Source: Escherichia coli (GTDB taxonomy: Bacteria; Pseudomonadota; Gammaproteobacteria; Enterobacterales; Enterobacteriaceae). Taken from it: a stretch of 64,000 nucleotides of DNA. The stretch is from the NCBI RefSeq assembly GCF_003334385.1, contig NZ_QOWN01000002.1; one strand, 5' to 3'. Under the pieces are notes generated by a model. It made no database searches, was not told the origin of the DNA, and saw only the letters and a list, made by a program, of their open reading frames with translations. Positions within the stretch are counted from its first letter, which is position 1; each line of letters opens with the position of its first letter. The translations under genes were made by a program, and so were the position numbers. This document shows positions 1 through 64,000 of this stretch, one piece after another.

Positions 1-923
1 CTCAAATGCGAAAGCATCAGCGCACGCGCCAGCCGTTCATCATCCGCTCCGAAGTGTTCTGCTACCACCACCACAGGCATTGTTGCGGTAATCCCCTGGT
101 TACCCGAGCCGGAGTTACTCATAGCCGGAAGCGTAGCGCCGCCCATACGCGCATCGGATGCCGCGCTGGTACGAATCACAATGGATGAAGAGAGATCTTT
201 CGCCAGCAAACCGCGCTCGCACTGTTTTTCCAGCGTCGCGCCAATATGCAGCCCCCACTTACCGCTCAAACCTTCCTGCGATAACGCACAATTTAGCTTC
301 GCGGAATCGAGAATAAAGCGGATCGCCGCAAACGGGACTTCATTGACGAACTTCAGGATCTCAGCCAGCGTCGTTCTGGAAAGCACCGTCAGCGGAGACT
401 CTTGCTCGCCCTCTGCCACACACGCCTGCTGGGTAAACACCACACCATCGTGCGTCTCGATATGCACAATGTTGGTATGCCCGCCGACGATGGTGACACA
501 CGCCCACTTCTCACCGTTCCAGACTTTGGCGCGTGAGAAGAGGATTTCATCGCAAGGTTCCTGGATCTTAACGGAGACTTTCCCCGCCGCCAGCAGTGCT
601 TTGGCATCGGCAATTGCCTGCGCTGTTGCGTCTTTCAGCACTTCCAGCCCGGCGTTGGCATTTCCACCTAACGCCCCCAGCGCCGCCGCAATCGGCAGCC
701 CCACCATTCCCGTGCCGGGAACGGTGACGCCCAGACCGTTCTTCATCAGATTTGGCGAAACCCAGGCTTCTACACGTTCAACCGGACCTTCCAGTTCTGC
801 CGCAGCAACCGCCGCCGCCAGCGCCAGTGAAATCGGTTCAGTACATCCCAGCGCCGGTTTTACTTCCTCCTGAACGGCGAGGATGTAACGCTGCCATAAC
901 GGATTTAAAGTCGAATCAAACAT
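1..923 (-). CDS. cyuA: L-cysteine desulfidase CyuA (YhaM), N-terminal ~307 codons; 3' end lies beyond the window start
   Basis: ATG at 923..921 on the minus strand; the first ~30 codons read by hand ([30 protein letters not shown]...) match YhaM as I recall it. Absent from the ORF track, presumably because no stop lies inside the window; the rest of the frame was not checked base by base. Confidence 0.8.
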
Positions 924-950
924 ATTAAAAACCTTAAAATTTCAGGTAAA

Positions 951-2282
951 TCAAGAAAATGCCAGGAACGGAGAAACACACAGCAACAAACCAGTGACGA
1001 TAATCAGGTACAGAGACATCCCTTTGTATTTGTGCAATGCTGGTACTTTGTAAACCAGCCACGCCGGGATCAGGCACCCTACCATGCCGAAAATCGGGCT
1101 ACAGATAGAGGTGAAGCTCAACACCGGTGCGTTCAGTACGATGGCGCTCCAGGCCAGCAAAATGGCGAAAATCATGATGCCGCGCTGAACGAGATTTTCG
1201 TTAATCTTCTCGGCAGGCATCTTGCGACGCAGGATGTTCATTACGATCCCTTGCGTTGCTTCGCGAAAGCCTAAATAGACGCCAAAGAATGCAGTCATGA
1301 CAGCAAAGATATTGAGAATGACGCTGACCACTTTCACCCACGCTGCGCCGTCACCGCTAATAAACTGTGCGGCAATCGCCAGCGCGGAAATATTCTGCTC
1401 ATAGGCTTTTACCGCTTCGTCATGTCCCATCGCCAGCGTGAACGACACGGCGTAGAAAAAGACGGTGACAAACAAAATGCCAAACGCGATATTCATTGCC
1501 CGCAATGCTTTATGCCGCGCCACTTCAATTGATTTTTCCCGCGAGCGATAAGAGATCACCATCGGACTTAACGTCTGGATAAACAGAATCGACGTCAGGG
1601 TAAACGGCAGCGTAATAATGGCGTTTTTCACCAGCAGCCCCAGCGGCGGTAGCGAACCGACGTTATACAGATGCCACATTCCCACCATCGACACGCCCAG
1701 CGCCGCGACCACCAGCAACTTGGTCAGCACCATGCCGGTCGAAATTTTGAATAACAATTTCTCGCCGCGTGAGGAGATCGCCACCAGAATGCAAATCAGT
1801 ACCAGACCATAAAAGGGACTGTCTGACAGCAACCCTTCCGTCACGCCGAAGGTATGCAGGTAGGAAGCACTATCGTTGGTGATGGCGGTGGAATAGACGA
1901 ACATCCAAATCACCAGCATTACGAAATAGAGCGCACCTAACAGGATGCCCCAGTTTTTACCTAAATAACCGCTAATGACGCTCGGGTAATCTTTACATTC
2001 TGGTGATTCTGCCAGCGTATTAATAAACAATCGCTGAAACAGATACATTGCCGGGTAACCAATCACCGATGAGAGCAAAAATACCCACAATCCCATCAAA
2101 CCGACCTGCACCGGGAGAAAAACAATCCCCGCGCCAATCGCCATCCCGATACTCATAATCACCCAGCCGGTGTCAGTACTGTCGAATTTGATCGCTTCTC
2201 GCCACTCGCTCTCACTCATTCCAGCACGACCCGCCGGGGTCGAAGCGTCTGCAATGACGCCTTTATTCGATGCAATTTCCAT
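951..2282 (-). CDS. cyuP: Cysteine/serine transporter CyuP (YhaO), HAAAP family, 443 aa
   Basis: Track ORF with a multi-helix membrane protein, paralogous to TdcC at 7958..9289; sits immediately upstream of cyuA on the same strand. Confidence 0.85.
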   Translation of the reverse strand: MEIASNKGVIADASTPAGRAGMSESEWREAIKFDSTDTGWVIMSIGMAIGAGIVFLPVQVGLMGLWVFLLSSVIGYPAMYLFQRLFINTLAESPECKDYPSVISGYLGKNWGILLGALYFVMLVIWMFVYSTAITNDSASYLHTFGVTEGLLSDSPFYGLVLICILVAISSRGEKLLFKISTGMVLTKLLVVAALGVSMVGMWHLYNVGSLPPLGLLVKNAIITLPFTLTSILFIQTLSPMVISYRSREKSIEVARHKALRAMNIAFGILFVTVFFYAVSFTLAMGHDEAVKAYEQNISALAIAAQFISGDGAAWVKVVSVILNIFAVMTAFFGVYLGFREATQGIVMNILRRKMPAEKINENLVQRGIMIFAILLAWSAIVLNAPVLSFTSICSPIFGMVGCLIPAWLVYKVPALHKYKGMSLYLIIVTGLLLCVSPFLAFS

Positions 2283-2506
2283 AATTTCTCGCTCAATATT
2301 TTGTAGGGCTTATTATTTTTTTCCGAGCCGCATCAAGGCGATATGCGGTCTACGTTTTTGCAGGCGAGTTATTAGAATAAAGAAATGATACGCGCGAGGT
2401 CAGAGAAAATCTTCACAATCAAGACTTTGAAATAACGGAGATGGATAAGAATTTTCTACTAAATTAATCGCAGGAGAATATTCATTCTCTATTTGCGGCA
2501 GATCAC

Positions 2507-2532
2507 AAAAAAAAGGTGCACATTTGTGCACC
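2507..2532 (-). terminator. Rho-independent terminator after tdcG (end of tdc operon)
   Basis: Perfect palindrome ggtgcaca-tt-tgtgcacc preceded on the plus strand by an A8 run, which is a U-run after the hairpin on the minus-strand transcript. Coordinates approximate. Confidence 0.6.
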
Positions 2533-2556
2533 CAAGGATGAAAGCTGACAGCAATG

Positions 2557-3921
2557 TCAGCCGCAGACCACTTTAATGGCCAGTCCTCCGCGTGATGTTT
2601 CGCGGTATTTATCGTTCATATCTTTGCCGGTTTCATACATCGTCTCGATCACTTTATCGAGTGAAACACGCGGTGCCGAGGTGCGGCGCATCGCCATCCG
2701 CGCGGCGTTTACTGCTTTCACGGCATTAATGGCATTACGTTCAATGCACGGGATTTGTACCTGTCCGGCAACCGGATCGCAGGTCAGCCCAAGGTTATGC
2801 TCCATCGCGATTTCCGCCGCATTGCATACCTGCGCCGGACTGCCGCCCAGTAGTTCAGTTAACCCTGCCGCCGCCATTGAACAGGCCACGCCAATCTCCC
2901 CCTGACAGCCGACTTCCGCGCCAGAGATGGAGGCGTTCATTTTATACAGCGCGCCAATAGCCCCCGCGGCCAGAAAATAGCGGGCAATTGACCGCTCGTT
3001 TACCGGACGACGGAACTTATCGTAATAAGCCAGTACTGCCGGAATAATGCCGCACGCACCGTTAGTCGGTGCCGTTACCACGCGCCCGCCAGCTGCGTTT
3101 TCTTCACTAACCGCCAGCGCGTACATGTTGATCCAGTCGATGACATTCATCGGATCGTTAGAGATGTTATCGCTGGAAACCAGCTGACGACGCAGCGCTA
3201 CGGCACGGCGCGGCACATTGAGCGGACCAGGCAGCACGCCTTCAGTGTTCATCCCACGTTCAATACCGTCATGCATCACTTGCCAGATACGGGCAAAACC
3301 GGCGTCAATTTCCGCTTTGCTGCGCAGCGCTAGCTCGTTGTGCATCATCAGACCAGATATAGACAGGCCGTTGTAATCACACATTTTCAGCAGTTCACCT
3401 GCTGAGTGGAAATCGTAAGGTACGGACGTTTCGACATCGTGCGACAGGCCGAAGTGTTCTTCTTCGACAATAAACCCGCCGCCGACAGAGTAATAGGTTT
3501 TACTTAATAGCTCTTCCTGTCCCTTCCAGGCAGTGATCCGCATTCCGTTCTCATGGCGAGGCAACATTTCGGGATGGAAGATAATGTTCTTTGCTACAGG
3601 AAAATCAACAATATGCGCACCAGATGCCACTGGCAGCCGCCCGCTGCGCGTTACTAACTCTATAAATGCAGGGATCTCATCAATGACAACATCCTGCGGA
3701 CTGTTTCCTGCCAGTCCCATGATGATGGCGACATCCGTGGCATGGCCTTTGCCCGTCAGTGACAACGACCCGTACAGATCGACCACAATATGGCTCGTCG
3801 CGGTTAATAAGCCGCTACTTTCCAGCCGATCAATAAAACTTTTTCCGGCATTCATTGGCCCCACGGTATGCGAACTGGAGGGACCAATCCCAATTTTGAA
3901 AATATCGAATGCACTAATCAT
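2557..3921 (-). CDS. tdcG: L-serine dehydratase TdcG, 454 aa
   Basis: Track ORF 2557..3927; start set at the second in-frame ATG to give [23 protein letters not shown], the Fe-S L-serine dehydratase N-terminus. Confidence 0.9.
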
Positions 3922-3992
3922 ATCCACACCCTCGGATTGCCGTTCAGTGAAGTGGAGCGGAACGACCTTACGACCGTCCCGCTCACGAGGCT

Positions 3993-4382
3993 TTACGCAC
4001 TACGTACTGCGATGGCTTCAATTTCCAGCTTCACATCTTTCGGCAAACGCGCGACCTGCACACAGCTCCGGGTCGGATAGGTCGCCTGATGCTCATCGAA
4101 GAACTGCTTATAGACTTCGTTGATGGTGGCAAAATCATTCAGATCGGTGATAAACACGGTCATCTTGATGATATCGCCCACGCTCAGCCCGGCAGCAACC
4201 ACGATCGCTTTGACGTTTTCGAGGCTTAAACGCGCCTGATCTTGCACATCAGCCGGGATCTCACCGGTCTGTGGGCAAACCGGTATTTGCCCGGAGGTGA
4301 AGACCATGCTGCCTAAATCAACGCCCTGAACATAAGGGCCGATTGCGCCTGGGGCACGTTGCGTTTCGATAATCTTTTTCAT
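3993..4382 (-). CDS. tdcF: RidA-family enamine/imine deaminase TdcF, 129 aa
   Basis: Track ORF 3993..4445 is N-terminally over-extended; start set at internal ATG giving MKKIIETQRAPGAIGPY (YjgF/RidA fold). Confidence 0.9.
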   Translation of the reverse strand: MKKIIETQRAPGAIGPYVQGVDLGSMVFTSGQIPVCPQTGEIPADVQDQARLSLENVKAIVVAAGLSVGDIIKMTVFITDLNDFATINEVYKQFFDEHQATYPTRSCVQVARLPKDVKLEIEAIAVRSA

Positions 4383-4395
4383 ACATCCTCCGGCG

Positions 4396-6690
4396 TCAGA
4401 GCGCCTGGGTAAAGGTACGTGAAATAACATCCTGTTGCTGTTCACGGGTCAGTGCGTTGAAGCGCACGGCGTAGCCAGAGACACGGATTGTCAGGTTAGG
4501 ATATTTTTCCGGGTGCTCGATGGCATCCAGCAGCATTTCCCGATTCATTACGTTGACGTTGAGGTGTTGACCGCCTTCGACATCCGCTTCGTGGTGGAAA
4601 TACCCATCCAGCAGGCCGACAAGGTTGGTTTTACGTACTGGATCTTCTTTGCCCAGCGCCGCAGGAACGATTGAGAAGGTGTACGAGATCCCATCTTTGG
4701 CGTAGGTGAACGGCAGTTTCGCCACCGACGTCAATGAGGCCACGGCACCTTTGCGGTCACGACCATGCATCGGGTTAGCGCCCGGCGCGAACGGTGTTCC
4801 GGCGCGACGACCGTCCGGCGTATTACCGGTTTTCTGGCCGTACACCACGTTAGAAGTGATAGTCAGAATCGACTGGGTAGGGACGGCGTTGCGATAGGTT
4901 GGCAGCGCTTTAATTTTCTTCATAAAGCGTTCAACCAGGTCGCAGGCAATGCTGTCTACGCGCTCGTCGTTGTTGCCGTACTGCGGATATTCACCGTCGA
5001 TTTCAAAGTCCACCACCAGGCCGTTTTCGTCACGGATTGGTTTCACGCGGGCATATTTGATGGCAGACAGGGAGTCCGTCGCCACCGACAGGCCCGCGAT
5101 GCCGCATGCCATAGTGCGATAGACATCACGATCGTGCAGCGCCATCAGCGAAGCTTCGTAGCTGTACTTGTCGTGCATGTAGTGAATGATATTCAGCGCG
5201 CTGATGTACTGCACCGCCAGCCAGTCCATGAAGTGATCGAGGCTGTCCATCACTTTGTCGTAATCCAGCACGTCGTCCATCAGCGGTGCTGTTTTCGGCC
5301 CGACCTGAATCTTCAGCTTCTCGTCCACCCCGCCGTTAATTGCGTAGAGCAGCGTTTTCGCCAGGTTAGCGCGTGCACCAAAGAACTGCATTTGCTTACC
5401 AATCACCATTGGGCTGACGCAGCAGGCAATCGCGTAATCGTCGCTGTTGAAGTCAGTACGCATCAGATCGTCATTTTCATACTGCAAGGAAGAGGTGACG
5501 ATCGACACCTGCGCGGCATATTTTTTGAAGGCAATCGGTAATTCTTCCGACCAAAGAATGGTCAGGTTAGGTTCCGGTGCCGGCCCCATAGTGTGCAGGG
5601 TGTGCAAATAGCGGAAGGAGTTTTTGGTCACCAGCGTACGACCGTCCAGCCCCATCCCGCCGATCACTTCCGTCGCCCAGATTGGGTCGCCGGAGAACAG
5701 CGAATCAAATTCCGGTGTACGCAGGAAGCGTACCATACGGATCTTCATGATGAAGTGATCGATCAGTTCCTGTGCCTGCTGCTCATTGAGTACGCCAGCT
5801 TTAAAGTCGCGCTCAATGTAGATATCGAGGAACGATGCCGTGCGGCCCAGCGACATCGCGCCGCCATTTTGCGATTTCACTGCCGCCAGATAAGCGAAGT
5901 AGAGCCACTGCACCGCTTCCTGCGCATTCTGCGCCGGGCGAGAGATATCAAAGCCATATTTCGCCGCCATTTCCTGAATCTGCAACAGCGCATGACGATG
6001 CTCTGCCAGCTCCTCACGCAGACGGATGGTGGCTTCCAGATCCTCGCCTTTTTCCAGACGAGACTGGAGATCGGCAAATTGCAGTTCGCGTTCACGTACC
6101 AGATAACTGATGCCATACAGCGCTACGCGGCGATAGTCACCGATAATGCGCCCACGGCCATAGCCATCTGGTAAACCGGTCAGCACGCCAGATTTACGGC
6201 AGCGCAGCATATCCGGTGAGTAAACATCAAATACGCCCTGGTTATGGGTTTTACGCAGATCGGTAAACAGATATTCAAATTCACTGTCCATTTCTCGGCC
6301 ATAGGCGTGGAATGAACTTTTAATCATATTAATGCCACCGAACGGGTGTAGCGCACGTTTCAACGGCGCATCCGTTTGCAGGCCAACAATTTTTTCCAGC
6401 GGCTGGTTAATATATCCCGCATCATGAGCGGTAATTGTGGTGGCAATATTGGTATCGAAATCAACCGGCGCGTGGGTTGCATTTTCGATACGGATGCCTT
6501 CCATTACTTTTTCCCACAATTCCGTGGTGGCAGGCGTCGCTTCGGCGAGGAAAGATTCATCGCCTTCATACGGTGTATAGTTATGTTGAATAAAATCGCG
6601 GACATTAATTTCGTTTTTCCAGTCCGTACCTTTAAAGCCAAGCCATGCGTCGGCGTACAGCTTATCGCTGGTATCAATATCTACCTTCAT
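4396..6690 (-). CDS. tdcE: 2-ketobutyrate/pyruvate formate-lyase TdcE (glycyl radical enzyme), 764 aa
   Basis: Track ORF; C-terminal glycyl-radical motif RVSGYAV and PFL-like sequence throughout. Confidence 0.93.
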
Positions 6691-6723
6691 GAAAAATAAT
6701 CTCTCTACAATACTTCAACTAAA

Positions 6724-7932
6724 TTATGCAAATTCTGCGGGCGCGTTAACTTTGCCTAAATGAATGGCATCCAAAGCAATCATTTTTTCTTCGTTAGTCG
6801 GAATAACGGCACAAATGACACGCGCATTTTCACTGGAAACAATTCGCTCACCACAGGAGTTAGAGCGATTATTCATTTCTGTATCAATCTCTAAGCCTAA
6901 TACAGCCAAATGTTCCATGACCAGACGACGAATTAAGCTTGAATTCTCTCCTATTCCGCCGGTGAATATAATTCCATCCAGGCGACGTAATGAAGCTGCG
7001 TGTCCGGCAATATGACGGGCAATTCGGTGAACAAAGGTTTTAATTGCCAGTTGCGCGCGTTCGTGACCTTCATGCCAGGCTTTTTCCAGAACACGTAAAT
7101 CCGAAGAAAGACCGGAAATACCTAATAATCCCGACTCTTTATTCACTACGCGTTCCAGGTCACCCAGGCTCTGGTTGGTTTGGCTGGCGACCCAGGACAT
7201 CGCACCAAAGTCGACATCGCCACTGCGGGTACCCATCATCAAGCCTTCCAGCGGCGTCATTCCCATTGAGGTATCAACACTCTGACCGTTGCGAACCGCG
7301 CAGATTGACGCGCCATTGCCAAGATGCGCCACAACCAGGCCGGAGTCATCTTCCGCCAGATTCAGCAGCGAATGTGCGCGCTGGGAAACATAGCGGTGCG
7401 ACGTGCCGTGGAAACCATAACGGCGTACACCTAACTCTTCATAATATTTCCACGGCAGGCCGTATAAATAAGCTTCCGGAGCCATCGTCTGGTGGAAACT
7501 GGTATCAAATACCGCCACCTGAGTTACGCCCGGAAATAATTGCTGCGCCGATTCAATACCACTTAAATTGGCGTAATTATGCAGGGGTGCCAGTGGAGAA
7601 ACGCGACGGATATTATCAATGACTTCATCGGTAATAATGGCGGACTCGGTAAAAATACTGCCGCCGTGAGCGATGCGGTGGCCAATTAAGGCCACACTGT
7701 CATTTAAATTCCGTTTTTCCAGTTCAAATGCAATTGCCTTCAATGCACCTTCGTAGCTGTGGTGAGCCAGCGGTGCTGGCTCTCCCCCATTTACGGATAA
7801 GAATGCATTTTCCGAGTTAATACCGTCGGCAATACCTGACATTAATACTTCACAGTCGCTGGCATCGAGCACGGAAAACTTAATCGAAGACGAACCACAG
7901 TTAATAACCAAAACAACCGGAAATTCATTCAT
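6724..7932 (-). CDS. tdcD: Propionate/acetate kinase TdcD, 402 aa
   Basis: Track ORF 6724..7944; start moved to internal ATG giving [19 protein letters not shown] (acetokinase family). Confidence 0.9.
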
Positions 7933-7957
7933 CTCTTTTCTCATCCTGAGTTACGGA

Positions 7958-9292
<1,335 letters not shown>

Positions 9293-9310
9293 CTATCCTC
9301 AACGAATTAA

Positions 9311-10300
9311 TTAAGCGTCAACGAAACCGGTGATTTGAGAGACGCGAGAAAGATCGATATTGCCGCCGGAAATAATACTGACGGTTTTTCTGTTTTGAAT
9401 ATATTGGTCTAATTTACCGCTTAATAATGCAGCACATGCCAGAGCGCCTGCGCCTTCGGTGACGACTTTATTGCGCTGAATTAAGGCAATCATACTGTTT
9501 CTGATTTCGTCTTCGCTGACCAGCACGATGTCATCGACTAATTCACGAACGATTTCGTAAGTTAAATTACCCGGGCGGGAGACATCACAACCATCCGCCA
9601 GGGTGCCGGTAGTTCGGTGCGTGGTTATTTCTCCGGAGTGGAAAGAAGCCGCCATGCCGTGAACGTTTTCAGACTGTACGCCAATAACACGAATGGTCGG
9701 GTTAATAGATTTAATTGCCACCGCAATACCAGCAATTAAACCGCCACCACCAATTGGCACAATCACGTTATCGACATCATAGAGATCTTCCATAATTTCC
9801 AGACCAATCGTTCCCTGGCCAGCAATCACTTTCGGATCATCGTAAGGTGGGATAAAAATACGGCCTTCCATTTCGACAATTTCGCTCACTTTAGCGATAG
9901 TGTCGTTGAAGTTATCACCATGCAGAACGACTTCTGCGGAGTAGTCGCACGTTGCCGCTACTTTGGATTTTGGCGCACCTTTTGGCATCACCACTTTACC
10001 GTCGATACCCAGCATCGCGCAGGAGAGGGAAACCCCTTGCGCATGGTTGCCCGCAGAACAGGCCACCACGCCTTTGCGTTTTTCCGCATCGGTCAGTGAA
10101 CTTAATTTATTAAATGCGCCACGAATTTTAAATGAACCCGTACGCTGCATATTTTCAAACTTCAGGAATATTTCACCTTTGCAACGTTCACTAAAATAGT
10201 TGGAGCGAGGCATGCCTGTTTTATAAATTCGCCCAGCCAGTCGTTGTTTCGCTTCAATAATGTCATCAATAGCAACCGGCAGATCGTATGTAATATGCAT
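9311..10300 (-). CDS. tdcB: Catabolic threonine dehydratase TdcB (PLP-dependent), 329 aa
   Basis: Track ORF; PLP lysine motif SFKIRGA near the N-terminus. Confidence 0.93.
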
Positions 10301-10398
10301 TATAAAACCTCTTCGCCTGAATTAAATATGTAGGTAACCGTAACCGACACCTGCAAGACAGACAGGTGGATTATTTATGTTTAAATAAAAACAAATAA

Positions 10399-11337
10399 CT
10401 AACCAACTTCTATTAATTGCCTTCGTCTACACCCATTATAAGATGAATACTCTTTGGCTAATTCCACCAAAACCGATGCTGCTTTTTTAATACGATAATT
10501 TTTCGACCATACCGCGGCATATTGTGCCACAGGTAATGTTTCTTCAACCGGAATAGTAATAAATTGATTAGAACCAAAAGGTGACGTCATATCACAAGGA
10601 ATTACAGTTAAGAAATCAGCATTGAGAACAAGATTATAAATTGTCACGACTGAGTCGGTTTTAACGATGTTTTCAATACTGATGCCATTTCTTTGTAACG
10701 TAGTAAGCAGTTCGCTGTAGTACCCCATATTAGTTTGTGGCAACACCCACTGTTCGTTCTTCAACGACTCCAGCGTGGTGGTGCCGGTGCATGTTCGGGA
10801 CTTACTGGCTACCAGCACAAACTCGGACTCGAACAGCGGCTCAACATGTAAATCCTGAAGCTTCATTTCTGCACTTAACGTACCAATCGCAAAATCCAGT
10901 CGACCGTCGCGGATTGCCGGTAAGAACGAAGACAGTTGCGCTTCATACATAGAAACCTGCGCTTTCGGGAACACCTCTTTGAACTTGTTGATCATCCCTG
11001 ACATAAAAGTAAAACCAATCAATGAAGGAAAACCAAATGAGACTTCCACCACCGCCTCAGAAGACATACCGCTTATCTCATTAACCATATTTTTCATTTC
11101 ACGGGTAATGGATTCGGAACGGGAGAGTAACAATTGACCGGCAGGTGTTAATGTTACACCGGTATTTTTCCGCACCACTAATTCCACACCAAAATAATCT
11201 TCAATATCGTTAATGATTTTACTGACGGCCGGTTGAGTTAACCCTAATTCTTTTGCAGCCGAGCCGATAGAACCACTTCTAATGACTTCCTGAAAGACTA
11301 CCAGGTGCTGCGTTTTCGGAAGAAGAATAGTGCTCAT
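10399..11337 (-). CDS. tdcA: LysR-type transcriptional activator TdcA, 312 aa
   Basis: Track ORF; N-terminal LysR helix-turn-helix and first gene of the tdc operon. Confidence 0.92.
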   Translation of the reverse strand: MSTILLPKTQHLVVFQEVIRSGSIGSAAKELGLTQPAVSKIINDIEDYFGVELVVRKNTGVTLTPAGQLLLSRSESITREMKNMVNEISGMSSEAVVEVSFGFPSLIGFTFMSGMINKFKEVFPKAQVSMYEAQLSSFLPAIRDGRLDFAIGTLSAEMKLQDLHVEPLFESEFVLVASKSRTCTGTTTLESLKNEQWVLPQTNMGYYSELLTTLQRNGISIENIVKTDSVVTIYNLVLNADFLTVIPCDMTSPFGSNQFITIPVEETLPVAQYAAVWSKNYRIKKAASVLVELAKEYSSYNGCRRRQLIEVG

Positions 11338-11400
11338 AACGACCTACGTTAATTACCTCATTGACGGCATGAAGTGTATCAAAATGAAATGAACAGGATA

Positions 11401-11416
11401 TGTGCGACCACTCACA
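11401..11416. promoter_or_regulatory. CRP-binding site upstream of tdcA (tdc promoter)
   Basis: tgtgcgaccactcaca matches the CRP consensus TGTGA-N6-TCACA at 9 of 10 half-site positions; lies about 65 bp upstream of the tdcA start in the tdcA/tdcR divergent region. Confidence 0.6.
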
Positions 11417-11651
11417 AATTAACTTTCAATACTTTCCAGAGTATCGTTGTTACAATTAAATACCTTTAAATATCAACAAGTTAAAGTATAAAAATCAGCA
11501 TAAACCCTGATTTTTGTCAAAAAAAATGACGGGGATAACCATATTTTATGGCGATAACATCATTCGTTATGTGGTTAATACAAAAAAGGGGCTGAGACCA
11601 TATTTCAAGCAATTACCGGATAATTACCAAGCAAAATTTGAGTTAAATTTA

Positions 11652-11870
11652 ATGAGCAAGTTCTCAAATTTTATTATAAATAAACCATTTTCAGTGATAA
11701 ATAATGCGGCATGTCACATTTTTTCACGCTATTTGTTGGAGAACAAACATTTATTTTATCAATATTTTAAAATTTCGAATACATTTATTGATCATCTCGA
11801 ACAATTGATTAACGTCAACTTTTTCTCTTCTGACAGGACGTCATTTTGTGAATGCAATCGTTTTCCATAA
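11652..11870 (+). CDS. tdcR: Small putative tdc operon activator TdcR, 72 aa
   Basis: Track ORF 11514..11870 (118 aa); the annotated TdcR as I recall it corresponds to the C-terminal 72 codons from MSKFSNFIINKPF. Start choice is uncertain. Confidence 0.6.
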   Translation: MSKFSNFIINKPFSVINNAACHIFSRYLLENKHLFYQYFKISNTFIDHLEQLINVNFFSSDRTSFCECNRFP

Positions 11871-12095
11871 ATTCTTCTCCCCTCATAGGCGACGAATAGC
11901 ATTTTGTGTTGAGGATCACAAAACGAATAATTGCTGATCGCCGCGATAAGGTCAGACAAAGACAACAAGGGAAATTTTCACAGAGCTTTTGATCGGCGTA
12001 GGCCACAGAATGTTGCTTCGTTTACTGTAACGCCGGGTAAATGAGCGTTTTTTGATAGTGCGAAAGAACCCTGCGAGGAAAATAAGCATCTATTA

Positions 12096-12665
12096 TTGTT
12101 TGTCATGATGACAAGGCAGGCATCAATGAAAGGCTTCCCAATTGCGCATATTTTTCACCCTTCAATCCCGCCAATGCACGCAGTGGTTAACAATCACAAT
12201 AGAAATATTGATTATTGGACGGTAAAAAGAAAGTTTGCAGAAATTGTCTCCACCAATGACGTTAATAAAATTTACAGTATAAGTAATGAACTGCGGAGAG
12301 TATTATCTGCAATAACTGCATTGAATTTCTATCATGGCGATGTTCCTTCTGTCATGATCCGAATCCAACCGGAAAATATGAGTCCATTCATTATAGATAT
12401 TTCTACAGGAGAACATGATGATTATATCATACAAACATTAGATGTAGGCACTTTTGCACCTTTTGGTGAACAATGTACTTGCTCAGCCGTCAATAAAAAA
12501 GAGCTGGAATGTATTAAGGAGACGATTTCTAAGTATTGTGCAAAATTCACCCGAAAAGAAGCCATCTTAACCCCCCTTGTGCACTTTAATAAAACCAGCA
12601 TTACTTCAGATTGTTGGCAAATTCTCTTTTTTTCACCCGATCATTTTAATAATGATTTTTATTGA
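12096..12665 (+). CDS. yhaB: Uncharacterized protein YhaB, 189-aa ORF
   Basis: Track ORF in an AT-rich segment; no recognisable domain. Position between tdcR and yhaC matches K-12 yhaB. Confidence 0.7.
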   Translation: MFVMMTRQASMKGFPIAHIFHPSIPPMHAVVNNHNRNIDYWTVKRKFAEIVSTNDVNKIYSISNELRRVLSAITALNFYHGDVPSVMIRIQPENMSPFIIDISTGEHDDYIIQTLDVGTFAPFGEQCTCSAVNKKELECIKETISKYCAKFTRKEAILTPLVHFNKTSITSDCWQILFFSPDHFNNDFY

Positions 12666-12686
12666 TTATTTATAAAGGATAAAATA

Positions 12687-13874
12687 ATGTTCCCTGTTTC
12701 ATCAATTGGTAATGATATTAGTAGTGATTTAGTCCGTCGAAAAATGAATGACCTTCCTGAAAGCCCAACAGGAAATAACCTCGAAGCACTAGCACCAGGT
12801 ATAGAAAAACTAAAACAGACCTCTATTGAAATGGTCACTTTACTTAACACGTTACAACCTGGTGGAAAATGCATTATCACTGGTGATTTTCAAAAAGAAT
12901 TAGCGTACTTACAAAATGTAATTCTTTATAATGCCTCGTCTCTTCGTCTGGATTTTTTAGGTTATAACGCCCAAATTATTCAACGATCGGACAATACTTG
13001 TGAACTTACCATTAATGAACCGTTAAAAAACCAGGAAATATCCACAGGTAATATCAATATTAATTGCCCATTAAAAGATATTTACAATGAAATCAGGAGG
13101 TTAAACGTAATTTTTAGTTGTGGGACTGGAGATATCGTTGATCTATCCTCTCTGGACTTACGTAATGTCGATTTAGATTATTATGATTTCACAGATAAAC
13201 ATATGGCTAATACTATTTTAAATCCTTTTAAATTGAATTCAACAAATTTTACTAATGCCAACATGTTTCAGGTTAATTTTGTTAGTTCAACACAAAACGC
13301 CACAATCTCCTGGGATTATTTACTAAAAATAACGCCTGTTTTAATAAGCATTAGCGATATGTATTCTGAAGAAAAAATCAAGTTTGTCGAAAGTTGTTTA
13401 AATGAGCCTGGAGACATTACCGAAGAACAATTAAAAATTATGAGATTTGCAATTATAAAATCTATACCAAGGGCAACTCTTACAGATAAATTAGAAAATG
13501 AATTAACAAAAGAAATATATAAAAGCTCATCGAAAATCATCAATTGCTTGAACAGAATTAAATTACCAGAGATGAAAGAATTCTCATCAGAAAAAATATA
13601 TGATTACATCGATATAATCATTGAAGATTATGAAAATATCAAAGAAAATGCTTATCTGGTCGTCCCCCAAATTAATTATACTATGGATTTAAACATAGAA
13701 GACTCTAGCTCAGAAGAGTTACTTTCAGATAATACCCTCGAGAAAGACGAAAATTCTCCGGACAATGGCTTTGAGGTCGGGGAATATAACACATATGAAG
13801 CATATAACTCAGAGAAGCAATATTTTACCAGAGAGGACTATACGTATGATTACGACCTTTTAAATGCAATATAG
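12687..13874 (+). CDS. yhaC: Uncharacterized protein YhaC, 395 aa, with a pentapeptide-repeat block and an acidic Tyr/Glu/Asp-rich C-terminal tail
   Basis: Track ORF, AT-rich. Residues ~158-198 (RNVDL DYYDF TDKHM ANTIL NPFKL NSTNF TNANM FQVNF) have a hydrophobic residue at every fifth position. Confidence 0.8.
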   Translation: MFPVSSIGNDISSDLVRRKMNDLPESPTGNNLEALAPGIEKLKQTSIEMVTLLNTLQPGGKCIITGDFQKELAYLQNVILYNASSLRLDFLGYNAQIIQRSDNTCELTINEPLKNQEISTGNININCPLKDIYNEIRRLNVIFSCGTGDIVDLSSLDLRNVDLDYYDFTDKHMANTILNPFKLNSTNFTNANMFQVNFVSSTQNATISWDYLLKITPVLISISDMYSEEKIKFVESCLNEPGDITEEQLKIMRFAIIKSIPRATLTDKLENELTKEIYKSSSKIINCLNRIKLPEMKEFSSEKIYDYIDIIIEDYENIKENAYLVVPQINYTMDLNIEDSSSEELLSDNTLEKDENSPDNGFEVGEYNTYEAYNSEKQYFTREDYTYDYDLLNAI

Positions 13875-13989
13875 ACTTAATAACTTCTTACAAAGTCTAT
13901 TATTAATACCGTAGATATTTATTCATCTTACCCTGTGCACCAAAAGCAAAAACTCACTGACGCGGGTTTGAAACTGATGGCAACCGCAA

Positions 13990-14100
13990 AAATGCCTGAT
14001 GCGCTACGCTTATCAGGCCTACGCCATCTCTGCAATATATTGAATTTGCGTGCTTTTGTAGGCAGGATAAGGCGTTCACGCCGCATCCGGCATGAATAAA
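13990..14100. repeat. REP/BIME element (two palindromic units)
   Basis: gcctgatgcgctacgcttatcaggcctac and ggcaggataaggcgttcacgccgcatccggcatg are classic REP sequences. Coordinates approximate. Confidence 0.75.
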
Positions 14101-14117
14101 GCGCACTCAACAATCTG

Positions 14118-14487
14118 AAACCCGCCGGAACGGTTTATTACGTACATCAGGTAAAACTGACCGATAAGCCGCTTTCTTTTGGGTATAGTGTCGTGGACAG
14201 TCATTCATCTTTCTGCCCCTCCAAAAGTAAAAACCCGCCGAAGCGGGTTTTTACGTAAAACAGGTGAAACTGACCGATAAGCCGCTTTCTTTTGGGTATA
14301 GTGTCGTGGACAGTCATTCATCTTTCTGCCCCTCCAAAAGCAAAAACCCGCCGAAGCGGGTTTTTACGTAAACCAGGTGAAACTGACCGATAAGCCGCTT
14401 TCTTTTGGGTATAGCGTCGTGGACAGTCATTCATCTTTCTGCCCCTCCAAAAGCAAAAACCCGCCGAAGCGGGTTTTTACGTAAATC
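14118..14487. repeat. Three tandem 113-bp direct repeats in the rnpB 3' flank, each with a terminator-like hairpin
   Basis: The unit caggtgaaactgaccgataagccgctttcttttgggtatagtgtcgtggacagtcattcatctttctgcccctccaaaag-aaaaacccgccgaagcgggtttttacgtaaa recurs with a 113-bp period. Each copy shares about 45 nt with the 3' end of rnpB and carries the hairpin aaacccgc-cgaa-gcgggttt. A degenerate partial copy precedes them near 14118. Confidence 0.85.
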
Positions 14488-14864
<377 letters not shown>

Positions 14865-14896
14865 GGCGCGCAGTATAGAGGGTTTGCGCGCCCTTG

Positions 14897-16042
14897 TCAC
14901 CCCGCGTTGCGCATTCCAATCGCCAGTGTCGCGGCGATATTACGTGAAGCACGGCAGATATTGTCATAAGCCCCGCGGAATGCTTCGTCCAACGTACCTA
15001 TGCTGGTCAATACGCTGAAGACCGCATCAATGCCATGCTGATGTACAACGCCAACATCATCGGTCAGGCTACCCGCAATGCCAATCACCGGTTTATGGTA
15101 CTTCTTCGCCACGTTTGCGACACCAATCGGTACCTTCCCGTGAATACTCTGGCTGTCAATACGCCCTTCACCGGTGATCACCAGCGTACAATCGTGAATA
15201 TGTTCCTCCAGATTCAGCGCCGTAGTGACGATTTCAATACCACTTTTCAGTTCCGCACCAAGAAACGCCATTAGCGCCGCGCCCATACCACCCGCAGCTC
15301 CTGCACCGGGGACATCTTTCACATCAACATGCAGCGCTTTTTTAATGACCTCGGCATAGTGAGAGAGGTTATTGTCCAGCTCAACAATCATCGCTTCACT
15401 GGCTCCCTTTTGTGGGCCAAAGATGCGCGATGCGCCGTTATCGCCCACCAGCGGATTGGTGACATCACAAGCGACGCGAATGACGCAATCTTTTAAGCGC
15501 GGATCGAGGCCGGAAATATCAATATCATTCAGAGTATTAAGACTACCGCCGCCAAAACCAATTTCATTGCCGTTGGCGTCGCATAATTTCGCCCCCAGCG
15601 CCTGTACCATGCCTGCGCCGCCATCATTTGTAGCGCTGCCGCCAATGCCGATAATAATGTTTGTCGCACCGCTCTCCAGCGCCTGCAGGATTAACTCGCC
15701 TGTGCCGCGTGAAGTGGTCACGAGTGGATCGCGTTTTTCCGCAGGTACCAGCTCCAGCCCACTGGCCGCCGCCATTTCAATAAACGCGGTTTTGCCATCG
15801 CCGGAGATCCCCCAACTGGCATTCACTTTCTCGCCCAGCGGCCCTGTAACCCAGGCGTGACGTTCAGCCCCCTGGGTGGCTGCAATCATCGCTTCCACCG
15901 TTCCTTCGCCACCGTCGGCAACCGGAACAGAAACGTACTGTGCATCAGGAAAAATTTCCCGAAATCCTTTTTCTATCGCCTGCGCAACCTCGCTGGCAGA
16001 TAAACTTTCTTTATAAGAGTCTGGGGCGATTACGATTTTCAT
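14897..16042 (-). CDS. garK: Glycerate 2-kinase GarK, 381 aa
   Basis: Track ORF 14897..16123; start set at internal ATG giving MKIVIAPDSYKESLSA (glycerate kinase family). Confidence 0.9.
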   Translation of the reverse strand: MKIVIAPDSYKESLSASEVAQAIEKGFREIFPDAQYVSVPVADGGEGTVEAMIAATQGAERHAWVTGPLGEKVNASWGISGDGKTAFIEMAAASGLELVPAEKRDPLVTTSRGTGELILQALESGATNIIIGIGGSATNDGGAGMVQALGAKLCDANGNEIGFGGGSLNTLNDIDISGLDPRLKDCVIRVACDVTNPLVGDNGASRIFGPQKGASEAMIVELDNNLSHYAEVIKKALHVDVKDVPGAGAAGGMGAALMAFLGAELKSGIEIVTTALNLEEHIHDCTLVITGEGRIDSQSIHGKVPIGVANVAKKYHKPVIGIAGSLTDDVGVVHQHGIDAVFSVLTSIGTLDEAFRGAYDNICRASRNIAATLAIGMRNAG

Positions 16043-16138
16043 ACCTATGCCTGTTACCACATGACGCCGGAGGGCGTTTCTCTTATTCGGCCTGGATTCC
16101 AGGCCCGGATTGCAATACGCCATCCGGGCACGACGTCA

Positions 16139-17029
16139 TTAACGAGTAACTTCGACTTTCGCCAGTTTTTCGTAGTAGCACGCCAGGGCGCTATGATCCG
16201 CCGTTCCTAAACCATCTGCTCGCAGTGCCTGCATCATCTCCATAACCGCAGCTGTGAGCGGCAGTTGTGCGCCGACGCCGTGAGAAGTATCCAGCGCATT
16301 CGCCAGATCCTTAATATGCAGATCAATACGGAAGCCCGGCTTGAAGTTGCGGTCCATCACCATCGGCGCTTTGGCATCCAGCACGGTACTGCCCGCCAGT
16401 CCACCGCGAATTGCCTGATAAACCAGGTCCGGGTTAACGCCCGCTTTAGTTGCCAGCGTTAACGCTTCTGACATCGCGGCAATATTCAGCGCCACAATGA
16501 CCTGATTTGCCAGTTTGGTGACGTTACCTGCACCGATTTCCCCGGTATGCACCACGGAACCCGCCATCGCTTTCATCAAATCATAGTATTTGTCGAAAAT
16601 AGCCTTGTCGCCGCCCACCATCACTGACAGCGTACCGTCGATGGCTTTCGGTTCACCGCCGCTCACCGGAGCATCCAGCATATCAATGCCTTTCGCTTTC
16701 AGCGCTTCGCTGATTTCACGGCTTGCCAGCGGTGCGATAGAACTCATATCGATCAATACCGTACCTGGCTTCGCGCCTTCAATAATGCCATTCTCACCCA
16801 GCGCCACCTCTTTCACATGAGGGGAGTTTGGCAGCATGGTTATGATGACGTCGCACTGTTCAGCGATCGCTTTAGCCGTAGACGCTGTTTCTGCACCTGC
16901 AGCAATCACGTCAGCAATAGCTTCTGGGTTACGGTCAGCAACCACCAGCGAGTAACCTGCTTTCAGAAGGTTTTTACTCATTGGTTTACCCATAATCCCC
17001 AGGCCAATAAAACCAACTTTCATAGTCAT
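16139..17029 (-). CDS. garR: Tartronate semialdehyde reductase GarR, ~296 aa
   Basis: Track ORF 16139..17038; Rossmann motif GFIGLGIMG near the N-terminus. Three clustered in-frame ATGs; middle one chosen (MTMKVGF). Start uncertain by up to 9 nt. Confidence 0.88.
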   Translation of the reverse strand: MTMKVGFIGLGIMGKPMSKNLLKAGYSLVVADRNPEAIADVIAAGAETASTAKAIAEQCDVIITMLPNSPHVKEVALGENGIIEGAKPGTVLIDMSSIAPLASREISEALKAKGIDMLDAPVSGGEPKAIDGTLSVMVGGDKAIFDKYYDLMKAMAGSVVHTGEIGAGNVTKLANQVIVALNIAAMSEALTLATKAGVNPDLVYQAIRGGLAGSTVLDAKAPMVMDRNFKPGFRIDLHIKDLANALDTSHGVGAQLPLTAAVMEMMQALRADGLGTADHSALACYYEKLAKVEVTR

Positions 17030-17058
17030 ATCAATCATCTCTCTTGTTGCGGTGGTGG

Positions 17059-17829
17059 TTATTTTTTAAAGGTATCAGCCAGTTTCTGAGTGGCAGAGCG
17101 GAAGACGCCGAGATCGCTGCCGACAGCCACAAACGTCGCGCCCCATTCCAGATAACGACGCGCATCGGCTTCGACCGGCGCGAGGATACCGCTGGGTTTG
17201 CCGTGCGCGCTGGCACGGTTAAAAATGTGCTGAATTGCTTTTTGTACATCCGGGTGTGATGCATTGCCGAGATGGCCTAATGCCGCGGCCAGATCGCTGG
17301 GGCCGACGAAGATGCCGTCTACGCCTTCGGTAGCGGCAATGGCATCGACGTTATCTACGCCCTGCTGACTTTCTATCTGGACCAGAATAGTGATGTTCTT
17401 GTTCGACTGAGCGAAATAATCCGCCACGGTGCCAAACATATTGGCGCGGTGAGAAACGGAGACGCCGCGAATGCCTTCCGGTGGGTAACGGGTTGATGCC
17501 ACCGCCAGCTCTGCTTCCTCTTTTGTTTCTACAAAAGGAATCAGGAAGTTATAGAAACCGATATCCAGAAGACGCTTAATAATTACCGGCTCGTTGGTCG
17601 GCACTCGCACTACTGGCGCGCTGGCGCTGCCTTTCAAGGCCATTAACTGCGGAATAAACGTGGAGATATCGTTTGGCGCATGTTCGCCATCCAGCACCAG
17701 CCAGTCAAACCCAGCCAAACCAAGAACTTCAGTGCTAATCGGGTTAGAGAGTGCTGACCAGCAACCAATTTGTACCTGTTTCGCAGCCAGTGCGGCTTTG
17801 AATTTATTCGGGAAAACATCGTTATTCAT
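17059..17829 (-). CDS. garL: 2-dehydro-3-deoxyglucarate aldolase GarL, 256 aa
   Basis: Track ORF; HpcH/HpaI aldolase family, conserved gar operon position. Confidence 0.92.
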
Positions 17830-17844
17830 CGCTTATACCTTTGC

Positions 17845-19179
17845 TTATTTCTGCAATTCCATACGTTTAATGTCGCCAACTACGAAGAGGTAGCAGACCA
17901 TCGCCATCAGCGCTGAACATCCCACGAAAACCAGTGCTGCATTGAAGGAGTGCAGTTCACTTACCAGGTAGCCAATCACCAGTGGAGTGACAATGGAGGC
18001 AACATTGCCAAAGACGTTAAAGACGCCGCCGCAGAGGCCAACAATCTCTTTCGGCGCGGTGTCAGAAATCACCGGCCAGCCCAGCGCACCAAATCCTTTG
18101 CCAAAGAAAGCCAGCGCCATCAGCATGACCACCAGCGTGGTGTTGTTGGTGTAGTTACATAAGATGATGGTGGAAGCCAGCAACATTCCCAGCACAATCG
18201 GTAGCTTACGTGCCAGGGTCAGGGATAAACCGCGTTTGATCAGATAATCCGAGAAGACACCTCCCAGCACGCCGCCCGCAAAACCACACAGTGCTGGAAT
18301 CGAGGCGACCAGACCCACTTTCAGAATCGACATGCCTTTTTCCTGCACCAGATAAATCGGGAACCAGGTGAGGAAGAACCAGGTGATGGTGTTGATAAAA
18401 TATTGTCCGAAAAATACGCCCAGCATCATGCGGTTAGAGAGCAATTGCTTGATGTAATGCAGTTTGGGTCCGCTTGCTGCCGCACTGCCCGGCTTTTTGT
18501 GGTCCATATCGACCACCGCGCCATTTTCAGAGATAAACTTCAGCTCTTCCGCAGACATACGTGGGTGATCTGTCGGGTTATGAATCAACTTGATCCACAG
18601 CGCCGTCAGCACAAAACCAATCACCCCCATAACGGTAAAGACGTGCTCCCAGCCCCAGGCGAAAGTCAGCCAGCCAAGCAGCGGCGAAAAGAGCGCCAGC
18701 GAGAAATATTGCGCCGAGTTAAAGATGGCGGAGGCAGTACCACGTTCTTTCGTCGGGAACCAGGCGGCGACAATTCGGGCGTTCGCCGGGAATGATGGCG
18801 CTTCCGAGAAGCCGAGCATAAAGCGCATAAAGAACATGGAGATCCCTGCCCAGGCCAGCGGGAACATATCAACAAAGCCTTGCAGGAAGGTGAATAGCGA
18901 CCAGAAAAAGAGGCTGTAGGTGTAAACTTTTTTCGAGCCAAACTTATCAAGCAGCCAGCCGCCGGGGATTTGCATCAGCAAGTAGGCCCAGCCAAAAGCG
19001 GAGAAGATGTAACCCATCGAAACCGCACTTAACTGCAACTCTTTTGCCACTTCGGTACCAGCAATAGACAGCGTTGCACGATCGGCGTAGTTAACGGCGG
19101 TAACAATAAAAATAATCAGTAATATTAAATAGCGGGTATGCACGCCTTTCTTTTTTTCGTCAACGGTGTCCAGAATCAT
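17845..19179 (-). CDS. garP: Galactarate/glucarate MFS transporter GarP, 444 aa
   Basis: Track ORF; 12-helix MFS anion:cation symporter as first gene of garPLRK. Confidence 0.92.
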   Translation of the reverse strand: MILDTVDEKKKGVHTRYLILLIIFIVTAVNYADRATLSIAGTEVAKELQLSAVSMGYIFSAFGWAYLLMQIPGGWLLDKFGSKKVYTYSLFFWSLFTFLQGFVDMFPLAWAGISMFFMRFMLGFSEAPSFPANARIVAAWFPTKERGTASAIFNSAQYFSLALFSPLLGWLTFAWGWEHVFTVMGVIGFVLTALWIKLIHNPTDHPRMSAEELKFISENGAVVDMDHKKPGSAAASGPKLHYIKQLLSNRMMLGVFFGQYFINTITWFFLTWFPIYLVQEKGMSILKVGLVASIPALCGFAGGVLGGVFSDYLIKRGLSLTLARKLPIVLGMLLASTIILCNYTNNTTLVVMLMALAFFGKGFGALGWPVISDTAPKEIVGLCGGVFNVFGNVASIVTPLVIGYLVSELHSFNAALVFVGCSALMAMVCYLFVVGDIKRMELQK

Positions 19180-19553
19180 TTTATTTACCTCGGGTACTTA
19201 TGCTGATTTTTATTATTATGGGGAAGGTGTTATTTATGAGTTTCATTTATGCCGTAACGACAATGAACTCGGGAATTAGTATAAGCAGCGCGAGAATAAT
19301 AATCATTGTGCAAATGCTAATTTAATTAATACTATTTAAATATTATTTTGAGCATATGCACATAAGGTTGCGCGCTAAAGCACAGATTTGCGCTTTACCT
19401 TACCGGGCGGCACTGCAATCCCTGAAATGATTGACATTGATCACATTTCTGCGTTTAAACTCCTGACATTCTTATTTCACCCAATGAAGTCATTTATTTT
19501 TAAATGAGACCAGGTCCTCATTTTAATAACCCCTGGCTGGAGAATATTGCACA

Positions 19554-21125
19554 ATGGCCAACATCGAAATCAGACAAGAAACGCCAACTGCGTTTTATAT
19601 AAAAGTTCACGACACAGATAATGTGGCAATTATTGTTAATGATAATGGCCTGAAAGCAGGAACGCGTTTTCCGGATGGGCTGGAATTAATTGAACATATT
19701 CCCCAGGGGCATAAAGTCGCATTGCTGGACATTCCGGCTAATGGTGAAATTATTCGTTATGGCGAAGTGATTGGTTACGCCGTGCGTGCAATCCCACGCG
19801 GAAGCTGGATCGACGAATCAATGGTTGTACTACCGGAAGCGCCGCCGTTACACACGCTGCCACTGGCAACCAAAGTCCCGGAACCCTTACCGCCGCTGGA
19901 AGGATACACCTTTGAGGGCTATCGCAATGCCGATGGCAGCGTGGGCACCAAAAACCTGCTCGGTATCACCACCAGCGTCCACTGTGTGGCAGGCGTGGTG
20001 GACTATGTAGTAAAAATCATTGAACGCGATCTGCTACCGAAATACCCGAACGTCGATGGCGTGGTGGGGCTGAATCATTTGTACGGTTGTGGCGTGGCGA
20101 TTAACGCACCGGCGGCAGTTGTACCTATCCGTACCATTCACAATATTTCGCTGAATCCTAACTTTGGCGGCGAAGTAATGGTGATTGGCCTGGGTTGTGA
20201 AAAGTTGCAGCCTGAGCGCCTGCTGACTGGAACGGATGATGTGCAAGCTATTCCAGTAGAAAGCGCCAGCATTGTCAGTTTGCAGGATGAAAAGCATGTC
20301 GGTTTTCAGTCCATGGTCGAGGATATTTTGCAGATCGCCGAACGCCATCTACAAAAACTGAATCAACGGCAGCGAGAAACCTGCCCGGCTTCAGAACTGG
20401 TCGTTGGTATGCAGTGCGGTGGCAGCGATGCGTTTTCTGGTGTAACGGCAAACCCGGCGGTTGGCTATGCGTCTGATCTACTGGTGCGCTGCGGCGCAAC
20501 GGTGATGTTTTCAGAAGTAACGGAAGTGCGTGACGCGATCCATCTGCTGACACCACGCGCAGTGAACGAAGAGGTCGGCAAACGGCTGCTGGAGGAGATG
20601 GAGTGGTACGATAACTATCTCAATATGGGAAAAACCGACCGCAGCGCCAACCCTTCGCCGGGCAACAAGAAAGGCGGTCTGGCAAACGTGGTAGAGAAGG
20701 CACTCGGCTCCATTGCTAAATCGGGTAAAAGCGCAATTGTTGAAGTGCTGTCGCCCGGTCAACGCCCGACTAAACGCGGATTAATTTACGCCGCGACGCC
20801 AGCCAGCGATTTTGTCTGTGGCACGCAACAGGTGGCTTCGGGTATCACAGTGCAAGTGTTTACGACCGGTCGTGGTACGCCGTACGGCCTGATGGCGGTA
20901 CCCGTCATTAAAATGGCAACCCGCACCGAGCTGGCGAACCGCTGGTTTGATTTAATGGATATTAATGCGGGCACCATCGCTACCGGCGAAGAAACTATTG
21001 AAGAGGTGGGCTGGAAGTTGTTCCACTTTATTCTCGACGTCGCCAGCGGGAAGAAGAAAACCTTCTCGGATCAATGGGGGCTGCATAACCAGCTGGCGGT
21101 GTTTAACCCGGCACCGGTGACCTGA
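19554..21125 (+). CDS. garD: Galactarate dehydratase GarD, 523 aa
   Basis: Track ORF; divergent from garP across a ~370-bp AT-rich control region. Confidence 0.93.
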
Positions 21126-21147
21126 TTTCTTTTGGAACGTCCCTCGC

Positions 21148-21178
21148 AAAACATGGCCTTAGTGCCATGTTTTTATTG
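21148..21178 (+). terminator. Rho-independent terminator downstream of garD
   Basis: Hairpin acatggc-cttagt-gccatgt followed by ttttatt. Coordinates approximate. Confidence 0.6.
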
Positions 21179-21201
21179 TTTAAAGCCCCCACGTCCATTA
21201 A

Positions 21202-21217
21202 TAATGCATTTGCATTA
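21202..21217. promoter_or_regulatory. Palindromic operator in the prlF-yhaV promoter (candidate PrlF/YhaV autoregulatory site)
   Basis: Perfect inverted repeat taatgca-tt-tgcatta about 15 bp upstream of a ttataat -10-like hexamer and ~55 bp upstream of prlF. Confidence 0.5.
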
Positions 21218-21273
21218 CCTTAGTTCAAGCTTATAATTTGAGCAGAAAACAGGCTGTAAAAGGACAGTGAATC

Positions 21274-21609
21274 ATGCCCGCTAATGCTCGCTCTCACGCT
21301 GTACTGACCACTGAATCAAAGGTCACGATACGCGGACAAACAACTATCCCCGCGCCAGTGCGTGAGGCCTTAAAACTGAAGCCAGGCCAGGACAGCATTC
21401 ATTACGAAATTCTGCCTGGTGGGCAAGTATTTATGTGCCGACTGGGAGATGAACAGGAGGATCATACTATGAATGCATTTTTGCGTTTTCTGGATGCAGA
21501 TATCCAGAACAACCCGCAAAAAACTCGTCCATTCAACATTCAACAAGGAAAGAAACTTGTCGCTGGCATGGACGTCAACATTGATGATGAGATTGGCGAC
21601 GACGAATAA
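21274..21609 (+). CDS. prlF: Antitoxin PrlF (SohA), AbrB/SpoVT-type DNA-binding, 111 aa
   Basis: Track ORF; acidic C-terminal tail; stop overlaps the yhaV start (TAATG). Confidence 0.9.
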   Translation: MPANARSHAVLTTESKVTIRGQTTIPAPVREALKLKPGQDSIHYEILPGGQVFMCRLGDEQEDHTMNAFLRFLDADIQNNPQKTRPFNIQQGKKLVAGMDVNIDDEIGDDE

Positions 21610-22073
21610 TGGATTTTCCACAAAGGGTTAATGGTTGGGCGCTATATGCTCATCCCTGTTTTCAGGAAACCTACGACGCTTTAGTTGCCGAAGTCGAGAC
21701 ATTAAAGGGAAAAGATCCTGAAAATTATCAGAGAAAAGCCGCCACAAAGTTATTGGCGGTAGTCCATAAAGTGATTGAGGAGCATATCACGGTCAATCCA
21801 TCATCACCGGCATTCCGTCATGGCAAGTCGTTAGGCTCTGGGAAAAATAAAGACTGGTCACGGGTAAAATTTGGTGCTGGTCGTTATCGTCTCTTCTTTC
21901 GTTATAGTGAAAAAGAGAAAGTCATCATTCTGGGATGGATGAACGATGAAAACACTCTGCGCACCTACGGTAAAAAAACAGATGCCTATACCGTATTCAG
22001 CAAAATGTTAAAAAGAGGACATCCTCCTGCCGACTGGGAAACCCTCACCCGAGAAACAGAAGAAACCCATTGA
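21609..22073 (+). CDS. yhaV: Toxin YhaV (ribosome-dependent mRNA endoribonuclease), 154 aa
   Basis: Track ORF translationally coupled to prlF; matches YhaV. Confidence 0.9.
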   Translation: MDFPQRVNGWALYAHPCFQETYDALVAEVETLKGKDPENYQRKAATKLLAVVHKVIEEHITVNPSSPAFRHGKSLGSGKNKDWSRVKFGAGRYRLFFRYSEKEKVIILGWMNDENTLRTYGKKTDAYTVFSKMLKRGHPPADWETLTRETEETH

Positions 22074-22127
22074 TGGTGTTCACAATGCCCGCCGAACGCA
22101 TTCGTGTTGACCAGCGGGCATCCTTTC

Positions 22128-22937
22128 TCACTCCCCGACCAGAATCACTTCAACCCCAGCCTTTCGCAGTCCTTCCAGGCTATCCGCAGGAATGCCTTCA
22201 TCAACAATGATCATGTCGATACGTTGAGTATCAATGATCTTATGTAAACTGGAACGATTGAACTTACTGGAATCGGTGACCACGATGATCCGTTCCGCAA
22301 CTTCGCACATCCGACGGTTTAAACGAGCTTCATCTTCATTATGTGTGCTGACGCCGCGCTCCAGATCGATCGCATCTACACCAAGAAACAGCATATCGAA
22401 GTGGTAATTTTGCAGCGATTGCTCAGCCTGATCGCCGTAAAAAGATTGCGACTGACGGCGCAAATGCCCGCCGGTCATCAGCAGCTCAACGCCTTCCGCT
22501 TCCAGCAACGCATTAGCCACGTTCATACCGTTGGTCATCGCAATTACGTCAGTGTGCTTGCGCATCAGACGAGCAATCTCAAAAGTGGTGGTCCCGGAAT
22601 CGAGGATAACCCGATGACCTGGCTGAATCAACTCAACGGCAGCTTTCGCAACGCTGCGTTTCATCGCGGTGTTCAGTGCGCTTTTATCTTCCACTGATGG
22701 CTCGACTGACGGCGTCGTGCTATCGCAGATCAACGCGCCACCATAGGCACGCACAGCGATCCCCTGCTTTTCCAGAAACGCCAGATCGTTGCGGATCGTC
22801 ACAGTAGATACGCCATACAATGCCGACAGATCGTTAACCTGCACACTCCCTTGCTGTCGCAGACGCTGAATGATCTGTTCTCGTCGCTCGCTGGTGCCAG
22901 TCACTCGCTTCTCACCTGAAGCGTCGGTATTACTCAT
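22128..22937 (-). CDS. agaR: DeoR-family repressor AgaR of the aga/kba regulon, 269 aa
   Basis: Track ORF; N-terminal helix-turn-helix and C-terminal sugar-phosphate binding domain, divergent from kbaZ. Confidence 0.92.
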
Positions 22938-23185
22938 AGTAAGTCCTTTCGTAAAACTTTCGTTTCATTTCGTTTTGCCTATTAACGCCTTTCTATTAAG
23001 CAAATGCAAGCCCACCTTGCCCATTGACGCAAGCTACTCTCGTTTCAGTGACTTTCATTATGTTTCTTTTGTGAATCAGATCAGAAAACTATTATCTTTC
23101 GTTTTATTTTTATCTCACCATGACGCAGTATCAACTGAAACAAAACGAAAGATTAATATCGCAGTAATCTGAACTGGAGAGGAAA
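22938..23185. promoter_or_regulatory. agaR/kbaZ divergent control region with an array of AgaR operator-like repeats
   Basis: Multiple CTTTCGTTT / AAACGAAAG-type motifs (cctttcgtaaaactttcgtttcatttcgttttgcc; atctttcgttttattttt; aaacaaaacgaaagatt). Confidence 0.6.
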
Positions 23186-24466
23186 GTGAAACATCTGACA
23201 GAAATGGTGAGAGAGCACAAAGCGGGCAAAACAAATGGAATTTATGCCGTTTGTTCCGCACATCCGCTGGTGCTGGAGGCTGCAATCCGCTACGCCAGTG
23301 CAAACCAAACGCCGTTACTGATTGAAGCAACCTCCAATCAGGTAGACCAGTTCGGCGGTTATACCGGAATGACGCCCGCCGATTTTCGCGGCTTTGTTTG
23401 TCAGCTCGCCGACTCGTTGAATTTCCCGCAGGATGCGTTGATTCTGGGTGGTGACCATCTGGGGCCAAACCGCTGGCAAAACCTGCCGGCCGCTCAGGCA
23501 ATGGCCAATGCCGATGATTTGATTAAAAGCTACGTTGCGGCAGGATTCAAAAAAATCCACCTTGATTGCAGCATGTCCTGTCAGGACGATCCGATTCCCT
23601 TAACTGATGACATCGTGGCTGAACGCGCCGCCCGTCTGGCGAAAGTGGCGGAAGAAACCTGTCTTGAACACTTTGGCGAAGCCGATCTGGAGTATGTCAT
23701 TGGTACCGAAGTGCCGGTACCTGGCGGCGCGCATGAAACCTTAAGCGAGCTGGCGGTCACCACGCCGGATGCCGCCCGCGCCACGCTGGAAGCCCATCGT
23801 CACGCCTTTGAAAAGCAAGGTTTGAATGCCATCTGGCCACGCATCATTGCCCTGGTGGTTCAACCCGGCGTCGAATTCGATCACACCAACGTTATTGATT
23901 ATCAGCCCGCCAAAGCGAGCGCCTTAAGCCAGATGGTCGAAAACTACGAAACGCTGATTTTCGAAGCGCACTCTACCGATTATCAAACGCCGCAATCGCT
24001 GCGCCAGCTGGTGATTGACCACTTTGCCATTCTGAAAGTTGGCCCAGCGCTGACCTTCGCCCTGCGTGAAGCTCTGTTCTCTCTGGCGGCGATTGAAGAA
24101 GAACTGGTGCCAGCGAAAGCCTGTTCTGGTCTGCGTCAGGTGCTGGAAGACGTGATGCTCGACCGCCCGGAATACTGGCAAAGCCACTACCACGGTGACG
24201 GCAACGCGCGTCGTCTGGCGCGTGGTTATAGCTACTCGGATCGCGTGCGCTATTACTGGCCGGACAGCCAGATTGATGACGCTTTCGCTCATCTGGTACG
24301 TAATCTGGCGGATTCACCAATTCCGCTGCCGCTGATCAGCCAGTATCTGCCGCTGCAGTACGTGAAAGTTCGCTCCGGCGAGCTGCAGCCAACGCCACGG
24401 GAACTCATTATCAACCATATTCAGGACATCCTGGCGCAGTACCACACAGCCTGTGAAGGCCAATAA
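23186..24466 (+). CDS. kbaZ: Tagatose-1,6-bisphosphate aldolase non-catalytic subunit KbaZ (AgaZ), 426 aa
   Basis: Track ORF with GTG start; first gene of the aga PTS operon. Confidence 0.92.
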
Positions 24467-24488
24467 GCAAAACAAAGAGGAACACGCT

Positions 24489-24962
24489 ATGCCAAATATT
24501 GTTTTAAGCCGGATTGATGAACGCTTGATTCACGGTCAGGTCGGCGTTCAATGGGTCGGATTTGCGGGGGCAAATCTGGTGCTGGTAGCCAACGATGAGG
24601 TTGCCGAAGATCCGGTACAACAAAACCTGATGGAAATGGTACTGGCAGAAGGGATCGCCGTACGTTTCTGGACGCTGCAAAAAGTTATCGACAACATTCA
24701 TCGCGCCGCCGATCGACAGAAAATCCTGCTGGTTTGTAAAACACCCGCCGATTTCCTGACGCTGGTGAAAGGTGGCGTTCCGGTGAATCGCATTAACGTT
24801 GGCAATATGCACTACGCCAATGGCAAACAACAAATCGCCAAAACGGTTTCTGTGGATGCGGGCGATATCGCAGCATTTAACGACCTGAAAACCGCTGGGG
24901 TGGAATGCTTCGTTCAGGGCGTCCCGACAGAGCCTGCTGTGGACCTCTTTAAATTACTTTGA
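24489..24962 (+). CDS. agaV: PTS EIIB, N-acetylgalactosamine-specific (AgaV), 157 aa
   Basis: Track ORF 24453..24962; start set at internal ATG after the RBS aagagga, giving MPNIVLSRIDERLIHGQ with the mannose-family EIIB phospho-His motif. Confidence 0.88.
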   Translation: MPNIVLSRIDERLIHGQVGVQWVGFAGANLVLVANDEVAEDPVQQNLMEMVLAEGIAVRFWTLQKVIDNIHRAADRQKILLVCKTPADFLTLVKGGVPVNRINVGNMHYANGKQQIAKTVSVDAGDIAAFNDLKTAGVECFVQGVPTEPAVDLFKLL

Positions 24963-24972
24963 GGGATTCATC

Positions 24973-25752
24973 ATGGAAATCAGCCTGTTGCAGGCATTTG
25001 CGTTGGGCATTATCGCCTTTATCGCTGGCCTGGATATGTTTAACGGCCTAACCCATATGCACCGCCCGGTGGTCCTCGGCCCGTTGGTCGGGCTGGTACT
25101 TGGCGATCTGCATACCGGAATTTTAACCGGCGGTACGCTGGAACTGGTGTGGATGGGGCTGGCCCCGCTGGCGGGCGCACAGCCGCCTAACGTGATTATC
25201 GGTACTATCGTCGGCACGGCGTTTGCCATTACTACTGGCGTGAAACCCGATGTCGCAGTAGGTGTCGCCGTACCTTTCGCTGTCGCAGTACAGATGGGGA
25301 TTACCTTCCTGTTCTCGGTGATGTCCGGCGTGATGTCTCGCTGCGACCGGATGGCGGAGAACGCCGATACTCGCGGCATTGAACGCGTGAACTATCTGGC
25401 ACTGCTGGCACTCGGCATTTTCTATTTTCTCTGCGCTTTCCTGCCTATCTACTTCGGCGCGGAACATGCAAAAACCATCATTGATGTCCTGCCGCAACGA
25501 TTAATCGACGGCCTCGGCGTCGCGGGCGGCATCATGCCAGCAATCGGTTTTGCCGTGCTGCTGAAAATCATGATGAAAAACGTCTACATCCCCTACTTCA
25601 TCCTGGGCTTTGTTGCCGCCGCCTGGCTCAAGTTACCAGTGCTGGCTATTGCTGCCGCTGCGCTGGCGATGGCGCTGATCGACTTGCTGCGTAAATCTCC
25701 TGAACCGACTCAACCTGCGGCACAGAAAGAGGAATTTGAAGATGGCATCTAA
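24973..25752 (+). CDS. agaW: PTS EIIC, N-acetylgalactosamine-specific (AgaW), full-length 259 aa
   Basis: Track ORF; mannose-family IIC membrane protein, paralogous to AgaC at 31262..32065. Confidence 0.88.
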   Translation: MEISLLQAFALGIIAFIAGLDMFNGLTHMHRPVVLGPLVGLVLGDLHTGILTGGTLELVWMGLAPLAGAQPPNVIIGTIVGTAFAITTGVKPDVAVGVAVPFAVAVQMGITFLFSVMSGVMSRCDRMAENADTRGIERVNYLALLALGIFYFLCAFLPIYFGAEHAKTIIDVLPQRLIDGLGVAGGIMPAIGFAVLLKIMMKNVYIPYFILGFVAAAWLKLPVLAIAAAALAMALIDLLRKSPEPTQPAAQKEEFEDGI

Positions 25753-26620
25753 TCAAACCACCCTGCCGAACGTCAGTGAAAACGAAGAAACATTGCTGAC
25801 TGGCGTCAATGAAAACGTGTATGAAGATCAGAGCATTGGCGCGGAGCTGACGAAAAAAGATATCAACCGCGTCGCCTGGCGTTCCATGCTGTTACAAGCG
25901 TCTTTTAACTACGAACGTATGCAGGCTTCTGGCTGGTTGTACGGTCTGCTGCCTGCTCTGAAAAAGATCCACACTAATAAACGCGACCTGGCGCGCGCCA
26001 TGAAGGGGCATATAGGTTTCTTCAATACCCATCCGTTTCTGGTGACGTTTGTTATCGGCATTATCCTTGCGATGGAGCGTTCTAAGCAGGACGTTAACAG
26101 TATTCAGAGCACCAAAATTGCCGTCGGTGCGCCGCTTGGCGGGATTGGCGATGCAATGTTCTGGCTAACGCTACTGCCGATTTGTGGCGGGATTGGAGCC
26201 AGTCTGGCATTGCAAGGCTCCATTCTTGGCGCAGTCGTCTTTATTGTGCTGTTCAACGTGGTACACCTGGGGCTGCGTTTTGGTCTGGCGCATTATGCTT
26301 ACCGCATGGGCGTGGCGGCGATTCCACTGATTAAAGCGAATACCAAAAAAGTCGGCCATGCTGCGTCTATCGTTGGGATGACGGTAATCGGTGCGCTGGT
26401 GGCAACCTATGTTCGTTTAAGCACCACGCTGGAAATCACGGCGGGCGACGCAGTGGTTAAGTTACAGGCTGATGTTATCGACAAACTGATGCCGGCCTTC
26501 TTACCGTTGGTCTACACCCTGACCATGTTTTGGTTGGTACGCCGCGGCTGGAGTCCGCTGCGTCTGATTGCAGTTACCGTGGTTCTCGGCATCGTCGGTA
26601 AATTCTGCCATTTCCTTTAA
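25736..26620 (+). CDS. agaE: PTS EIID, N-acetylgalactosamine-specific (AgaE), ~292-294 aa
   Basis: Track ORF; mannose-family IID, paralogous to AgaD; overlaps the agaW 3' end. Confidence 0.88.
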   Translation: MKMASNQTTLPNVSENEETLLTGVNENVYEDQSIGAELTKKDINRVAWRSMLLQASFNYERMQASGWLYGLLPALKKIHTNKRDLARAMKGHIGFFNTHPFLVTFVIGIILAMERSKQDVNSIQSTKIAVGAPLGGIGDAMFWLTLLPICGGIGASLALQGSILGAVVFIVLFNVVHLGLRFGLAHYAYRMGVAAIPLIKANTKKVGHAASIVGMTVIGALVATYVRLSTTLEITAGDAVVKLQADVIDKLMPAFLPLVYTLTMFWLVRRGWSPLRLIAVTVVLGIVGKFCHFL

Positions 26621-26637
26621 ATACAATGAGGTATTAG

Positions 26638-27072
26638 ATGTTAAGTATTATTTTGACAGGGCATGGCGGGTTTGCCAGCGGCATGGAAAAAGCAATGAAG
26701 CAAATTCTCGGTGAGCAATCGCAGTTTATCGCCATCGATTTTCCGGAAACCTCAAGCACCGCGCTGCTTACATCGCAGCTTGAAGAGGCCATCGCCCAAC
26801 TGGATTGTGAAGACGGCATTGTTTTTCTGACGGATTTGCTGGGCGGCACGCCGTTTCGCGTAGCTTCAACGCTGGCGATGCAAAAACCGGGCTGTGAAGT
26901 GATCACCGGCACCAATTTGCAACTGCTACTGGAGATGGTGCTGGAGCGCGAAGGGTTAAGCGGTGAAGAATTCCGTGTACAGGCGCTGGAGTGTGGACAC
27001 CGAGGGCTGACCAGTCTGGTGGACGAGTTAGGCCGCTGCCATGAAGAATGTCCGGTCGAGGAAGGAATATGA
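26638..27072 (+). CDS. agaF: PTS EIIA, mannose family (AgaF), 144 aa
   Basis: Track ORF; EIIA-Man fold N-terminus MLSIILTGHGGFASG. Confidence 0.88.
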   Translation: MLSIILTGHGGFASGMEKAMKQILGEQSQFIAIDFPETSSTALLTSQLEEAIAQLDCEDGIVFLTDLLGGTPFRVASTLAMQKPGCEVITGTNLQLLLEMVLEREGLSGEEFRVQALECGHRGLTSLVDELGRCHEECPVEEGI

Positions 27073-28202
27073 CACACGTTCTGCGCGCCAGAAGGCTGCT
27101 GACTGAAGAGGGATGGCTCGATGACCATCAGTTGCGTATTGCTGACGGTGTCATCGCAGCAATCGAACCGATTCCAGCGGGCGTGACTGAACGCGATGCG
27201 GAACTGCTCTGCCCTGCTTACATCGACACCCATGTACACGGTGGTGCGGGCGTTGATGTAATGGATGACGCGCCGGATGTACTCGACAAGCTGGCAATGC
27301 ACAAGGCACGCGAAGGTGTCGGCAGTTGGTTACCGACCACCGTAACCACGCCGCTTAATACCATTCATGCGGCGCTGAAACGTATTGCTCAACGTTGCCA
27401 ACGCGGCGGACCTGGTGCGCAAGTGCTGGGGAGTTATCTCGAAGGACCGTACTTCACGCCGCAGAATAAAGGCGCGCATCCGCCGGAGTTGTTTCGCGAG
27501 CTTGAAATTGCCGAGCTGGATCAGTTGATTGCCGTTTCTCAGCACACCTTACGTGTGGTAGCGCTGGCACCGGAAAAAGAAGGGGCATTGCAGGCCATCC
27601 GCCATCTTAAACAGCAAAACGTAAGGGTGATGCTGGGGCATAGCGCGGCGACCTGGCAACAAACCCGCGCCGCATTTGATGCTGGTGCCGACGGCCTGGT
27701 GCATTGCTATAACGGGATGACAGGTTTACATCACCGCGAACCGGGAATGGTTGGCGCGGGATTAACGGACAAGCGCGCCTGGCTGGAACTGATAGCCGAT
27801 GGTCATCATGTGCATCCGGCGGCAATGTCGCTGTGTTGTTGCTGTGCGAAAGAGAGAATCGTACTGATCACCGACGCGATGCAGGCAGCTGGGATGCCGG
27901 ATGGTCGCTATACGTTATGTGGTGAAGAAGTGCAGATGCACGGTGGCGTTGTCCGTACCGCGTCTGGTGGGCTGGCGGGCAGTACGCTGTCTGTTGATGC
28001 GGCAGTGCGCAATATGGTCGAGTTGACGGGCGTAACGCCTGCGGAAGCCATCCATATGGCGTCGCTGCATCCGGCGCGAATGCTGGGTGTTGATGGTGTT
28101 CTGGGATCGCTTAAACCGGGCAAACGCGCCAGCGTCGTTGCGCTGGATAGCGGGCTACATGTGCAACAAATCTGGATTCAGGGTCAATTAGCTTCGTTTT
28201 GA
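27069..28202 (+). CDS. agaA: N-acetylgalactosamine-6-phosphate deacetylase AgaA, full-length 377 aa
   Basis: Track ORF 27048..28202; start set at ATG after the RBS gaagga (MTHVLRARRLL); NagA-like amidohydrolase. Overlaps the agaF stop. Confidence 0.88.
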   Translation: MTHVLRARRLLTEEGWLDDHQLRIADGVIAAIEPIPAGVTERDAELLCPAYIDTHVHGGAGVDVMDDAPDVLDKLAMHKAREGVGSWLPTTVTTPLNTIHAALKRIAQRCQRGGPGAQVLGSYLEGPYFTPQNKGAHPPELFRELEIAELDQLIAVSQHTLRVVALAPEKEGALQAIRHLKQQNVRVMLGHSAATWQQTRAAFDAGADGLVHCYNGMTGLHHREPGMVGAGLTDKRAWLELIADGHHVHPAAMSLCCCCAKERIVLITDAMQAAGMPDGRYTLCGEEVQMHGGVVRTASGGLAGSTLSVDAAVRNMVELTGVTPAEAIHMASLHPARMLGVDGVLGSLKPGKRASVVALDSGLHVQQIWIQGQLASF

Positions 28203-28204
28203 TA

Positions 28205-28375
28205 GTTTGCTCCTTTATTGGGCCTTCACTTCCCCCGTAAGGCCTTTCTTTTTCTTTCGTTTTGATCTGTGCAGCGGTGTCGGATGCGACGCTAACGCGT
28301 CTTATCCGACCTACAGTTGGTGACCGCAAGGCCGGATAAAGCGTTTGCGCCGCATCCAGCAATCCCTTTTGCTTC
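28205..28375. repeat. REP/BIME cluster between agaA and agaS
   Basis: REP-like palindromic units gtcggatgcgacgctaacgcgtcttatccgacctac and ggccggataaagcgtttgcgccgcatccagc. Coordinates approximate. Confidence 0.7.
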
Positions 28376-28552
28376 CTTTATCTTTTCTTTCAACGATCAC
28401 AAATTTCGTTTTATTTCTTTTTTCTCCATTGAACTTTCAGTTTCTTTTCTATAGATTTTAATCAACGAAAGACATCACCAAGTGAAATGAAACGAAAGGC
28501 AAGTGAAAGCGACAACGCCCGACGTCAAGTTCATCAGACTAAGGATTGAGTT
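28376..28552 (+). promoter_or_regulatory. agaS promoter region with AgaR operator-like repeats
   Basis: Dense CTTTC / GAAAG repeats (tctttcaacgatcacaaatttcgttttatttc...gaaatgaaacgaaaggcaagtgaaagcg) of the same family as the agaR/kbaZ region. Confidence 0.55.
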
Positions 28553-29707
28553 ATGCCAGAAAATTACACCCCTGCTGCCGCCGCAACCGGTACATGGACT
28601 GAAGAAGAGATCCGCCATCAGCCTCGCGCATGGATCCGTTCACTCACCAACATCGACGCGCTACGTTCCGCGCTCAATAACTTCCTTGAACCGTTACTGC
28701 GCAAAGAGAATCTGCGGATCATCCTGACCGGAGCCGGAACGTCGGCATTTATCGGTGACATCATCGCGCCGTGGCTCGCCAGCCATACCGGTAAAAACTT
28801 CAGCGCCGTACCGACCACCGATCTGGTCACCAATCCGATGGACTACCTGAACCCAGCTCATCCGCTGCTGTTGATCTCCTTCGGTCGATCCGGCAACAGC
28901 CCGGAAAGCGTCGCAGCCGTGGAACTGGCAAATCAATTTGTACCGGAATGCTATCACCTGCCGATCACCTGCAACGAAGCGGGCGCTCTTTACCAAAACG
29001 CGATCAACAGCGATAACGCGTTTGCCCTGCTGATGCCCGCAGAAACGCACGATCGCGGCTTTGCGATGACCAGCAGCATTACCACCATGATGGCCAGCTG
29101 CCTCGCGGTTTTCGCACCTGAGACGATCAACAGCCAAACCTTCCGCGACGTGGCGGATCGTTGCCAGGCGATCCTGACCTCACTGGGCGATTTCAGCGAA
29201 GGTGTGTTTGGTTACGCACCGTGGAAACGGATCGTTTATCTCGGTAGCGGTGGCTTACAGGGCGCAGCACGCGAGTCGGCGCTGAAAGTGCTGGAACTGA
29301 CGGCGGGTAAACTGGCGGCCTTTTATGATTCTCCAACCGGATTCCGTCATGGACCAAAATCGCTGGTCGATGACGAAACGCTGGTGGTGGTATTTGTCTC
29401 CAGCCACCCTTACACCCGTCAGTATGATCTTGATCTGCTGGCTGAACTTCGCCGTGACAACCAGGCAATGCGTGTAATCGCCATCGCCGCGGAAAGCAGC
29501 GACATCGTCGCTGCCGGTCCACATATCATCCTGCCACCGTCACGTCACTTTATCGACGTTGAGCAGGCATTTTGCTTCCTGATGTACGCCCAGACGTTTG
29601 CACTGATGCAGTCGCTGCACATGGGCAATACGCCGGATACCCCATCAGCCAGTGGCACCGTTAACCGCGTGGTGCAAGGCGTAATCATTCATCCGTGGCA
29701 GGCATAA
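28553..29707 (+). CDS. agaS: Galactosamine-6-phosphate deaminase/isomerase AgaS (SIS domains), 384 aa
   Basis: Track ORF; tandem SIS-domain protein at the conserved position. Confidence 0.92.
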   Translation: MPENYTPAAAATGTWTEEEIRHQPRAWIRSLTNIDALRSALNNFLEPLLRKENLRIILTGAGTSAFIGDIIAPWLASHTGKNFSAVPTTDLVTNPMDYLNPAHPLLLISFGRSGNSPESVAAVELANQFVPECYHLPITCNEAGALYQNAINSDNAFALLMPAETHDRGFAMTSSITTMMASCLAVFAPETINSQTFRDVADRCQAILTSLGDFSEGVFGYAPWKRIVYLGSGGLQGAARESALKVLELTAGKLAAFYDSPTGFRHGPKSLVDDETLVVVFVSSHPYTRQYDLDLLAELRRDNQAMRVIAIAAESSDIVAAGPHIILPPSRHFIDVEQAFCFLMYAQTFALMQSLHMGNTPDTPSASGTVNRVVQGVIIHPWQA

Positions 29708-30580
<873 letters not shown>

Positions 30581-30746
30581 TCATTAGTTTTTTATGATTT
30601 ATCCCAATGTACTTCCCGATTAATATCGGGGAGTGCCTTAATGGAAAAGGAGATAACTAAACCTTAATAAATACATCACTACAATATCGCAACAATAATA
30701 TATTTAAAAAAATTATATTATTCAACTTTATGGTGAGGATTACACA

Positions 30747-31223
30747 ATAACCAGTCCAAATATTCTCTTAACCCGTATTGATAACCGTCTGGTTCACGGT
30801 CAGGTTGGCGTGACCTGGACATCCACCATCGGTGCAAATCTGCTGGTAGTCGTGGATGATGTTGTCGCTAACGATGATATTCAACAGAAATTAATGGGTA
30901 TTACCGCGGAAACCTACGGCTTTGGCATTCGTTTCTTTACTATCGAAAAAACCATTAACGTCATCGGCAAAGCTGCACCACATCAGAAGATCTTCCTGAT
31001 TTGCCGTACGCCACAAACGGTACGTAAATTGGTAGAAGTTGGTATTGACCTGAAAGATGTCAACGTCGGCAATATGCATTTCTCGGAAGGGAAAAAGCAA
31101 ATCAGCAGTAAAGTTTATGTCGATGACCAGGATCTCACGGACTTACGTTTTATTAAACAACGTGGCGTGAATGTTTTCATTCAGGACGTCCCTGGCGATC
31201 AAAAAGAACAAATCCCTGACTAA
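30747..31223 (+). CDS. agaB: PTS EIIB, galactosamine-specific (AgaB), 158 codons if initiated at the expected position
   Basis: Track ORF 30810..31223 starts at a GTG. The reading frame continues upstream and encodes the EIIB phospho-His segment TSPNILLTRIDNRLVHGQ. The codon at the expected start, 7 nt after the SD ggtgagga, reads ATA; there is no in-frame ATG/GTG/TTG between the upstream stop (~30705) and 30810. Confidence 0.7.
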   Translation: MTSPNILLTRIDNRLVHGQVGVTWTSTIGANLLVVVDDVVANDDIQQKLMGITAETYGFGIRFFTIEKTINVIGKAAPHQKIFLICRTPQTVRKLVEVGIDLKDVNVGNMHFSEGKKQISSKVYVDDQDLTDLRFIKQRGVNVFIQDVPGDQKEQIPD

Positions 31224-31261
31224 ATCTAAAATCGCCTTAATATTGGTTTGAGGTAATAAAA

Positions 31262-32065
31262 ATGCATGAAATAACCCTACTTCAGGGATTATCCCTGGCG
31301 GCGTTAGTTTTTGTTCTGGGGATTGATTTTTGGCTGGAAGCCTTATTTTTATTCCGCCCGATAATCGTTTGTACCCTAACTGGCGCTATTCTCGGTGATA
31401 TTCAGACTGGCTTAATTACCGGTGGTCTGACAGAGTTGGCTTTCGCCGGATTAACCCCTGCAGGTGGTGTTCAGCCGCCCAACCCGATTATGGCGGGTCT
31501 GATGACCACCGTCATTGCATGGTCTACGGGCGTTGATGCCAAAACAGCAATTGGTCTTGGCCTGCCGTTTAGTTTGTTAATGCAGTACGTCATTCTGTTC
31601 TTCTATTCCGCTTTCTCATTATTTATGACCAAAGCCGATAAATGCGCGAAAGAGGCGGATACGGCAGCGTTTTCCCGGCTTAACTGGACAACGATGCTCA
31701 TCGTCGCTTCAGCGTATGCGGTGATTGCTTTCCTCTGTACTTACCTGGCACAGGGGGCGATGCAGGCGCTGGTGAAAGCGATGCCCGCCTGGCTGACCCA
31801 CGGCTTTGAAGTGGCTGGCGGTATTCTGCCTGCCGTTGGTTTTGGCTTGCTGCTGCGCGTAATGTTCAAAGCGCAATATATCCCTTACCTGATCGCCGGT
31901 TTCCTGTTTGTTTGCTACATCCAGGTCAGCAACCTGTTGCCGGTTGCCGTACTGGGCGCAGGCTTTGCGGTGTATGAGTTTTTCAATGCGAAATCCCGGC
32001 AGCAAGCGCAACCGCAGCCCGTTGCCAGTAAAAATGAAGAAGAGGACTACAGCAATGGGATCTGA
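31262..32065 (+). CDS. agaC: PTS EIIC, galactosamine-specific (AgaC), 267 aa
   Basis: Track ORF; mannose-family IIC. Confidence 0.92.
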   Translation: MHEITLLQGLSLAALVFVLGIDFWLEALFLFRPIIVCTLTGAILGDIQTGLITGGLTELAFAGLTPAGGVQPPNPIMAGLMTTVIAWSTGVDAKTAIGLGLPFSLLMQYVILFFYSAFSLFMTKADKCAKEADTAAFSRLNWTTMLIVASAYAVIAFLCTYLAQGAMQALVKAMPAWLTHGFEVAGGILPAVGFGLLLRVMFKAQYIPYLIAGFLFVCYIQVSNLLPVAVLGAGFAVYEFFNAKSRQQAQPQPVASKNEEEDYSNGI

Positions 32066-32846
32066 AATCAGTAAAAAAGATATCACCCGTCTGGGCTTTC
32101 GTTCGTCGCTGCTGCAAGCGAGCTTTAACTACGAAAGGATGCAGGCGGGCGGTTTTACCTGGGCGATGTTGCCGATCCTGAAAAAGATTTATAAGGACGA
32201 CAAACCGGGCTTAAGCGCGGCGATGAAAGATAACCTCGAATTTATTAATACCCACCCGAATCTGGTCGGATTCCTGATGGGGTTATTAATTTCGATGGAA
32301 GAAAAAGGAGAAAACCGCGACACCATTAAAGGCCTCAAAGTGGCACTGTTTGGCCCAATCGCCGGGATTGGCGATGCGATTTTCTGGTTTACTTTGTTGC
32401 CGATTATGGCGGGAATTTGCTCATCATTTGCCAGCCAGGGAAACCTGCTGGGGCCGATTCTATTTTTCGCCGTTTACCTGCTTATCTTTTTCCTGCGCGT
32501 CGGCTGGACCCACGTCGGTTATTCAGTCGGCGTGAAGGCGATCGATAAAGTGCGAGAGAACTCGCAGATGATTGCCCGTTCGGCAACCATCCTCGGGATC
32601 ACGGTAATCGGCGGGCTGATCGCTTCGTATGTGCATATTAACGTGGTGACATCGTTTGCCATCGACAATACCCACAGCGTTGCGCTGCAGCAGGATTTCT
32701 TCGATAAAGTCTTCCCGAACATTTTACCGATGGCCTACACCCTGCTGATGTATTACTTCCTGCGGGTGAAAAAAGCGCATCCGGTGCTGTTAATCGGCGT
32801 GACTTTTGTGCTCTCTATTGTTTGTTCCGCATTCGGCATTTTGTAA
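32055..32846 (+). CDS. agaD: PTS EIID, galactosamine-specific (AgaD), 263 aa
   Basis: Track ORF 31908..32846 is over-extended into agaC; start set at ATG giving MGSEISKKDITRLGFRSSLLQASFNYERMQ; overlaps the agaC stop by 11 nt. Confidence 0.9.
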   Translation: MGSEISKKDITRLGFRSSLLQASFNYERMQAGGFTWAMLPILKKIYKDDKPGLSAAMKDNLEFINTHPNLVGFLMGLLISMEEKGENRDTIKGLKVALFGPIAGIGDAIFWFTLLPIMAGICSSFASQGNLLGPILFFAVYLLIFFLRVGWTHVGYSVGVKAIDKVRENSQMIARSATILGITVIGGLIASYVHINVVTSFAIDNTHSVALQQDFFDKVFPNILPMAYTLLMYYFLRVKKAHPVLLIGVTFVLSIVCSAFGIL

Positions 32847-33602
32847 ATGGAACGAGGCACTGCGTCTGGTGGTGCCTCTTTACTTAAGGAATTTCATCCT
32901 GTGCAAACCCTTCAGCAAGTTGAAAACTATACGGCGTTAAGTGAACGTGCCAGCGAATATTTATTGGCCGTGATCCGTAGCAAACCGAATGCCGTGATTT
33001 GCCTGGCGACCGGAGCCACGCCATTACTGACGTATCATTATCTGGTAGAAAAAATCCACCAGCAGCAGGTTGATGTCAGCCAGCTCACCTTCGTGAAGCT
33101 CGACGAATGGGTGGATCTGCCATTAACGATGCCAGGCACCTGCGAAACTTTCCTGCAACAGCATATCGTGCAGCCGCTGGGGCTACGTGAAGACCAGCTC
33201 ATCAGCTTTCGCTCCGAAGAGATAAATGAGACAGAGTGCGAACGGGTAACGAACCTGATTGCGCGCAAAGGCGGTCTGGATTTATGCGTTCTCGGATTGG
33301 GGAAAAACGGTCATCTTGGGCTGAACGAACCGGGAGAAAGCCTGCAACCGGCCTGCCATATCAGTCAACTTGATGCCAGAACACAGCAACATGAGATGTT
33401 AAAAACCGCGGGTCGCCCCGTGACTCGTGGGATCACCTTAGGCCTGAAGGATATTCTCAATGCCCGCGAAGTTTTGTTACTGGTGACTGGCGAAGGAAAG
33501 CAGGATGCGACAGATCGTTTTCTCACGGCTAAAGTCTCTACCGCTATCCCGGCTTCATTTTTATGGCTGCACAGTAACTTTATTTGTTTAATTAACACCT
33601 AA
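32847..33602 (+). CDS. agaI: Galactosamine-6-phosphate isomerase/deaminase AgaI (NagB-like), 251 aa
   Basis: Track ORF; GlcN6P deaminase family, last gene of the aga cluster. Confidence 0.9.
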   Translation: MERGTASGGASLLKEFHPVQTLQQVENYTALSERASEYLLAVIRSKPNAVICLATGATPLLTYHYLVEKIHQQQVDVSQLTFVKLDEWVDLPLTMPGTCETFLQQHIVQPLGLREDQLISFRSEEINETECERVTNLIARKGGLDLCVLGLGKNGHLGLNEPGESLQPACHISQLDARTQQHEMLKTAGRPVTRGITLGLKDILNAREVLLLVTGEGKQDATDRFLTAKVSTAIPASFLWLHSNFICLINT

Positions 33603-34002
33603 CCAGATGAAAAATTTGCTCAAAATGTTTAAATTAACTTATGTAACAGTCACGCATTATATTAAATAACATTTGACTGGGTTGAACATAACGCCGATAG
33701 CAAAAGGAGTTATGTTCAACAATTTAATTTTAGATATACATATAACTTGTTCTATTAATAAATCACCTCGTATTCTGACTCGCCCCCTGGCGCAGCAAAG
33801 TCAGGCATTTATACTCTTTTGAATACATAGAAAATTGATATCAATATAATGAAAATATCAAATATTTGCATATAAATATAATCTTAAAGTTCAGTCTATT
33901 TAATGTTCAATGAAATATTTCTGCCTGTATAATCTTTAAAGATGTTGAACATATATTCACATTAAATATGATTATGTACTTGTTACAAGGATAAGGTTAT
34001 AT

Positions 34003-34587
34003 ATGAATAAAGTTACAAAAACAGCTATTGCGGGCTTACTTGCGCTTTTCGCAGGTAATGCCGCTGCAACCGATGGTGAAATAGTTTTTGATGGCGAGAT
34101 TTTAAAATCCGCTTGTGAAATCAATGACTCTGATAAGAAAATTGAAGTTGCTCTTGGTCACTATAATGCCGAACAGTTTCGTAATATTGGCGAGCGTAGC
34201 CCAAAAATTCCATTCACTATTCCTTTAGTTAACTGCCCAATGACTGGGTGGGAGCACGATAACGGCAACGTTGAAGCGTCTTTCCGTCTATGGCTGGAAA
34301 CGCGAGATAATGGCACCGTCCCTAACTTCCCTAATCTGGCAAAAGTAGGCTCTTTTGCTGGCATAGCGGCAACAGGTGTGGGTATCCGTATTGACGATGC
34401 GGAAAGCGGAAACATTATGCCACTGAATGCTATGGGCAATGATAACACGGTTTATCAGATCCCGGCGGAATCCAATGGTATTGTCAATGTTGACCTCATC
34501 GCTTACTACGTATCAACCGTAGTTCCATCAGAAATCACCCCAGGGGAAGCAGACGCTATCGTTAACGTAACGCTGGATTACCGTTAA
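34003..34587 (+). CDS. yraH: Fimbrial major subunit-like protein YraH, 194 aa
   Basis: Track ORF; signal peptide MNKVTKTAIAGLLALFAGNAAA and fimbrial subunit C-terminus; first gene of the chaperone-usher operon. Confidence 0.88.
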   Translation: MNKVTKTAIAGLLALFAGNAAATDGEIVFDGEILKSACEINDSDKKIEVALGHYNAEQFRNIGERSPKIPFTIPLVNCPMTGWEHDNGNVEASFRLWLETRDNGTVPNFPNLAKVGSFAGIAATGVGIRIDDAESGNIMPLNAMGNDNTVYQIPAESNGIVNVDLIAYYVSTVVPSEITPGEADAIVNVTLDYR

Positions 34588-34593
34588 TACGTT

Positions 34594-34628
34594 AGGGCGT
34601 TATCTGACCTGTCAGATAACGCCCTTTT
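34594..34628 (+). terminator. Hairpin terminator/attenuator after yraH
   Basis: gggcgttatctgac-ctg-tcagataacgccc followed by tttt, immediately after the yraH stop. Coordinates approximate. Confidence 0.6.
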
Positions 34629-34666
34629 CCTTCCTCTTTCTCGTTGTATCAGGTTGAAAAATAACT

Positions 34667-35362
34667 ATGTCAAAACGAACATTCGCGGTGATATTAACCT
34701 TGTTGTGTAGCTTCTGTATTGGCCAGGCGCTTGCAGGAGGAATCGTTTTACAGCGAACGCGAGTGATCTATGATGCCAGCCGCAAAGAGGCTGCGTTACC
34801 TGTCGCAAACAAAGGCGCAGAAACGCCTTATTTACTGCAATCATGGGTAGATAATATAGATGGTAAAAGCCGTGCCCCATTTATTATAACCCCACCGCTA
34901 TTTCGTCTTGAGGCTGGCGATGACTCATCACTGCGAATTATTAAAACAGCTGATAACCTGCCTGAAAATAAAGAGTCGCTGTTCTACATTAATGTTCGTG
35001 CCATTCCAGCAAAGAAAAAATCAGATGATGTTAATGCTAACGAGTTGACGCTGGTATTTAAAACACGGATCAAAATGTTTTATCGCCCCGCACACCTGAA
35101 GGGACGGGTAAACGATGCGTGGAAATCACTGGAATTTAAACGTAGTGACCATTCACTCAATATATATAACCCAACTGAATATTACGTCGTATTTGCCGGA
35201 CTGGCAGTCGATAAAACCGATCTCACAAGCAAAATTGAATATATCGCGCCCGGAGAACATAAACAGTTACCACTTCCTGCATCTGGCGGAAAGAACGTGA
35301 AATGGGCTGCGATCAATGATTATGGCGGCAGTTCCGGGACAGAAACTCGTCCACTGCAATAA
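34667..35362 (+). CDS. yraI: Periplasmic fimbrial chaperone YraI (PapD-like), 231 aa
   Basis: Track ORF; signal peptide and PapD-family chaperone sequence. Confidence 0.88.
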
Positions 35363-35390
35363 AAAATATAAAAACACAGGTCATCAGGGA

Positions 35391-37907
35391 ATGCCACAAC
35401 GACACCACCAGGGACATAAACGCACACCGAAACAGTTGGCGCTCATCATCAAACGTTGTTTGCCGATGGTGCTCACTGGCAGCGGCATGCTTTGCACTAC
35501 CGCTAACGCCGAAGAGTATTATTTCGACCCCATTATGCTGGAAACCACAAAAAGTGGTATGCAAACAACCGATCTGTCGCGTTTTTCAAAAAAATATGCA
35601 CAACTACCAGGAACTTATCAGGTTGATATCTGGCTGAATAAAAAGAAGGTTTCACAGAAAAAAATTACATTTACCGCCAATGCAGAGCAACTTCTGCAGC
35701 CACAGTTTACGGTAGAACAACTACGTGAGCTGGGGATTAAGGTGGATGAAATCCCGGCGCTGGCTGAAAAAGATGACGATAGCGTGATCAACTCGCTTGA
35801 ACAAATCATTCCCGGTACAGCTGCTGAATTTGATTTCAATCATCAGCAACTTAATTTGAGCATTCCCCAAATTGCACTGTACCGTGATGCAAGAGGTTAC
35901 GTCTCCCCTTCTCGTTGGGACGATGGTATACCAACGCTGTTTACCAACTACTCGTTTACAGGTTCTGATAACCGTTACCGCCAGGGCAATCGTAGCCAAC
36001 GACAGTACCTGAATATGCAAAATGGTGCTAATTTTGGCCCCTGGCGATTACGCAACTATTCCACATGGACACGCAACGATCAGACATCAAGCTGGAATAC
36101 CATCAGTAGTTATTTACAACGTGATATCAAGGCGTTGAAGTCTCAGTTGCTTCTGGGAGAAAGCGCCACCAGCGGCAGTATTTTTTCCAGCTACACCTTT
36201 ACTGGCGTGCAACTCGCTTCCGACGATAATATGTTGCCAAACAGCCAGCGCGGATTTGCCCCAACGGTACGCGGTATCGCAAACAGTAGTGCAATCGTGA
36301 CTATCAGGCAAAATGGTTATGTGATCTATCAAAGCAACGTGTCAGCGGGTGCCTTTGAAATTAACGATCTCTACCCCTCTTCCAACAGCGGCGATTTAGA
36401 AGTCACGATTGAAGAAAGTGACGGTACACAACGTCGCTTTATCCAGCCTTATTCTTCATTACCCATGATGCAGCGACCTGGGCATCTAAAGTATAGCGCG
36501 ACCGCTGGACGCTATCGCGCTGATGCAAACAGTGATAGCAAGGAACCCGAATTTGCTGAAGCCACGGCAATATATGGTTTGAATAATACTTTTACGCTGT
36601 ATGGCGGCCTGCTCGGTTCTGAAGATTATTATGCGCTGGGGATCGGTATCGGCGGCACACTTGGCGCACTGGGCGCGTTGTCGATGGATATCAACAGAGC
36701 TGACACCCAATTCGATAACCAGCACTCTTTTCATGGCTATCAATGGCGTACGCAGTACATCAAAGATATCCCGGAAACCAACACCAATATCGCTGTCAGC
36801 TACTATCGCTATACCAACGATGGCTATTTTAGTTTTAATGAAGCCAATACCCGCAATTGGGACTATAACAGTCGCCAAAAAAGTGAAATTCAATTCAACA
36901 TCAGCCAGACAATATTTGATGGGGTAAGTCTGTATGCCTCCGGTTCGCAGCAAGACTATTGGGGCAATAACGATAAAAACAGGAATATCTCTGTTGGGGT
37001 TTCCGGCCAGCAATGGGGAGTTGGTTACAGCCTGAATTATCAATACAGCCGCTACACTGATCAAAATAATGACCGCGCACTCTCTTTGAATCTCAGTATT
37101 CCGTTAGAACGCTGGTTACCGCGTAGCCGGGTTTCCTATCAGATGACCAGCCAGAAAGATCGCCCAACCCAACATGAAATGCGTCTTGATGGCTCACTGC
37201 TGGATGATGGTCGCCTGAGCTATAGCCTGGAACAAAGTCTGGATGACGATAACAACCATAACAGTAGCCTGAACGCCAGTTACCGTTCACCTTATGGCAC
37301 CTTCAGTGCCGGATACAGCTACGGTAATGACAGCAGCCAATACAATTACGGCGTTACCGGCGGCGTGGTTATCCATCCTCATGGCGTGACGCTCTCGCAA
37401 TATCTGGGCAACGCTTTTGCGCTTATCGATGCTAACGGAGCATCTGGCGTGAGGATACAAAACTATCCGGGGATTGCTACCGATCCTTTTGGCTATGCAG
37501 TGGTTCCTTATCTCACAACTTATCAGGAAAACCGTCTCTCGGTAGATACTACGCAGCTGCCCGATAACGTCGATCTTGAACAAACAACACAGTTTGTGGT
37601 GCCCAACAGAGGTGCAATGGTAGCGGCGCGTTTCAACGCCAATATCGGTTATCGCGTACTTGTTACAGTCAGCGATCGCAACGGTAAACCGTTGCCCTTT
37701 GGCGCTCTTGCCAGCAACGATGATACGGGGCAACAAAGTATCGTCGATGAGGGCGGCATACTATATCTCTCTGGGATATCGAGTAAATCACAAAGCTGGA
37801 CTGTACGCTGGGGAAATCAGGCAGATCAACAATGTCAGTTTGCTTTCAGTACACCGGATTCAGAACCTACAACCTCTGTATTACAAGGCACAGCGCAGTG
37901 CCATTAA
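35391..37907 (+). CDS. yraJ: Outer-membrane fimbrial usher YraJ, 838 aa
   Basis: Track ORF 35316..37907; start set at internal ATG (MPQRHHQGHKRTP...); usher family. Confidence 0.88.
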   Translation: MPQRHHQGHKRTPKQLALIIKRCLPMVLTGSGMLCTTANAEEYYFDPIMLETTKSGMQTTDLSRFSKKYAQLPGTYQVDIWLNKKKVSQKKITFTANAEQLLQPQFTVEQLRELGIKVDEIPALAEKDDDSVINSLEQIIPGTAAEFDFNHQQLNLSIPQIALYRDARGYVSPSRWDDGIPTLFTNYSFTGSDNRYRQGNRSQRQYLNMQNGANFGPWRLRNYSTWTRNDQTSSWNTISSYLQRDIKALKSQLLLGESATSGSIFSSYTFTGVQLASDDNMLPNSQRGFAPTVRGIANSSAIVTIRQNGYVIYQSNVSAGAFEINDLYPSSNSGDLEVTIEESDGTQRRFIQPYSSLPMMQRPGHLKYSATAGRYRADANSDSKEPEFAEATAIYGLNNTFTLYGGLLGSEDYYALGIGIGGTLGALGALSMDINRADTQFDNQHSFHGYQWRTQYIKDIPETNTNIAVSYYRYTNDGYFSFNEANTRNWDYNSRQKSEIQFNISQTIFDGVSLYASGSQQDYWGNNDKNRNISVGVSGQQWGVGYSLNYQYSRYTDQNNDRALSLNLSIPLERWLPRSRVSYQMTSQKDRPTQHEMRLDGSLLDDGRLSYSLEQSLDDDNNHNSSLNASYRSPYGTFSAGYSYGNDSSQYNYGVTGGVVIHPHGVTLSQYLGNAFALIDANGASGVRIQNYPGIATDPFGYAVVPYLTTYQENRLSVDTTQLPDNVDLEQTTQFVVPNRGAMVAARFNANIGYRVLVTVSDRNGKPLPFGALASNDDTGQQSIVDEGGILYLSGISSKSQSWTVRWGNQADQQCQFAFSTPDSEPTTSVLQGTAQCH

Positions 37908-37917
37908 GGATAAAAAA

Positions 37918-39009
37918 ATGAAAAGAGCGCCTCTTATAACAGGTCTTTTGTTGATATCCACATCCTGCGCTTATGCCTCCTCAGGAGGGTGTGGAGCCGA
38001 CAGCACTAGCGGTGCGACAAATTACAGCAGTGTGGTTGATGATGTTACGGTGAACCAGACAGATAACGTGACAGGACGGGAGTTTACCTCTGCAACGCTA
38101 AGTAGCACTAACTGGCAATACGCCTGTTCCTGCTCTGCGGGTAAGGCAGTTAAACTTGTCTATATGGTCAGCCCCGTACTTACCACCACTGGACATCAGA
38201 CAGGATATTACAAACTCAATGACAGCCTGGATATTAAAACCACATTACAGGCAAACGACATTCCAGGACTCACAACCGACCAGGTTGTCTCTGTTAACAC
38301 CCGATTCACACAGATAAAAAACAACACGGTATATTCTGCTGCAACCCAAACGGGTGTTTGCCAGGGTGATACGTCTCGTTATGGACCCGTTAATATTGGT
38401 GCGAACACCACCTTTACCCTGTATGTCACCAAGCCATTTCTCGGCTCGATGACCATTCCGAAAACGGATATTGCCGTCATTAAAGGCGCGTGGGTCGATG
38501 GAATGGGAAGCCCGTCTACAGGTGACTTCCATGATTTAGTCAAGTTATCGATTCAGGGAAATCTCACCGCCCCACAGTCGTGCAAAATTAATCAGGGCGA
38601 TGTTATTAAGGTTAATTTTGGATTCATCAATGGTCAGAAGTTTACCACCCGCAATGCCATGCCAGACGGTTTTACTCCAGTAGACTTTGATATCACTTAT
38701 GACTGTGGTGATACTTCAAAGATTAAAAACTCGTTGCAAATGCGCATCGACGGTACAACTGGGGTAGTAGACCAGTACAACCTGGTCGCCAGGCGAAGAA
38801 GTTCAGACAATGTGCCCGATGTCGGTATTCGTATTGAAAATCTCGGCGGCGGAGTTGCAAATATTCCTTTTCAGAACGGTATCCTTCCCGTTGATCCTTC
38901 CGGGCATGGCACCGTCAATATGCGCGCCTGGCCAGTTAATCTGGTCGGTGGTGAGCTGGAAACAGGAAAATTTCAGGGCACAGCCACCATTACCGTCATC
39001 GTGCGGTAA
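37918..39009 (+). CDS. yraK: Fimbrial adhesin-like protein YraK, 363 aa
   Basis: Track ORF 37660..39009 over-extended; start set at ATG giving MKRAPLITGLLLISTSCAYA signal peptide. Confidence 0.85.
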   Translation: MKRAPLITGLLLISTSCAYASSGGCGADSTSGATNYSSVVDDVTVNQTDNVTGREFTSATLSSTNWQYACSCSAGKAVKLVYMVSPVLTTTGHQTGYYKLNDSLDIKTTLQANDIPGLTTDQVVSVNTRFTQIKNNTVYSAATQTGVCQGDTSRYGPVNIGANTTFTLYVTKPFLGSMTIPKTDIAVIKGAWVDGMGSPSTGDFHDLVKLSIQGNLTAPQSCKINQGDVIKVNFGFINGQKFTTRNAMPDGFTPVDFDITYDCGDTSKIKNSLQMRIDGTTGVVDQYNLVARRRSSDNVPDVGIRIENLGGGVANIPFQNGILPVDPSGHGTVNMRAWPVNLVGGELETGKFQGTATITVIVR

Positions 39010-39017
39010 AAGAAGAC

Positions 39018-39041
39018 GTTGCGTTTTGATTAACGCAACGC
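39018..39041. terminator. Bidirectional hairpin terminator between convergent yraK and rsmI
   Basis: cgttgcgtt-ttgatt-aacgcaacg with T-runs on both sides. Coordinates approximate. Confidence 0.55.
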
Positions 39042-39051
39042 TTCGGCACTG

Positions 39052-39912
39052 TTACCCCTGCTGCTCCAGCGCATACTTATACAGCGCATTTTTCTTCACG
39101 CCGTGAATTTCTGCGGCCAGCGCCGCCGCTTTTTTCAGCGGCAGTTCTGCCTGTAGCAGCGCCAGCGTGCGCAGGGCATCGGCGGGTAAGTCTTCTTCCT
39201 GTGCTTTATGACCTTCGACAATCAGCACCATTTCGCCTTTGCGACGGTTTTCATCTTCCTTTACCCACGCCAGCAGCTCGCCAACGGGCGCGCCGTGAAT
39301 GGTTTCCCAGGTTTTGGTCAGCTCACGCGCCAGAACCACGTAGCGGGATTCGCCTAATACCGCAACGATATCTTCCAGGCTATCTAACAGACGGTGGGTA
39401 GATTCATAAAAAATCAGCGTGCGCGGCTCCGCTTCAATGGCTTTTAGCGCATCACGGCGGCCTTTTGATTTGGCAGGTAAAAAGCCTTCGTAACAGAAAC
39501 GGTCAGAGGGTAAACCCGCTGCGCTTAACGCAGTGATAGCAGCACACGGCCCGGGTAGCGGCACCACGCGGATCCCCGCTTCACGGCAGGTACGCACCAG
39601 ATGGTAGCCAGGATCGTTAATTAGCGGCGTTCCGGCATCGGAAACCAGCGCAATGTTTTGCCCCTCTTGCAGCTTCGCCAGCAGCGTTTCAGCTTTTTGT
39701 TGTTCGTTATGGTCGTGCAGCGCAAACAACCGGGCATTAATCCCAAAATGTTGCAGCAATAAACCGGTGTGACGAGTATCCTCGGCGGCAATCAGATCAA
39801 CGGCCTGTAATACCTCTAACGCACGCTGGGTGATATCCGCCAGATTGCCGATTGGCGTCGGTACAATGTAAAGCTGGCCCTGAGAATTATCCGCCGATTG
39901 GTGTTGTTTCAT
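39052..39912 (-). CDS. rsmI: 16S rRNA (cytidine1402-2'-O)-methyltransferase RsmI, 286 aa
   Basis: Track ORF; tetrapyrrole-methylase fold ([15 protein letters not shown]). Confidence 0.92.
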
Positions 39913-39976
39913 TGTGTCGTCCGTATTGCCGATTTAATATTGAGCATTGCGTAAAAAAAATATCACTGGATACATT

Positions 39977-42013
39977 ATGGTACCCTCAACATTTTCTCGT
40001 TTGAAAGCCGCGCGTTGTCTGCCTGTTGTTCTGGCAGCCCTGATTTTCGCCGGTTGTGGCACCCATACTCCCGATCAGTCCACTGCTTATATGCAGGGCA
40101 CGGCGCAGGCTGATTCTGCCTTTTATCTTCAGCAGATGCAGCAAAGCTCTGATGATACCAGGATCAACTGGCAATTACTCGCCATTCGTGCACTGGTGAA
40201 AGAAGGTAAAACCGGGCAGGCGGTTGAGTTGTTTAACCAACTACCGCAAGAACTGAACGATGCTCAGCGTCGCGAGAAAACACTGCTGGCGGTAGAGATT
40301 AAACTGGCGCAGAAAGATTTTGCTGGCGCGCAAAACTTGCTGGCGAAAATCACACCTGCCGATTTAGAACAAAACCAGCAAGCGCGTTACTGGCAGGCAA
40401 AAATCGATGCCAGCCAGGGGCGTCCTTCCATTGATTTACTGCGCGCGTTAATTGCTCAGGAACCGCTGCTTGGCGCGAAAGAAAAACAGCAGAATATTGA
40501 TGCCACCTGGCAGGCGCTCTCCTCCATGACTCAGGAACAGGCGAATACGCTGGTGATCAACGCCGACGAAAATATTCTGCAAGGCTGGCTGGATCTGCAG
40601 CGCGTCTGGTTTGATAACCGTAACGATCCCGACATGATGAAAGCCGGGATCGCCGACTGGCAGAAACGTTATCCGAACAATCCGGGCGCGAAAATGCTGC
40701 CAACGCAGTTGGTTAACGTAAAAGCGTTTAAACCAGCCTCGACCAACAAAATCGCCCTGCTGTTGCCACTGAATGGCCAGGCAGCGGTATTTGGTCGCAC
40801 TATTCAGCAAGGCTTTGAAGCGGCGAAAAATATCGGCACTCAGCCAGTGGCAGCTCAGGTAGCTGCCGCACCTGCCGCAGACGTAGCTGAACAACCTCAG
40901 CCGCAAACCGTGGATGGCGTTGCCAGCCCGGCACAAGCCTCGGTTAGCGATCTGACCGGTGAACAGCCTGCAGCCCAGCCGGTGCCTGTAAGCGCCCCGG
41001 CGACAAGCACCGCAGCGGTAAGCGCACCCGCAAATCCATCCGCAGAGCTGAAAATCTACGATACCTCATCACAACCACTTAGCCAGATCTTAAGCCAGGT
41101 TCAGCAGGATGGCGCGAGTATTGTGGTCGGTCCGTTGCTGAAAAATAACGTTGAAGAGTTGCTGAAGAGCAACACTCCGCTGAACGTACTGGCACTGAAC
41201 CAGCCGGAGAATATCGAAAATCGCGTCAATATTTGTTACTTCGCGCTTTCACCGGAAGACGAAGCGCGCGATGCAGCGCGTCATATTCGTGACCAGGGTA
41301 AACAAGCGCCGCTGGTGCTGATCCCACGCAGTTCATTGGGCGATCGCGTAGCCAATGCGTTTGCGCAAGAGTGGCAGAAACTGGGCGGCGGCACCGTTCT
41401 GCAACAAAAATTTGGTTCCACCAGCGAATTACGCGCGGGTGTTAACGGCGGTTCTGGTATTGCTTTAACGGGTAGCCCGATTACTCTCAGAGCGACAACC
41501 GACTCCGGCATGACGACCAACAATCCAACGCTGCAAACCACGCCAACCGATGACCAGTTCACCAATAATGGCGGTCGTGTCGATGCGGTGTACATTGTGG
41601 CAACGCCGGGTGAAATCGCTTTTATCAAACCGATGATCGCCATGCGTAACGGTAGCCAGAGCGGTGCAACGCTGTACGCCAGCTCCCGCAGTGCGCAAGG
41701 GACCGCTGGCCCGGATTTCCGACTGGAGATGGAAGGCTTGCAGTACAGCGAAATCCCGATGCTGGCAGGCGGTAATCTACCGTTAATGCAGCAGGCACTC
41801 AGCGCGGTGAATAACGATTATTCACTGGCTCGCATGTATGCGATGGGCGTCGATGCCTGGTCGCTGGCAAATCATTTCTCACAAATGCGCCAGGTTCAGG
41901 GTTTTGAAATCAACGGTAATACCGGAAGCCTGACGGCTAACCCGGATTGCGTGATTAACAGGAACTTATCATGGCTACAGTACCAACAAGGTCAGGTAGT
42001 CCCCGTCAGTTAA
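39977..42013 (+). CDS. lpoA: Outer-membrane lipoprotein LpoA (activator of PBP1A), 678 aa
   Basis: Track ORF 39947..42013; start set at ATG giving [27 protein letters not shown] (lipobox); TPR N-domain and Pro/Ala/Gln-rich linker. Confidence 0.9.
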
Positions 42014-42366
42014 CCACCAAACAGACCGGCGATGCGTGGGAAGCACAAGCGCGTCGCTGGCTGGAAGGCAAAGGACTGCGGTTTATCGCCGCTAACGTGA
42101 ACGAGCGTGGCGGCGAGATCGATCTGATAATGCGTGAAGGCCGGACCACCATTTTTGTCGAGGTACGCTATCGCCGCTCTGCGCTTTATGGCGGCGCGGC
42201 AGCCAGTGTGACCCGCAGCAAACAACACAAATTATTACAGACTGCCCGCTTGTGGCTCGCGCGTCATAATGGGAGTTTTGATACTGTGGATTGCCGGTTC
42301 GATGTGGTAGCCTTCACCGGGAATGAGGTTGAGTGGATTAAGGATGCCTTTAATGACCACTCATAA
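41971..42366 (+). CDS. yraN: UPF0102 protein YraN (predicted endonuclease fold), 131 aa
   Basis: Track ORF overlapping the lpoA 3' end. Confidence 0.88.
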
Positions 42367-42385
42367 TTAAGGTTTAAGGATTAGC

Positions 42386-42976
42386 GTGCAAGAAAGAATT
42401 AAAGCTTGCTTCACTGAAAGCATTCAAACTCAAATTGCGGCGGCAGAGGCGCTTCCGGATGCCATCTCCCGTGCAGCCATGACGCTGGTTCAGTCTCTGC
42501 TCAATGGCAACAAAATCCTCTGTTGTGGTAATGGAACTTCCGCTGCCAATGCACAGCATTTTGCTGCCAGCATGATCAACCGTTTCGAAACGGAGCGGCC
42601 CAGCTTACCTGCCATTGCACTAAATACTGATAATGTTGTCTTAACGGCGATTGCCAACGATCGCTTACATGATGAAGTGTATGCAAAACAGGTGCGGGCG
42701 CTGGGTCATGCGGGAGATGTATTGTTAGCCATTTCCACCCGTGGCAACAGCCGCGATATTGTTAAAGCAGTTGAAGCCGCCGTTACGCGTGATATGACCA
42801 TTGTGGCATTGACCGGCTATGACGGCGGCGAACTTGCAGGTTTGTTAGGGCCACAGGATGTGGAGATCCGCATTCCTTCGCATCGTAGTGCTCGCATTCA
42901 GGAAATGCATATGCTGACGGTAAATTGCCTGTGCGATCTGATCGATAACACGCTTTTCCCTCACCAGGATGATTAA
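42386..42976 (+). CDS. diaA: DnaA initiator-associating protein DiaA (SIS domain), 196 aa
   Basis: Track ORF with GTG start; SIS phosphoheptose-isomerase-like sequence. Confidence 0.92.
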
Positions 42977-42985
42977 GGAGAATAC

Positions 42986-43561
42986 ATGAAGGCATTATCG
43001 CCAATCGCAGTCCTTATTTCCGCGCTGCTGTTGCAAGGTTGTGTTGCCGCTGCCGTAGTGGGTACCGCTGCTGTGGGTACCAAAGCCGCAACTGACCCAC
43101 GCAGTGTCGGCACCCAGGTGGACGATGGTACCCTGGAAGTGCGCGTGAACAGCGCATTGTCGAAAGACGAACAGATTAAGAAAGAAGCGCGCATTAATGT
43201 AACGGCCTATCAGGGCAAAGTGCTGCTGGTTGGGCAGTCACCAAATGCTGAACTTTCGGCTCGCGCCAAACAGATTGCTATGGGCGTAGACGGTGCCAAC
43301 GAAGTGTATAACGAGATTCGTCAGGGCCAGCCGATTGGTCTGGGCGAAGCATCTAACGATACGTGGATCACCACCAAAGTGCGTTCGCAGCTCTTAACCA
43401 GCGACCTGGTGAAATCGTCCAACGTGAAAGTGACCACCGAAAACGGTGAAGTGTTCCTGATGGGGCTGGTGACTGAACGTGAAGCGAAAGCGGCGGCAGA
43501 TATTGCCAGCCGGGTGAGCGGCGTGAAGCGGGTAACTACGGCGTTTACGTTTATTAAATAG
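42986..43561 (+). CDS. dolP: Outer-membrane lipoprotein DolP (YraP), dual BON domains, 191 aa
   Basis: Track ORF; lipobox LLLQGC and two BON domains. Confidence 0.92.
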   Translation: MKALSPIAVLISALLLQGCVAAAVVGTAAVGTKAATDPRSVGTQVDDGTLEVRVNSALSKDEQIKKEARINVTAYQGKVLLVGQSPNAELSARAKQIAMGVDGANEVYNEIRQGQPIGLGEASNDTWITTKVRSQLLTSDLVKSSNVKVTTENGEVFLMGLVTEREAKAAADIASRVSGVKRVTTAFTFIK

Positions 43562-43562
43562 C

Positions 43563-43665
43563 AGCCCCTTGTAATGCCTGATGCGACGCTTGCCGCGTCT
43601 TATCAGGCCTACAACGATACAAACCGTAGGTCAGATAAGGCGTTTACGCCGCATCCGACATGTTT
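43563..43665. repeat. REP/BIME element between convergent dolP and yraQ
   Basis: gcctgatgcgacgcttgccgcgtcttatcaggcctac and ggtcagataaggcgtttacgccgcatccgacatg palindromic units. Coordinates approximate. Confidence 0.75.
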
Positions 43666-43674
43666 TCCCTCAAA

Positions 43675-44715
43675 TCAGAACAACAGCGCCAGCCCGCCGA
43701 CAATCACACCAGACACTGCCACCATCGCCCCTGTCAGCCATAAGGCTTTCGCCGGGAACGCTTTGCGCAGCATAATCAGTGACGGCAAACTCACTGCCGG
43801 GAGCGTCATCAACAATGCCAGCGCCGGAGCGGTTCCCATACCTGCCAGCATCATCGTTTGTACAATCGGAATTTCTGCTGCCGTGGGAATGACAAACAAG
43901 CATCCTGCTACCGCCATCGCCACCACCCACATCAGGCTGTTATCGACAGCACCATCGGCATGGGGGAATAACCAGACGCGAGCGGCACCCAACACCAGTA
44001 CTGCAAGGATGTAAACCGGGATCGTACTCCAGAAAAGCGTCCATAGCGCCCTGCCCCAGCGGCTAAAAAACCCGCCCTGTGCTTCCGGTATGTCAATTTC
44101 GACCGGTGCCTGCGTTTGCGGTGTTTCACGCACCCATTTTTGCACCAGCGTCGCAATCAGCAACACCATCACCAGCCCGGCCACCAGACGAATCACCGCA
44201 AAACCCCAGCCGAGGACAAAGCCCATAAACACCAGCGTCGCCGGGTTTAACACCGGATTGCCCATCCAGAATGCCAGCGCACCGCCCATCGACACCTGTT
44301 GGCGACGCATTCCCGCCGCGACCGGAGCCGCACAGCAGGTACACATCATGCCCGGCAACGAAAACAGCGTTCCCAGCAGCGTGCCGCGAAAGCGCGATTG
44401 CCCAAGCGTACGCAACAACCAGTCACGCGGGATCAGCACCTGAATCAACGAACCGAGGATCACCCCCAGCACCGCCGCTTTCCATACCGCGAGGAAATAG
44501 ATCATCGCGTAATCCAACGCCGCCTGCCATGGGTTAGCATCCGCCTGCGCAAGGATAGATTTACCGATACTGTGGGTTTCGGCAGCAGTAAACGCTTTGC
44601 CGTAGTAAGGTTCCCATTTCACATACCAGAGACCGGCAATGACAACGAGAAAGAAAAGCGCGGGTTTCCACCACTGAATGGGCGTTGCCGCCTGAGATGA
44701 AGACTGACCAGTCAT
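43675..44715 (-). CDS. yraQ: Predicted permease YraQ, 346 aa
   Basis: Track ORF; polytopic membrane protein. Confidence 0.88.
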   Translation of the reverse strand: MTGQSSSQAATPIQWWKPALFFLVVIAGLWYVKWEPYYGKAFTAAETHSIGKSILAQADANPWQAALDYAMIYFLAVWKAAVLGVILGSLIQVLIPRDWLLRTLGQSRFRGTLLGTLFSLPGMMCTCCAAPVAAGMRRQQVSMGGALAFWMGNPVLNPATLVFMGFVLGWGFAVIRLVAGLVMVLLIATLVQKWVRETPQTQAPVEIDIPEAQGGFFSRWGRALWTLFWSTIPVYILAVLVLGAARVWLFPHADGAVDNSLMWVVAMAVAGCLFVIPTAAEIPIVQTMMLAGMGTAPALALLMTLPAVSLPSLIMLRKAFPAKALWLTGAMVAVSGVIVGGLALLF

Positions 44716-44787
44716 AGCATTCCCCAGGAATAAGTTATGATAATTGAGCGCGTGAATATTACGCTCACTATCAATTCTTGGGAATAA

Positions 44788-46048
<1,261 letters not shown>

Positions 46049-46069
<21 letters not shown>

Positions 46070-64000: not shown

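Follow-up and report, generated by a model that had tools for sequence, protein, structure and literature searches.

yhaB-yhaC, a lineage-restricted AT-rich gene pair beside rnpB in Escherichia coli, encodes a protein with a short pentapeptide-repeat block

The genes yhaB and yhaC form a lineage-restricted, AT-rich two-gene unit of ~2.2 kb. An ancestor of Escherichia gained this unit once its line had parted from Salmonella and Citrobacter; the point of entry was the spacer that separates the tdc regulatory region from the terminator repeats of rnpB. To judge from their substitution patterns, both are real genes under purifying selection. Taking all the evidence together, we consider it probable that yhaBC is an acquired and constrained unit, that YhaC provides a beta-helix platform, and that the unit is silenced by H-NS and activated by CRP and perhaps FNR.

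Results

Identity and base composition of the region

Megablast and RefSeq annotation identified positions 11450-13900 of the 64-kb stretch of E. coli DNA analysed here (the window) as E. coli K-12 tdcR, yhaB and yhaC, adjoining rnpB (Table 1). This is an already annotated locus, and what a sequence-only reading of the window had picked out there is correct and mostly ordinary; both yhaB and yhaC are among the K-12 genes that are still uncharacterised. The AT-rich segment noticed beside rnpB was confirmed by windowed GC, at 33% against a mean of ~50.7% for the 64-kb window. Across 11400-13800 the GC content is 0.28-0.35, compared with ~0.50-0.58 in the flanks, and no other 2451-bp segment of the window is as poor in GC as 11451-13901 (0.330; window mean 0.506, s.d. 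0.044). Codon usage is likewise atypical of the host, GC3 being 0.28 in yhaC and 0.31 in yhaB, compared with 0.42-0.53 in neighbouring genes (0.53 in garK).

The three genes had been taken for a single acquired islet. This holds for yhaB-yhaC and not for tdcR, which is AT-rich, yet its DNA is part of the ancestral tdc regulatory region outside the insert: the DNA at 11364-11863 has homologues in Salmonella and Citrobacter at 67-68%. On the other side, rnpB is 98.7-99.7% identical across Salmonella, Citrobacter and E. coli, and the copy number of the 113-bp unit next to it falls to one in L002 and L003.

Table 1 Features of the yhaB-yhaC region, in window positions
Feature	Position	Strand	Basis
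tdcR (72 aa)	11652..11870	+	RefSeq annotation; NCBIfam NF008507, E=4.5e-50
FNR-type site TTGATTAACGTCAA	11805..11818	+	unique match in window; site sequence in PMC1802558
Escherichia-specific insert (yhaB upstream region, yhaB, yhaC, 3' spacer)	11871..14100 (boundaries approximate)		Salmonella/Citrobacter comparison and haplotype identity
CRP palindrome TGTGT-N6-TCACA, ~205 bp upstream of yhaB start	11905..11920	+	unique match in window
yhaB (179 aa; orphan; Pfam PF27690/UCP004546)	12126..12665	+	RefSeq annotation, alignment, profile searches
T7 homopolymer near yhaB 3' end	12627..12633	+	sequence; altered C-termini beside it in common allele classes
yhaC (395 aa; NCBIfam 'YhaC family')	12687..13874	+	NF007262, E=1.2e-268
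YhaC N-terminal region, residues 1-145	12687..13121	+	no detectable homologue; 74% identity, omega 0.26 between haplotypes
Ten pentapeptide repeats, YhaC 149-198 (2.5 turns of quadrilateral beta-helix, predicted)	13131..13280	+	period-5 statistic, allele invariance, profile matches
YhaC residues 205-325, predicted helical (low confidence only)	13299..13661	+	DSSP on low-confidence full-length model
Acidic, Tyr-rich, fast-evolving tail, YhaC 326-384	13662..13838	+	37% identity, omega 0.56 between haplotypes, 6-codon indel
C-terminal near-invariant motif YTY(D/N)YDLLN(A/E)I, YhaC 385-395	13839..13871	+	alignment of 12 alleles
Extra degenerate copy of rnpB 3' repeat unit, directly after yhaC stop, within insert right end	13910..13969		repeat families D2, D3
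REP/BIME-like palindromic elements, yhaC to rnpB repeats	13984..14096		sequence read directly
Three tandem 113-bp units 3' of rnpB, each a hairpin then a T run	14106..14528		repeat family D1, inverted repeats I1-I3
rnpB (RNase P RNA), conserved right-hand neighbour	14488..14864	-	Rfam RF00010, 318.6 bits

Extent, distribution and origin of the insert

Related loci were reached through TdcA homologues, a route that covered Salmonella, Citrobacter, Pseudescherichia and E. albertii. In Salmonella enterica and Citrobacter freundii the syntenic site is empty: the arrangement garK-rnpB-tdcA is conserved with a ~1.2-kb gap that gives no YhaB or YhaC signal, and tdcR-homologous DNA runs nearly directly into the rnpB repeats. 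Only yhaB codons 8-46 remain in E. albertii, where the site is not empty but has undergone a secondary deletion, and the DNA at 14054-14105 is present there too. With absence in two genera and a remnant in a third lineage, yhaBC is not universally conserved by vertical descent, in line with the sequence-only reading. YhaC forms a single full-length 50%-identity cluster among 1.84 billion representatives, the named members of which are exclusively E. coli, Shigella or Escherichia sp.; no full-length homologue beyond Escherichia was found in that set.

At least 80% of yhaC is present in 4296 of 5426 complete E. coli genomes (~79%), and ~20% have it deleted. In E2348/69 (EPEC) two internal deletions have removed 12229-12955 and 13019-13830, and in some genomes yhaC is interrupted by IS1. 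Since its entry, the unit has persisted in ~79% of complete E. coli genomes, has diversified strongly, and has been lost piece by piece from others, such as E2348/69, and from E. albertii. Its frequent loss, together with insertions of IS1 and frameshifts in yhaB (see below), indicates that many lineages can dispense with it.

At the insert we found neither mobility genes, such as an integrase or transposase, nor meaningful flanking direct repeats, and yhaBC matched no phage copy and nothing in the PHROGs library. A plasmid source was considered and rejected: among the 'plasmid' matches, the longest three are records of 4.8-4.9 Mb that seem to be mislabelled chromosomes, and the next in length, a record of 354 kb, is non-mobilizable. 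A search for a donor lineage was equally negative, and the case for horizontal transfer therefore comes from composition and distribution. The compositional anomaly and the patchy distribution both stand for yhaBC and suggest transfer; a de novo or fast-evolving origin could also account for them. A foreign origin of the yhaC region had been predicted by earlier methods, and the literature already reports both its horizontal origin and the binding of H-NS to it (PMC3661553), neither being new here.

Upstream regulatory sites

The two genes lie on the same strand with 21 bp between them and appear as one operon, yhaB,yhaC, in a published table (PMC12218254). The FNR-type site is assigned to yhaB in a published FNR ChIP-chip table (PMC1802558), and the CRP palindrome is listed as an in vitro CRP site of yhaB (PMC12871828). 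In the divergent haplotype described below, the palindrome is within DNA that has stayed conserved, the DNA around it being ~81% identical. A promoter island within yhaC is given as H-NS-bound 'according to all studies' (Table 1 of PMC3661553). These published binding data suggest that yhaBC would normally be silenced by H-NS. It may be switched on together with the neighbouring tdc operon through the conserved CRP site, perhaps with FNR, and the conditions for this would be those of an anaerobic, catabolite-poor gut.

The pentapeptide block of YhaC

Eight consecutive pentapeptides had been proposed at about residues 158-198 of YhaC. The block was recovered, and its count was revised: the period-5 statistic gives ten tandem repeats at 149-198. 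The pentad centres (153, 158 and so on to 198) read L,L,L,F,M,L,L,F,M,F, and the preceding position (i-1) is D/N in 7 of the 10, so that the block has the features of the pentapeptide family, namely at least eight tandem pentads with an L/F(/M) centre, strict period 5 and a D/N-rich i-1 position. Not one of 20,000 shuffles produced a ten-long L/F/M run at spacing 5, the longest shuffled run being 8, and none of the ten centres varies among 12 alleles with identities down to 66%. The pI of the block is 4.2.

Curated models place the block below threshold (Pentapeptide_4, E=0.14, or 0.057 for the best allele; PF00805, E=6.4; NCBIfam NF052603, E=0.12 and 12.5 bits against a cut-off of 125). When the YhaC profile was run against 1.84 billion proteins, it matched long repeat proteins at E values of 1e-10 to 1e-3. 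The distant matches run only through positions ~140-210, and 14 of 14 tested are pentapeptide proteins by Pfam, which places the homology to recognised pentapeptide proteins at profile level. The best intermediate protein matches solved structures at E=2e-19, and hhalign gave a probability of 97.9% for the block, with templates chosen by their similarity to YhaC.

A model of the segment alone reached pLDDT 71-77, with a beta-bridge every fifth residue; it leans towards a beta-helix because its input alignment was enriched in true pentapeptide proteins. All 48 of its 48 Foldseek matches are pentapeptide folds or NleL/SopA effectors, at non-significant E values of at least 0.12. Profile matches, hhalign, invariant centres and the segment model all uphold the pentapeptide-repeat reading. 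We infer that residues 149-198 would fold as 2.5 turns of a right-handed quadrilateral beta-helix, a fold that the enriched model does not establish independently. Pentapeptide domains in solved structures are generally longer than this, so the YhaC helix may need capping by its flanking regions. EcoGene/EcoCyc may have labelled YhaC a 'pentapeptide repeats-related protein'; none of the papers searched uses that phrase.

Architecture of YhaC and YhaB

YhaC is a soluble, acidic (pI 4.4), multi-part orphan protein, composed of an N-terminal region (residues 1-145), the pentapeptide block, a low-confidence helical region, and a tail with a terminal motif. It has no predicted transmembrane segment (KD19 maximum 1.07). 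Neither residues 1-145 nor 205-395 matched anything outside their own family in a profile search of 1.84 billion representatives, a PDB sequence search gave no significant match to YhaC, and no known domain passes a curated threshold. The full-length AlphaFold2 model, built from 12 alleles, has a pLDDT of 32 and is unusable. Several weak matches were discarded as noise: residues 31-142 to methylene-THF dehydrogenase (E=0.01), residues 238-317 to the LinB C-terminal domain (E=0.03), and others to DUF5876 and Pox_VLTF3.

Of the compositional features proposed for the two ends, the Glu/Asp/Tyr-rich C-terminus was borne out (26% D+E, 11% Y and a pI of 4.05 over 326-395), and the Ser-rich N-terminus is only mildly so, with 17% Ser in residues 1-30 vs 8% overall. 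N-terminally truncated classes of YhaC occur, for example P0029. Between haplotypes, residues 205-325 are 71% identical, with omega 0.25. The terminal motif (385-395) is 91% identical, vs 37% in the tail just before it, and nine of its residues (Y385, T386, Y387, Y389, D390, L391, L392, N393 and I395) are invariant in 12 of 12 alleles.

YhaB has a pI of 6.4 and is well conserved over residues 1-113. Frameshifted C-termini are common in yhaB, and the cluster alignment shows altered C-termini in clusters P0076 (3287 members) and P0078 (232 members). The YhaB family profile found nothing in the PDB even at E=10, and nothing in the copy of Pfam searched. A weak NCBIfam Bud32 match (E=0.005) and an 'HGD' motif raised the idea of a minimal Bud32/RIO/OspG-like kinase; the H of the motif is not conserved (H/Q/K), and this reading was dropped.

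Selection and haplotype diversity

Against the divergent haplotype, omega is 0.24 for yhaB and 0.31 for yhaC. In neutral simulations at 22% nucleotide divergence, the yhaC frame stayed open in 0 of 20,000 runs (mean, 11 stops) and that of yhaB in 209 of 20,000; the sole indel between the haplotypes is a multiple of three. Within YhaC, omega is highest on the helix surface (0.40) and in the tail, and no region exceeds 1 in the pairwise haplotype comparison.

The locus ranks with the more polymorphic sites on the E. coli chromosome. From ~11690 to 14083, identity between E. coli haplotypes is 64-89%, compared with 92-100% in the flanks, and YhaC falls into allele classes of 99, 95, 93, 89, 88, 87 and 66% amino-acid identity, together with an apparent intragenic recombinant. 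The haplotype pair has dS values of 0.52-0.63 over yhaBC (0.52 in yhaB), whereas the flanking DNA of these two strains gives 0.07-0.13; the yhaBC values match those of the E. coli-E. albertii flanks (0.38-0.79). The 66%-identity haplotype is carried by 'Escherichia sp. HH091_1A', whose flanks are 96.5-98.6% identical to K-12, which makes this strain effectively E. coli; a search for the donor of the haplotype identified none. At an identity of at least 95%, the divergent haplotype is present in 19 of 5426 genomes.

Such diversity could mean that yhaBC serves as an interaction module and is subject to balancing or diversifying selection, exerted for example by phages, competitors or a host, which if true would account for very old haplotypes within E. 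coli. The haplotype dS, the ladder of allele classes with its recombinant and the raised omega on the helix surface and tail all favour this, and in a published scan for positive selection yhaC is one of the 14 top-ranked genes (PMC9110714). However, omega stays at or below 1 throughout the pairwise comparison, the divergent haplotype is rare, and the defence-system and phage-protein libraries PADLOC and PHROGs gave no credible match. Introgression from an unsampled Escherichia lineage would produce the same pattern, and low expression and AT-biased mutation may account for part of the raised dS. We judge selection of this kind unlikely. Slightly less likely still is its fuller form, in which yhaBC would be no decaying cargo but a working interaction module, either secreted or host-directed or else aimed at phages or competitors, its surface and acidic tail diversifying while its core and DYDLLN(A/E)I stay fixed, with haplotypes as old, by dS, as the E. 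coli-E. albertii split kept under balancing selection.

We give the same low weight to the idea that the two frames are silenced, non-functional junk in neutral decay, in which the period-5 pattern would have no structural meaning. Loss from ~20% of genomes, IS1 in yhaC, common frameshifts at the yhaB C-terminus, truncated YhaC classes, reported H-NS silencing and the lack of any domain above a curated threshold could all be read as decay, but omega is well away from 1, and the simulations rarely leave yhaB and never leave yhaC open. Furthermore, the variation seen in neighbouring residues spares the ten repeat centres and the terminal motif, and although the upstream DNA has otherwise diverged, the stretch that contains the CRP site is conserved.

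Discussion

The reading we prefer, that of an acquired and constrained yhaBC, has purifying selection acting on the unit despite H-NS binding and frequent loss. In YhaC, the beta-helix would have a fixed L/F/M core and a variable surface, and the block may serve as a small rigid protein-binding platform rather than a DNA mimic; the tail and terminal motif would offer a second, peptide-type contact. Three findings help to focus further work on the pair: YhaC has a genuine, sub-threshold pentapeptide module below the length of Qnr-like mimics, selection on both genes is purifying, and the locus is highly polymorphic. Unless a partner or phenotype emerges, this matters little in practice.

Alternatively, YhaC could be a type III secretion substrate, still active or a relic, comparable to PipB2/EspX or NleL/SopA, with a beta-helix and a C-terminal host-targeting motif, and with YhaB as its chaperone or partner. 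Its multi-part architecture around the pentapeptide block, its place in an AT-rich, H-NS-bound islet, its mildly Ser-rich N-terminus, and its fast-evolving surface and tail would suit such a protein. Acidic DxxLL sequences are sorting signals in eukaryotes, and the near-invariant DYDLLN(A/E)I resembles them. The Foldseek matches to NleL and SopA beta-helix domains are non-significant, however, and reflect the shared solenoid only. Outside the repeat block YhaC showed no homology to any of 1.84 billion representatives, and yhaC is under purifying selection in K-12-type genomes, which, as commensal strains, are not known to have a working injectisome. YhaB, at 179 aa and pI 6.4, is larger and less acidic than class I chaperones. 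On this evidence, a type III substrate seems unlikely, slightly more so than decay. That YhaC is a DNA mimic of the Qnr/MfpA/McbG type, binding and protecting DNA gyrase or topoisomerase IV, is very improbable: the acidic pentapeptide repeats fit, and Qnr and MfpA are among the weak fold matches, but they match no better than other pentapeptide proteins, ~87% of YhaC (345 of 395 residues) lies outside the block, and ten repeats or 2.5 turns, an estimated ~12 Å, are too short for a mimic of the Qnr type, in which the helix makes up nearly the whole ~180-220 aa.

Among known systems, yhaBC resembles the H-NS-silenced xenogeneic islets or 'promoter islands' of E. coli K-12 (PMC3661553) in being AT-rich, H-NS-bound, predicted foreign and absent from sister genera. 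It differs from them in lacking an integrase, a tRNA-type attachment site and flanking direct repeats, and it adjoins the terminator repeats of RNase P RNA. PipB/PipB2 and EspX are type III effectors in which a pentapeptide-type solenoid is part of a larger protein encoded in AT-rich acquired DNA; YhaC shares with them, and with NleL/SopA, a solenoid within a larger multi-domain protein and AT-rich acquired DNA. It has no sequence relationship to NleL/SopA outside the repeats, and no HECT-like or other catalytic domain. The analogy with PipB/PipB2 drawn by the sequence-only reading goes no further than the repeat type, since an exhaustive profile search of the 1.84 billion representatives, and a search of the PDB, gave no homology outside the block. 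With Qnr, MfpA, McbG and AlbG, YhaC has the repeat type and an acidic surface in common. The analogy proposed with Qnr and MfpA fails on size: their helix has roughly 8-10 turns and takes up nearly the whole chain of 180-217 aa, whereas YhaC devotes 50 of 395 residues to 2.5 turns. YhaC also resembles the pentapeptide-repeat proteins (PF00805/PF13599), represented by the solved structures of Np275/Np276 (2j8k), HetL (3du1) and alr1298 (6uvi). YhaC differs from these in having only ten repeats, set within 395 aa of which 345 are orphan, and in an i-2 position that is often bulky (Y, K, F) instead of A, S or T. It shares with them A(D/N)LXX-type pentads with L/F/M at every fifth residue, its block aligns with bona fide members ungapped and in register, and its segment model superposes on 2j8k, 3du1 and 6uvi at 0.8-2.0 Å over 41-64 columns.

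Layout and base composition of the locus

The window is K-12-like E. coli sequence, and tdcA and tdcB lie on the left side of the segment at 11450-13900. GC content is 0.28-0.35 across 11400-13800, compared with about 0.50-0.58 in both flanks, and no other 2451-bp stretch of the 64 kb has a GC as low as the one from 11451 (0.330; mean 0.506, sd 0.044). GC3 is 0.28 in yhaC and 0.31 in yhaB, and 0.42-0.53 in the neighbouring genes. The windowed GC and GC3 values thus bear out the claim of the sequence-only reading that the segment is AT-richer than its surroundings. The locus is already annotated, and earlier publications cover both its foreign character and its H-NS binding; no new kind of system is revealed here.

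Features of the tdcR-yhaB-yhaC-rnpB interval
Feature	Position	Strand	Description
tdcR	11652-11870	+	NCBIfam name TdcR
FNR-type site	11805-11818		upstream of yhaB
CRP palindrome	11905-11920		near-perfect; upstream of yhaB
yhaB	12126-12665	+	179 aa; only precomputed Pfam entry PF27690/UCP004546
T7 homopolymer	12627-12633		near the 3' end of yhaB
yhaC	12687-13874	+	395 aa; NCBIfam 'YhaC family protein' NF007262, E=1.2e-268
Degenerate fourth repeat unit	13910-13969		directly after the yhaC stop
REP/BIME-like palindromic elements	13984-14096		between yhaC and the rnpB repeats
Three tandem 113-bp units	14106-14528		3' of rnpB; each with hairpin AAAAACCCGCCGAAGCGGGTTTTT
rnpB	14488-14864	-	right of the REP-like elements and the three 113-bp tandem repeats

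The 113-bp unit is present as a single copy in EPEC E2348/69 (locus L002) and in a strain carrying a divergent haplotype (locus L003). Positions 14054-14105 are retained in E. albertii though yhaC is gone.

The neighbouring tdc operon responds to the same signals, CRP and FNR, for which sites lie ahead of yhaB. The CRP palindrome was bound in vitro in a published genome-wide assay (PMC12871828), and the stretch that contains it is well conserved in the divergent haplotype, with identity of only about 81% in the DNA around it; the FNR-type site is listed for yhaB from published genome-wide FNR ChIP-chip. Promoter islands have been listed at tdcA/tdcR and within yhaC, the latter H-NS-bound 'according to all studies' and foreign by earlier prediction methods (PMC3661553). 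Together with the 21-bp gap between yhaB and yhaC on the same strand, where a Shine-Dalgarno-like AAGGA precedes yhaC, these sites and the published H-NS binding lead us to expect that yhaBC would be silenced by H-NS and relieved via CRP and possibly FNR.

Distribution, origin and loss of yhaBC

Among 15 billion collected proteins, full-length YhaC forms one 50%-identity cluster, and its named members are all E. coli, Shigella or unclassified Escherichia. In Salmonella enterica and Citrobacter freundii the garK-rnpB-tdcA order is conserved, with only about 1.2 kb from garK to tdcA, and no YhaB or YhaC signal is seen. DNA homologous to 11364-11863, tdcR included, is present in both at 67-68%, so the Escherichia-specific insert spans about 11870-14100 and comprises yhaBC without tdcR. 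The proposal of an acquired tdcR-yhaB-yhaC islet consequently holds for yhaBC as a lineage-restricted insert and fails for tdcR. Searches turned up neither an integrase nor flanking direct repeats, and no copy on a phage or a true plasmid. A phylostratigraphy study lists the yhaB-yhaC operon as young and homogeneous (PMC12218254). In E. albertii, homology extends to 11936 and is followed by a yhaB scrap (codons 8-46, 54% amino acid identity), a REP element and the rnpB repeats; the scrap indicates that yhaBC was already there before E. coli and E. albertii diverged, its deletion in E. albertii coming later.

The 72-aa tdcR ORF is broken up in Salmonella and Citrobacter (tblastn pieces of 31-51 aa at 33-48% identity; compared loci L007 5475-5973, L008 5526-5998 and L012 5477-5686). 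E. albertii TdcR is only 58% identical, and the version in the divergent haplotype of E. coli 83%, so that tdcR itself changes unusually quickly for a named activator.

At least 80% of yhaC is carried by 4,296 of the 5,426 complete E. coli genomes; about 590 retain small remnants only (a 63-nt fragment, for example) and about 540 give no match. E2348/69 has two internal deletions, 12229-12955 and 13019-13830. IS1 lies within yhaC in some complete genomes (hits H1 and H47), and IS insertions would also fit the many draft assemblies whose partial YhaC proteins start or stop near residue 169 or 221.

Coding constraint and deep polymorphism

Loss of yhaBC is clearly tolerated, as would be the case if the two genes were decaying neutrally. 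This explanation is contradicted by tests of selection between K-12 and the divergent haplotype L003, whose YhaC and YhaB share 66% and 77% amino acid identity with those of K-12. We obtained a dS of 0.52 and omega of 0.24 for yhaB, and a dS of 0.63 and omega of 0.31 for yhaC; the flanking tdcB, tdcA and garK gave dS 0.07-0.13 and omega <0.04. When the observed 259 substitutions were placed at random in 20,000 trials, the yhaC ORF remained open in none (mean 11 stops) and that of yhaB in 209. The omega values and simulations thus indicate that yhaB and yhaC are, by their sequence evolution, real genes under purifying, though relaxed, selection. In a published scan (PMC9110714), yhaC ranks with the 14 strongest signals of positive selection; in our pairwise estimates no region exceeded an omega of 0.56.

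The haplotype dS of 0.5-0.6 matches that of flanking genes between E. coli and E. albertii (0.38-0.79). Identity between K-12 and the divergent haplotype (loci L003-L006, L014 and L015, 6001-7170) falls sharply at about 11690-14083 and is back up at rnpB. YhaC allele classes form a ladder of 99, 95, 93, 89, 88, 87 and 66% amino acid identity, and one allele, P0030, is an apparent intragenic recombinant, K-12-type over about its first 250 residues and identical to the divergent haplotype in its C-terminal part. Few genomes carry the most divergent haplotype, which sits at the same locus (19 of 5,426 complete genomes at ≥95% nucleotide identity, plus 17 intermediates). Its carriers, 'Escherichia sp. 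HH091_1A' included, have E. coli-like flanks 96.5-98.6% identical to K-12, and for this reason no donor lineage was identified. These haplotypes could reflect balancing selection, an introgression whose source lineage is unsampled, or a substitution rate that is raised locally.

YhaB C-termini are altered in the large allele clusters P0076 (3287 members) and P0078 (232), so that the last third of YhaB looks, from these sequences, dispensable or phase-variable. A reading of YhaB as kinase-like was considered and set aside.

The pentapeptide block of YhaC

The sequence-only reading had counted eight consecutive pentapeptides in YhaC; the block stands, with ten, centred on L153, L158, L163, F168, M173, L178, L183, F188, M193 and F198 and with D or N at position i-1 in seven. 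Ten L/F/M residues at period 5 occurred in none of 20,000 shuffles of YhaC, the longest shuffled run being 8. None of the ten centres varies among 12 YhaC alleles with identities down to 66%; the positions around them do vary, the block being 60% identical overall between haplotypes with an omega of 0.40.

Curated models miss this block (Pfam Pentapeptide_4, E=0.14; NCBIfam Alr5209 model, E=0.12), and PDB pentapeptide chains match YhaC at E 0.06-3. When 1.84 billion representatives were searched exhaustively with an HMM of the YhaC family, non-family matches (E 1e-10 to 1e-3) were confined to profile positions about 140-210 and usually spanned several stretches of one long protein; all 14 tested were Pfam pentapeptide-repeat proteins. 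The best intermediate, P0140, matches solved pentapeptide structures at E=2e-19, and MAFFT places the ten pentads in register, gapless, with distant pentapeptide proteins. Alignment of YhaC alleles with true pentapeptide segments by hhalign gave 97.9% probability over 70 columns, with an optimistic E-value because the templates were chosen for likeness to YhaC. At the sequence level, the profile search settles the assignment of the block to pentapeptide repeats.

A full-length AlphaFold2 model with the 12 alleles as input reached a pLDDT of only 32, too low to speak for or against a beta-helix. A second model, of residues 130-225 with distant pentapeptide segments added to the alignment, gave pLDDT 71-77 across 150-199 and an isolated beta-bridge at each fifth residue, the spacing expected for a quadrilateral beta-helix. 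Foldseek of this model against the PDB returned 48 matches, all of them pentapeptide-repeat structures, designed beta-solenoids or NleL/SopA effectors, with RMSD 0.8-2.0 Å over 41-64 columns but E ≥0.12. We rate a quadrilateral beta-helix as likely and no higher, because the alignment behind the model leaned toward that fold.

Remaining parts of YhaC

YhaC has an overall pI of 4.4 and no transmembrane segment (KD19 maximum 1.07), and profile search of the 1.84 billion representatives detected no relatives of residues 1-145 and 205-325. Weak matches were seen to methylene-THF dehydrogenase (residues 31-142; 5zf1, E=0.01), Pfam DUF5876 (126-236; E 0.006-0.08) and a lincosamide nucleotidyltransferase C-terminal domain (238-317; 3jyy, E=0.03). 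The C-terminus is acidic and Tyr-rich, as had been claimed, with 26% D+E and 11% Y in 326-395. Residues 326-384 evolve fastest (37% identity between haplotypes, omega 0.56, a six-codon indel), and the final 11, YTY(D/N)YDLLN(A/E)I, are almost invariant, which points to a functional terminal peptide. The motif resembles eukaryotic acidic DxxLL signals, a likeness that could be chance.

Proposed role and comparison with known systems

The descriptive part of the YhaC model is well supported. As to function, we infer as the most likely reading that YhaC resides in the cytoplasm and binds protein. Its beta-helix of 2.5 turns, fixed in the hydrophobic core, would expose a surface that varies; a second contact would come from the acidic tail with the conserved peptide at its end, and YhaB would be the co-expressed partner. 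An effector role would be no more than an analogy, drawn from the repeat type in common, the setting in an islet and the weak fold matches to NleL/SopA.

Beyond the earlier observation, which was correct, the analysis firmly assigns, at profile level, a pentapeptide module that falls below the curated thresholds. It also proves coding constraint on yhaB and yhaC and documents how deep the polymorphism is at this site and that loss has recurred there. The earlier interpretation survives for the lineage-restricted insert and the pentapeptide block, and not for a DNA mimic of the Qnr/MfpA type, a model now excluded for YhaC. That analogy fails on size: in Qnr and MfpA the helix is the whole protein, whereas in YhaC it would account for only 50 of 395 residues.

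Follow-up and report, generated by a model that had tools for sequence, protein, structure and literature searches.

The tdcR reading frame in the 64,000-nucleotide stretch of Escherichia coli DNA analyzed here (the window) is probably an Escherichia-restricted open reading frame (ORF) that lies on tdc control DNA, exists as a 72-codon unit, and is subject to at most weak selection at the protein level. The sole unit that persists throughout the genus consists of the last 72 codons, from the ATG at 11652 to the TAA ending at 11870, and a TdcR polypeptide, if made, would start at MSKFSNF. The 46 upstream codons are predicted to be noncoding and to belong to the distal control region of tdcABCDEFG, including a GATAAC-dyad-GATAAC block about 175 bp ahead of the predicted tdc start. 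Their lack of stops is limited to E. coli and its nearest clade and is compatible with chance. The 72-codon frame rests on the same ~590-bp module, flanked by two CRP-type palindromes. The peptide appears to be dispensable in a large part of E. coli and, we infer, matters little.

The maximal ORF occupies positions 11514..11870 of the plus strand and runs for 118 codons from a TTG at 11514 to a TAA at 11868-11870; the open frame begins at 11511, directly after an in-frame TGA at 11508-11510. A first-pass annotation of this DNA had described an ORF of 118 codons with 46 of them ahead of the MSKFSNF start, and these coordinates and this offset were confirmed, but its statement that the long ORF starts at an ATG was wrong: codon 1 is the TTG, and the first ATG is codon 5 (11526..11528). 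Translation from the TTG would give 118 amino acids (aa), from the first ATG, which is the start in older annotation, 114 aa (MTGITIFYG...), from an in-frame GTG at 11571..11573, 99 aa, and from the ATG of the tdcR gene as currently annotated (11652..11870, plus strand), 72 aa (MSKFSNF...CECNRFP). The “extension” at 11514..11651 comprises exactly the 46 codons 5' of ATG 11652. The ORF is AT rich, as had been noted (GC content of 0.297 and GC3 of 0.336 versus a GC content of 0.507 for the window), and the accompanying claim of poor codon usage was weakly borne out, with rare codons accounting for 8.5% of the ORF versus 7.4% of tdcA. In first-order Markov simulations of the 563-nucleotide (nt) region, with any of the six frames counted, open runs of at least 119 codons arose with P = 0.014 and runs of at least 73 codons with P = 0.35; the 118-codon frame is therefore moderately unusual by its length, whereas the 72-codon frame alone is not. 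ORF length was rejected as evidence for a gene, as a 73-codon run arises in 35% of simulations.

The gene order at this locus is that of E. coli, tdcA-tdcR-yhaB-yhaC, and the region was present in 5,393 of 5,426 complete E. coli genomes. tdcR is divergent from, and upstream of, tdcA, which encodes a LysR-type regulator (10399..11337, minus strand) and was our reference for neutral and selected rates; the layout is the same in RefSeq genomes and in strain K-12. The 72-aa product that had been given as the annotated one matches the tdcR coding sequence in RefSeq/PGAP and in K-12 (NC_000913.3; b3119, NP_417589.4). The 72-aa translation also matched the TdcR family (NF008507/PRK11424) end to end, at the same divergent site as in K-12 and with no structural difference. 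Residues 1 to 72 aligned to positions 1 to 72 of NCBIfam model NF008507, which is 72 positions long, with a score of 170.5 bits (cutoff, 100), and the model matched only residues 47 to 118 of the 118-aa translation, so that the 118-codon frame lies outside the family model. Proteins of 114 aa were abundant in older GenBank records, in clusters of 838 and 2,338 members. The suspected ambiguity of the tdcR start is thus real, as 114-aa and 72-aa proteins are both public and the K-12 protein record, NP_417589.4, is in its fourth version; it is also historical, already known, and curated.

The region 5' of tdcA was compared to those of E. albertii, Salmonella, Citrobacter, Klebsiella aerogenes, Raoultella, and Pseudescherichia, and homologous DNA was found in all six outgroup genera. 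About 590 bp ahead of tdcA aligned with E. coli in the outgroups, whatever gene adjoins beyond, with 62 to 68% identity to E. coli in Salmonella and Citrobacter. The ORF was absent or broken in the outgroups that carry the tdc module (Salmonella, Citrobacter, Klebsiella, Raoultella, and Pseudescherichia). Consensus CRP and IHF elements and footprints were found at fixed spacing 5' of tdcA. The CRP site of the tdc promoter, the palindrome TGTGCGACCACTCACA at 11401..11416, was invariant in Escherichia, Citrobacter, and Salmonella and differed at 1 to 4 positions in K. aerogenes, Raoultella, and Pseudescherichia. This site is said to be centered at -43.5 (work by Wu, Tyson, Busby, and Datta in 1992), which presumably places the tdc transcription start (+1) near 11365. 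A second element, TATCAACAAGTTA (WATCAANNNNTTR) at 11471..11483, has an ATCAA core that is conserved across genera, and it is a putative IHF site by its match to the consensus and, reportedly, by the work of Wu and Datta in 1992.

Further conserved blocks were distributed along the ORF itself. Within the 46 upstream codons and their 5' edge, these were CTGATTTT.ATCAA at 11506-11522, GGGATAAC-CATATTTTATGG-CGATAAC at 11532..11558, whose conservation extends from E. coli as far as Klebsiella and Raoultella, TTTCAAGCAAT at about 11604, and TTAAATTTAA at 11643-11652, which reaches the MSK start codon at 11652. Within the 72-codon core, GTCACATTTTT was found at 11712-11722 and TTTTGTGA..AATCG at 11845-11861. 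The block at 11532-11558 has direct GATAAC repeats on both sides of a CCATA/TATGG dyad and would span about -167 to -193 relative to the predicted tdc +1; we put it forward as a candidate LysR-type (TdcA) site. The other conserved blocks may likewise be protein-binding sites. Just 3' of the tdcR stop, at the far edge of the ~590-bp module, a second CRP-like palindrome (TTTGTGTTGAGGATCACAAA, 11903..11922) was recognizable in all seven genera compared, and we know of no role that has been assigned to it. As in other catabolic-operon control regions with CRP, IHF, and LysR-type sites, the tdc region combines a CRP palindrome (about -43 relative to the predicted start), an IHF-consensus element (about -110), and a dyad-containing block (about -175), each marked by conservation, but the tdc module is unusually long, extending to about -550, where it ends in the second CRP-like palindrome. 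Based on these alignments, the 46 upstream codons are interpreted as a putative distal part of the control region that serves the divergent tdcABCDEFG promoter, one that by coincidence lacks stops in E. coli. Their nucleotide conservation should not be read as coding conservation, because the footprints are common to genera without the ORF.

In the core, the most conserved TdcR residues (HIF, KHLFYQ, and SFCECNR) coincide with DNA blocks that are conserved in Salmonella and Citrobacter, both of which have stops in the 72-codon frame, including a common TAA at core codon 13, and Salmonella lacks an ATG at the tdcR start. The common TAA, seen in Salmonella and Citrobacter only, the more distant outgroups aligning too poorly at this point, could be ancestral or could reflect a single loss. 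Horizontal acquisition of tdcR together with yhaBC was rejected, as tdcR was present where yhaBC was missing, and is also countered by the homology to tdc upstream DNA of other genera.

Within Escherichia, 23 further loci (E. coli lineages, clade-I-like strains, E. ruysiae, E. whittamii, Escherichia sp. E4930, and the divergent assembly L011) were aligned with window positions 11338-11937; the overall sample comprised 18 distinct Escherichia alleles and one genome per outgroup genus. Each of the 15 E. coli sequences and the 3 from clade I had an open upstream frame with its ATG. TTG 11514, ATG 11526, and GTG 11571 occurred together only in E. coli and loci L012 and L013, and the clade-I strain at locus L006 kept ATG 11526 alone among the upstream starts, with GTG 11571 changed to AGG. 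The upstream ATG was absent from loci L007, L008, L009, L010, and L011, where one-base indels shift the frame and leave 27 to 31 open codons ahead of the MSK start with at most one TTG among them, and E. albertii had two stops in the upstream frame. Through lost starts, frame-shifting indels, and stops, the upstream frame was broken in E. ruysiae, E. whittamii, E4930, L011, and E. albertii, and among the orthologs a start and frame for the 114- or 118-aa form were conserved in E. coli and clade-I-like strains only. Even there, the fact that these 46 codons are open has no statistical weight and is compatible with chance, because only 0.88 nonsense events were expected among E. coli and clade I and none was seen [P(0) = 0.39].

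The 72-codon core was more durable. L011 and E. albertii have lost ATG 11652 (to ATT and ATA, respectively), and every other Escherichia sampled retains it. The 216-nt core was without an indel in every Escherichia sequence sampled, and the stop position (TAA or TGA) was kept except in clade-I strains, whose product has six additional residues. Both the 72-codon frame and the position of its stop were still in place in E. albertii, at a tdcA dS of 0.47. The lack of core indels was rejected as a sign of coding, as Salmonella and Citrobacter, without the ORF, are nearly indel-free there too. When conservation of both candidate starts was checked in this way, the upstream starts proved to be limited to E. 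coli and clade-I-like strains and ATG 11652 to be kept nearly throughout. The alignments favor the 72-aa start at ATG 11652 over the upstream starts, because the upstream starts and frame are destroyed in more distant Escherichia and ATG 11652 is retained.

Substitution patterns in the core did not resemble those of a protein-coding gene. Variable columns were spread evenly over codon positions 1, 2, and 3 (22/23/23 across the 72-codon core and 29/28/31 with E. albertii added), as were variable sites in the 46 upstream codons (5/5/6). All rates given here are Nei-Gojobori approximations. The pooled dN/dS of the tdcR core was 0.70 to 0.78, compared to 0.33 to 0.82 for out-of-frame controls (two shifted frames), and pairwise values ranged from 0.39 to 1.0 with bootstrap intervals that mostly included 1; the comparison of E. 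albertii to E. whittamii (dN/dS of 0.39; confidence interval, 0.19 to 0.82) was significantly below 1. In the same genomes, tdcA had a dN/dS of 0.01 to 0.035 and a dS of 0.33 to 0.47. Purifying selection on the tdcR core, sought as an excess of third-position or synonymous changes and as a dN/dS below that of the controls, was not detected. Core divergence from the window was ~40 to 75% of the tdcA synonymous rate in both site classes for L007 and L008; in clade I (L006), and at synonymous sites in E. albertii, it was equal to or above this rate. This pattern is what patchy constraint at the DNA level would give.

A borderline deficit of nonsense substitutions was the only coding-type signal. 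One nonsense event was seen in the core, compared to 5.1 expected under a relocation null in which patterns were moved among columns (P = 0.02) and 3.5 expected under a base-redraw null in which derived bases were redrawn in place (P = 0.07). That event, a C-to-A change at 11725..11725 (plus strand) that converts Ser25 (TCA) to TAA, is carried by 558 of the 5,426 complete E. coli genomes; PGAP labels this allele a pseudogene. Weak selection for an open frame would fit the shortage of nonsense changes, the persistence of the frame, and the one pair with low dN/dS.

Searches for relatives of TdcR beyond the genus were also negative. A profile HMM search of 1.84 billion representatives returned TdcR fragments alone and no homologs outside Escherichia. 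No Pfam domain was found in TdcR, the sole match being to BESS (E = 0.038), no relative was found in PHROGs, and a profile search of the PDB gave none below an E value of 0.8. An AlphaFold2 model built from an 11-sequence alignment had a pLDDT of 55 and consisted essentially of one long helix. Across Pfam, the PDB, and the AlphaFold model, neither a DNA-binding domain nor a corresponding fold, such as helix-turn-helix, was found in TdcR. The doubt raised in the first-pass annotation over tdcR as a normal translated gene is thus backed by the flat codon positions, the control-like dN/dS, the common nonsense allele, and the lack of homologs.

In these respects tdcR resembles orphan ORFs and candidate de novo ORFs. 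Like them, it has syntenic noncoding DNA in outgroups and no homologs elsewhere, high dN/dS, low structure confidence, and presence and intactness that vary within the species; unlike most such candidates, it bears a functional name that is decades old. In a tentative scenario, tdcR, which has been listed as an E. coli transcription factor for 35 years, would not be a conventional gene: the ORF would have opened within Escherichia on the ~590-bp module that goes with tdc in all Enterobacteriaceae, its seemingly conserved residues would be DNA footprints, and the activator phenotype would have come about through removal or titration of cis-acting DNA and not through a protein. As an alternative, tdcR may be a very young de novo peptide of marginal function.

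The data also bear on whether any protein is made. Rather than an ORF under weak selection, the locus could be a DNA-only tdc control or silencing module, and the reported effect of multicopy tdcR clones in trans would come from a titrated silencer (H-NS, for example, as a conjecture) or from an RNA. We consider this rather unlikely, but several observations are in its favor. One list of H-NS-associated “promoter islands” includes the tdcA/tdcR spacer together with most of the ORF, and the region also appears among H-NS-marked RNA polymerase binding regions identified by SELEX, with a predicted tdcR promoter (TTTAAA-16-TATAAA). The 590-bp architecture is conserved across genera without the ORF, and a coding signature was not detected. 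In the accessible part of the INRI-seq data, the only in vitro initiation signal for tdcR comes from an ATT that is out of frame and located at +97 of the gene, and this ATT had no in vivo Ribo-RET signal. Recurrent adaptive IS5 insertions have been reported at the tdc upstream region in the mouse gut, and by our own mapping they separate the upstream module from the CRP-promoter core. Against a purely noncoding locus stand the deficit of nonsense substitutions, the conserved stop position, and a frame kept as far as E. albertii, all of which would be unexpected for noncoding DNA. An RNA as the active product was not supported by the Rfam search, in which only subthreshold chance matches, and no family or structured RNA, were found.

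The opposite reading is the classical one, a genuine 72-aa trans-acting activator of tdc that evolves rapidly because it is small and lineage specific and whose frame is kept by selection. tdcR is said to encode a trans-acting positive factor (Schweizer and Datta in 1989 and Hagewood et al. in 1994, reportedly), and such a role would require a diffusible product. The curated equivalog model and the annotation as an activator, the primary tdcR literature cited by later papers, the deficit of nonsense substitutions, and the retention of frame and stop position across the genus, including E. albertii, all speak for it. A tdcR transcript has moreover been measured in one study by quantitative PCR (qPCR), with reported induction of the mRNA when T84 cells were infected with a colibactin-producing strain. 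We nevertheless regard the classical reading as unlikely. The core shows no codon-position periodicity and a dN/dS indistinguishable from that of out-of-frame controls, and the product is without a DNA-binding domain or confident fold. A premature stop is present in ~10% of complete genomes, the start codon has been lost in two lineages (L011 and E. albertii), and the conserved residues lie on DNA blocks whose conservation is just as strong in genomes with a broken ORF. In addition, other genera regulate the tdc operon without any such ORF.

The start of translation was further examined by computing anti-Shine-Dalgarno (anti-SD) duplex energies and minimum free energies (MFE) of the initiation regions. 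ATG 11652 had the least structured initiation region among the candidates (MFE, -2.3 kcal/mol) and a weak GAG only (anti-SD duplex, -2.2 kcal/mol). By these measures, ribosome-binding features were lacking at both upstream starts: ATG 11526 had no Shine-Dalgarno sequence (anti-SD, +0.6 kcal/mol; MFE, -8.7 kcal/mol), and TTG 11514 gave similar values (anti-SD, +0.6 kcal/mol; MFE, -9.0 kcal/mol). The -10 element of the SELEX-predicted promoter was mapped here to 11487-11492, which would place all candidate starts on the mRNA. The supplements of TRAINSPOTTER and Cappable-seq had no entry for tdcR, and no in vivo initiation-site, N-terminal, or transcription start site data for tdcR were found in the accessible literature. 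A real species-specific N-terminal extension in E. coli, starting at ATG 11526 (114 aa) or TTG 11514 (118 aa), would agree with the open frame and ATG of the E. coli and clade-I sequences, with the thousands of deposited proteins that use it, and with a predicted promoter that would put both upstream starts on the mRNA, but it is very improbable given a start and frame that are not conserved past E. coli and clade I, an openness compatible with chance, variable sites spread evenly over the codon positions, an initiation region that is more structured and has no Shine-Dalgarno sequence, footprints common to ORF-less genera that explain the conservation of the segment, and the shift of the start to 72 aa by curators.

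The older records resemble N-terminal misannotation under a longest-ORF rule, in that they took the first ATG (114 aa) and comparison supports the downstream start. Unlike in such cases, the tdcR “extension” is conserved as DNA, which could mislead a test based on nucleotide conservation. The comparative data agree with the current 72-aa call, and the start question is a matter of curated annotation. The comparative picture adds testable doubt about a textbook regulator. TdcR is counted as the sole member of its own transcription factor family in compilations of the E. coli regulatory network, yet selection on the protein was not detected, homologs are lacking, and about one in ten complete genomes has a truncated form. 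If TdcR is not a functional protein, regulatory-network models contain a spurious node, and the tdc upstream region, which is subject to repeated adaptive mutation in the mouse gut, would best be studied as one large cis-acting module with a second conserved CRP-type site.

The window allele was 99.5% identical to that of K-12 over 563 nt of DNA. It carries a private Phe at tdcR codon 45 (TTT), where other alleles encode Cys, Gly, or Asp.

The near-perfect CRP-type palindrome TTTGTGTTGAGGATCACAAA (11903-11922) lies just beyond the tdcR stop codon and forms the outer boundary of the conserved ~590-bp module upstream of tdcA; relative to the predicted tdc start near 11365, it is located approximately 547 bp upstream. 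This palindrome was discernible in Escherichia, Salmonella, Citrobacter, Klebsiella, Raoultella, and Pseudescherichia, and the gene beyond it varied. To our knowledge, no role has been assigned to it.

Published adaptive mutations from mouse-gut evolution include an IS5 insertion (NC_000913.2 position 3265168) and an A-to-C substitution (position 3265132). Window positions for both were obtained by our own coordinate conversion, with an uncertainty of 1 to 2 nt. By this conversion, the IS5 insertion falls at ~11417-11419 (±1 to 2 nt), in the TTAA directly distal to the tdc CRP site (11401-11416), and the substitution falls at ~11381-11383 (±1 to 2 nt), in the T-run just 5′ of the TG of the extended −10 element TGATACACT (11381..11373, minus strand). 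At its converted position, IS5 would cut the core promoter off from the upstream module in its entirety, tdcR included. Within the tdcR core, and directed at tdcA, is a strong sigma-70-like match, TTATCA-16-TATAAT (10/12; 11700..11673, minus strand); it is consistent with the description of this region as a "promoter island." Promoter-like matches in the region were no more numerous than expected from shuffled sequence.

In the 72-codon form of tdcR (11652..11870, plus strand), a fixed allele at window position 11725, in which Ser25 (TCA) becomes TAA, was carried by 558 of the 5,426 complete E. coli genomes, with the compared loci L003 and L023 among the carriers. The two Ser25-stop carriers examined closely, TUM11352 and FDAARGOS_1266, were from human hosts, and both also lacked yhaB-yhaC. 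Codon 45 (11784-11786) was hypervariable: the window has TTT (Phe) and K-12 has TGT (Cys), with Gly (GGT), Asp (GAT), or Ser (AGT) found elsewhere; the Phe allele was found in none of the other sampled sequences.

The 72-amino-acid TdcR called by PGAP in L011, a divergent Escherichia assembly, starts with ATT (1501-1503). The equivalent codon in E. albertii (L027, about position 2186) is ATA, and the sole ATG-initiated version there is an 87-amino-acid ORF that begins at a different upstream ATG. By INRI-seq, reproducible in vitro initiation (5/5 replicates) is reported at an ATT 97 nt into tdcR (K-12 3267476/7; window ~11749-11751), and no in vivo (Ribo-RET) signal was seen there. This ATT is in the +1 frame relative to tdcR, the frame of a 34-amino-acid ORF (11704..11808).

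The AT-rich yhaB-yhaC pair (12096-13874; GC, 0.27 to 0.37) was missing in E. ruysiae, Escherichia sp. E4930, and the divergent Escherichia assembly, and in some E. coli genomes it was reduced to short pseudogene fragments (loci compared, L003, L008, L010, L011, and L021 to L023). Because tdcR adjoins rnpB/garK where the pair is absent or fragmentary, yhaBC looks like an insertion or deletion independent of tdcR.

The E. coli tdcA-tdcR region was also present, at 99.5% identity, on a contig binned within an "uncultured Bacteroides sp." MAG (L005; CAUHML010000178.1); the contig is almost certainly a binning contaminant.

Follow-up and report, generated by a model that had tools for sequence, protein, structure and literature searches.

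Results

The 3′ flank of rnpB and its tandem array

In the window, i.e. the whole 64,000-nt stretch of DNA analysed here, rnpB occupies positions 14488-14864 on the minus strand (full-length match to Rfam RF00010, 318.6 bits), with garK as the gene just upstream. A 1,051-bp query around the array described below matches K-12 MG1655 records at 100% identity; the window is E. coli K-12. In the identical K-12 record rnpB is annotated by RefSeq, which has no annotated gene between rnpB and the convergent yhaC in any record inspected. A promoter-like site for rnpB (GTGACA, 17 nt, TATACT) lies at window positions 14872-14900 on the minus strand. It shares part of its first hexamer with the garK stop codon, and its end is 8 nt away from the rnpB 5′ end, on the upstream side.

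The 3′ flank of rnpB contains a tandem array that TRF places at 14118-14510, with a period of 113, 3.5 copies, 96% matches, no indels and a score of 716. The 113-bp periodicity that a previous sequence-only reading had claimed for this flank is thus real and far above chance. That reading had also described the copies as near-identical, each sharing about 45 nt with the 3′ end of M1 RNA and each carrying a hairpin, and these points need to be qualified once the units are dissected.

Anatomy of the repeat units

We phased the units on GATGAATGACTGTCCACGAC and read them in the RNA sense, that is on the minus strand, which applies to all unit coordinates given here. The template for the repeats is formed by the last 49 nt of rnpB (14488-14536). 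They open a 101-nt unit 0 (14436-14536) that continues with a 36-nt trailer containing T1, the intrinsic terminator of rnpB, and with a spacer; judging from the alignments, the gene's own 3′ end is the founder unit. Extra unit 1 (14323-14435, 113 nt) consists of a pseudo rnpB 3′ end with an insert, an intact terminator at 14342-14365 and a spacer, and extra unit 2 (14210-14322, 113 nt) likewise has an intact terminator copy at 14229-14252. The terminal unit 3 (14118-14209) retains an intact pseudo 3′ end while its terminator copy (~14116-14139) is decayed and has no U-tract.

Each extra unit is identical to the last 49 nt of M1 at 47 positions and also matches the following 52 nt, comprising trailer, T1 and spacer. 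Unit dissection and alignments therefore bear out the view that the array duplicates the rnpB 3′ end together with its terminator. The homology to M1 is not one stretch of about 45 nt, however, but two blocks of 20 and 29 nt separated by a 12-nt insert, GCTATACCCAAA (unit 1, 14404-14415; unit 2, 14291-14302; unit 3, 14178-14189), which is absent from rnpB and conserved across genera. When a 12-nt gap is allowed for, units 0 and 1 are identical at 98 of 101 positions and the repeat reaches into rnpB up to 14536. Near-identity holds for units 1 and 2, with 3 differences in 113 positions, but not for unit 3, which differs from them at 20 of 113 positions. Nearly all of these lie in the terminator half: the first 61 nt are kept and 18-19 of the remaining 52 are changed.

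The 61-nt pseudo rnpB 3′ end reads GATGAATGACTGTCCACGAC-GCTATACCCAAA-AGAAAGCGGCTTATCGGTCAGTTTCACCT. Compared with rnpB the extra units carry two substitutions (ACCCGGC to AAGCGGC), located within helix P4 on its 3′ strand. Of helices P2 and P1, the 3′ strands (GACUGUC and GGUCAGUUUC, respectively) are intact in the extra units. No internal sigma-70 promoter was found in the array when both strands were scanned. A sigma-S-like CTATAC occurs within the 12-nt insert, with the -7 T missing in E. coli.

Terminator hairpins in series

T1 (14455-14478, minus strand) has the form AAAAACCCGC-TTCG-GCGGGTTTTT followed by GCTTTT. It folds at -22.6 kcal/mol with z = -4.67, and none of 200 shuffled sequences was as stable. 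The copies in units 1 and 2 fold at -20.8 (14342-14365) and -19.9 kcal/mol (14229-14252). All three are 12-bp hairpins with z values from -3.8 to -4.7 and a U-tract, UUUUUGCUUUU or UUUUUACUUUU, directly after. The distal copy in unit 3 (14116-14139), at -9.8 kcal/mol and z = -0.19, folds no better than shuffled sequences. A GC-rich hairpin with a U-tract, the signature of an intrinsic terminator, is thus found in T1 and two copies, and is missing from unit 3 and from a relic described below. A hairpin in every copy had been proposed; units 1 and 2 have it intact while that of unit 3 is degenerate, and K-12 has three intact predicted terminators in series, not four. The proposed stack of potential terminators nevertheless stands, folding giving three intact hairpins when T1 is counted.

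With an A-run on one side and a T-run on the other, the hairpins also fold on the opposite strand. Plus-strand folding of T1 and the copies gave -15.8 to -20.5 kcal/mol, with T1 at -15.8, and five U residues follow each hairpin. We used folding instead of a consensus terminator scan, which missed all of the hairpins, probably due to stems extended into the A/U runs. T1 has been used and measured by others as an efficient terminator, and published terminator use concerns T1 only. RNase E is reported to mature the M1 3′ end. Literature searches for transcript mapping downstream of rnpB yielded nothing useful.

Two terminator alleles can be distinguished, one with a short loop (TTCG) and one with a long loop (CAGCGTAAAC-type; CAGYGYAARC-type), and both occur in Escherichia as well as in Salmonella. 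The loop alleles are found at differing unit positions: in BL21 unit 0 has the short and unit 1 the long loop, and in SD134209 unit 0 has the long loop.

Surroundings of the array

Two further features lie between unit 3 and the convergent yhaC. The first, at 13993-14092, is a BIME/RIP-type element with two inverted REP sequences that can be read directly (13993-14022 and 14058-14092) and an AT-rich centre; it gives weak Rfam matches to the REP-derived ES036 and naRNA4. Located between the array and the relic, it adjoins the repeat family but is not a member of it, and it accounts for the median of 36 matching places per genome obtained when the whole flank is used as query. The second, at 13921-13975 on the minus strand, is the relic of a former terminator plus spacer, with GATGAAT after it, recognized from alignments to O157:H7 and ST131. 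It does not fold (z = -0.57). In O157:H7 and ST131 the sequence matching the relic comes directly after the last intact terminator, and K-12 therefore retains the remains of an earlier array end.

The AT-rich yhaB/yhaC segment past the array (window 12687-13874 and upstream) varies. In BL21-AI and SD134209 yhaC carries a frameshift, and only fragments of it are left in ST131, where tdcR is also a pseudogene.

Copy number among E. coli genomes

To follow the extra units alone we used a 43-nt probe that spans the insert and is specific to them, and searched 5,426 complete E. coli genomes. The probe matched 3,628 of these at 1-8 places each (median 2), giving 8,231 places, all chromosomal. About one third of the genomes (~33%) have no extra unit, including the ST131, NRG 857C and ST69 records sampled. 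In an evenly spaced sample of 60 carriers, one, two, three and four units were found in 21, 11, 23 and 5 genomes, respectively. The suggestion that the copy number of this array might vary between strains, for which a comparison across genomes had been recommended, is supported, the range being 0-8 extra units.

The single extra unit of O157:H7 EDL933 and the absence of any in O157:H7 ECP19-2498 amount to a difference of exactly one clean 113-bp unit; changes by whole units are therefore recent. A G/A difference at unit position 21 and the short- and long-loop terminators are shuffled among unit positions across strains. One record with seven places, that of Stbl4 (NZ_CP081009.1), consists of a junk stretch of rnpB units, tRNA fragments, transposase fragments and RtT; we regarded it as an assembly artefact and ignored it.

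Since the units duplicate the 3′ end of a stable RNA gene, they could in principle be the att-site scars of an integrative element targeting rnpB in the way that such elements use tRNA and tmRNA genes, and the DNA past the array (yhaB/yhaC and other AT-rich segments) does vary between lineages. We consider this origin highly improbable. The flanks inspected contain no integrase, the tandem units start ~50 nt from the gene with no element in between, and the duplicated segment is broken by the 12-nt insert and continues through terminator and spacer, which is not how an att core should look. In the phage and plasmid collections searched there was also no genuine phage or plasmid with a unit, as all such matches were mislabelled chromosomal DNA. 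An att-site or mobile-element origin was rejected on these grounds.

Homologous arrays in other species

A scan of one genome per species for an rnpB 3′ end followed within 40-70 nt by a unit start detected arrays in E. albertii, E. whittamii, Escherichia sp. E1V33, Citrobacter sp. R56 and K. pneumoniae. Further loci were anchored on garK. Among these, Salmonella enterica has 3-4 extra units after rnpB, homologous to those of E. coli, and K. aerogenes and Phytobacter have one each; no extra unit was found at the garK-anchored loci of C. freundii, C. rodentium, an Enterobacter, Intestinirhabdus and Pseudescherichia. Array presence followed no consistent pattern with the orientation of the downstream gene at the garK-anchored loci. 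The Salmonella repeats have a period of 119 bp compared with 113 bp in E. coli, because it is the long-loop terminator that their internal units carry. A single 119-bp unit separates two Salmonella genomes. Related repeats 3′ of the Salmonella typhimurium rnpB gene were reportedly described by Baer and Altman (Science, 1985), the details being uncertain.

Internal units carry the terminator and spacer of their own species in E. coli, E. whittamii, K. pneumoniae and K. aerogenes, with Salmonella as the exception, where the long-loop terminator of the internal units is unlike the species' own T1. In most species examined the array ends in a partial unit or in a decayed or missing terminator. The single extra unit of Citrobacter R56 and that of K. 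aerogenes have an intact terminator.

The comparison across species also bears on the idea that each unit encodes a small protein of ~38 amino acids (MNDCPRRYTQKKAAYRSVSP...), starting at the ATG in GATGAAT behind a GGAGG-like spacer. Each unit does contain a single ORF, which in E. coli is preceded by GGAGGGG at a distance of 9 nt. Most species conserve the first 20 codons, and the ORFs are now and then annotated automatically as hypothetical proteins. Yet the reading frame is not conserved. In K. pneumoniae a 1-nt deletion in the conserved insert causes a frameshift, and unit lengths differ modulo 3 (113 and 119 leave 2; 117 and 120 leave 0; 118 and 121 leave 1), so that neither the position of the stop codon nor the length of the ORF is conserved. 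The C-terminal halves are unrelated, the Shine–Dalgarno-like spacer is not conserved either, and synonymous positions are no less conserved than others. In addition, a strong terminator lies inside every ORF, both frames are called automatically, and RefSeq has no CDS there. Small-protein genes were accordingly rejected and their existence seems extremely doubtful.

A conserved 61-nt block

When 30 extra units from 15 genomes are compared, the first ~58-61 nt are nearly invariant while trailer, loop and spacer drift. Between unit 1 of E. coli and unit 1 of Salmonella the block is identical at 61 of 61 positions and the remainder at only 40/64 to 44/62; in Klebsiella, Citrobacter and Phytobacter the block is 85-97% identical. 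As a measure of neutral divergence, 91 of 179 four-fold degenerate sites of garK (51%) differ between E. coli and Salmonella.

Part of the block resembles rnpB and could be kept constant by copying from the gene. Eighteen of its positions differ from rnpB, however, and therefore cannot be refreshed in this manner; the chance that all of them stay identical at the neutral rate is 2.6e-6. The rnpB gene of Salmonella ends in GGTCAGCTTCACTT, whereas all its pseudo-copies keep the E. coli-type GGTCAGTTTCACCT, which differs at two positions. Homogenisation by rnpB as the cause of block conservation is thus excluded for Salmonella, and for the 12-nt insert it is impossible in every species. A recent horizontal spread of the units was rejected as well, trailer, loop and spacer of those same units being only 63-71% identical.

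Two readings differ from one centred on the terminators. According to the first, the pseudo-3′-end block would be a selected RNA element and the terminators would be secondary. In RNAs extending past T1, the second copy of the P2 and P1 3′ strands might pair with M1 nucleotides 1-18 without P4, giving an inactive or decay-prone fold, or the block might form a hairpin by itself, with the ACCU that follows mimicking the RNase E/RNase P context of the M1 3′ end. The identity between E. coli and Salmonella, its improbability at the 18 positions and the distinct Salmonella rnpB 3′ end all favour selection. So does the fact that, going by the sequence and by the M1 secondary structure, the strands retained in the block are precisely those that base-pair with the 5′ end of M1, and RNAalifold predicts a 10-bp closing helix inside it. 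Covariation does not follow suit: RNAalifold found none in the 61-nt block, where pairs are either invariant or broken without compensation, and compensatory changes occurred only in the terminator stem (2 pairs). Nor is there a match to a known RNA family, since at the gathering threshold or at E <= 10 Rfam returned only rnpB fragments and REP-derived families. Moreover, the element is lost in many lineages, and terminal units gather substitutions in some of them. We regard an RNA element of this kind as a tentative possibility.

In the second reading the array is functionless in itself, a neutral side product of slippage or recombination beside a conserved gene. A copy number ranging from 0 to 8 with ~33% of E. 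coli genomes having none, the absence of units from five sampled genera and the decay of the distal terminator and the relic are all in keeping with neutrality. On the other hand, ~50% divergence would be expected between E. coli and Salmonella and the block shows no difference at all, including the 18 positions that rnpB cannot refresh; the element also persists in Escherichia, Salmonella, Klebsiella, Citrobacter and Phytobacter. Pure neutrality appears unlikely to us. From the alignments, the block seems to be under selection, although many lineages have lost it.

Discussion

The array analysed here is located immediately 3′ of K-12 rnpB and has a period of 113 bp, ~3.5 copies, homology to the M1 3′ end and a terminator-like hairpin that is decayed in unit 3. 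Repeats in this position, with their ORFs, were reportedly described by Reed and Altman (PNAS, 1983), and the array is with high confidence that very repeat, as locus, organism, 113-bp period and ~3.5 copies are the same. The sequence-only reading was right in linking the array to the repeats historically reported 3′ of E. coli rnpB. Its interpretation holds in the main, apart from corrections to the strand, the insert and the decayed distal terminator. We put a probability of about three in four on the reading as a whole, namely an already known 113-bp repeat of E. coli that acts as a stack of terminators and changes by recombination. There is nothing new in the array as such. It is the rediscovery of a K-12 feature of 1983 and changes little in itself; what is added beyond that description is the census of 5,426 genomes, the anatomy of founder and terminal units and the comparison across genera. 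Also beyond the sequence-only reading are the 12-nt insert, the decayed terminator at the distal end and an ancient unit common to Salmonella, Klebsiella, Citrobacter and Phytobacter. The conservation of the 61-nt block is a modest remaining question.

The anatomy of the units and the population data suggest how the array may have come about. Through an ancient duplication, T1 would have come to be followed directly by a pseudo-copy of the rnpB 3′ end. This pseudo-copy would have kept the P2 and P1 3′ strands and had a mutated P4 strand and the 12-nt insert. The real 3′ end and the pseudo-copy would then constitute direct repeats, and unequal homologous recombination or replication slippage, between the real and the pseudo 3′ ends as well as between units, could lead to the gain or loss of whole units, each exchanged unit comprising a pseudo 3′ end, a terminator and a spacer. 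The presence of species-own terminators in internal units and the decayed array ends fit recombination between rnpB and the downstream pseudo-copy. We infer that recombination of this type probably underlies the gain and loss of units.

With respect to function, the array would catch polymerases reading through T1 and would block convergent yhaC transcription before it reaches the essential rnpB gene. Given that the hairpins fold on both strands, it should stop transcription from both sides. We propose that the most likely effect of the array is fail-safe termination in two directions around the strongly transcribed and essential rnpB gene. Against a need for back-up terminators stands the existence of lineages without extra units, and such terminators are therefore dispensable. 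The lack of a link between array presence and the orientation of the downstream gene also speaks against this role. The terminator role also leaves unexplained why it is the non-terminator half that is conserved best.

One way to account for this would be that the 61-nt block is a functional element of Enterobacteriaceae that has been under purifying selection since about the time of the E. coli/Salmonella split. A plausible role for it would be that of an M1 3′-end decoy or mimic within read-through transcripts, and the array would then be a recombination side-effect of keeping such a block beside the gene that it imitates. We consider this conceivable but would not favour it at present. If it were true, the block in read-through RNA might base-pair with the 5′ strand of M1 or attract RNase E or RNase P, and rnpB read-through could be coupled to RNA quality control or to RNase P autoregulation. 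Should the block act on read-through transcripts, RNase P or RNase E, it would represent a novel form of cis-encoded control over an essential ribozyme. The puzzle is that a 61-nt imitation of a ribozyme 3′ end is conserved like the ribozyme itself across several genera and is yet dispensable in many lineages.

The terminator and recombination reading that we prefer finds its nearest analogue in design in the tyrT-rtT repeats. These are 178-bp tandem repeats downstream of an E. coli tRNA-Tyr gene, each of which repeats the 3′ end of the gene, and a processed RNA, RtT, is documented for them. Both loci have a stable RNA gene followed by tandem units repeating its 3′ end, small ORFs noted historically and a copy number that would change by unequal recombination. 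The sequences are unrelated, however, the tyrT-rtT unit is longer, and to our knowledge no RNA product has been documented for the rnpB units, unlike RtT. Tandem terminators such as rrnB T1-T2 similarly place hairpins with U-tracts in series after a strongly expressed stable RNA gene, but those of rnpB are copies of one another that derive from a duplicated unit including part of the gene, and their number differs by strain. Like REP and BIME elements the array is repetitive intergenic DNA. While those are dispersed genome-wide, the 113-bp unit is confined to the rnpB locus, adjoining rnpB at every locus inspected, and occupies 1-8 chromosomal places per genome rather than many dispersed ones. 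Elsewhere in the window, the Rfam matches that exceeded the gathering score were the SraG sRNA (57804-57975, plus strand), a ribosomal S15 leader (58205-58319, minus strand) and the REP-derived naRNA4 (59832-59902, minus strand).

From a practical point of view, the array is a natural variable-number repeat (0-8 units) beside an essential gene, and it offers naturally occurring tandem copies of rnpB T1, which is in wide use as a vector terminator. It can confuse both assembly and annotation, as automatic annotation calls its ORFs genes and contaminant or mislabelled records contain its units. Mislabelled carriers included 'plasmids' of 0.35-5.4 Mb typed as non-mobilizable, unannotated 2.5-kb fragments named 'Salmonella phage S.Kent' and a contig of an S. 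houtenae genome. Enterobacterial rnpB units were also present on a 289-bp contig with 0.59x coverage in an assembly labelled Microvirga antarctica, probably as contamination.

Follow-up and report, generated by a model that had tools for sequence, protein, structure and literature searches.

The closest described counterpart of the locus analysed here is the rnpB promoter of Escherichia coli K-12, known in work on E. coli as P1 or rnpBp. The classical papers on this promoter are reportedly those of Reed in 1982, Motamedi in 1984, Lee in 1989, Jung and Lee in 1997 and Park in 2002. Motamedi and colleagues are said to have described tandem promoters of rnpB, including additional upstream ones, while Jung and Lee and later Park and colleagues reportedly dealt with the stringent control of the promoter, the former also with the role of its G+C-rich discriminator. 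We found that the promoter ahead of rnpB in a 64,000-nucleotide stretch of E. coli DNA (the window) is this same element, with an identical sequence and transcription start site (TSS) and no difference from the K-12 one. The promoter, its start site and its place behind garK are already documented, and the arrangement is an ordinary one.

The stringently controlled promoters of rRNA operons (rrn P1) and tRNA genes share several features with the rnpB promoter – a G+C-rich discriminator, a non-consensus -35 element, a stable RNA product and a -10 hexamer that ends 7 nt before +1. Unlike rrn P1, the rnpB promoter has no A/T-rich UP element, and its spacer measures 17 bp, whereas 16 bp is typical of rrn P1. 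Intra-operonic promoters, and promoter occlusion of the type described by Adhya and Gottesman, are similar in that a co-oriented upstream operon runs towards a downstream promoter with no terminator before it. The likeness to such occlusion is, however, one of architecture alone, and the downstream gene here encodes an essential ribozyme. The rsmI-rnpB pair of other gamma-proteobacteria-like genomes also has a co-oriented protein gene upstream, a short gap and no gene between, whereas in E. coli ~24 kb separates rsmI from rnpB and GarK stands in RsmI’s place.

The evidence set out below makes it very likely that rnpBp works autonomously as a stable-RNA promoter set tight against garK, and that read-through from upstream is dispensable. 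The locus thereby offers a clean example of an essential stable-RNA promoter abutting a coding gene, with 4 nt shared as -35 element and stop codon. We found no description, in the literature searched, of the reuse of the -35 TGA by unrelated genes or of the conservation of the spacer block AAACCCTC.

Anatomy of the garK-rnpB boundary

We identified rnpB by a match to the Rfam family RF00010 (RNaseP_bact_a) at 14488..14864 (-) that covers model positions 1-367 of 367 and scores 318.6 bits (E 2.6e-104) against a gathering score of 100. The neighbouring GarK matches the NCBIfam equivalog NF007668 over residues 1-381 of 381 with 844.6 bits (cut-off 686). Together garR, garL and garP span 16139..19179 (-) and form the same-strand upstream part of the operon ahead of rnpB (Table 1). 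A preliminary description of this DNA had placed the 5' end of M1 RNA only about 32 bp from the garK stop codon. Rfam, the list of open reading frames (ORFs) and RefSeq agree that this figure is exact, the gap occupying 14865..14896. In an identical K-12 sequence (L002), RefSeq annotates garK at 5059..6204 and rnpB at 6237..6613, which again leaves a gap of 32 nt. Positions 14400..15100 of the window are 100% identical to K-12 strains, and a 701-bp query across the garK-rnpB junction found it in 5426 of 5426 complete E. coli genomes, with at least 80% query coverage in 5421.

Table 1. Positions in the window of the genes, promoter elements and terminator at the rnpB locus
Feature	Position	Strand	Basis
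rnpB, M1 RNA (RNase P RNA class A), 377 nt	14488..14864	-	Rfam RF00010; RefSeq on identical DNA
garK, glycerate 2-kinase, 381 aa, last gene of garPLRK	14897..16042	-	NCBIfam NF007668; RefSeq
garR	16139..17029	-	RefSeq of identical K-12 locus L002 mapped onto window; ORF list
garL	17059..17829	-	RefSeq of identical K-12 locus L002 mapped onto window; ORF list
garP	17845..19179	-	RefSeq of identical K-12 locus L002 mapped onto window; ORF list
garK stop codon TGA, bases 2-4 of the rnpB -35 hexamer	14897..14899	-	ORF list; sequence
-35 hexamer GTGACA (-36..-31)	14895..14900	-	Promoter scan
17-bp spacer	14878..14894	-	Sequence; conservation in 79 species
Spacer half adjoining the -10 hexamer, AAACCCTC (-21..-14)	14878..14885	-	Per-position conservation
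-10 hexamer TATACT (-13..-8)	14872..14877	-	Promoter scan
G+C-rich discriminator GCGCGCC (-7..-1)	14865..14871	-	Sequence
+1 G, transcription start and mature M1 RNA 5' end	14864	-	Published TSS
First intrinsic terminator after rnpB, AAAAACCCGC-TTCG-GCGGGTTTTT and T run	14449..14478	-	Read from sequence

Scanning 14100..16300 for the sigma-70 consensus, we observed that GTGACA-17 bp-TATACT is the best match and the sole one to agree at 10 of 12 positions. Three promoter-like sites were found in the scanned region, against a mean of 1.4 in shuffled sequences. Between the -10 hexamer and the first base of the rnpB RNA lie 7 nt, and RNA polymerase would bind the two hexamers, set 17 bp apart, and initiate at G14864. 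Consistent with this position, Kim et al. 2012 (PMC3415461, Table S4) place an rnpB TSS at NC_000913 3268614 (-), supported by 1690 reads and having a 5' UTR of 0; their library had been prepared with terminator exonuclease and so enriched for 5'-triphosphates. The accompanying 51-nt sequence equals window positions 14864..14914 (-) with zero mismatches. Because a TSS from a 5'-triphosphate-enriched library falls on G14864, the mature 5' end of M1 RNA is a primary end, and since the start base and the mature end coincide, 5' processing is unneeded.

These data bear directly on a different account of the locus, in which 14864 is a processing site, M1 RNA derives from promoters within garK or from the garP promoter, and GTGACA-17-TATACT is a chance match. 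Two weak promoter-like sites within garK (15084..15056 and 15678..15651, each 9/12) would suit that account, as would the mention of tandem promoters in the title of the 1984 paper, but the mapping of the TSS after enrichment for 5'-triphosphates counts heavily against it, and we consider its probability very small indeed.

The overlap between garK and the autonomous promoter comprises 4 nt, namely the TGA together with the third base of the preceding glycine codon, which is base 1 of the -35 hexamer. Spacer, -10 hexamer and discriminator are all intergenic and fill the 32-bp gap. The preliminary description had held that the rnpB promoter abuts or overlaps the 3' end of garK; it does both, its -35 hexamer containing the garK stop codon and its start mapping to 14864. 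The same description had placed both the -35 and the -10 element within the final garK codons. This holds for the -35 hexamer only, through the 4 nt just named, and fails for the -10 hexamer, which is intergenic. Across 14860..14910, promoter prediction and the published TSS put the start on 14864 and not elsewhere. The double role of the TGA, within the -35 element and as garK stop codon, would be a result of tight gene packing.

An A/T-rich UP element or Fis sites, as at rrn P1, were sought upstream of -40 and not found; the interval -40..-60 consists of G+C-rich garK coding sequence, for which one viable strain has IS DNA instead, and there is no extra conservation upstream of -38. If this stable-RNA promoter were under stringent or growth-rate control, a G+C-rich discriminator and a departure from consensus at the first -35 base would be expected, and both are present.

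Possible transcription from the gar operon into rnpB

The preliminary description had also raised the prospect that transcripts of garPLRK run straight into rnpB, an outcome that a terminator between the two would preclude. We looked for such a terminator on the minus strand between garK and rnpB (14865..~14990), by a scan and by inspecting the gap by eye, and found none, although the scan did miss the genuine terminator behind rnpB, apparently because an A/T extension of the stem absorbs its T run. Within the 32-bp gap, T never occurs three or more times in succession. A simple scan of the last 150 nt upstream of rnpB likewise found no terminator-like hairpin or T run in 119 related loci, these being the matches listed that had enough upstream sequence.

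Read-through from garK into rnpB is structurally possible, as had been proposed: the genes are co-oriented and lack an intervening terminator, and a CRISPRi preprint treats them as one unit (10.1101/2020.03.04.975888). With no terminator in the gap, transcripts from the garP promoter can continue into rnpB. When the inducible garP promoter is active, its transcripts would pass through rnpB as far as the rnpB terminators. From the sequence, we expect them, like the transcripts begun at rnpBp, to stop at the first intrinsic terminator listed in Table 1 or at one of its repeated copies, which lie in 113-bp tandem copies at 14106..14528.

The sole predicted hairpin near the gap, GGCGCGCA(N12)UGCGCGCC, is located around the -10 element, directly 5' of +1, and carries no U tail. 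Folding of the garK-rnpB region is not better than that of shuffled sequences (z = -1.1). We considered GGCGCGCA...UGCGCGCC as a candidate conserved hairpin or cruciform and rejected it, the full stem being present in ~11 of 81 species, with a 5' arm that varies and a 3' arm (the discriminator) that is constant. Separately, E. albertii carries one compensatory change in this hairpin.

Published data were then compared with this architecture. In the CRISPRi preprint (10.1101/2020.03.04.975888), garP-garL-garR-garK-rnpB is a single transcriptional unit with the internal promoter rnpBp, and the locus serves as an example of an intra-operonic promoter. Knock-down of garP, garL, garR or garK produced no fitness defect there, and knock-down of rnpBp or rnpB was deleterious. 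Upstream transcription is thus dispensable, and we attribute this to the proximal promoter, which alone supplies the essential RNA, making the read-through transcripts expendable. That interference is harmful at rnpBp and not in garK also argues against 14864 being a processing site. The Term-seq tables of Adams et al. 2021 contain the 3' end of rnpB, and the next upstream minus-strand 3' end is in agaR; no 3' end falls in the garK-rnpB gap, but the gar operon was probably uninduced under the growth used, which makes this weak evidence. The SMRT-Cappable-seq supplements make no mention of rnpB or garK, and a paper on Fur sites that mentions garPLRK is silent on rnpB.

The absence of a terminator, the shared strand and the 32-bp gap would also suit a reading in which garPLRK read-through, induced by galactarate, glucarate or glycerate, occludes the rnpB promoter or yields 5'-extended precursors and so alters the supply of RNase P RNA. 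A co-oriented upstream gene that abuts the promoter, with no terminator by simple scan, in 119 of 119 related loci (among the matches listed) points the same way. Were this reading correct, an essential ribozyme would be tied to a catabolic operon. Yet CRISPRi blocks in the gar genes carry no fitness cost (10.1101/2020.03.04.975888), and the promoter is autonomous and heavily used in unsupplemented medium, as its 1690 TSS reads indicate. Elsewhere, moreover, the same promoter stands behind RsmI, AgaR, GarR, a tagatose-kinase-like gene and an IS transposase, and given such varied upstream genes nothing ties it specifically to galactarate regulation. We consider coupling to the gar operon, and with it such a link between the ribozyme and a catabolic operon, very unlikely. 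Functional interference between the gar operon and rnpB is speculative and weakly contradicted, and it is probably unimportant.

The essential ribozyme would need an exact 5' end, and RNA read through from upstream would therefore probably serve no useful purpose. RNase E, according to work attributed to Ko and colleagues in 2008, is reportedly involved in M1 maturation and is said to degrade transcripts initiated upstream.

Conservation of the promoter behind different upstream genes

To compare the promoter across species, we took one genome per species and required an exact match to the first 21 nt of M1 RNA, which yielded at least 120 Enterobacterales loci, the species counts from this survey not being phylogenetically independent. 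Among the 120 species listed, 111 have GTGACA as the -35 hexamer, 7 have ATGACA and 2 have TTGCAA; the spacer measures 17 bp in 118. A (G/A)TGACA hexamer combined with the 17-bp spacer is found in 118 of these 120 species, including at loci behind RsmI, AgaR or GarR. Among the matches listed, the -10 hexamer is TATACT or TATAAT in 80 of 80 non-RsmI loci; in Erwiniaceae loci TATTAT, TATCAT or TACACT occurs. Near-invariance of the -35 element, -10 element and discriminator across the 120 species listed is a further argument against a chance match upstream of a processing site.

Per-position conservation in the 79 Enterobacteriaceae species among the matches listed has a sharp onset at about -38 and is near-complete at -36..-31. 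The spacer varies at -30..-22, and the region from -21 to +1, AAACCCTC TATACT GCGCGCC, is almost fully conserved, discriminator positions -6..-1 being invariant or nearly so. Upstream of -38, these species show merely a codon-like 3-nt periodicity. Judged from this alignment, the spacer block AAACCCTC is very strongly conserved, beyond what a plain -35/-10 model would predict.

In 78 of the loci listed, the last codon is GGN or GCN and its four-fold degenerate position is the first base of the -35 hexamer, which is G in 71 of them, A in 7 and T or C in none. Avoidance of T at this position is consistent with selection against the consensus TTGACA. At the synonymous third position of the final garK codon, T thus appears to be avoided; it would make a consensus -35 element.

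We observed that the gene upstream of rnpB is GarK in 64 of the 120 loci listed and RsmI in 40, all from Erwiniaceae-type genera, with AgaR in 8, GarR in 5 and another gene in 3, among them a tagatose-kinase-like gene. RsmI, the 16S rRNA C1402 2'-O-methyltransferase, was identified by NF011570 with 603 bits. Among the matches listed, the TGA in the -35 hexamer serves as the stop codon in 54/64 GarK and 38/40 RsmI loci. GTGACA is equally kept in the 16 loci listed (8 AgaR, 5 GarR and 3 other) in which the stop codon lies farther upstream, and the 10 of 64 GarK loci listed with a stop codon farther upstream also have an unchanged promoter. That GTGACA is kept without an overlapping stop codon implies that the constraint comes from the promoter and that the stop codon is opportunistic.

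An insertion in E. coli UTME-10 illustrates the same independence of the promoter from its surroundings. In this strain an IS481-family element, flanked by a 5-bp duplication (GCGGG) and inserted directly 5' of GTGACA, separates garK from rnpB. The annotated IS481 transposase ORF leaves the element and ends on the -35 TGA. The rnpB gene is essential, and the presence of the insertion in a viable strain therefore means that sequence upstream of -41 and continuity with garK are dispensable. Engineering of the gar locus, or deletion of garK, must by the same token spare the sequence from about -41 onward because rnpB is essential. That a viable strain has garK cut off from the promoter also opposes the derivation of M1 RNA from promoters within garK or gar transcripts, and we regard the processing-site account as effectively refuted.

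The rsmI-rnpB pair and the origin of the overlap

Within the window, rsmI is located at 39052..39912 (-), ~24 kb upstream of rnpB, with the yra, aga, prlF-yhaV and gar clusters between the two. E. coli rsmI ends in TAA, followed by its own terminator. We looked behind it for a remnant of an rnpB promoter and discarded the candidate, whose likeness (GTAACA, CCGAAGC) is too short to interpret.

We also examined a distant sample of four RsmI representatives taken from 50%-identity clusters, 54-63% identical to E. coli RsmI. In all four, the gene for RNase P RNA follows rsmI directly on the same strand; the order lpoA <> rsmI -> rnpB -> mraZ is seen in three of these loci. The rsmI-rnpB gap is 46-163 nt in these loci, and the stop codon lies outside the -35 element. 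On this comparison, the rsmI-rnpB pairing looks old. Compaction onto the -35 element characterises, as far as these sequences indicate, the Erwiniaceae and Enterobacteriaceae loci sampled, and GarK would have replaced RsmI at the boundary in Enterobacteriaceae.

We propose that the overlap arose as a by-product when intergenic DNA was compacted towards a promoter that could not itself be lost: an upstream ORF that arrives in the right frame would run until it meets the TGA of the -35 hexamer. Alternatively, the overlap of stop codon and -35 element may itself have been selected, either because it guarantees co-transcription as a back-up supply or because it bars a terminator or insulating DNA from the space before the promoter. 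A single TGA ends three unrelated ORFs – those of GarK (54/64) and RsmI (38/40) among the matches listed, and of the IS481 transposase in one strain – and rsmI-rnpB adjacency is old, occurring in 4/4 distant RsmI representatives, both of which would fit selection. In those same four distant loci, however, the 46-163-nt gap keeps the stop codon out of the -35 element, and 16 AgaR, GarR or other loci and 10 GarK loci among those listed have their stop codon farther upstream with the promoter unchanged. Chance would, moreover, put one in three ORFs that read into GTGACA in frame with the TGA, and two or three independent overlaps are therefore unsurprising. The CRISPRi data, too, show upstream transcription to be dispensable. 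Selection for the overlap itself is accordingly very unlikely in our estimation.

A broader version of this idea takes the rnpB core promoter as a fixed boundary whose -35 TGA has been adopted as a stop codon by successive upstream genes, with the pattern selected and co-transcription functional. RsmI in Erwiniaceae, GarK in Enterobacteriaceae and the IS481 transposase in one E. coli strain would each have come to end there with a terminator never interposed, and ~24 kb of accessory clusters would have accumulated between rsmI and rnpB, ending a few bases from -38. If the pattern were selected, permanent co-transcription would have a function, for example as a source of back-up M1 RNA or in keeping the promoter open by incoming transcription, and the near-invariant spacer block AAACCCTC could belong to that function. 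We consider it improbable that the pattern was selected in this way.

A few bases that look like the 3' end of garK, such as ACGAAGGGTGACA, survive at several loci from which the gar genes are missing, and such garK-like remnants suggest deletions that halted short of the promoter.

The rnpB promoter and the end of garK

The rnpB promoter overlaps the end of garK, with the garK stop codon TGA lying inside the -35 hexamer (GTGACA) and the last garK codon supplying its first base. We compared this base across the species in which the upstream gene ends in a GGN or GCN codon and found that, among the matches listed, it is G in 71 of 78 and A in the other 7. T, which would produce the consensus TTGACA, was found in 0 of these 78 species, as was C.

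We observed a second conserved element within the promoter spacer. In the 79 Enterobacteriaceae species among the matches listed, the block AAACCCTC matches the -10 hexamer in its degree of conservation (92-100% at each position), and positions -30 to -22 are freely variable in the same species. Conservation of this block is unaccounted for by a plain -35/-10 model, and RNA polymerase or a regulator may make contact with it.

The junction is interrupted in E. coli UTME-10, where an IS481-family element is associated with a 5-bp target duplication (GCGGG) immediately 5' of the -35 hexamer. The end of the element supplies garK with a new stop codon (TAA), and the annotated transposase ORF terminates on the original TGA within the -35. 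In the window itself, garK contains two weak promoter-like sites; the title of a 1984 paper speaks of 'tandem promoters', and these sites might be the upstream ones.

Features at and around the rnpB locus
Feature	Position	Strand	Details
Tandem copies (n=3)	window 14106-14528	minus	3' of rnpB; 113-bp spacing; 89-92% identity
Spacer block AAACCCTC	window 14878-14885	minus	-21 to -14 of rnpB promoter
First base of -35	window 14900	minus	third base of last garK codon; synonymous site
Weak promoter-like site	window 15056-15084	minus	within garK; 9/12
Weak promoter-like site	window 15651-15678	minus	within garK; 9/12
rsmI	window 39052-39912	minus	
IS481-family element	L001 (UTME-10 garK/rnpB locus) 1900-3012		between garK and rnpB; NZ_CP157104.1

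Repeats and terminator downstream of rnpB

Every one of the three tandem copies contains the terminator hairpin AAAAACCCGCTTCGGCGGGTTTTT and the rnpB 3' end, and we take these copies to be the repeats reported downstream of rnpB in early literature. Their number seems to differ between E. coli genomes, since in some strains our 701-bp junction-spanning query gave a match of 814 bp split into two segments. The rnpB terminator itself (window 14449-14478, minus strand) is obvious, yet absent from the promoter/terminator scan output – probably because its T run was absorbed by an A/T extension of the stem. Having missed a real terminator, the scan yields negatives that need to be checked by eye.

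Gene order upstream of rnpB

Sequence comparison suggests that rsmI immediately upstream of rnpB is the older arrangement. At least 40 Erwiniaceae loci (L010-L120, RsmI type) have rsmI directly 5' of rnpB, as do all four loci of distant RsmI representatives (L123, L125, L127, and L128), three of which share the gene order lpoA <> rsmI -> rnpB -> mraZ. In E. coli, ~24 kb comprising the yra, aga, prlF-yhaV, and gar genes separates rsmI from rnpB.

Follow-up and report, generated by a model that had tools for sequence, protein, structure and literature searches.

The question raised by positions 21202-22073 of the Escherichia coli DNA considered here is whether the perfect inverted repeat with which this segment opens is the operator at which the two genes that follow control their own expression. 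(Coordinates refer to the window, that is, to the whole 64,000-nucleotide stretch of DNA that was analyzed; genes, promoter elements and hairpins are on its plus strand unless otherwise stated. The first base of the segment is the first base of the palindrome and its last base ends the yhaV stop codon.) The locus is almost certainly the chromosomal prlF(sohA)-yhaV type II toxin-antitoxin operon of E. coli, repressing itself through a dyad in its promoter. The prlF-yhaV system is already characterized, and its appearance here is an ordinary re-identification of a textbook operon; the two tests that the earlier note had proposed, promoter binding and toxicity with and without prlF, are already reported (binding in PMC7781912; toxicity and rescue in PMC8546651). 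One thing that the present analysis adds is that the operator, as placed by sequence, would overlap the -35 hexamer of the promoter.

Identity and Setting of the Locus

The segment 21100-22130 is identical at the DNA level (100%) to several E. coli chromosomes annotated garD / prlF / yhaV / agaR, and the prlF-yhaV region is matched in 5168 of 5426 complete E. coli genomes, with 258 lacking the locus. (A garD / prlF remnant / rsmI arrangement, L009, was considered as the cause of these absences and rejected; its junction is found in 0 complete E. coli genomes.) Set against the prlF(sohA)-yhaV locus of E. coli K-12 (Schmidt et al. 2007, J Mol Biol 372:894), no difference is detectable: the locus and its garD-agaR position, the proteins, the palindrome and the overlap between the genes are the same.

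The module had been described as lying between two clusters for sugar-acid and amino-sugar catabolism, and these are identifiable as garD with the garPLRK cluster upstream and a convergent agaR with the aga cluster downstream. An intrinsic terminator hairpin of garD (21148-21173; 10-bp perfect stem, 6-nt loop and T-run, found by repeat and terminator scans) is the upstream limit of the prlF control region. At the other end, a hairpin ATGCCCGC...GCGGGCAT (22085-22121; RNA folding energy -21.2 kcal/mol, z = -2.5), which sits between the convergent yhaV and agaR genes, is a candidate terminator, and the 8 nt with which prlF begins recur in its left arm.

The architecture is that of a type II toxin-antitoxin pair, as originally proposed: antitoxin first and toxin second, each assigned to its family by profile matches, in small co-oriented genes (111 and 154 codons' worth of amino acids, respectively) that overlap by one base and specify an acidic antitoxin (calculated pI 5.1) and a basic toxin (pI 9.25). 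Growth arrest by YhaV and its neutralization by PrlF have been reported for the E. coli pair (Schmidt 2007, as cited in the review PMC7781912), and rescuable YhaV toxicity with codon-phased cleavage is reported in PMC8546651.

The Toxin and Its Overlap with prlF

The second gene (21609-22073) is an open reading frame of 154 aa whose product matches the Pfam family Toxin_YhaV (PF11663) with E=8.9e-54, residues 12-150 aligning with positions 1-137 of the 138 in the model. This nearly full-length match places it in the YhaV family; the search of NCBIfam HMMs returned no match to YhaV. An AlphaFold2 model built with ten orthologues has a pLDDT of 86 and a pTM of 0.82. Compared with the PDB by Foldseek, the model retrieves PfiT (E=1e-4), Mycobacterium tuberculosis RelE1/RelE2, HigB and E. 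coli RelE with probabilities of ~1.0, and its target-normalized TM scores against M. tuberculosis RelE1/RelE2 are 0.77-0.81. On the evidence of the model, YhaV is a RelE/ParE-superfamily protein with a RelE-type fold (RelE-superfamily structures are not detected when the PDB is searched with the YhaV sequence). The family match and the fold of the model together bear out the identification of the second gene as the YhaV ribonuclease toxin, a ribosome-dependent endoribonuclease according to the review PMC7781912. The number of plasmids carrying YhaV-family toxins is 328.

The prlF and yhaV genes meet in a TAATG at 21607-21611, in which the TAA of prlF (21607-21609) and the ATG of yhaV (21609-21611) have one base in common, exactly as the earlier note had it. 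Escherichia, Pseudocitrobacter and Cedecea all have a one-base overlap of the form TAATG or TGATG, as do the genes called at loci L021, L025 and L026; Photorhabdus, locus L023 and Pantoea have a short gap between prlF and yhaV instead. Translation of yhaV is probably coupled to that of prlF by this overlap.

The Antitoxin

The first gene (21274-21609) is an open reading frame of 111 aa, annotated prlF by RefSeq on identical DNA, and specifies the antitoxin and putative DNA-binding autorepressor PrlF (SohA). A Shine-Dalgarno-like AAGGA, read directly from the sequence, lies at 21260-21264, 9 nt before its ATG. The protein matches Pfam PrlF_antitoxin (PF15937) over residues 14-110 (E=7.2e-42) and the NCBIfam equivalog NF007429 over residues 1-111 with 170 bits, well over the curated cut-off of 125, so that membership in the PrlF family is established over its full length. 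The acidic tail ascribed to it is evident: the 12 residues at the C-terminus include seven that are D or E and no basic one.

The description of PrlF as a small antitoxin with an AbrB fold holds for its size; the fold itself is weakly supported by sequence and rests mainly on the literature, where it was assigned by Coles 2005 and Schmidt 2007, as these are cited in PMC7781912. The match to PF04014 is weak (E=0.0023, residues 16-39), the score against TIGR01439 (27.1 bits) falls just under the cut-off of 28.3, and the three top PDB profile matches are AbrB-family regulators, but with E values of 0.4-0.6. Alignment of the PrlF family with MazE by hhalign gave no significant match, only a spurious one of 16 residues. 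The AlphaFold2 monomer model of PrlF is poor (pLDDT 54), which may reflect the shallow nine-sequence alignment and the modelling of a single chain. A search of the PDB by sequence found no solved structure of PrlF or YhaV, nor of a complex with DNA.

The Predicted Promoter and Its Dyad

The inverted repeat TAATGCA-tt-TGCATTA, the proposed PrlF-YhaV site, occupies 21202-21217. It is perfect, as claimed: its 7-nt arms (21202-21208 and 21211-21217) are 100% complementary and separated by 2 nt. The two TGCA cores of the dyad are 6 bp apart; either a single PrlF dimer or a pair of dimers could recognize them.

The best σ70-like site of the region combines a predicted -35 hexamer TTTGCA (21209-21214), a 17-bp spacer and a predicted -10 hexamer TATAAT (21232-21237), with 10 of 12 positions matched in the promoter scan; transcription would start near 21243-21245. 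The palindrome had been described as adjoining a ttataat -10 sequence (21231-21237). That hexamer is present, TATAAT beginning 14 bp past the palindrome, but the relation to the promoter is a different one: TTTGCA falls inside the right half of the palindrome, and the repeat thus overlaps the -35 element rather than merely adjoining the -10. (Other promoter-like sites, on the minus strand at 21260-21233 and inside prlF at 21581-21610, match 9 of 12 positions, which is within chance expectation, and were set aside.)

Taken by itself, the repeat is weak evidence and not significant, since 4-15% of dinucleotide-preserving shuffles of the intergenic sequence yield a perfect repeat with arms of at least 7 nt. 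The exact motif occurs once in the 64-kb window, where looser matches (up to 3 mismatches) are found at chance level and further copies of the operator are absent. A third TAATGC, at 21282-21287 inside prlF, was considered as an extra half-site and rejected, not being conserved in Enterobacter, Cedecea or Photorhabdus.

Conservation of the Dyad

Comparison of loci is more telling. Homologues of prlF were gathered from a scan of species-representative genomes, from contigs with diverged PrlF proteins and from plasmids. TAATGCA-NN-TGCATTA, with at most 2 mismatches, is present in 10 of 10 non-redundant prlF upstream regions vs. 0.02 expected from shuffles. (The ten regions cover Escherichia, Pseudocitrobacter, Enterobacter, Cedecea, Salmonella, Photorhabdus and three metagenome or read-assembly contigs.) The motif is identical in Escherichia and Pseudocitrobacter, reads TGATGCA-at-TGCATTA in Enterobacter, and is extended to a perfect 20-bp palindrome, GGTAATGCAATTGCATTACC, in Cedecea. 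It is also found on a Salmonella contig on which the prlF module adjoins an ANT-domain gene, and in Photorhabdus species whose PrlF is ~45% identical. The distance from palindrome to -10-like hexamer is constant, at 14-15 bp, in loci of the Enterobacteriaceae type.

Three plasmids, of Phaeobacter, Pantoea and E. fergusonii, carry the motif as well. The Phaeobacter plasmid is alphaproteobacterial, and its motif lies upstream of a PrlF with 41% identity and just downstream of a separate TTGACA, which speaks for an operator role of the dyad beyond that of a -35 element. The motif occurs as a tandem pair on the Pantoea plasmid (17 bp apart), on the E. fergusonii IncI plasmid (18 bp apart, some 190-205 nt ahead of the annotated start) and at metagenome loci L023 and L024 (22 bp apart).

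In Vibrio phage O395 a YhaV-like toxin (45% identity) has an unrelated antitoxin of 64 aa as its partner, and no copy of the motif lies upstream of this toxin. Presence with every PrlF-family gene examined and absence at the O395 locus argue that the motif follows PrlF, not YhaV; judged by sequence, it appears to travel with PrlF from Enterobacteriaceae to alphaproteobacterial plasmids. The comparison also yields a sharper operator consensus, (G)GTAATGCA-WW-TGCATTAC(C). (A full-text literature search for ATGCATTTGCAT retrieved unrelated papers only.) If TAATGCA-NN-TGCATTA is indeed an operator code common to chromosomal and plasmid modules across proteobacterial classes, cross-repression between co-resident modules would become possible.

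Probable Autorepression and Its Alternatives

The proposal that the palindrome is a likely autorepression site is sustained by three lines of evidence. The predicted -35 hexamer lies within the dyad, and at all loci examined the dyad is retained alongside PrlF. A PrlF2-YhaV4 heterohexamer binds palindromic promoter DNA (Schmidt et al. 2007, in the account given by the review PMC7781912), and expression of the operon is stated to be controlled by PrlF (PMC5408214). In strains with a 7-bp duplication (a frameshift) in prlF, expression of prlF-yhaV is raised (PMC7686311), as loss of autorepression predicts. (The promoters listed in a Reg-Seq preprint, PMC12133099, include prlF and yhaV, for which the main text reports no result.)

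Could the palindrome be conserved only as a -35 element, or as the site of some other host regulator? Its right arm (as TTTGCA or TTGCAT) is the predicted -35 hexamer, so that part of the conservation could be conservation of the promoter, and the spacing to the -10 is conserved along with it. The left arm, however, is not needed for a -35 element and is equally conserved, with dyad symmetry that in Cedecea takes in all 20 bp; in Phaeobacter the dyad lies downstream of its own TTGACA and hence does not serve as -35; several loci have two tandem copies; the motif accompanies PrlF in hosts of different classes and on plasmids, and is lacking where the partner of YhaV is another antitoxin; and, according to the review PMC7781912, the complex binds palindromic promoter DNA. 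We regard this explanation as very improbable. That the repeat is a terminator or attenuator hairpin, in RNA or DNA, or a chance palindrome without function, would draw on the frequency of comparable perfect repeats in shuffled intergenic sequence noted above. However, AT-rich 7-bp arms with a 2-nt loop do not allow a stable hairpin, the actual terminator of garD is found further upstream, the repeat is upstream of the predicted transcription start, the prlF-yhaV region has no Rfam family match, and occurrence at all ten loci excludes chance; the probability left to this explanation verges on the negligible.

A third alternative is that the module in the present genome is an inactive remnant, its toxin or antitoxin no longer working. 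Such decay does occur elsewhere: Enterobacter sp. BIGb0383 and three Photorhabdus species have a frameshifted yhaV next to an intact prlF, and some alleles of E. coli and Shigella carry deletions or frameshifts. In the window, by contrast, both open reading frames are of full length and identical to the common E. coli allele, the heptamer tract of prlF (see below) has its wild-type 2 copies, and promoter, operator and Shine-Dalgarno sequence are intact, which makes a remnant exceedingly improbable.

A Model for prlF-yhaV Control

The features of the locus suggest the following scheme. The σ70 promoter (TTTGCA, 17 bp, TATAAT) would drive a bicistronic prlF-yhaV mRNA from which PrlF is translated first; translation of yhaV, whose start codon shares its first base with the end of the prlF stop codon, would probably be coupled. 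YhaV, as a basic ribonuclease of RelE fold, would cut mRNA on the ribosome and stop growth unless neutralized by the C-terminal region and acidic tail of PrlF. The N-terminal AbrB/MazE-like domain of PrlF would bind the 16-bp dyad TAATGCA-tt-TGCATTA, and, given the overlap of this dyad with the -35 hexamer, the bound PrlF-YhaV complex would deny RNA polymerase access to the promoter, so that the operon would repress itself. Loss of PrlF, whether it is proteolyzed or deprived of its C-terminus by a frameshift, would both free YhaV and de-repress the operon.

The identities of the genes, the fold of the YhaV model, the position of the dyad relative to the promoter and its conservation together with PrlF come directly from the present analysis. 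Toxicity and rescue are taken from PMC8546651, and the PrlF2-YhaV4 stoichiometry, palindromic promoter binding and ribosome dependence from the review PMC7781912, as it reports them. The transcription start, occlusion of the -35 hexamer, translational coupling and the residue-base contacts implied by the scheme are what we infer.

Comparison with mazEF and relBE

Two other E. coli systems, mazEF and relBE, are close to prlF-yhaV. Like prlF-yhaV, mazEF places the antitoxin first, and an antitoxin2-toxin4 heterohexamer represses its own promoter at palindromic DNA (PMC7781912); the N-terminal DNA-binding domain of its antitoxin is of the AbrB/MazE type, to which the literature assigns that of PrlF. 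In contrast, MazF is a ribosome-independent RNase of the CcdB/MazF fold, whereas the fold predicted for YhaV is that of RelE. The relBE operon is likewise antitoxin-first and autorepressed, and has a toxin of the RelE superfamily fold that makes codon-phased, ribosome-dependent cuts in mRNA; its antitoxin RelB, on the other hand, is a ribbon-helix-helix protein, while PrlF is AbrB-like according to the literature. YhaV is also larger than RelE (154 aa vs. about 95 aa), and its model has additional helices at either end.

Variation in prlF and Deletion of the Locus

A heptanucleotide tandem repeat, CATTCAA x2, lies inside prlF at 21530-21543 and is the site of the prlF1-type 7-bp duplication. 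Gain of one copy of CATTCAA is the classical prlF1 allele. The 7-bp prlF duplication recurs in laboratory evolution (PMC7686311; PMC5441876; PMC12107188).

Natural alleles of prlF represented among public proteins have 5, 7, 8, 9, 10, 11, 13, 16, 17, 19 and 25 copies of the heptamer. The expanded alleles occur in all three frames, mostly in Shigella sonnei and in some E. coli, and an array of sixteen perfect CATTCAA copies is confirmed in DNA. Slippage at the tract may alter its copy number, with out-of-frame alleles replacing the acidic C-terminal end of PrlF. Instead of being simply a mutational hot spot, the tract might be a natural contingency repeat by which E. coli and Shigella populations switch their stress tolerance reversibly and heritably, but this is a tentative and rather unlikely suggestion. 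If it were true, out-of-frame alleles would, by analogy with the 7-bp duplication seen in the laboratory, relieve repression of the operon, increase Lon activity and confer β-lactam heteroresistance, and the prlF heptamer could matter for antibiotic heteroresistance and for strain typing, provided that its natural variation is adaptive. (A literature search found no paper linking prlF to VNTR/MLVA typing.)

The entire prlF-yhaV coding region is deleted in 3 of 5426 E. coli genomes, exactly between direct repeats of ATGCCCGC. These 8-nt repeats, at 21274-21281 and 22085-22092, form the junction of the natural deletion allele; in the genomes that carry it, the operator is kept and the -10 hexamer is degraded.

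Repeat variation and loss of prlF

The coding sequence of prlF contains a tandem duplication of the heptamer CATTCAA (window 21530-21543). The classical prlF1 allele is the gain of one further copy, a recurrent laboratory mutation (PMC7686311, PMC5441876, PMC12107188) that has been linked to Lon activation and to beta-lactam heteroresistance. Naturally occurring prlF alleles have between 5 and 25 copies, with all three reading frames represented; Shigella sonnei is the source of most of these alleles and E. coli of some. Where the expansion is out of frame, the acidic C-terminal end of PrlF is replaced. (At the DNA level, 16 perfect copies were confirmed at one comparison locus, L027, at 1457-1570.) A literature search for use of prlF in VNTR typing found no paper making such a link.

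Public protein records P0084-P0087 and P0091 are S. sonnei PrlF fragments in which the heptamer tract is expanded and the N-terminus is replaced (by a segment starting MLKKRTNGSVRYCQYTS). This replacement suggests that prlF is disrupted in the S. sonnei lineage concerned. The source records of these fragments bear the name 'deoxyribonuclease HsdR', which looks like a propagated misannotation.

Both genes can also be lost together. An 8-nt direct repeat, ATGCCCGC, lies on either side of the prlF-yhaV coding region (window 21274-21281 and 22085-22092), and is 11 nt long (ACAATGCCCGC) in some Escherichia lineages. In a set of 5426 complete E. coli genomes, three, EC42405 among them, have a deletion that runs precisely between the direct repeats (deletion allele at L001, 2985-3135). 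All three retain the operator palindrome; their -10 hexamer is degraded, reading TTCTAAT.

The 54-nt gap that separates the convergent yhaV and agaR genes contains a hairpin, ATGCCCGC...GCGGGCAT (window 22085-22121; -21.2 kcal/mol, z = -2.5). Its U tract is weak, and it is a candidate bidirectional terminator.

Decay and possible exchange of module components

Among relatives, prlF is intact but yhaV is a frameshifted pseudogene in Enterobacter sp. BIGb0383, Photorhabdus bodei, P. noenieputensis and P. caribbeanensis (comparison loci L006, 2836-3287, and L010, L016 and L017, about 2820-3440). In these cases the module has decayed toxin first. Degeneration of the left operator arm goes furthest in P. 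noenieputensis and P. caribbeanensis.

A YhaV-like toxin with 45% identity across 92% of YhaV is encoded by a fragment of the P2-like Vibrio cholerae phage O395 (ORF14b and ORF14a; L034, 1226-1909), where it is preceded by an unrelated 64-residue protein that is not PrlF. The PrlF operator motif was looked for at this phage locus and is absent there. The arrangement looks like antitoxin swapping.

Operator copy number and mobility

While E. coli prlF has a single operator copy, some PrlF-family loci, on a metagenome contig, a Pantoea plasmid and an E. fergusonii IncI plasmid, have two tandem palindromes 17-22 bp apart (upstream of prlF in metagenome loci L023 and L024, at about 1060-1095 in comparison locus L033 and at about 905-940 in L031). 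On the E. fergusonii plasmid the distance from these sites to the annotated start codon downstream of them is about 190-205 nt.

YhaV-family toxins were found on 328 plasmids of a plasmid collection, 175 of them predicted to be conjugative, and the family is therefore widely mobile. Many of these plasmids come from Rhodobacterales (Pseudosulfitobacter, Phaeobacter, Sulfitobacter), Pantoea and Escherichia. In contrast to the E. coli module, which is placed between garD and agaR, the homologue in a Salmonella enterica assembly (PrlF 61% identical; L021 and L022, 352-2297) lies directly 3' of a gene for an ANT (antirepressor) domain protein, a neighbor that points to a prophage or to some other kind of mobile setting.

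Follow-up and report, generated by a model that had tools for sequence, protein, structure and literature searches.

Among repressors of the DeoR family in E. coli, the GlpR and DeoR systems offer the general precedent for the control regions considered here: as is generally known, an oligomeric repressor occupies several operators per control region in a cooperative fashion, some of them overlapping the promoter and others lying at a distance, and the operators of DeoR and GlpR are palindromic. The closest described system is the N-acetylgalactosamine/galactosamine (aga/gam) regulon of E. coli K-12, in which AgaR reportedly binds the promoters of agaR, kbaZ (also called agaZ) and agaS, in work attributed to Ray and Larson in 2004; a comparative reconstruction of the aga/gam regulon is said to have been made by Leyn et al. 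in 2012. Ray and Larson reportedly gave TTTCRTTTYRTTTY as the AgaR consensus, a string for which a full-text literature search found no match. AgaR has been described as an autoregulator and a directly binding repressor of agaZ and agaS (PMC4694137) and as a tetramer (PMC10991401); it represses both operons, deletion of agaR de-represses both (PMC10101011), and agaA and agaS become constitutive in the deletion strain (PMC3668189). Guharajan et al. listed CTTTCGTTTCATTTTCGTTT, written as CTTTCGTTTCATTT(T)CGTTT, as the "AgaR binding sequence from PkbaZ" (PMC8667592, Table S3, 2021), and the isolated 20-bp PkbaZ site, which corresponds to the operator that we call R1, conferred AgaR-dependent repression on a synthetic promoter (Guharajan et al., PMC8667592).

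The window, as we term the entire 64-kb stretch of E. coli DNA that was analyzed, carries an intact chromosomal aga/gam cluster, as judged from gene order and annotation, and its bases 22000-29000 are up to 100% identical to thousands of complete E. coli genomes. The annotated order in a matching strain is prlF-yhaV, agaR (-), kbaZ-agaV-agaW-agaE-agaF-agaA, agaS-kbaY-agaBCDI (+), agaA being named "nagA" in the pipeline annotation of that strain. A first-pass annotation of the sequence had placed agaR divergent from kbaZ and agaS at the head of agaS-kbaY-agaBCDI, and these gene identities agree with the annotation; the two intervals in which it had described CTTTC/GAAAG repeats correspond to the agaR-kbaZ divergent region and to the promoter-proximal half of the agaA-agaS spacer, the full intergenic lengths being 248 bp and 350 bp, respectively. 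The gene adjoining the operator sites encodes the cognate repressor, with a DeoR-type helix-turn-helix (HTH_DeoR PF08220, 3e-21) and a DeoRC sensor domain (PF00455, 5e-55), and its product scores 465 bits against the NCBIfam AgaR equivalog NF040755 (cutoff 260).

Comparison with K-12 MG1655 leaves little room between the two loci: the agaR-kbaZ region is identical at 247 of 248 positions and the agaA-agaS spacer at 350 of 350, and the sole difference, at 23090, lies outside any operator. The window thus shares its locus, its repressor and all three promoter regions with the K-12 system that is associated with Ray and Larson (2004) and with Leyn et al. (2012), 1 nt in approximately 600 being different, whereas K-12 carries an agaW-agaA deletion and the strain of the window has complete agaW, agaE, agaF and agaA genes. 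Window bases 22957-22976 read CTTTCGTTTCATTTCGTTTT, which is the published PkbaZ site save for one extra T in the machine-read table. The repeats are therefore very probably the AgaR operator arrays of the E. coli aga/gam regulon; because of the K-12 match, the published binding and repression by AgaR and the equivalog assignment, we take this interpretation to be correct and the operator system to be one that is already known, a textbook case of local regulation. The explanation draws on the enrichment, the consensus, the conserved positions and orientations, the K-12 match and the repressor family, all observed in this analysis, and on the literature for AgaR binding at the three promoter regions, the tetramer and the inducibility of the kbaZ and agaS promoters (PZ and PS).

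Direct counting of the repeats in 22938-23185 gave five CTTTC and one GAAAG, together with five TTTCRTTT 8-mers, at 22958, 22963, 22968 and 23097 on the + strand and at 23143 on the - strand. Upstream of agaS (28376-28552) there are two CTTTC, three GAAAG and three TTTCRTTT, and the whole 350-bp agaA-agaS spacer holds seven CTTTC/GAAAG and four TTTCRTTT. Such motifs could be a by-product of T-rich or AT-rich intergenic composition with no sequence-specific role, given that both regions are AT-rich (GC 0.36 for agaR-kbaZ and 0.34-0.43 on the agaS side) and that the position weight matrix (PWM) derived from the sites is itself T-rich. The null model, 2000 dinucleotide-preserving shuffles of each intergenic region itself, kept this AT-richness, but the shuffles never reached the observed TTTCRTTT counts: five against a mean of 0.13 at agaR-kbaZ and four against a mean of 0.24 at agaA-agaS, with 0 of 2000 shuffles attaining either figure. 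For CTTTC, six were observed against a mean of 1.08 in the first region (1/2000 shuffles) and seven against 1.87 in the second (2/2000). Nine of the 14 TTTCRTTT matches in the window, and all five exact copies of CTTTCGTTT, fall within the two aga regulatory regions, which make up only some 600 bases, and these regions are the top two 250-bp bins of the window for both motifs. The arrays that had been proposed at agaR/kbaZ and upstream of agaS are accordingly real and far above the expectation from local composition, and the density withstands the comparison with random AT-rich intergenic DNA that had been suggested as a check.

Conservation was examined in 80 loci with AgaR orthologues from other Enterobacterales, ranging from Escherichia to Yersinia, Serratia, Pantoea and Mixta and amounting to 1.5 Mb. 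agaR and kbaZ are divergent in all of these loci, and the spacer between them measures 245-251 bp in 72 of 74 species. Alignment of the agaR-kbaZ region from 25 species and of the agaS upstream region from 19 species revealed in each case sharply conserved blocks amid DNA that diverges freely. Seven of these blocks share one common 20-nt pattern, nCTTTCGTTTYRTTTCnnTT (consensus CTTTCGTTTYRTTTC), which is built from two 10-bp direct repeats in tandem and has a sub-period of 5 bp, the self-similarity of the PWM peaking at shifts of 10 and 5; in this the AgaR operator departs from the palindromic operators of DeoR and GlpR. Whole operators are present in both orientations. A PWM built from the agaR-kbaZ sites alone returned the agaS sites as the next best among 128,000 window positions, at 25.3 and 24.9 bits, whereas background matches in the window reached at most about 12 bits (12-15 across PWMs), and the reverse cross-validation, with a PWM built from the agaS-region sites, likewise recovered the agaR-kbaZ sites as the next best in 64 kb. 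The features of both regions are collected in Table 1.

Table 1. Features of the agaR-kbaZ and agaA-agaS control regions, in window coordinates
Feature	Position	Strand	Sequence	Remarks
agaR, DeoR-family repressor gene	22128..22937	-		Annotated agaR in matching genomes
agaR Shine-Dalgarno	22944..22948	-	AAGGA	From sequence; "TCCTTT" conserved beside agaR start in 25 species
Operator R1	22956..22975	+	ACTTTCGTTTCATTTCGTTT	Best PWM match in window, 28 bits; about -231 from kbaZ start in nearly all of 74 species
Conserved block	22978..23012		CTATTAAC..CCTTTCT..AATGCAAGCC	Invariant columns in 25-species alignment
Operator Z0	23051..23070	+	ACTTTCATTATGTTTCTTTT	PWM 26 bits; -135 +/- 1 in 71/74 species
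CRP-like site	23070..23085	+	TGTGAATCAGATCAGA	One mismatch to TGTGA-N6-TCACA; putative function
Operator Z1	23095..23114	+	TCTTTCGTTTTATTTTTATC	PWM 25-26 bits; -91 +/- 1 in 70/74 species
Candidate PZ -10 hexamer	23126..23131	+	CAGTAT	CA..AT invariant in 25 species
Operator Z2 (inverted)	23133..23152	-	TCTTTCGTTTTGTTTCAGTT	PWM 27 bits; -53 +/- 1 in 71/74 species
kbaZ (= agaZ)	start 23186	+		Divergent from agaR
Putative terminator stem of kbaZ-agaVWEFA	28220..28245	+	GGGCCUU..AAGGCCU	After agaA stop; RNA fold
Operator-like site T1	28243..28262	+	CCTTTCTTTTTCTTTCGTTT	Also T-tract of putative agaA terminator; upstream of REP pair
Inverted REP unit pair (BIME)	28279..28357			Palindromic arms I7 and I2
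Operator S1	28402..28421	+	AATTTCGTTTTATTTCTTTT	PWM 25-28 bits, including PWM trained only on PZ region; about -152 from agaS ATG across species
Putative PS -35 hexamer	28429..28434	+	TTGAAC	TTGA invariant in 19 species
Operator S2	28433..28452	+	ACTTTCAGTTTCTTTTCTAT	Within promoter spacer; about -122; PWM only 14-21 bits in E. coli, against 22-26 bits in most other species
Putative PS -10 hexamer	28452..28457	+	TAGATT	TA.ATT invariant in 19 species
Operator S3 (inverted)	28480..28499	-	CCTTTCGTTTCATTTCACTT	PWM 25-27 bits; about -75 in nearly all species
agaS	28553..29707	+		First gene of agaS-kbaY-agaBCDI; annotation

The arrangement of the sites is conserved no less than their sequence. The four-site architecture at -231, -135, -91 and -53 (the last on the - strand) from the kbaZ start is found in 67 of 74 species, and a three-site architecture at about -152, -122 and -75 (again with the last on the - strand) from the agaS ATG occurs in most of the 58 other species examined for PS. 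With the additional site T1, considered below, counted in the second array, both have the same layout of three forward sites and one inverted, gene-proximal site, the start-to-start spacings in E. coli being 95, 44 and 38 nt in the first and 159, 31 and 47 nt in the second. Across the 1.5 Mb, which includes many AT-rich intergenic regions, 504 of the 510 PWM matches above 20 bits lie within aga regulatory DNA. From genus to genus the sites are invariant in sequence, position and orientation, although the DNA between them diverges; this invariance and the near absence of scores above 20 bits elsewhere bear on composition in the same sense as the shuffles: together they refute it as the origin of the motifs, and we attach negligible probability to it.

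The only matches above 20 bits outside aga control DNA are CTTTCGTTTT-type motifs upstream of a second DeoR-family regulator gene that lies just downstream of agaR in several Citrobacter genomes (L008:10850-11130; also L014, L019, L028, L031 and L039). Related proteins may read similar sites, and DNA with T-tracts at a 5- and 10-bp phasing should be bent, so that the repeats might conceivably serve mainly a paralogous DeoR-type repressor or a T-tract-binding nucleoid protein, or act as curved DNA or UP-like elements. We consider a main binder other than AgaR, or a structural role of this kind, very improbable: in 74 species the motif accompanies agaR orthologues and keeps its positions, the literature records that AgaR binds these promoters directly and that strains lacking agaR show constitutive expression, and an isolated 20-bp site suffices for AgaR-dependent repression of a synthetic promoter (PMC8667592). 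The assignment of the arrays to AgaR, a DeoR-type repressor, which had been proposed from the letters alone, is supported by the K-12 identity, the published PkbaZ site, the AgaR equivalog and the conservation, and the accompanying suggestion of cooperative binding at multiple operators would fit the reported tetramer (PMC10991401).

In the agaR-kbaZ region, the first-pass annotation had counted at least five motifs in both orientations. Five 8-mers are indeed present, on both strands, but they do not represent five sites: the three overlapping copies at 22958-22975 constitute the single operator R1, the remaining two belong to Z1 and Z2, and a further operator, Z0, has no exact TTTCRTTT match, so that the independent sites are only four conserved operators. 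Two other candidates were rejected: the CTTTC at 22946, which arises as the complementary strand of the agaR Shine-Dalgarno sequence and coincides with no high-scoring PWM site, and CTCTCGTTTC at 23037, which is missing from genera other than Escherichia. Downstream of Z0, the CRP-like site has the form TGTGA-N6-TCAGA, of which the TGTGA and ..ATC.. columns are conserved in the 25-species alignment. The pattern is consistent with a PZ that combines a weak -10 hexamer with a CRP site centered near -60/-61, in which case Z1 would overlap the -35 region and Z2 would span the transcription start; class I CRP-dependent promoters have the site near -61.5, and PZ was reportedly found to be CRP dependent by Ray and Larson in 2004. 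A generic promoter scan called neither PZ nor PS, each reaching at most 8 of 12 against a threshold of 9 of 12.

The position of the agaR promoter is ambiguous, with two or three candidates on the - strand. One uncertain candidate lies within the conserved block between R1 and Z0, at 22979-23008 (- strand TTGCAT, 18 nt, TAATAG); the block as a whole (TATTAA, CCTTTCT, AATGCAAG) has no AgaR-operator score and no convincing sigma-70 -10 hexamer, and may represent either the promoter of agaR or the binding site of a different factor. The generic scan reported two promoter-like sites on the - strand, 23134-23106 and 23118-23091, as alternative candidates. A minor-sigma SELEX paper that mentions the agaR/kbaZ spacer gives no start sites for it, and PMC9628945 contains no detail on AgaR binding sites.

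Upstream of agaS, the hexamers TTGAAC and TAGATT are separated by 17 nt and would form PS. By this assignment S1 abuts the -35 hexamer and S3 lies downstream of the start, at about +16 to +35. As in the first region, two sequences resembling operators were rejected for being absent outside Escherichia, namely AACGAAAGA at 28464 (28464-28472, with GAAAG at 28467) and GTGAAAG at 28501 (28501-28511, with GAAAG at 28505). An independent promoter for agaS-kbaY-agaBCDI had been put forward, and it is supported by a conserved terminator-like hairpin after agaA, by the invariant hexamers at the putative -35 and -10 positions and by published Ps-lacZ fusions (cited in PMC3668189). Citrobacter sp. NCU1 (L017) provides a natural control: agaS there begins 58 bp after agaA, with no sites upstream of agaS, and the two operons appear to be fused. 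The absence of operators from an agaS placed so close to agaA supports a separate agaS promoter in the other loci. In Escherichia albertii (L003), approximately 2.9 kb separate agaA from agaS, the PS operators score poorly, and something appears to have been inserted.

We suggest that, in the absence of inducer, tetrameric AgaR would bind cooperatively to R1, Z0, Z1 and Z2 in the first control region and to S1, S2 and S3 in the second. R1 lies next to the agaR start, Z0 upstream of the CRP-like site, Z1 presumably over the -35 region of kbaZ and inverted Z2 over its start, whereas S1-S3 would bracket and fill the agaS promoter, S2 sitting in the spacer and inverted S3 beyond the start. AgaR bound in this manner would occlude RNA polymerase at the promoters of kbaZ-agaVWEFA and agaS-kbaY-agaBCDI and would also limit its own synthesis, and growth on N-acetylgalactosamine or galactosamine would relieve the repression. 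The -35, -10 and +1 assignments, the role of CRP and the pairing of operators by the tetramer are those that we infer. The findings have little significance beyond annotation, in that they confirm a textbook repressor system and map its operators at the base level, but regulon databases and synthetic circuits based on AgaR could profit from the coordinates, the cross-validated operator model and the four-site architecture. A possible role of the terminator tail T1 in the repression of agaS is the one point that goes beyond the known system.

The DNA between agaA and the agaS array contains, between the putative terminator and the next promoter, two imperfect palindromes of approximately 35 bp in inverted orientation. 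The REP cluster that had been noted here is thus real, as two inverted units, but it does not testify to an independent agaS promoter, as had been argued; a REP pair is weak evidence for a separate promoter because REPs occur inside operons as well. In common with the known REP/BIME elements of E. coli, the units are extragenic imperfect palindromes of about 35 bp with dozens of copies per genome: the sequence has a match in all 5426 E. coli genomes, in at least 40 places per record in 4164 records, and the window contains another copy at 59837. What distinguishes this pair is that it was inserted into a control region that is conserved apart from it, where it moved T1 and S1 apart, from about 102 to 159 nt. 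The insertion is specific to Escherichia, no such pair being present at the agaA-agaS position in other genera.

The hairpin that follows the agaA stop folds into a 9-bp stem (-10.2 kcal/mol; z = -0.55), which is not exceptional on its own, and a simple terminator scan with a loop limit of 8 nt did not call it. Per-species folds anchored on the T-rich tail nevertheless placed a GC-rich hairpin, of differing stem sequence, directly before the same tail in 15 genera. An exact 11-bp direct repeat, TTCGTTTTGAT, flanks the hairpin, with copies at 28193-28203 and 28256-28266, 63 bp apart, one of them overlapping the stop codon of agaA and the other falling within T1. The 3' end of agaA in Escherichia is unlike that in other genera, which have a CTTTCATTnTG site right after the stop, and this difference and the direct repeat may reflect a local rearrangement.

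The T-tract T1 is an eighth strong operator-like site, outside the intervals of the first-pass annotation. With PWMs that it did not help to build, it scores 22-24 bits, whereas the background in the window does not exceed 12-15. Most species carry a site of this class, which as a rule precedes S1 by 101-103 nt, and in several genera another lies about 46 nt farther out than T1; in E. coli the distance from T1 to S1 is 159 nt, stretched by the REP pair. Because T1 comes directly after a conserved hairpin, it might be merely the U-tract of the agaA terminator, its likeness to an operator being due to chance and AgaR making no use of it, and the distance to S1, which by lineage is 47, 62, 66, 101-103, 152 or 159 nt, keeps no constant helical phase. 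Yet the score with independent matrices is some 8-10 bits above any background match, and other terminators in the 1.5 Mb fall below it. Moreover, the C residues that interrupt the tract in its pattern CTTTC-TTTTY-CTTTC persist from Yersinia to Klebsiella despite the changes in the hairpin stems. On this evidence a tail that serves termination only is a possibility to be taken seriously, at somewhat short of even chances, and T1 is probably, if by no wide assurance, a distal AgaR operator; it may already lie within published footprints.

Were T1 such an operator, the T-tract would double as a conserved distal operator, and an AgaR tetramer could loop the end of the first operon to the agaS promoter, the REP pair in Escherichia being inserted inside that loop. 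We advance looping tentatively and think it rather unlikely; a simple version of it is weakened by the T1-S1 distance of 47-66 nt in other lineages, given that helical phase is not strictly kept.

Two observations concern other parts of the window. The agaC reading frame is intact (267 amino acids, 31262-32065), whereas in strain DA33133, otherwise identical, agaC is split by an IS1 insertion (L001:15263-16843, outside the matched stretch). The - strand carries the RNase P RNA gene rnpB (Rfam RF00010, 319 bits) at 14488-14864, and after it a 113-bp unit is repeated in tandem 3.5 times (14118-14510). Each copy ends in a terminator-like hairpin, and we take the array to be the repeat that has long been known to lie downstream of the gene for M1 RNA.

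Follow-up and report, generated by a model that had tools for sequence, protein, structure and literature searches.

The aga/gam cluster

We analyzed a 64,000-nucleotide stretch of Escherichia coli DNA, referred to here as the window, and found that it holds a normal, complete aga/gam cluster running from agaR to agaI (Table 1), which serves growth on N-acetylgalactosamine and galactosamine, both mucin sugars. [quoted passage not shown] E. coli C is annotated with the same order, and the frames are uninterrupted. Every protein of the N-acetylgalactosamine (GalNAc) branch (AgaV, AgaW, AgaE, AgaF, and AgaA) scored above the cut-off of its curated model, and AgaB, AgaC, AgaD, AgaS, and AgaI likewise exceeded the curated cut-offs of their NCBIfam models. 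Together with the open reading frame (ORF) check, these scores bore out an earlier sequence-only reading of the same DNA, which had placed both phosphotransferase system (PTS) sets, AgaA, AgaS, KbaY/KbaZ, and AgaI in the window. The window PTS has its four-component IIA/IIB/IIC/IID architecture in common with the mannose-family ManXYZ PTS, but ManXYZ and the housekeeping NagA are separate paralogues, and the window proteins fell below the cut-offs of the ManXYZ and NagA models.

The aga/gam regulon of E. coli C was reportedly treated by Brinkkötter et al. in 2000. The window has the 13 genes of that regulon (Hu et al. 2013, PMC3668189) in the same order and with the same spacing. It differs from E. 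coli C in AgaE M91I, KbaZ Q10E, the ATA start codon of agaB, and AgaB G98V, and residue 112 of AgaV is Gly in the window and Cys in E. coli C. The role of the agaS product was established in E. coli in the same work, which also found agaI to be dispensable for Aga and Gam growth (PMC3668189).

Table 1. Genes and sequence features of the aga/gam cluster in the window
Feature	Position	Strand	Product or nature	Observations
agaR	22128..22937	-		Intact 269-aa ORF; lies where agaR is annotated in K-12 and E. coli C
kbaZ	23186..24466	+	Tagatose-bisphosphate aldolase subunit	Intact 426-aa ORF, GTG start; heads the kbaZ-agaVWEFA operon
agaV	24489..24962	+	PTS IIB component for GalNAc	Intact, 157 aa; NCBIfam NF008508, 319.7 bits (cut-off 180)
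agaW	24973-25752	+	PTS IIC component for GalNAc	ATG start, 259 aa; NCBIfam AgaW equivalog NF040757, 410.5 bits (cut-off 300)
agaE	25742-26620	+	PTS IID component for GalNAc	ATG start, 292 aa; NF040760, 615.7 bits (cut-off 500)
agaF	26638-27072	+	PTS IIA component common to the GalNAc and GalN systems	144 aa; NF040761, 219 bits (cut-off 130)
agaA	27069-28202	+	GalNAc-6-phosphate deacetylase, NagA paralogue	377 aa; TIGR00221, 290 bits (cut-off 225.65)
agaS	28553..29707	+	GalN-6-phosphate deaminase/isomerase	Intact, 384 aa; TIGR02815, 634.9 bits (cut-off 529.2); heads the agaS-kbaY-agaBCDI operon
kbaY	29720..30580	+	Tagatose-1,6-bisphosphate aldolase	Intact, 286 aa; K-12 and E. coli C annotation
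agaB	30747..31223	+	PTS IIB component for GalN	Start codon ATA, not ATG (change at 30749); G98V (31039)
agaC	31262..32065	+	PTS IIC component for GalN	Intact, 267 aa; NF007289, 407.2 bits (cut-off 300)
agaD	32055..32846	+	PTS IID component for GalN	Intact, 263 aa; NF007359, 456.9 bits (cut-off 400)
agaI	32847..33602	+	NagB-like deaminase	Intact, 251 aa; NF007291, 472.5 bits (cut-off 271)
Segment missing from K-12 MG1655	25349..27653		2,305 bp	BLAST break points; junction read directly
Left GCGACC copy	25343..25348	+	Direct repeat	Sequence read; extends to imperfect 9-mer GCTGCGACC
Right GCGACC copy	27648..27653	+	Direct repeat	Sequence read; extends to imperfect 9-mer GCGGCGACC

Reading frames of the agaW-agaE-agaF-agaA block

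With gene starts taken from the RefSeq annotation of E. coli C, the agaW, agaE, agaF, and agaA frames are all open on the plus strand at full length (259, 292, 144, and 377 codons), with zero internal stops. The ORF check found no frameshift or nonsense mutation in this block or in the kbaZ-agaVWEFA operon. The sequence-only reading had also called the four genes full length, its figure of "~294" codons for agaE corresponding to the maximal ORF from a TTG at 25736 (294 aa), and these ORFs hold no frameshift that it missed. The maximal agaA ORF starts from an ATG at 27048 and is 384 aa long. Overlaps are as in the reference, 11 bp between agaW and agaE and 4 bp between agaF and agaA.

The DNA sequences of agaW and agaA are the same as in E. 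coli C, and the block as a whole departs from E. coli C at a single base in 3,230, a G-to-A change at 26014 that gives AgaE M91I; the AgaW, AgaF, and AgaA proteins are identical between the two. AgaF begins MLSIILTGHGG, with the N-terminal IIA phospho-histidine, His9, present, and residue 91 is Gly. In this it differs from the 2006 spinach-outbreak isolates of O157:H7, in which Gly91Ser is a known Aga− mutation (PMC4809568).

The gene at 27069-28202 carries the PGAP label "nagA." AgaA is an amidohydrolase of the same family as NagA, which serves the GlcNAc pathway, and either protein can take the place of the other (PMC3668189). The agaA product scored 225.8 bits on the housekeeping NagA equivalog PRK11170 (GlcNAc-6-P deacetylase), below its cut-off of 483, and, judged by its sequence, the gene is the AgaA paralogue in spite of its label.

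The segment absent from K-12

The aga cluster of K-12 MG1655 (b3131 to b3141) has the same flanks and gene order as the window, but K-12, which is Aga− Gam−, is without 2,305 bp corresponding to window positions 25349-27653. BLAST aligned window 18272-25348 with K-12 3274000-3281076 and window 27644-36577 with K-12 3281067-3290000. The exactly mapped ends of the K-12 deletion each carry a copy of GCGACC, a 6-bp direct repeat. At the K-12 junction, GCTGCGACC is joined directly to TGGCAACAA; this junction is not found in the window, where the full segment is present. Lost from K-12 are the 3' half of agaW, the whole of agaE and agaF, and codons 1 to 195 of agaA; what remains, agaW up to codon 125 and agaA starting at codon 196, is fused out of frame. 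In the MG1655 annotation, agaW and agaA are pseudogenes and agaE and agaF are absent. The 2,305 bp were lost from K-12 between the two short GCGACC repeats, an event that destroyed agaW and agaA and took agaE and agaF with it.

In the literature, a 2.3-kb deletion is the cause of the Aga− Gam− phenotype of K-12 (PMC3668189; PMC2808357), and the 2,305-bp gap mapped here is that published "2.3 kb" deletion. The sequence-only reading had described a K-12 deletion of about 2.3 kb, and its account agrees with the MG1655 annotation, with the alignment gap between 25348 and 27654, and with the published record.

agaB and the galactosamine branch

The same reading had qualified its view of the pathway with a caveat over the start of agaB, and the caveat was justified: the codon at 30747-30749 reads ATA, and AgaB also carries G98V. 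Owing to agaB, the window does not hold a galactosamine branch in which AgaB, AgaC, and AgaD are all translatable from a canonical start with their conserved residues in place; agaC and agaD are intact. Since an ATA start is combined here with G98V at a conserved glycine, galactosamine-specific uptake via AgaBCD is probably weak or lost. We see about an even chance that the lineage has lost, or nearly lost, its galactosamine-specific PTS by two hits in agaB (ATG to ATA, and G98V) while keeping the GalNAc system. If this is true, it would be Aga+ Gam− by a route other than the annotated agaC truncation of O157:H7, and the agaB double hit would add one more independent case to a decay of the galactosamine branch that recurs in E. 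coli. O157:H7 EDL933, which is GalNAc-positive, resembles the window in having agaVWEFA intact and a lesion in an agaBCD transporter gene, which in EDL933 impairs the galactosamine branch. It differs in that its Gam− state goes with an annotated truncated agaC and a split agaI, whereas agaC and agaI are intact in the window and the lesion lies in agaB.

The chief competing explanation, which we consider unlikely but still worth serious weight, is that the strain uses both sugars normally, as does E. coli C, which is Aga+ Gam+ (PMC3668189). The ATA codon would then suffice for initiation, or AgaV would stand in as the IIB component, and G98V would be tolerated. The agaB Shine-Dalgarno sequence, GAGGA (30735-30739), lies 7 nt upstream of the ATA and is undamaged, and initiation from AUA is measurable, but it reaches only about 0.02 to 3% of the AUG level (bioRxiv 10.1101/063800), and the next in-frame start, a GTG at 30810, would cut away the His17 region. 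In favor of substitution, AgaV is a paralogue of AgaB and scores 190 bits on the AgaB model. Tolerance of G98V sits less easily with the conservation of G98 in the three solved IIB homologues with listed alignments. PGAP calls the ATA allele of strain SCU-104 a full-length agaB, yet SCU-104 is the one carrier among 5,176 complete genomes, and because of this rarity we take the allele to be generally selected against. SCU-104 itself was rejected as a member of this lineage, as it shows 19 differences in 40 kb and is without AgaB G98V.

Lineage-specific changes and AgaE M91I

Five lineage-specific single-nucleotide polymorphisms (SNPs), treated as private to the window when set against all complete genomes, lie in or beside the cluster: kbaZ Q10E (position 23213), agaE M91I, agaB M1I, agaB G98V, and a yraJ change that is synonymous. 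We rejected sequencing errors or artificial edits as their source, since the exact variant proteins occur in public assemblies and one draft contig matches the window at 100% across 20,477 bp. The exact KbaZ protein is present in 4 public assemblies.

AgaE M91I bears on a second alternative, that the GalNAc pathway is nonfunctional despite the intact block, for example through a disabled IID subunit, and that its genes are becoming pseudogenes. Met91 lies within a highly conserved motif and does not vary among 11 orthologues spanning Escherichia to Aeromonas, so that a transport defect is conceivable, and four of the five lineage-specific SNPs alter a protein, one of them destroying a start codon, which fits relaxed selection at the locus. 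The Met-to-Ile change is conservative, however, and Leu stands at the equivalent residue of the paralogue AgaD. An identical M91I protein is encoded on 24 public contigs, which indicates that it persists in nature. The operon is without frameshifts or stops, and its AgaW, AgaF, and AgaA do not differ from the proteins that function in E. coli C. On this evidence we regard a nonfunctional GalNAc pathway as improbable.

Relationship of the strain to K-12

The window and K-12 MG1655 3255729-3317423 are collinear, the 2,305-bp segment being the one indel. Over the 61.7 kb aligned, 18 SNPs separate it from MG1655, running from window position 1718 to 62954, and identity is 99.97% (99.96 to 99.99% outside the indel); the distance is thus not the near-zero one of the K-12 lineage. 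Positions 20747-41223 of the window (20,477 bp) are 100% identical to a draft assembly of a non-K-12 E. coli isolate (GCA_012504395.1). Three window segments were searched against 5,426 complete RefSeq genomes and had no exact match there, the best matches carrying roughly 5, 3, and 6 mismatches as estimated from bit-score deficits.

Because the SNPs are spread across the window and the draft isolate assembly is 100% identical, the window is, on sequence grounds, non-K-12 DNA from a natural E. coli strain very close to K-12. The sequence-only reading had proposed a non-K-12 background, and the intact segment, the 18 SNPs, and the identity to GCA_012504395.1 agree with it; the alignments that it suggested, against K-12 MG1655 and E. 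coli C, returned the 2,305-bp K-12 gap and the one-base difference in the block. That the DNA instead comes from a K-12 derivative in which P1 transduction, conjugation, or engineering repaired the aga region with a foreign patch from an Aga+ donor is scarcely credible: identity to MG1655 is very high and collinearity full save for the 2,305 bp, a P1 fragment of about 90 to 100 kb could span the entire 64-kb window, and there are Aga+ donors, E. coli C among them, but no flank is identical to K-12, and neither E. coli C nor the closest complete genomes carry kbaZ Q10E, agaE M91I, or agaB G98V, which co-occur in independent draft isolate assemblies.

We are therefore highly confident that the window holds the ancestral aga/gam regulon, complete with all 13 genes, of a natural E. 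coli strain very near K-12 but not K-12. The intact agaW-agaA segment serves as a strain marker that excludes an unmodified K-12 background.

Predicted pathway and phenotype

The kbaZ-agaVWEFA operon encodes a mannose-family PTS composed of AgaV (IIB), AgaW (IIC), AgaE (IID), and AgaF (IIA), which would import N-acetylgalactosamine as GalNAc-6-P. AgaA would deacetylate GalNAc-6-P, and AgaS, from the downstream operon, would deaminate and isomerize the product to tagatose-6-P. After phosphorylation of the tagatose-6-P, cleavage by KbaY/KbaZ would yield triose phosphates. AgaR would act as the repressor of both operons.

We predict that the strain grows on GalNAc, since its AgaW, AgaF, and AgaA proteins are the same as in E. 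coli C, which is Aga+ Gam+. The predicted phenotype is a split one, GalNAc-positive and probably galactosamine-impaired. GalNAc is a mucin-derived sugar relevant to gut colonization, and the block predicts a capacity to use it. Nothing in the block or the cluster is new in kind, the genes are almost identical to ones already characterized by experiment, and the difference from K-12 is already known; only the lineage-specific agaB damage, with the split phenotype that it predicts, is mildly informative.

Distribution of the intact block

At least 80% of the agaW-agaA block was present in 4,930 of 5,426 complete E. coli genomes (91%). The intact block is the species norm of E. coli, and its absence from K-12 is an ordinary, already documented strain difference. 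Because 91% of complete genomes share the intact state, it says little beyond the exclusion of K-12, and, the K-12 aga deletion having been described since 2000, the finding gives no new biology. The K-12 deletion junction was found in 369 of the 5,426 complete genomes, and among the full-junction matches listed (n = 11), 10 were K-12 or laboratory strains.

The agaW-agaE-agaF-agaA block is intact in the window and disrupted in K-12

We aligned the window with K-12 MG1655 by BLAST and obtained two collinear blocks, window 18272-25348 and 27644-36577. Reading the junction directly showed that exactly 2,305 bp is missing in K-12. The lost segment is flanked by the direct repeat GCGACC, each copy of which extends to an imperfect 9-mer, GC[T/G]GCGACC. 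What remains in K-12 is agaW codons 1 to 125 joined out of frame to agaA from codon 196, annotated in MG1655 as agaW (402 bp) and agaA (504 bp) pseudogenes with nothing in between; agaE and agaF are wholly gone. This gap corresponds exactly to the "2.3 Kb deletion" of the literature, which renders K-12 unable to use N-acetylgalactosamine (Aga−) or galactosamine (Gam−) (Hu et al. 2013, PMC3668189; Chaudhuri et al. 2010, PMC2808357), for which both papers cite Brinkkötter et al. 2000. The sequence-only reading had described such a deletion correctly. It had also described all four genes as full length, and an ORF list for 19-36 kb, together with a frame-by-frame check on E. coli C gene coordinates, found each of them uninterrupted. 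The longest agaE ORF, 294 aa from a TTG at 25736, accounts for the approximate length of 294 codons given previously. The overlaps of agaW with agaE (11 bp) and of agaF with agaA (4 bp) are the same in the reference annotation.

Features of the aga region and of the rest of the window
Feature	Window position	Strand	Detail
agaW	24973-25752	+	ATG start, 259 aa, uninterrupted
agaE	25742-26620	+	ATG start, 292 aa, uninterrupted
agaF	26638-27072	+	ATG start, 144 aa, uninterrupted
agaA	27069-28202	+	ATG start, 377 aa, uninterrupted
Segment missing in K-12	25349-27653		2,305 bp
GCGACC repeats	25343-25348, 27648-27653		flank the missing segment
agaB	30747-31223		ATA start codon, 30747-30749
agaB Shine-Dalgarno	30735-30739		GAGGA
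Next in-frame agaB start	30810		GTG, codon 22
Cluster SNP	23213		kbaZ Q10E, codon 10
Cluster SNP	26014		agaE M91I, codon 91
Cluster SNP	30749		agaB M1I (ATG to ATA)
Cluster SNP	31039		agaB G98V
Cluster SNP			yraJ, synonymous
yhaC non-synonymous changes	12934, 13566, 13639		
Tandem array	14118-14510		between yhaC and rnpB
prlF-yhaV	21274-22073		type II toxin-antitoxin pair

We compared the 3,230-bp block with 5,426 complete E. coli genomes: 5,317 gave a match, and 4,930 (91%) had at least 80% of it in one place. A 70-bp probe for the K-12 junction was covered over at least 80% of its length in only 369 genomes. In an even sample down the ranking, 11 rows had the full junction, and 10 of these were MG1655, BW2952, ER1709, JW strains, conjugation recipients or other laboratory strains. 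The exception, EC06 (NZ_CM169496.1), has the exact K-12 junction and a recorded human host; either a strain derived from K-12 or a contaminant may have been entered as a clinical isolate. The deletion marks the K-12 lineage; an intact block is what the species normally has, not an unusual feature. All of the block finding agrees with textbook accounts of the E. coli aga/gam regulon and of the K-12 deletion, and was already known.

We scored the proteins against NCBIfam equivalog models with curated cut-offs. AgaW (410.5; cut-off 300), AgaE (615.7; 500), AgaF (219; 130) and AgaV (319.7; 180) all passed by a clear margin, and AgaB, AgaC, AgaD, AgaS and AgaI each exceeded their own cut-offs. AgaA passed the general NagA-family model TIGR00221 (290; cut-off 225.65) but fell far under the cut-off of the housekeeping NagA model (225.8; 483), which identifies it, on model scores, as the AgaA paralogue despite its PGAP label, "nagA". 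That label follows from the passing of TIGR00221. RefSeq/PGAP calls this gene "nagA" in every listed genome, a systematic naming ambiguity.

The window derives from a natural relative of K-12

Over its full 64 kb the window follows the order of MG1655 3255729-3317423 (cyuA to nusA) collinearly, the 2,305 bp being the sole indel, and differs from it by 18 SNPs scattered from 1718 to 62954 (99.97% identity). The background is that of a very close K-12 relative, yet this divergence is well above what would be expected among K-12 derivatives. No identical genome was found among complete RefSeq genomes; for the three query segments, bit-score deficits put the best matches at roughly 5, 3 and 6 mismatches respectively.

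Five SNPs in or beside the cluster are not in K-12, E. coli C or LR-21-1 (NZ_AP027487.1), the closest complete genome. SCU-104 (NZ_CP053284.1) lacks four of them and shares the agaB start change. KbaZ Q10E, absent from SCU-104 as well, is found together with AgaB G98V: four public assemblies, whose accession numbers are consecutive, encode both variant proteins exactly. The exact AgaE M91I protein is found on 24 public contigs, and DABAMG010000001.1 (GCA_012504395.1) matches window 20747-41223 at 100%, not one of the 20,477 bp being mismatched. The variant proteins and this match led us to reject both a sequencing artefact as the source of the cluster SNPs and a K-12 origin of the window; the variants are genuine, and the window derives from a natural E. 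coli lineage. The earlier claim that the strain is not K-12 therefore holds, on the 2,305-bp segment, the 18 SNPs and the contig match.

Sixteen coding differences were tabulated, 11 non-synonymous and 5 synonymous. Fifteen are relative to MG1655; the 16th, agaE M91I, lies in the segment absent from K-12 and was compared with other genomes. Three of the 11 fall in yhaC. The proportion is high for E. coli core genes and suggests either relaxed selection or mutations that are recent and have been weakly purged. In LR-21-1, an IS3-family insertion splits yhaB and yhaC is frameshifted (6791-8666), whereas the window has neither lesion.

GalNAc use is predicted to be retained

The block differs from that of E. 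coli C at a single base, 26014, and AgaW, AgaF and AgaA are consequently protein-identical to those of a strain that is Aga+ Gam+ by experiment (PMC3668189). AgaF has both His9 and Gly91; a Gly91Ser mutation underlies the Aga− isolates of the 2006 O157:H7 spinach outbreak (PMC4809568). AgaE position 91 is Met in all 11 aligned orthologues (Escherichia, Serratia, Izhakiella, Erwinia and Aeromonas) and the matching position of the paralogue AgaD is Leu; M91I is conservative and probably tolerated. Tagatose-6-P is phosphorylated by PfkA. The AgaVWEF PTS supplies GalNAc-6-P, AgaA deacetylates it (NagA can replace AgaA, and agaA is non-essential), AgaS carries out deamination and isomerisation to tagatose-6-P, and after a phosphorylation step KbaY/KbaZ split the resulting bisphosphate; AgaI is not required, and AgaR represses the operons (PMC3668189). 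From the identity to E. coli C proteins we infer that the strain is GalNAc-positive, in line with the potentially functional pathway proposed from sequence alone.

agaB is probably damaged

That proposal was qualified by a problem at the agaB start, and the problem is real, ATA standing in place of ATG. A 61-bp probe centred on the ATA was exact in 1 of 5,176 complete genomes, SCU-104; the others have ATG. The Shine-Dalgarno sequence is intact. Use of the next in-frame start would drop RIDNRLVHGQ, including His17, which we take by homology to be the phospho-histidine of mannose-family IIB domains. G98V sits in the motif LVEGG, and glycine 98 is conserved in three solved structures, those of O157:H7 AgaB (3eye) and of two IIB proteins that are more distant. 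AUA initiation in E. coli reaches only ~0.02-3% of that from AUG (bioRxiv 10.1101/063800). With an ATA start and G98V in one small gene, the galactosamine-specific IIB is probably crippled, and we lean towards predicting impaired growth on galactosamine. Alternatively, residual ATA initiation or cross-talk from AgaV could provide enough AgaB function. The agaB damage would give an Aga+ Gam− phenotype, reached by a route other than the lesions annotated in O157:H7. Only this lineage-specific damage is mildly new.

In SCU-104, PGAP annotates the ATA-start agaB (20031-20507) as a normal full-length CDS. Given that this strain does not carry G98V and shows 19 differences from the window over 40 kb, the ATA start may have had two independent origins or have spread by recombination.

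Other features of the window

In the tandem array a 113-bp unit is repeated 3.5 times (96% matches), each unit opening with a terminator-like hairpin, AAACCCGCCGAAGCGGGTTTTT; the array presumably corresponds to the repeat array long known beside the RNase P RNA gene. The prlF-yhaV pair directly adjoins agaR, as it does in K-12.

Follow-up and report, generated by a model that had tools for sequence, protein, structure and literature searches.

Galactosamine (Gam) uptake in Escherichia coli is encoded by agaBCD, and the lesions described in the surrounding cluster include the Gln8 amber codon in agaC that makes O157:H7 Gam-negative, the agaF Gly91Ser change of spinach-outbreak O157:H7, and the 2.3-kb agaW'-agaA' deletion through which K-12 is both Aga- and Gam-negative; lesions upstream of agaBCD have polar effects on these genes (Hu et al. 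2013, PMC3668189). All 64 codons have been measured as starts in E. coli with reporters, AUA, AUC, AUU and CUG initiating at 1–2% of AUG in one reporter system and at 0.02–3% in others, and the only confirmed non-canonical E. coli starts are those of infC and pcnB, both AUU (Hecht et al., bioRxiv 10.1101/063800).

We describe an agaB allele carried in a stretch of E. coli DNA of 64,000 nucleotides, the whole of which is referred to as the window. Compared with E. coli AgaB (NF007288, 3EYE), the window gene has the same locus, the same operon (agaS-kbaY-agaBCDI) and the same His motif, but it has ATA for the ATG start and Val for Gly98.

The agaB start region

The features of the gene and its upstream region are as follows.

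30705..30707, plus strand: in-frame upstream stop TAA, closing the agaB frame on its 5' side (codon listing)
30732..30739, plus strand: Shine-Dalgarno-like GGTGAGGA, identical in all references (sequence and reference comparison)
30747..30749, plus strand: ATA at the agaB start position, with G-to-A at 30749, the third base of the start codon; ATG in the references
30747..31223, plus strand: reading frame of agaB (PTS galactosamine EIIB), 158 codons and a stop, without interruption by internal stops
30795..30797, plus strand: CAC, His17, the conserved phospho-accepting His of the RL(V/I)HGQ motif, upstream of GTG 30810
30810..30812, plus strand: GTG at codon 22, the first canonical in-frame start, giving a 137-aa product without His17; used by Prodigal-type callers
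31038..31040, plus strand: GTT for Gly98Val, a G-to-T change at 31039 that affects the leading Gly of the conserved E-G-G motif; in the window's sub-lineage only

The local sequence runs ...ATGGTGAGGATTACACA ATA ACC AGT CCA AAT..., and after the TAA at 30705–30707 the frame translates as KNYIIQLYGEDYT-I-TSPNILLTRIDNRLVHGQVGVTWT..., continuing to the TAA at 31221–31223. The sequence-only reading had placed an ATA where the start of agaB is expected, and both its coordinates and its description are exact: bases 30747–30749 are ATA in frame with agaB, at the position where RefSeq starts the gene in four references. It had also stated that no canonical start precedes GTG 30810, and a listing of every in-frame codon from 30705 to 30812 agrees, GTG 30810 being the sole ATG, GTG or TTG and the point at which a mechanical ORF list begins agaB. 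With ATA at 30747, the allele has no canonical start that would permit normal expression of the full EIIB domain. The ATA does stand as a near-cognate codon at a functional distance from the Shine-Dalgarno (SD) sequence, 7 nt after GGTGAGGA with the spacer TTACACA; this spacing had been given correctly, but the description of the SD as strong does not stand, since by our reading it is moderate, with a GAGG/AGGA core of 4–5 bp.

A mini-ORF of six codons (ATG GTG AGG ATT ACA CAA TAA) lies out of frame at 30730–30750 and spans the SD. Its stop and the agaB start overlap, as A-TGA (ATGA) in wild-type DNA, and the mutation turns this stop into TAA; no SD is seen upstream of its ATG at 30730.

Rarity and inheritance of the ATA allele

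Four references were compared, K-12 MG1655, E. coli C, O157:H7 F7508 and 1162T7, the last a divergent strain, and each of them reads ATG at the counterpart of 30747. Between 30581 and 31261 (681 bases) the window and K-12 differ at two bases only, 30749 (G-to-A, ATG to ATA) and 31039 (G-to-T, GGT to GTT, Gly98Val). The frequency of both changes was assessed by 61-mer searches of 5,426 complete E. coli genomes, of which 5,272 were matched by the start-region probes and 5,231 by the probe for 31039, with these exact matches:

Wild-type ATG-ACC 61-mer: 1,004 of 5,272 complete genomes
Wild-type ATG-AGC 61-mer: 4,104 of 5,272
ATA-ACC 61-mer: 1 of 5,272 (strain SCU-104)
ATA-AGC 61-mer: 0 of 5,272
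61-mer with T at 31039: 0 of 5,231

The exact wild-type ATG context is thus present in 5,108 of the 5,272 genomes on the ACC and AGC backgrounds together, and 163 besides SCU-104 have some different change within the 61 bases; an independent ATA on the AGC allele background was not found among these genomes. The possibility that reference strains also carry the ATA is rejected by these counts and by the ATG in all four references, and the ATA is a substitution in an otherwise conserved start codon, not a chance pattern. The sequence-only reading had proposed either inefficient initiation at the ATA or a start-codon lesion of this strain, and had suggested alignment to agaB of K-12, E. coli C and O157, in which a shared ATA would have told against it. 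All of these have ATG, and with the ATA in a single complete genome both proposals are supported, as descriptions of one and the same event.

Sequencing or assembly error was considered and rejected, the ATA being repeated in SCU-104, in ENA and NCBI contigs and in identical Logan assemblies. Three independent public assemblies or read sets, namely Logan ERR1948963 (one contig, present in 5 samples), SRR7819145 and NCBI GCA_012504395.1, match the window at 100% identity over 8.7–20.5 kb and share the ATA, Val98 and the window's other "private" SNPs. An ATG on resequencing had been named as evidence against the lesion; independent assemblies and read sets reproduce the ATA.

Comparison with five close relatives identified four variants that the window has in common with SCU-104 alone (11449, 11630, 30749 and 44195) and six that are the window lineage's own (11785, 12934, 23213, 26014, 31039 and 35735). 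Because the four shared variants are absent from the four other close relatives, the ATA was inherited, and because it is present on at least three haplotypes (the window type, that of contig L012 and SCU-104) it has persisted for some time. Contig L012, representing 18 more places like it, and contig L016 have the ATA with Gly98. Exact-sequence look-ups in a large public protein collection found both possible products of the window's allele: with Val98, the 137-aa form called from the GTG occurs on 3 contigs and the 158-aa form on 4. With Gly98, the 137-aa form occurs on 229. Between agaA and agaS (window 28418), L012 and L016 carry one extra T that the window lacks, which marks a separate ATA haplotype.

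Five of the six changes of the window lineage are non-synonymous (tdcR C45F, yhaC V83A, kbaZ Q10E, agaE M91I and agaB G98V), the change in yraJ being the sole synonymous one; agaE M91I is likewise an ATG-to-ATA change, but of an internal Met codon. This preponderance fits a young clone that has so far seen little purifying selection, with numbers too small to say more. The arrival of a second change in agaB is only weakly suggestive. Considered as evidence of relaxed selection, private mutations are not significantly enriched in the gene, by our estimate of P ~0.11 for a second change there (from the 9 other of 10 lineage changes, the 40,061 bases covered by all relatives and a gene of 477 bp), nor in the aga genes, which hold 4 of the 10 lineage changes where about 3 are expected.

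Two other features of the window are noted. Between yhaC and rnpB, at ~14118–14510, BLAST self-offset matches reveal tandemly repeated units (period about 113 bp, identity about 96%). In LR-21-1, the closest complete genome, an IS3-family insertion splits yhaB (19721–20949 of the LR-21-1 locus); the window is without this insertion (~12389–12398) and its yhaB is intact.

The AgaB protein and the predicted effect of the lesion

Read from the ATA, the 158-aa frame scores 279.1 bits against NCBIfam NF007288, the galactosamine EIIB equivalog (cut-off 180), and 235 against TIGR00854 (cut-off 163.6); PF03830 is matched on the called product, and in alignment the frame shows near-identity to 3EYE, the solved structure of AgaB. 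In 3EYE, 8YRI, 3P3V and the mannose EIIB domain 1VSQ the conserved His lines up with His17, the residue phosphorylated in mannose-family EIIB proteins. His17 lines up also with the His of the paralogue AgaV, as had been noted by comparison of the two genes. Because codon 17 precedes GTG 30810, His17 is made only if translation starts at the ATA. The GTG product (137 aa) loses residues 1–21 and begins at profile position 19, and the earlier expectation that it would be without its phosphorylation site is borne out by alignment to the solved mannose-family EIIB structures.

That the ATA is an error after all, or that the GTG start gives a functional short protein, has in our judgement a negligible chance of being correct. 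Prodigal-type calls do report the 137-aa product, and by our reading a weak AGGT lies 5 nt upstream of GTG 30810; against this, the short protein lacks the active-site His and the first part of the profile, and the error is contradicted by the independent assemblies and read sets described above.

Gly98Val is a second lesion in agaB, beyond what the sequence-only reading had observed. Residue 98 is Gly in every homologue aligned (3EYE, 8YRI, 3P3V, 1VSQ and AgaV), in a motif E/K/A-G-G, and in the window the conserved Gly-Gly that follows a helix (LVEGG) is not retained, Val98 replacing its first Gly. Because this Gly is invariant in the four solved homologues and in AgaV, Val at residue 98 is probably harmful to AgaB.

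The annotations of the allele differ. RefSeq/PGAP reads the ATA as Met and reports an "intact" 158-aa product under the same WP protein accession as K-12, a call that reflects the start rules of genetic-code table 11 and homology, not expression evidence. Prodigal-type callers report a 137-aa protein from the GTG on the same DNA. The two representations concern the window gene and loci L018, L019, L020 and L005. Neither annotation signals the probable loss of agaB function.

The effect on translation can be considered in the light of the reporter measurements. The lineage-specific G-to-A at 30749 made the start near-cognate while keeping the SD, its spacing and the predicted mRNA fold; an altered mRNA structure as part of the effect was rejected, the predicted minimum free energy structure being identical and the accessibility of the SD and start nearly the same in the model. 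Ribosomes would still initiate at the ATA with fMet-tRNA, at perhaps 1–2% of the ATG rate (0.02–3% across constructs), AUA being strongly disfavoured in initiation, and no other start would give functional AgaB, since GTG 30810 removes His17, the phosphoryl acceptor from AgaF and donor to the sugar. Because AUA initiates at 1–2% of AUG and there is no alternative usable start, a large drop is expected, and by analogy with the reporters AgaB synthesis is most likely down 30-fold or more in the window lineage. Through polar effects, the weak agaB translation might reduce the expression of agaC and agaD as well. The window's sub-lineage then gained Gly98Val, which probably damages the little AgaB that is made.

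The other relevant components of the cluster are as follows.

24489..24962, plus strand: agaV, encoding EIIB-Aga, a paralogue with 47% identity to AgaB; intact, starting at a normal ATG
26638..27072, plus strand: agaF, the EIIA shared by Aga and Gam, intact
31262..32065, plus strand: agaC, EIIC-Gam, intact and unchanged relative to K-12 and four close relatives
32055..32846, plus strand: agaD, EIID-Gam, intact and unchanged relative to K-12 and four close relatives

The agaB allele therefore stands in an operon context with intact EIIC, EIID and EIIA genes (agaC, agaD and agaF); agaI is also intact, its sequence agreeing with that of K-12 and of four other close relatives. Because agaVWEF, agaA, agaS and kbaYZ are intact in the window, growth on N-acetylgalactosamine should be kept. 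From the sequence, a severe knock-down of AgaB with impaired galactosamine uptake and retained N-acetylgalactosamine use is likely, and this predicted effect fits the role of agaBCD in the literature. The best explanation, to which we assign a probability of about 0.75, is that the ATA start lesion leaves little or no functional EIIB-Gam, with poor or no growth on D-galactosamine. Several considerations weigh against it: with the operon induced, an EIIB level of 1–2% of normal might be enough for slow growth; agaC, agaD and agaI are unchanged, so there is no sign of wider decay of the Gam system; and the ATA has persisted on several haplotypes. The lesion may be recent, neutral or tolerated.

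In another reading the allele is a tolerated hypomorph, the ATA yielding enough AgaB on induction for near-normal galactosamine use and being either effectively neutral or a tuning of expression. Initiation at near-cognate codons is detectable (Hecht et al., bioRxiv 10.1101/063800), the agaB SD and spacing are intact, agaC, agaD and agaI are without decay, and the ATA persists on several haplotypes and many public contigs; yet AUA typically costs a factor of 30 to 100 or more in initiation (Hecht et al., bioRxiv 10.1101/063800), the ATG is otherwise almost invariant in complete genomes, and a change at the conserved Gly98 in the sub-lineage would be unexpected if AgaB function were under selection. 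We consider this reading unlikely. It is very improbable that AgaB loss is without phenotype through AgaV (EIIB-Aga) phosphorylating the sugar bound to AgaC/AgaD: AgaV has the same His motif as AgaB and shares the EIIA AgaF with it, and it is intact, but E. coli keeps two separate EIIB genes, and an identity of 47% leaves room for docking surfaces that differ. No report of cross-complementation between AgaV and AgaB was found in the literature retrieved.

Comparison with other aga/gam lesions and non-canonical starts

The ATA is one of several lesions of agaB in public assemblies. A 2-nt insertion after codon 7, an amber codon at Gln19, another insertion and a foreign junction near codon 5 were seen on contigs L013, L014, L015 and L017, respectively, strain PSS-16 has an IS1 insertion in agaB, and ATCC 8739 retains only 83 nt of the region. 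agaB has thus been hit more than once and by different kinds of change, none of them frequent, and some of the draft-genome cases could be assembly errors. That agaB is broken in several independent ways (ATA, insertions, the Gln19 amber, IS1 and near-absence), and that K-12 and O157:H7 carry other lesions of the cluster (Hu et al. 2013, PMC3668189), would be expected if loss of the galactosamine PTS were selected for as an adaptive inactivation, as opposed to neutral decay. We think this improbable, as 5,108 of 5,272 complete genomes keep the exact wild-type start region, and lesions that recur but stay rare are the pattern expected when a dispensable function is lost neutrally.

We return to the preferred reading, a start lesion with little or no functional EIIB-Gam. 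The lost start and G98V place the lesion in a gene needed for Gam uptake, and it resembles the lesions of K-12 and O157:H7 in being lineage-specific and in hitting one component of the Gam/Aga PTS in an otherwise intact cluster; K-12 carries its known cluster deletion, unlike the window. The predicted Aga-positive, Gam-negative phenotype of the window lineage would match that of O157:H7. The agaB lesion differs from the O157:H7 and K-12 lesions in that the gene affected is agaB, not agaC or agaF, and in that a start-codon change is leaky and not absolute. We therefore read the agaB ATA as a natural event of an ordinary kind, in which a dispensable sugar transporter is knocked down or lost, and not as a new biological mechanism; it adds to the known aga/gam lesions that differ between E. 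coli lineages and is of modest biological importance. Such lineage-specific lesions matter for phenotype prediction and metabolic models.

The agaB ATA is also reminiscent of the starts of infC and pcnB, being likewise a near-cognate AUN codon with normal SD spacing that RefSeq annotates as a start. It would join these two AUU cases as a natural AUA-initiated E. coli gene if it were a working start of very low level that is kept in the lineage; AgaB synthesis might then depend on IF3 levels, and the lineage might have set its galactosamine transporter deliberately low without giving it up. We regard this as doubtful, with long odds against it. The infC AUU is conserved and is used for IF3 autoregulation, and a genuine non-canonical start is expected to show such conservation; the agaB ATA does not, with 1 occurrence against 5,108 exact ATG contexts, and is a rare derived allele (1/5,272) of a conserved ATG. 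The AUU starts of infC and pcnB are confirmed by experiment, whereas initiation at the agaB ATA is a prediction.
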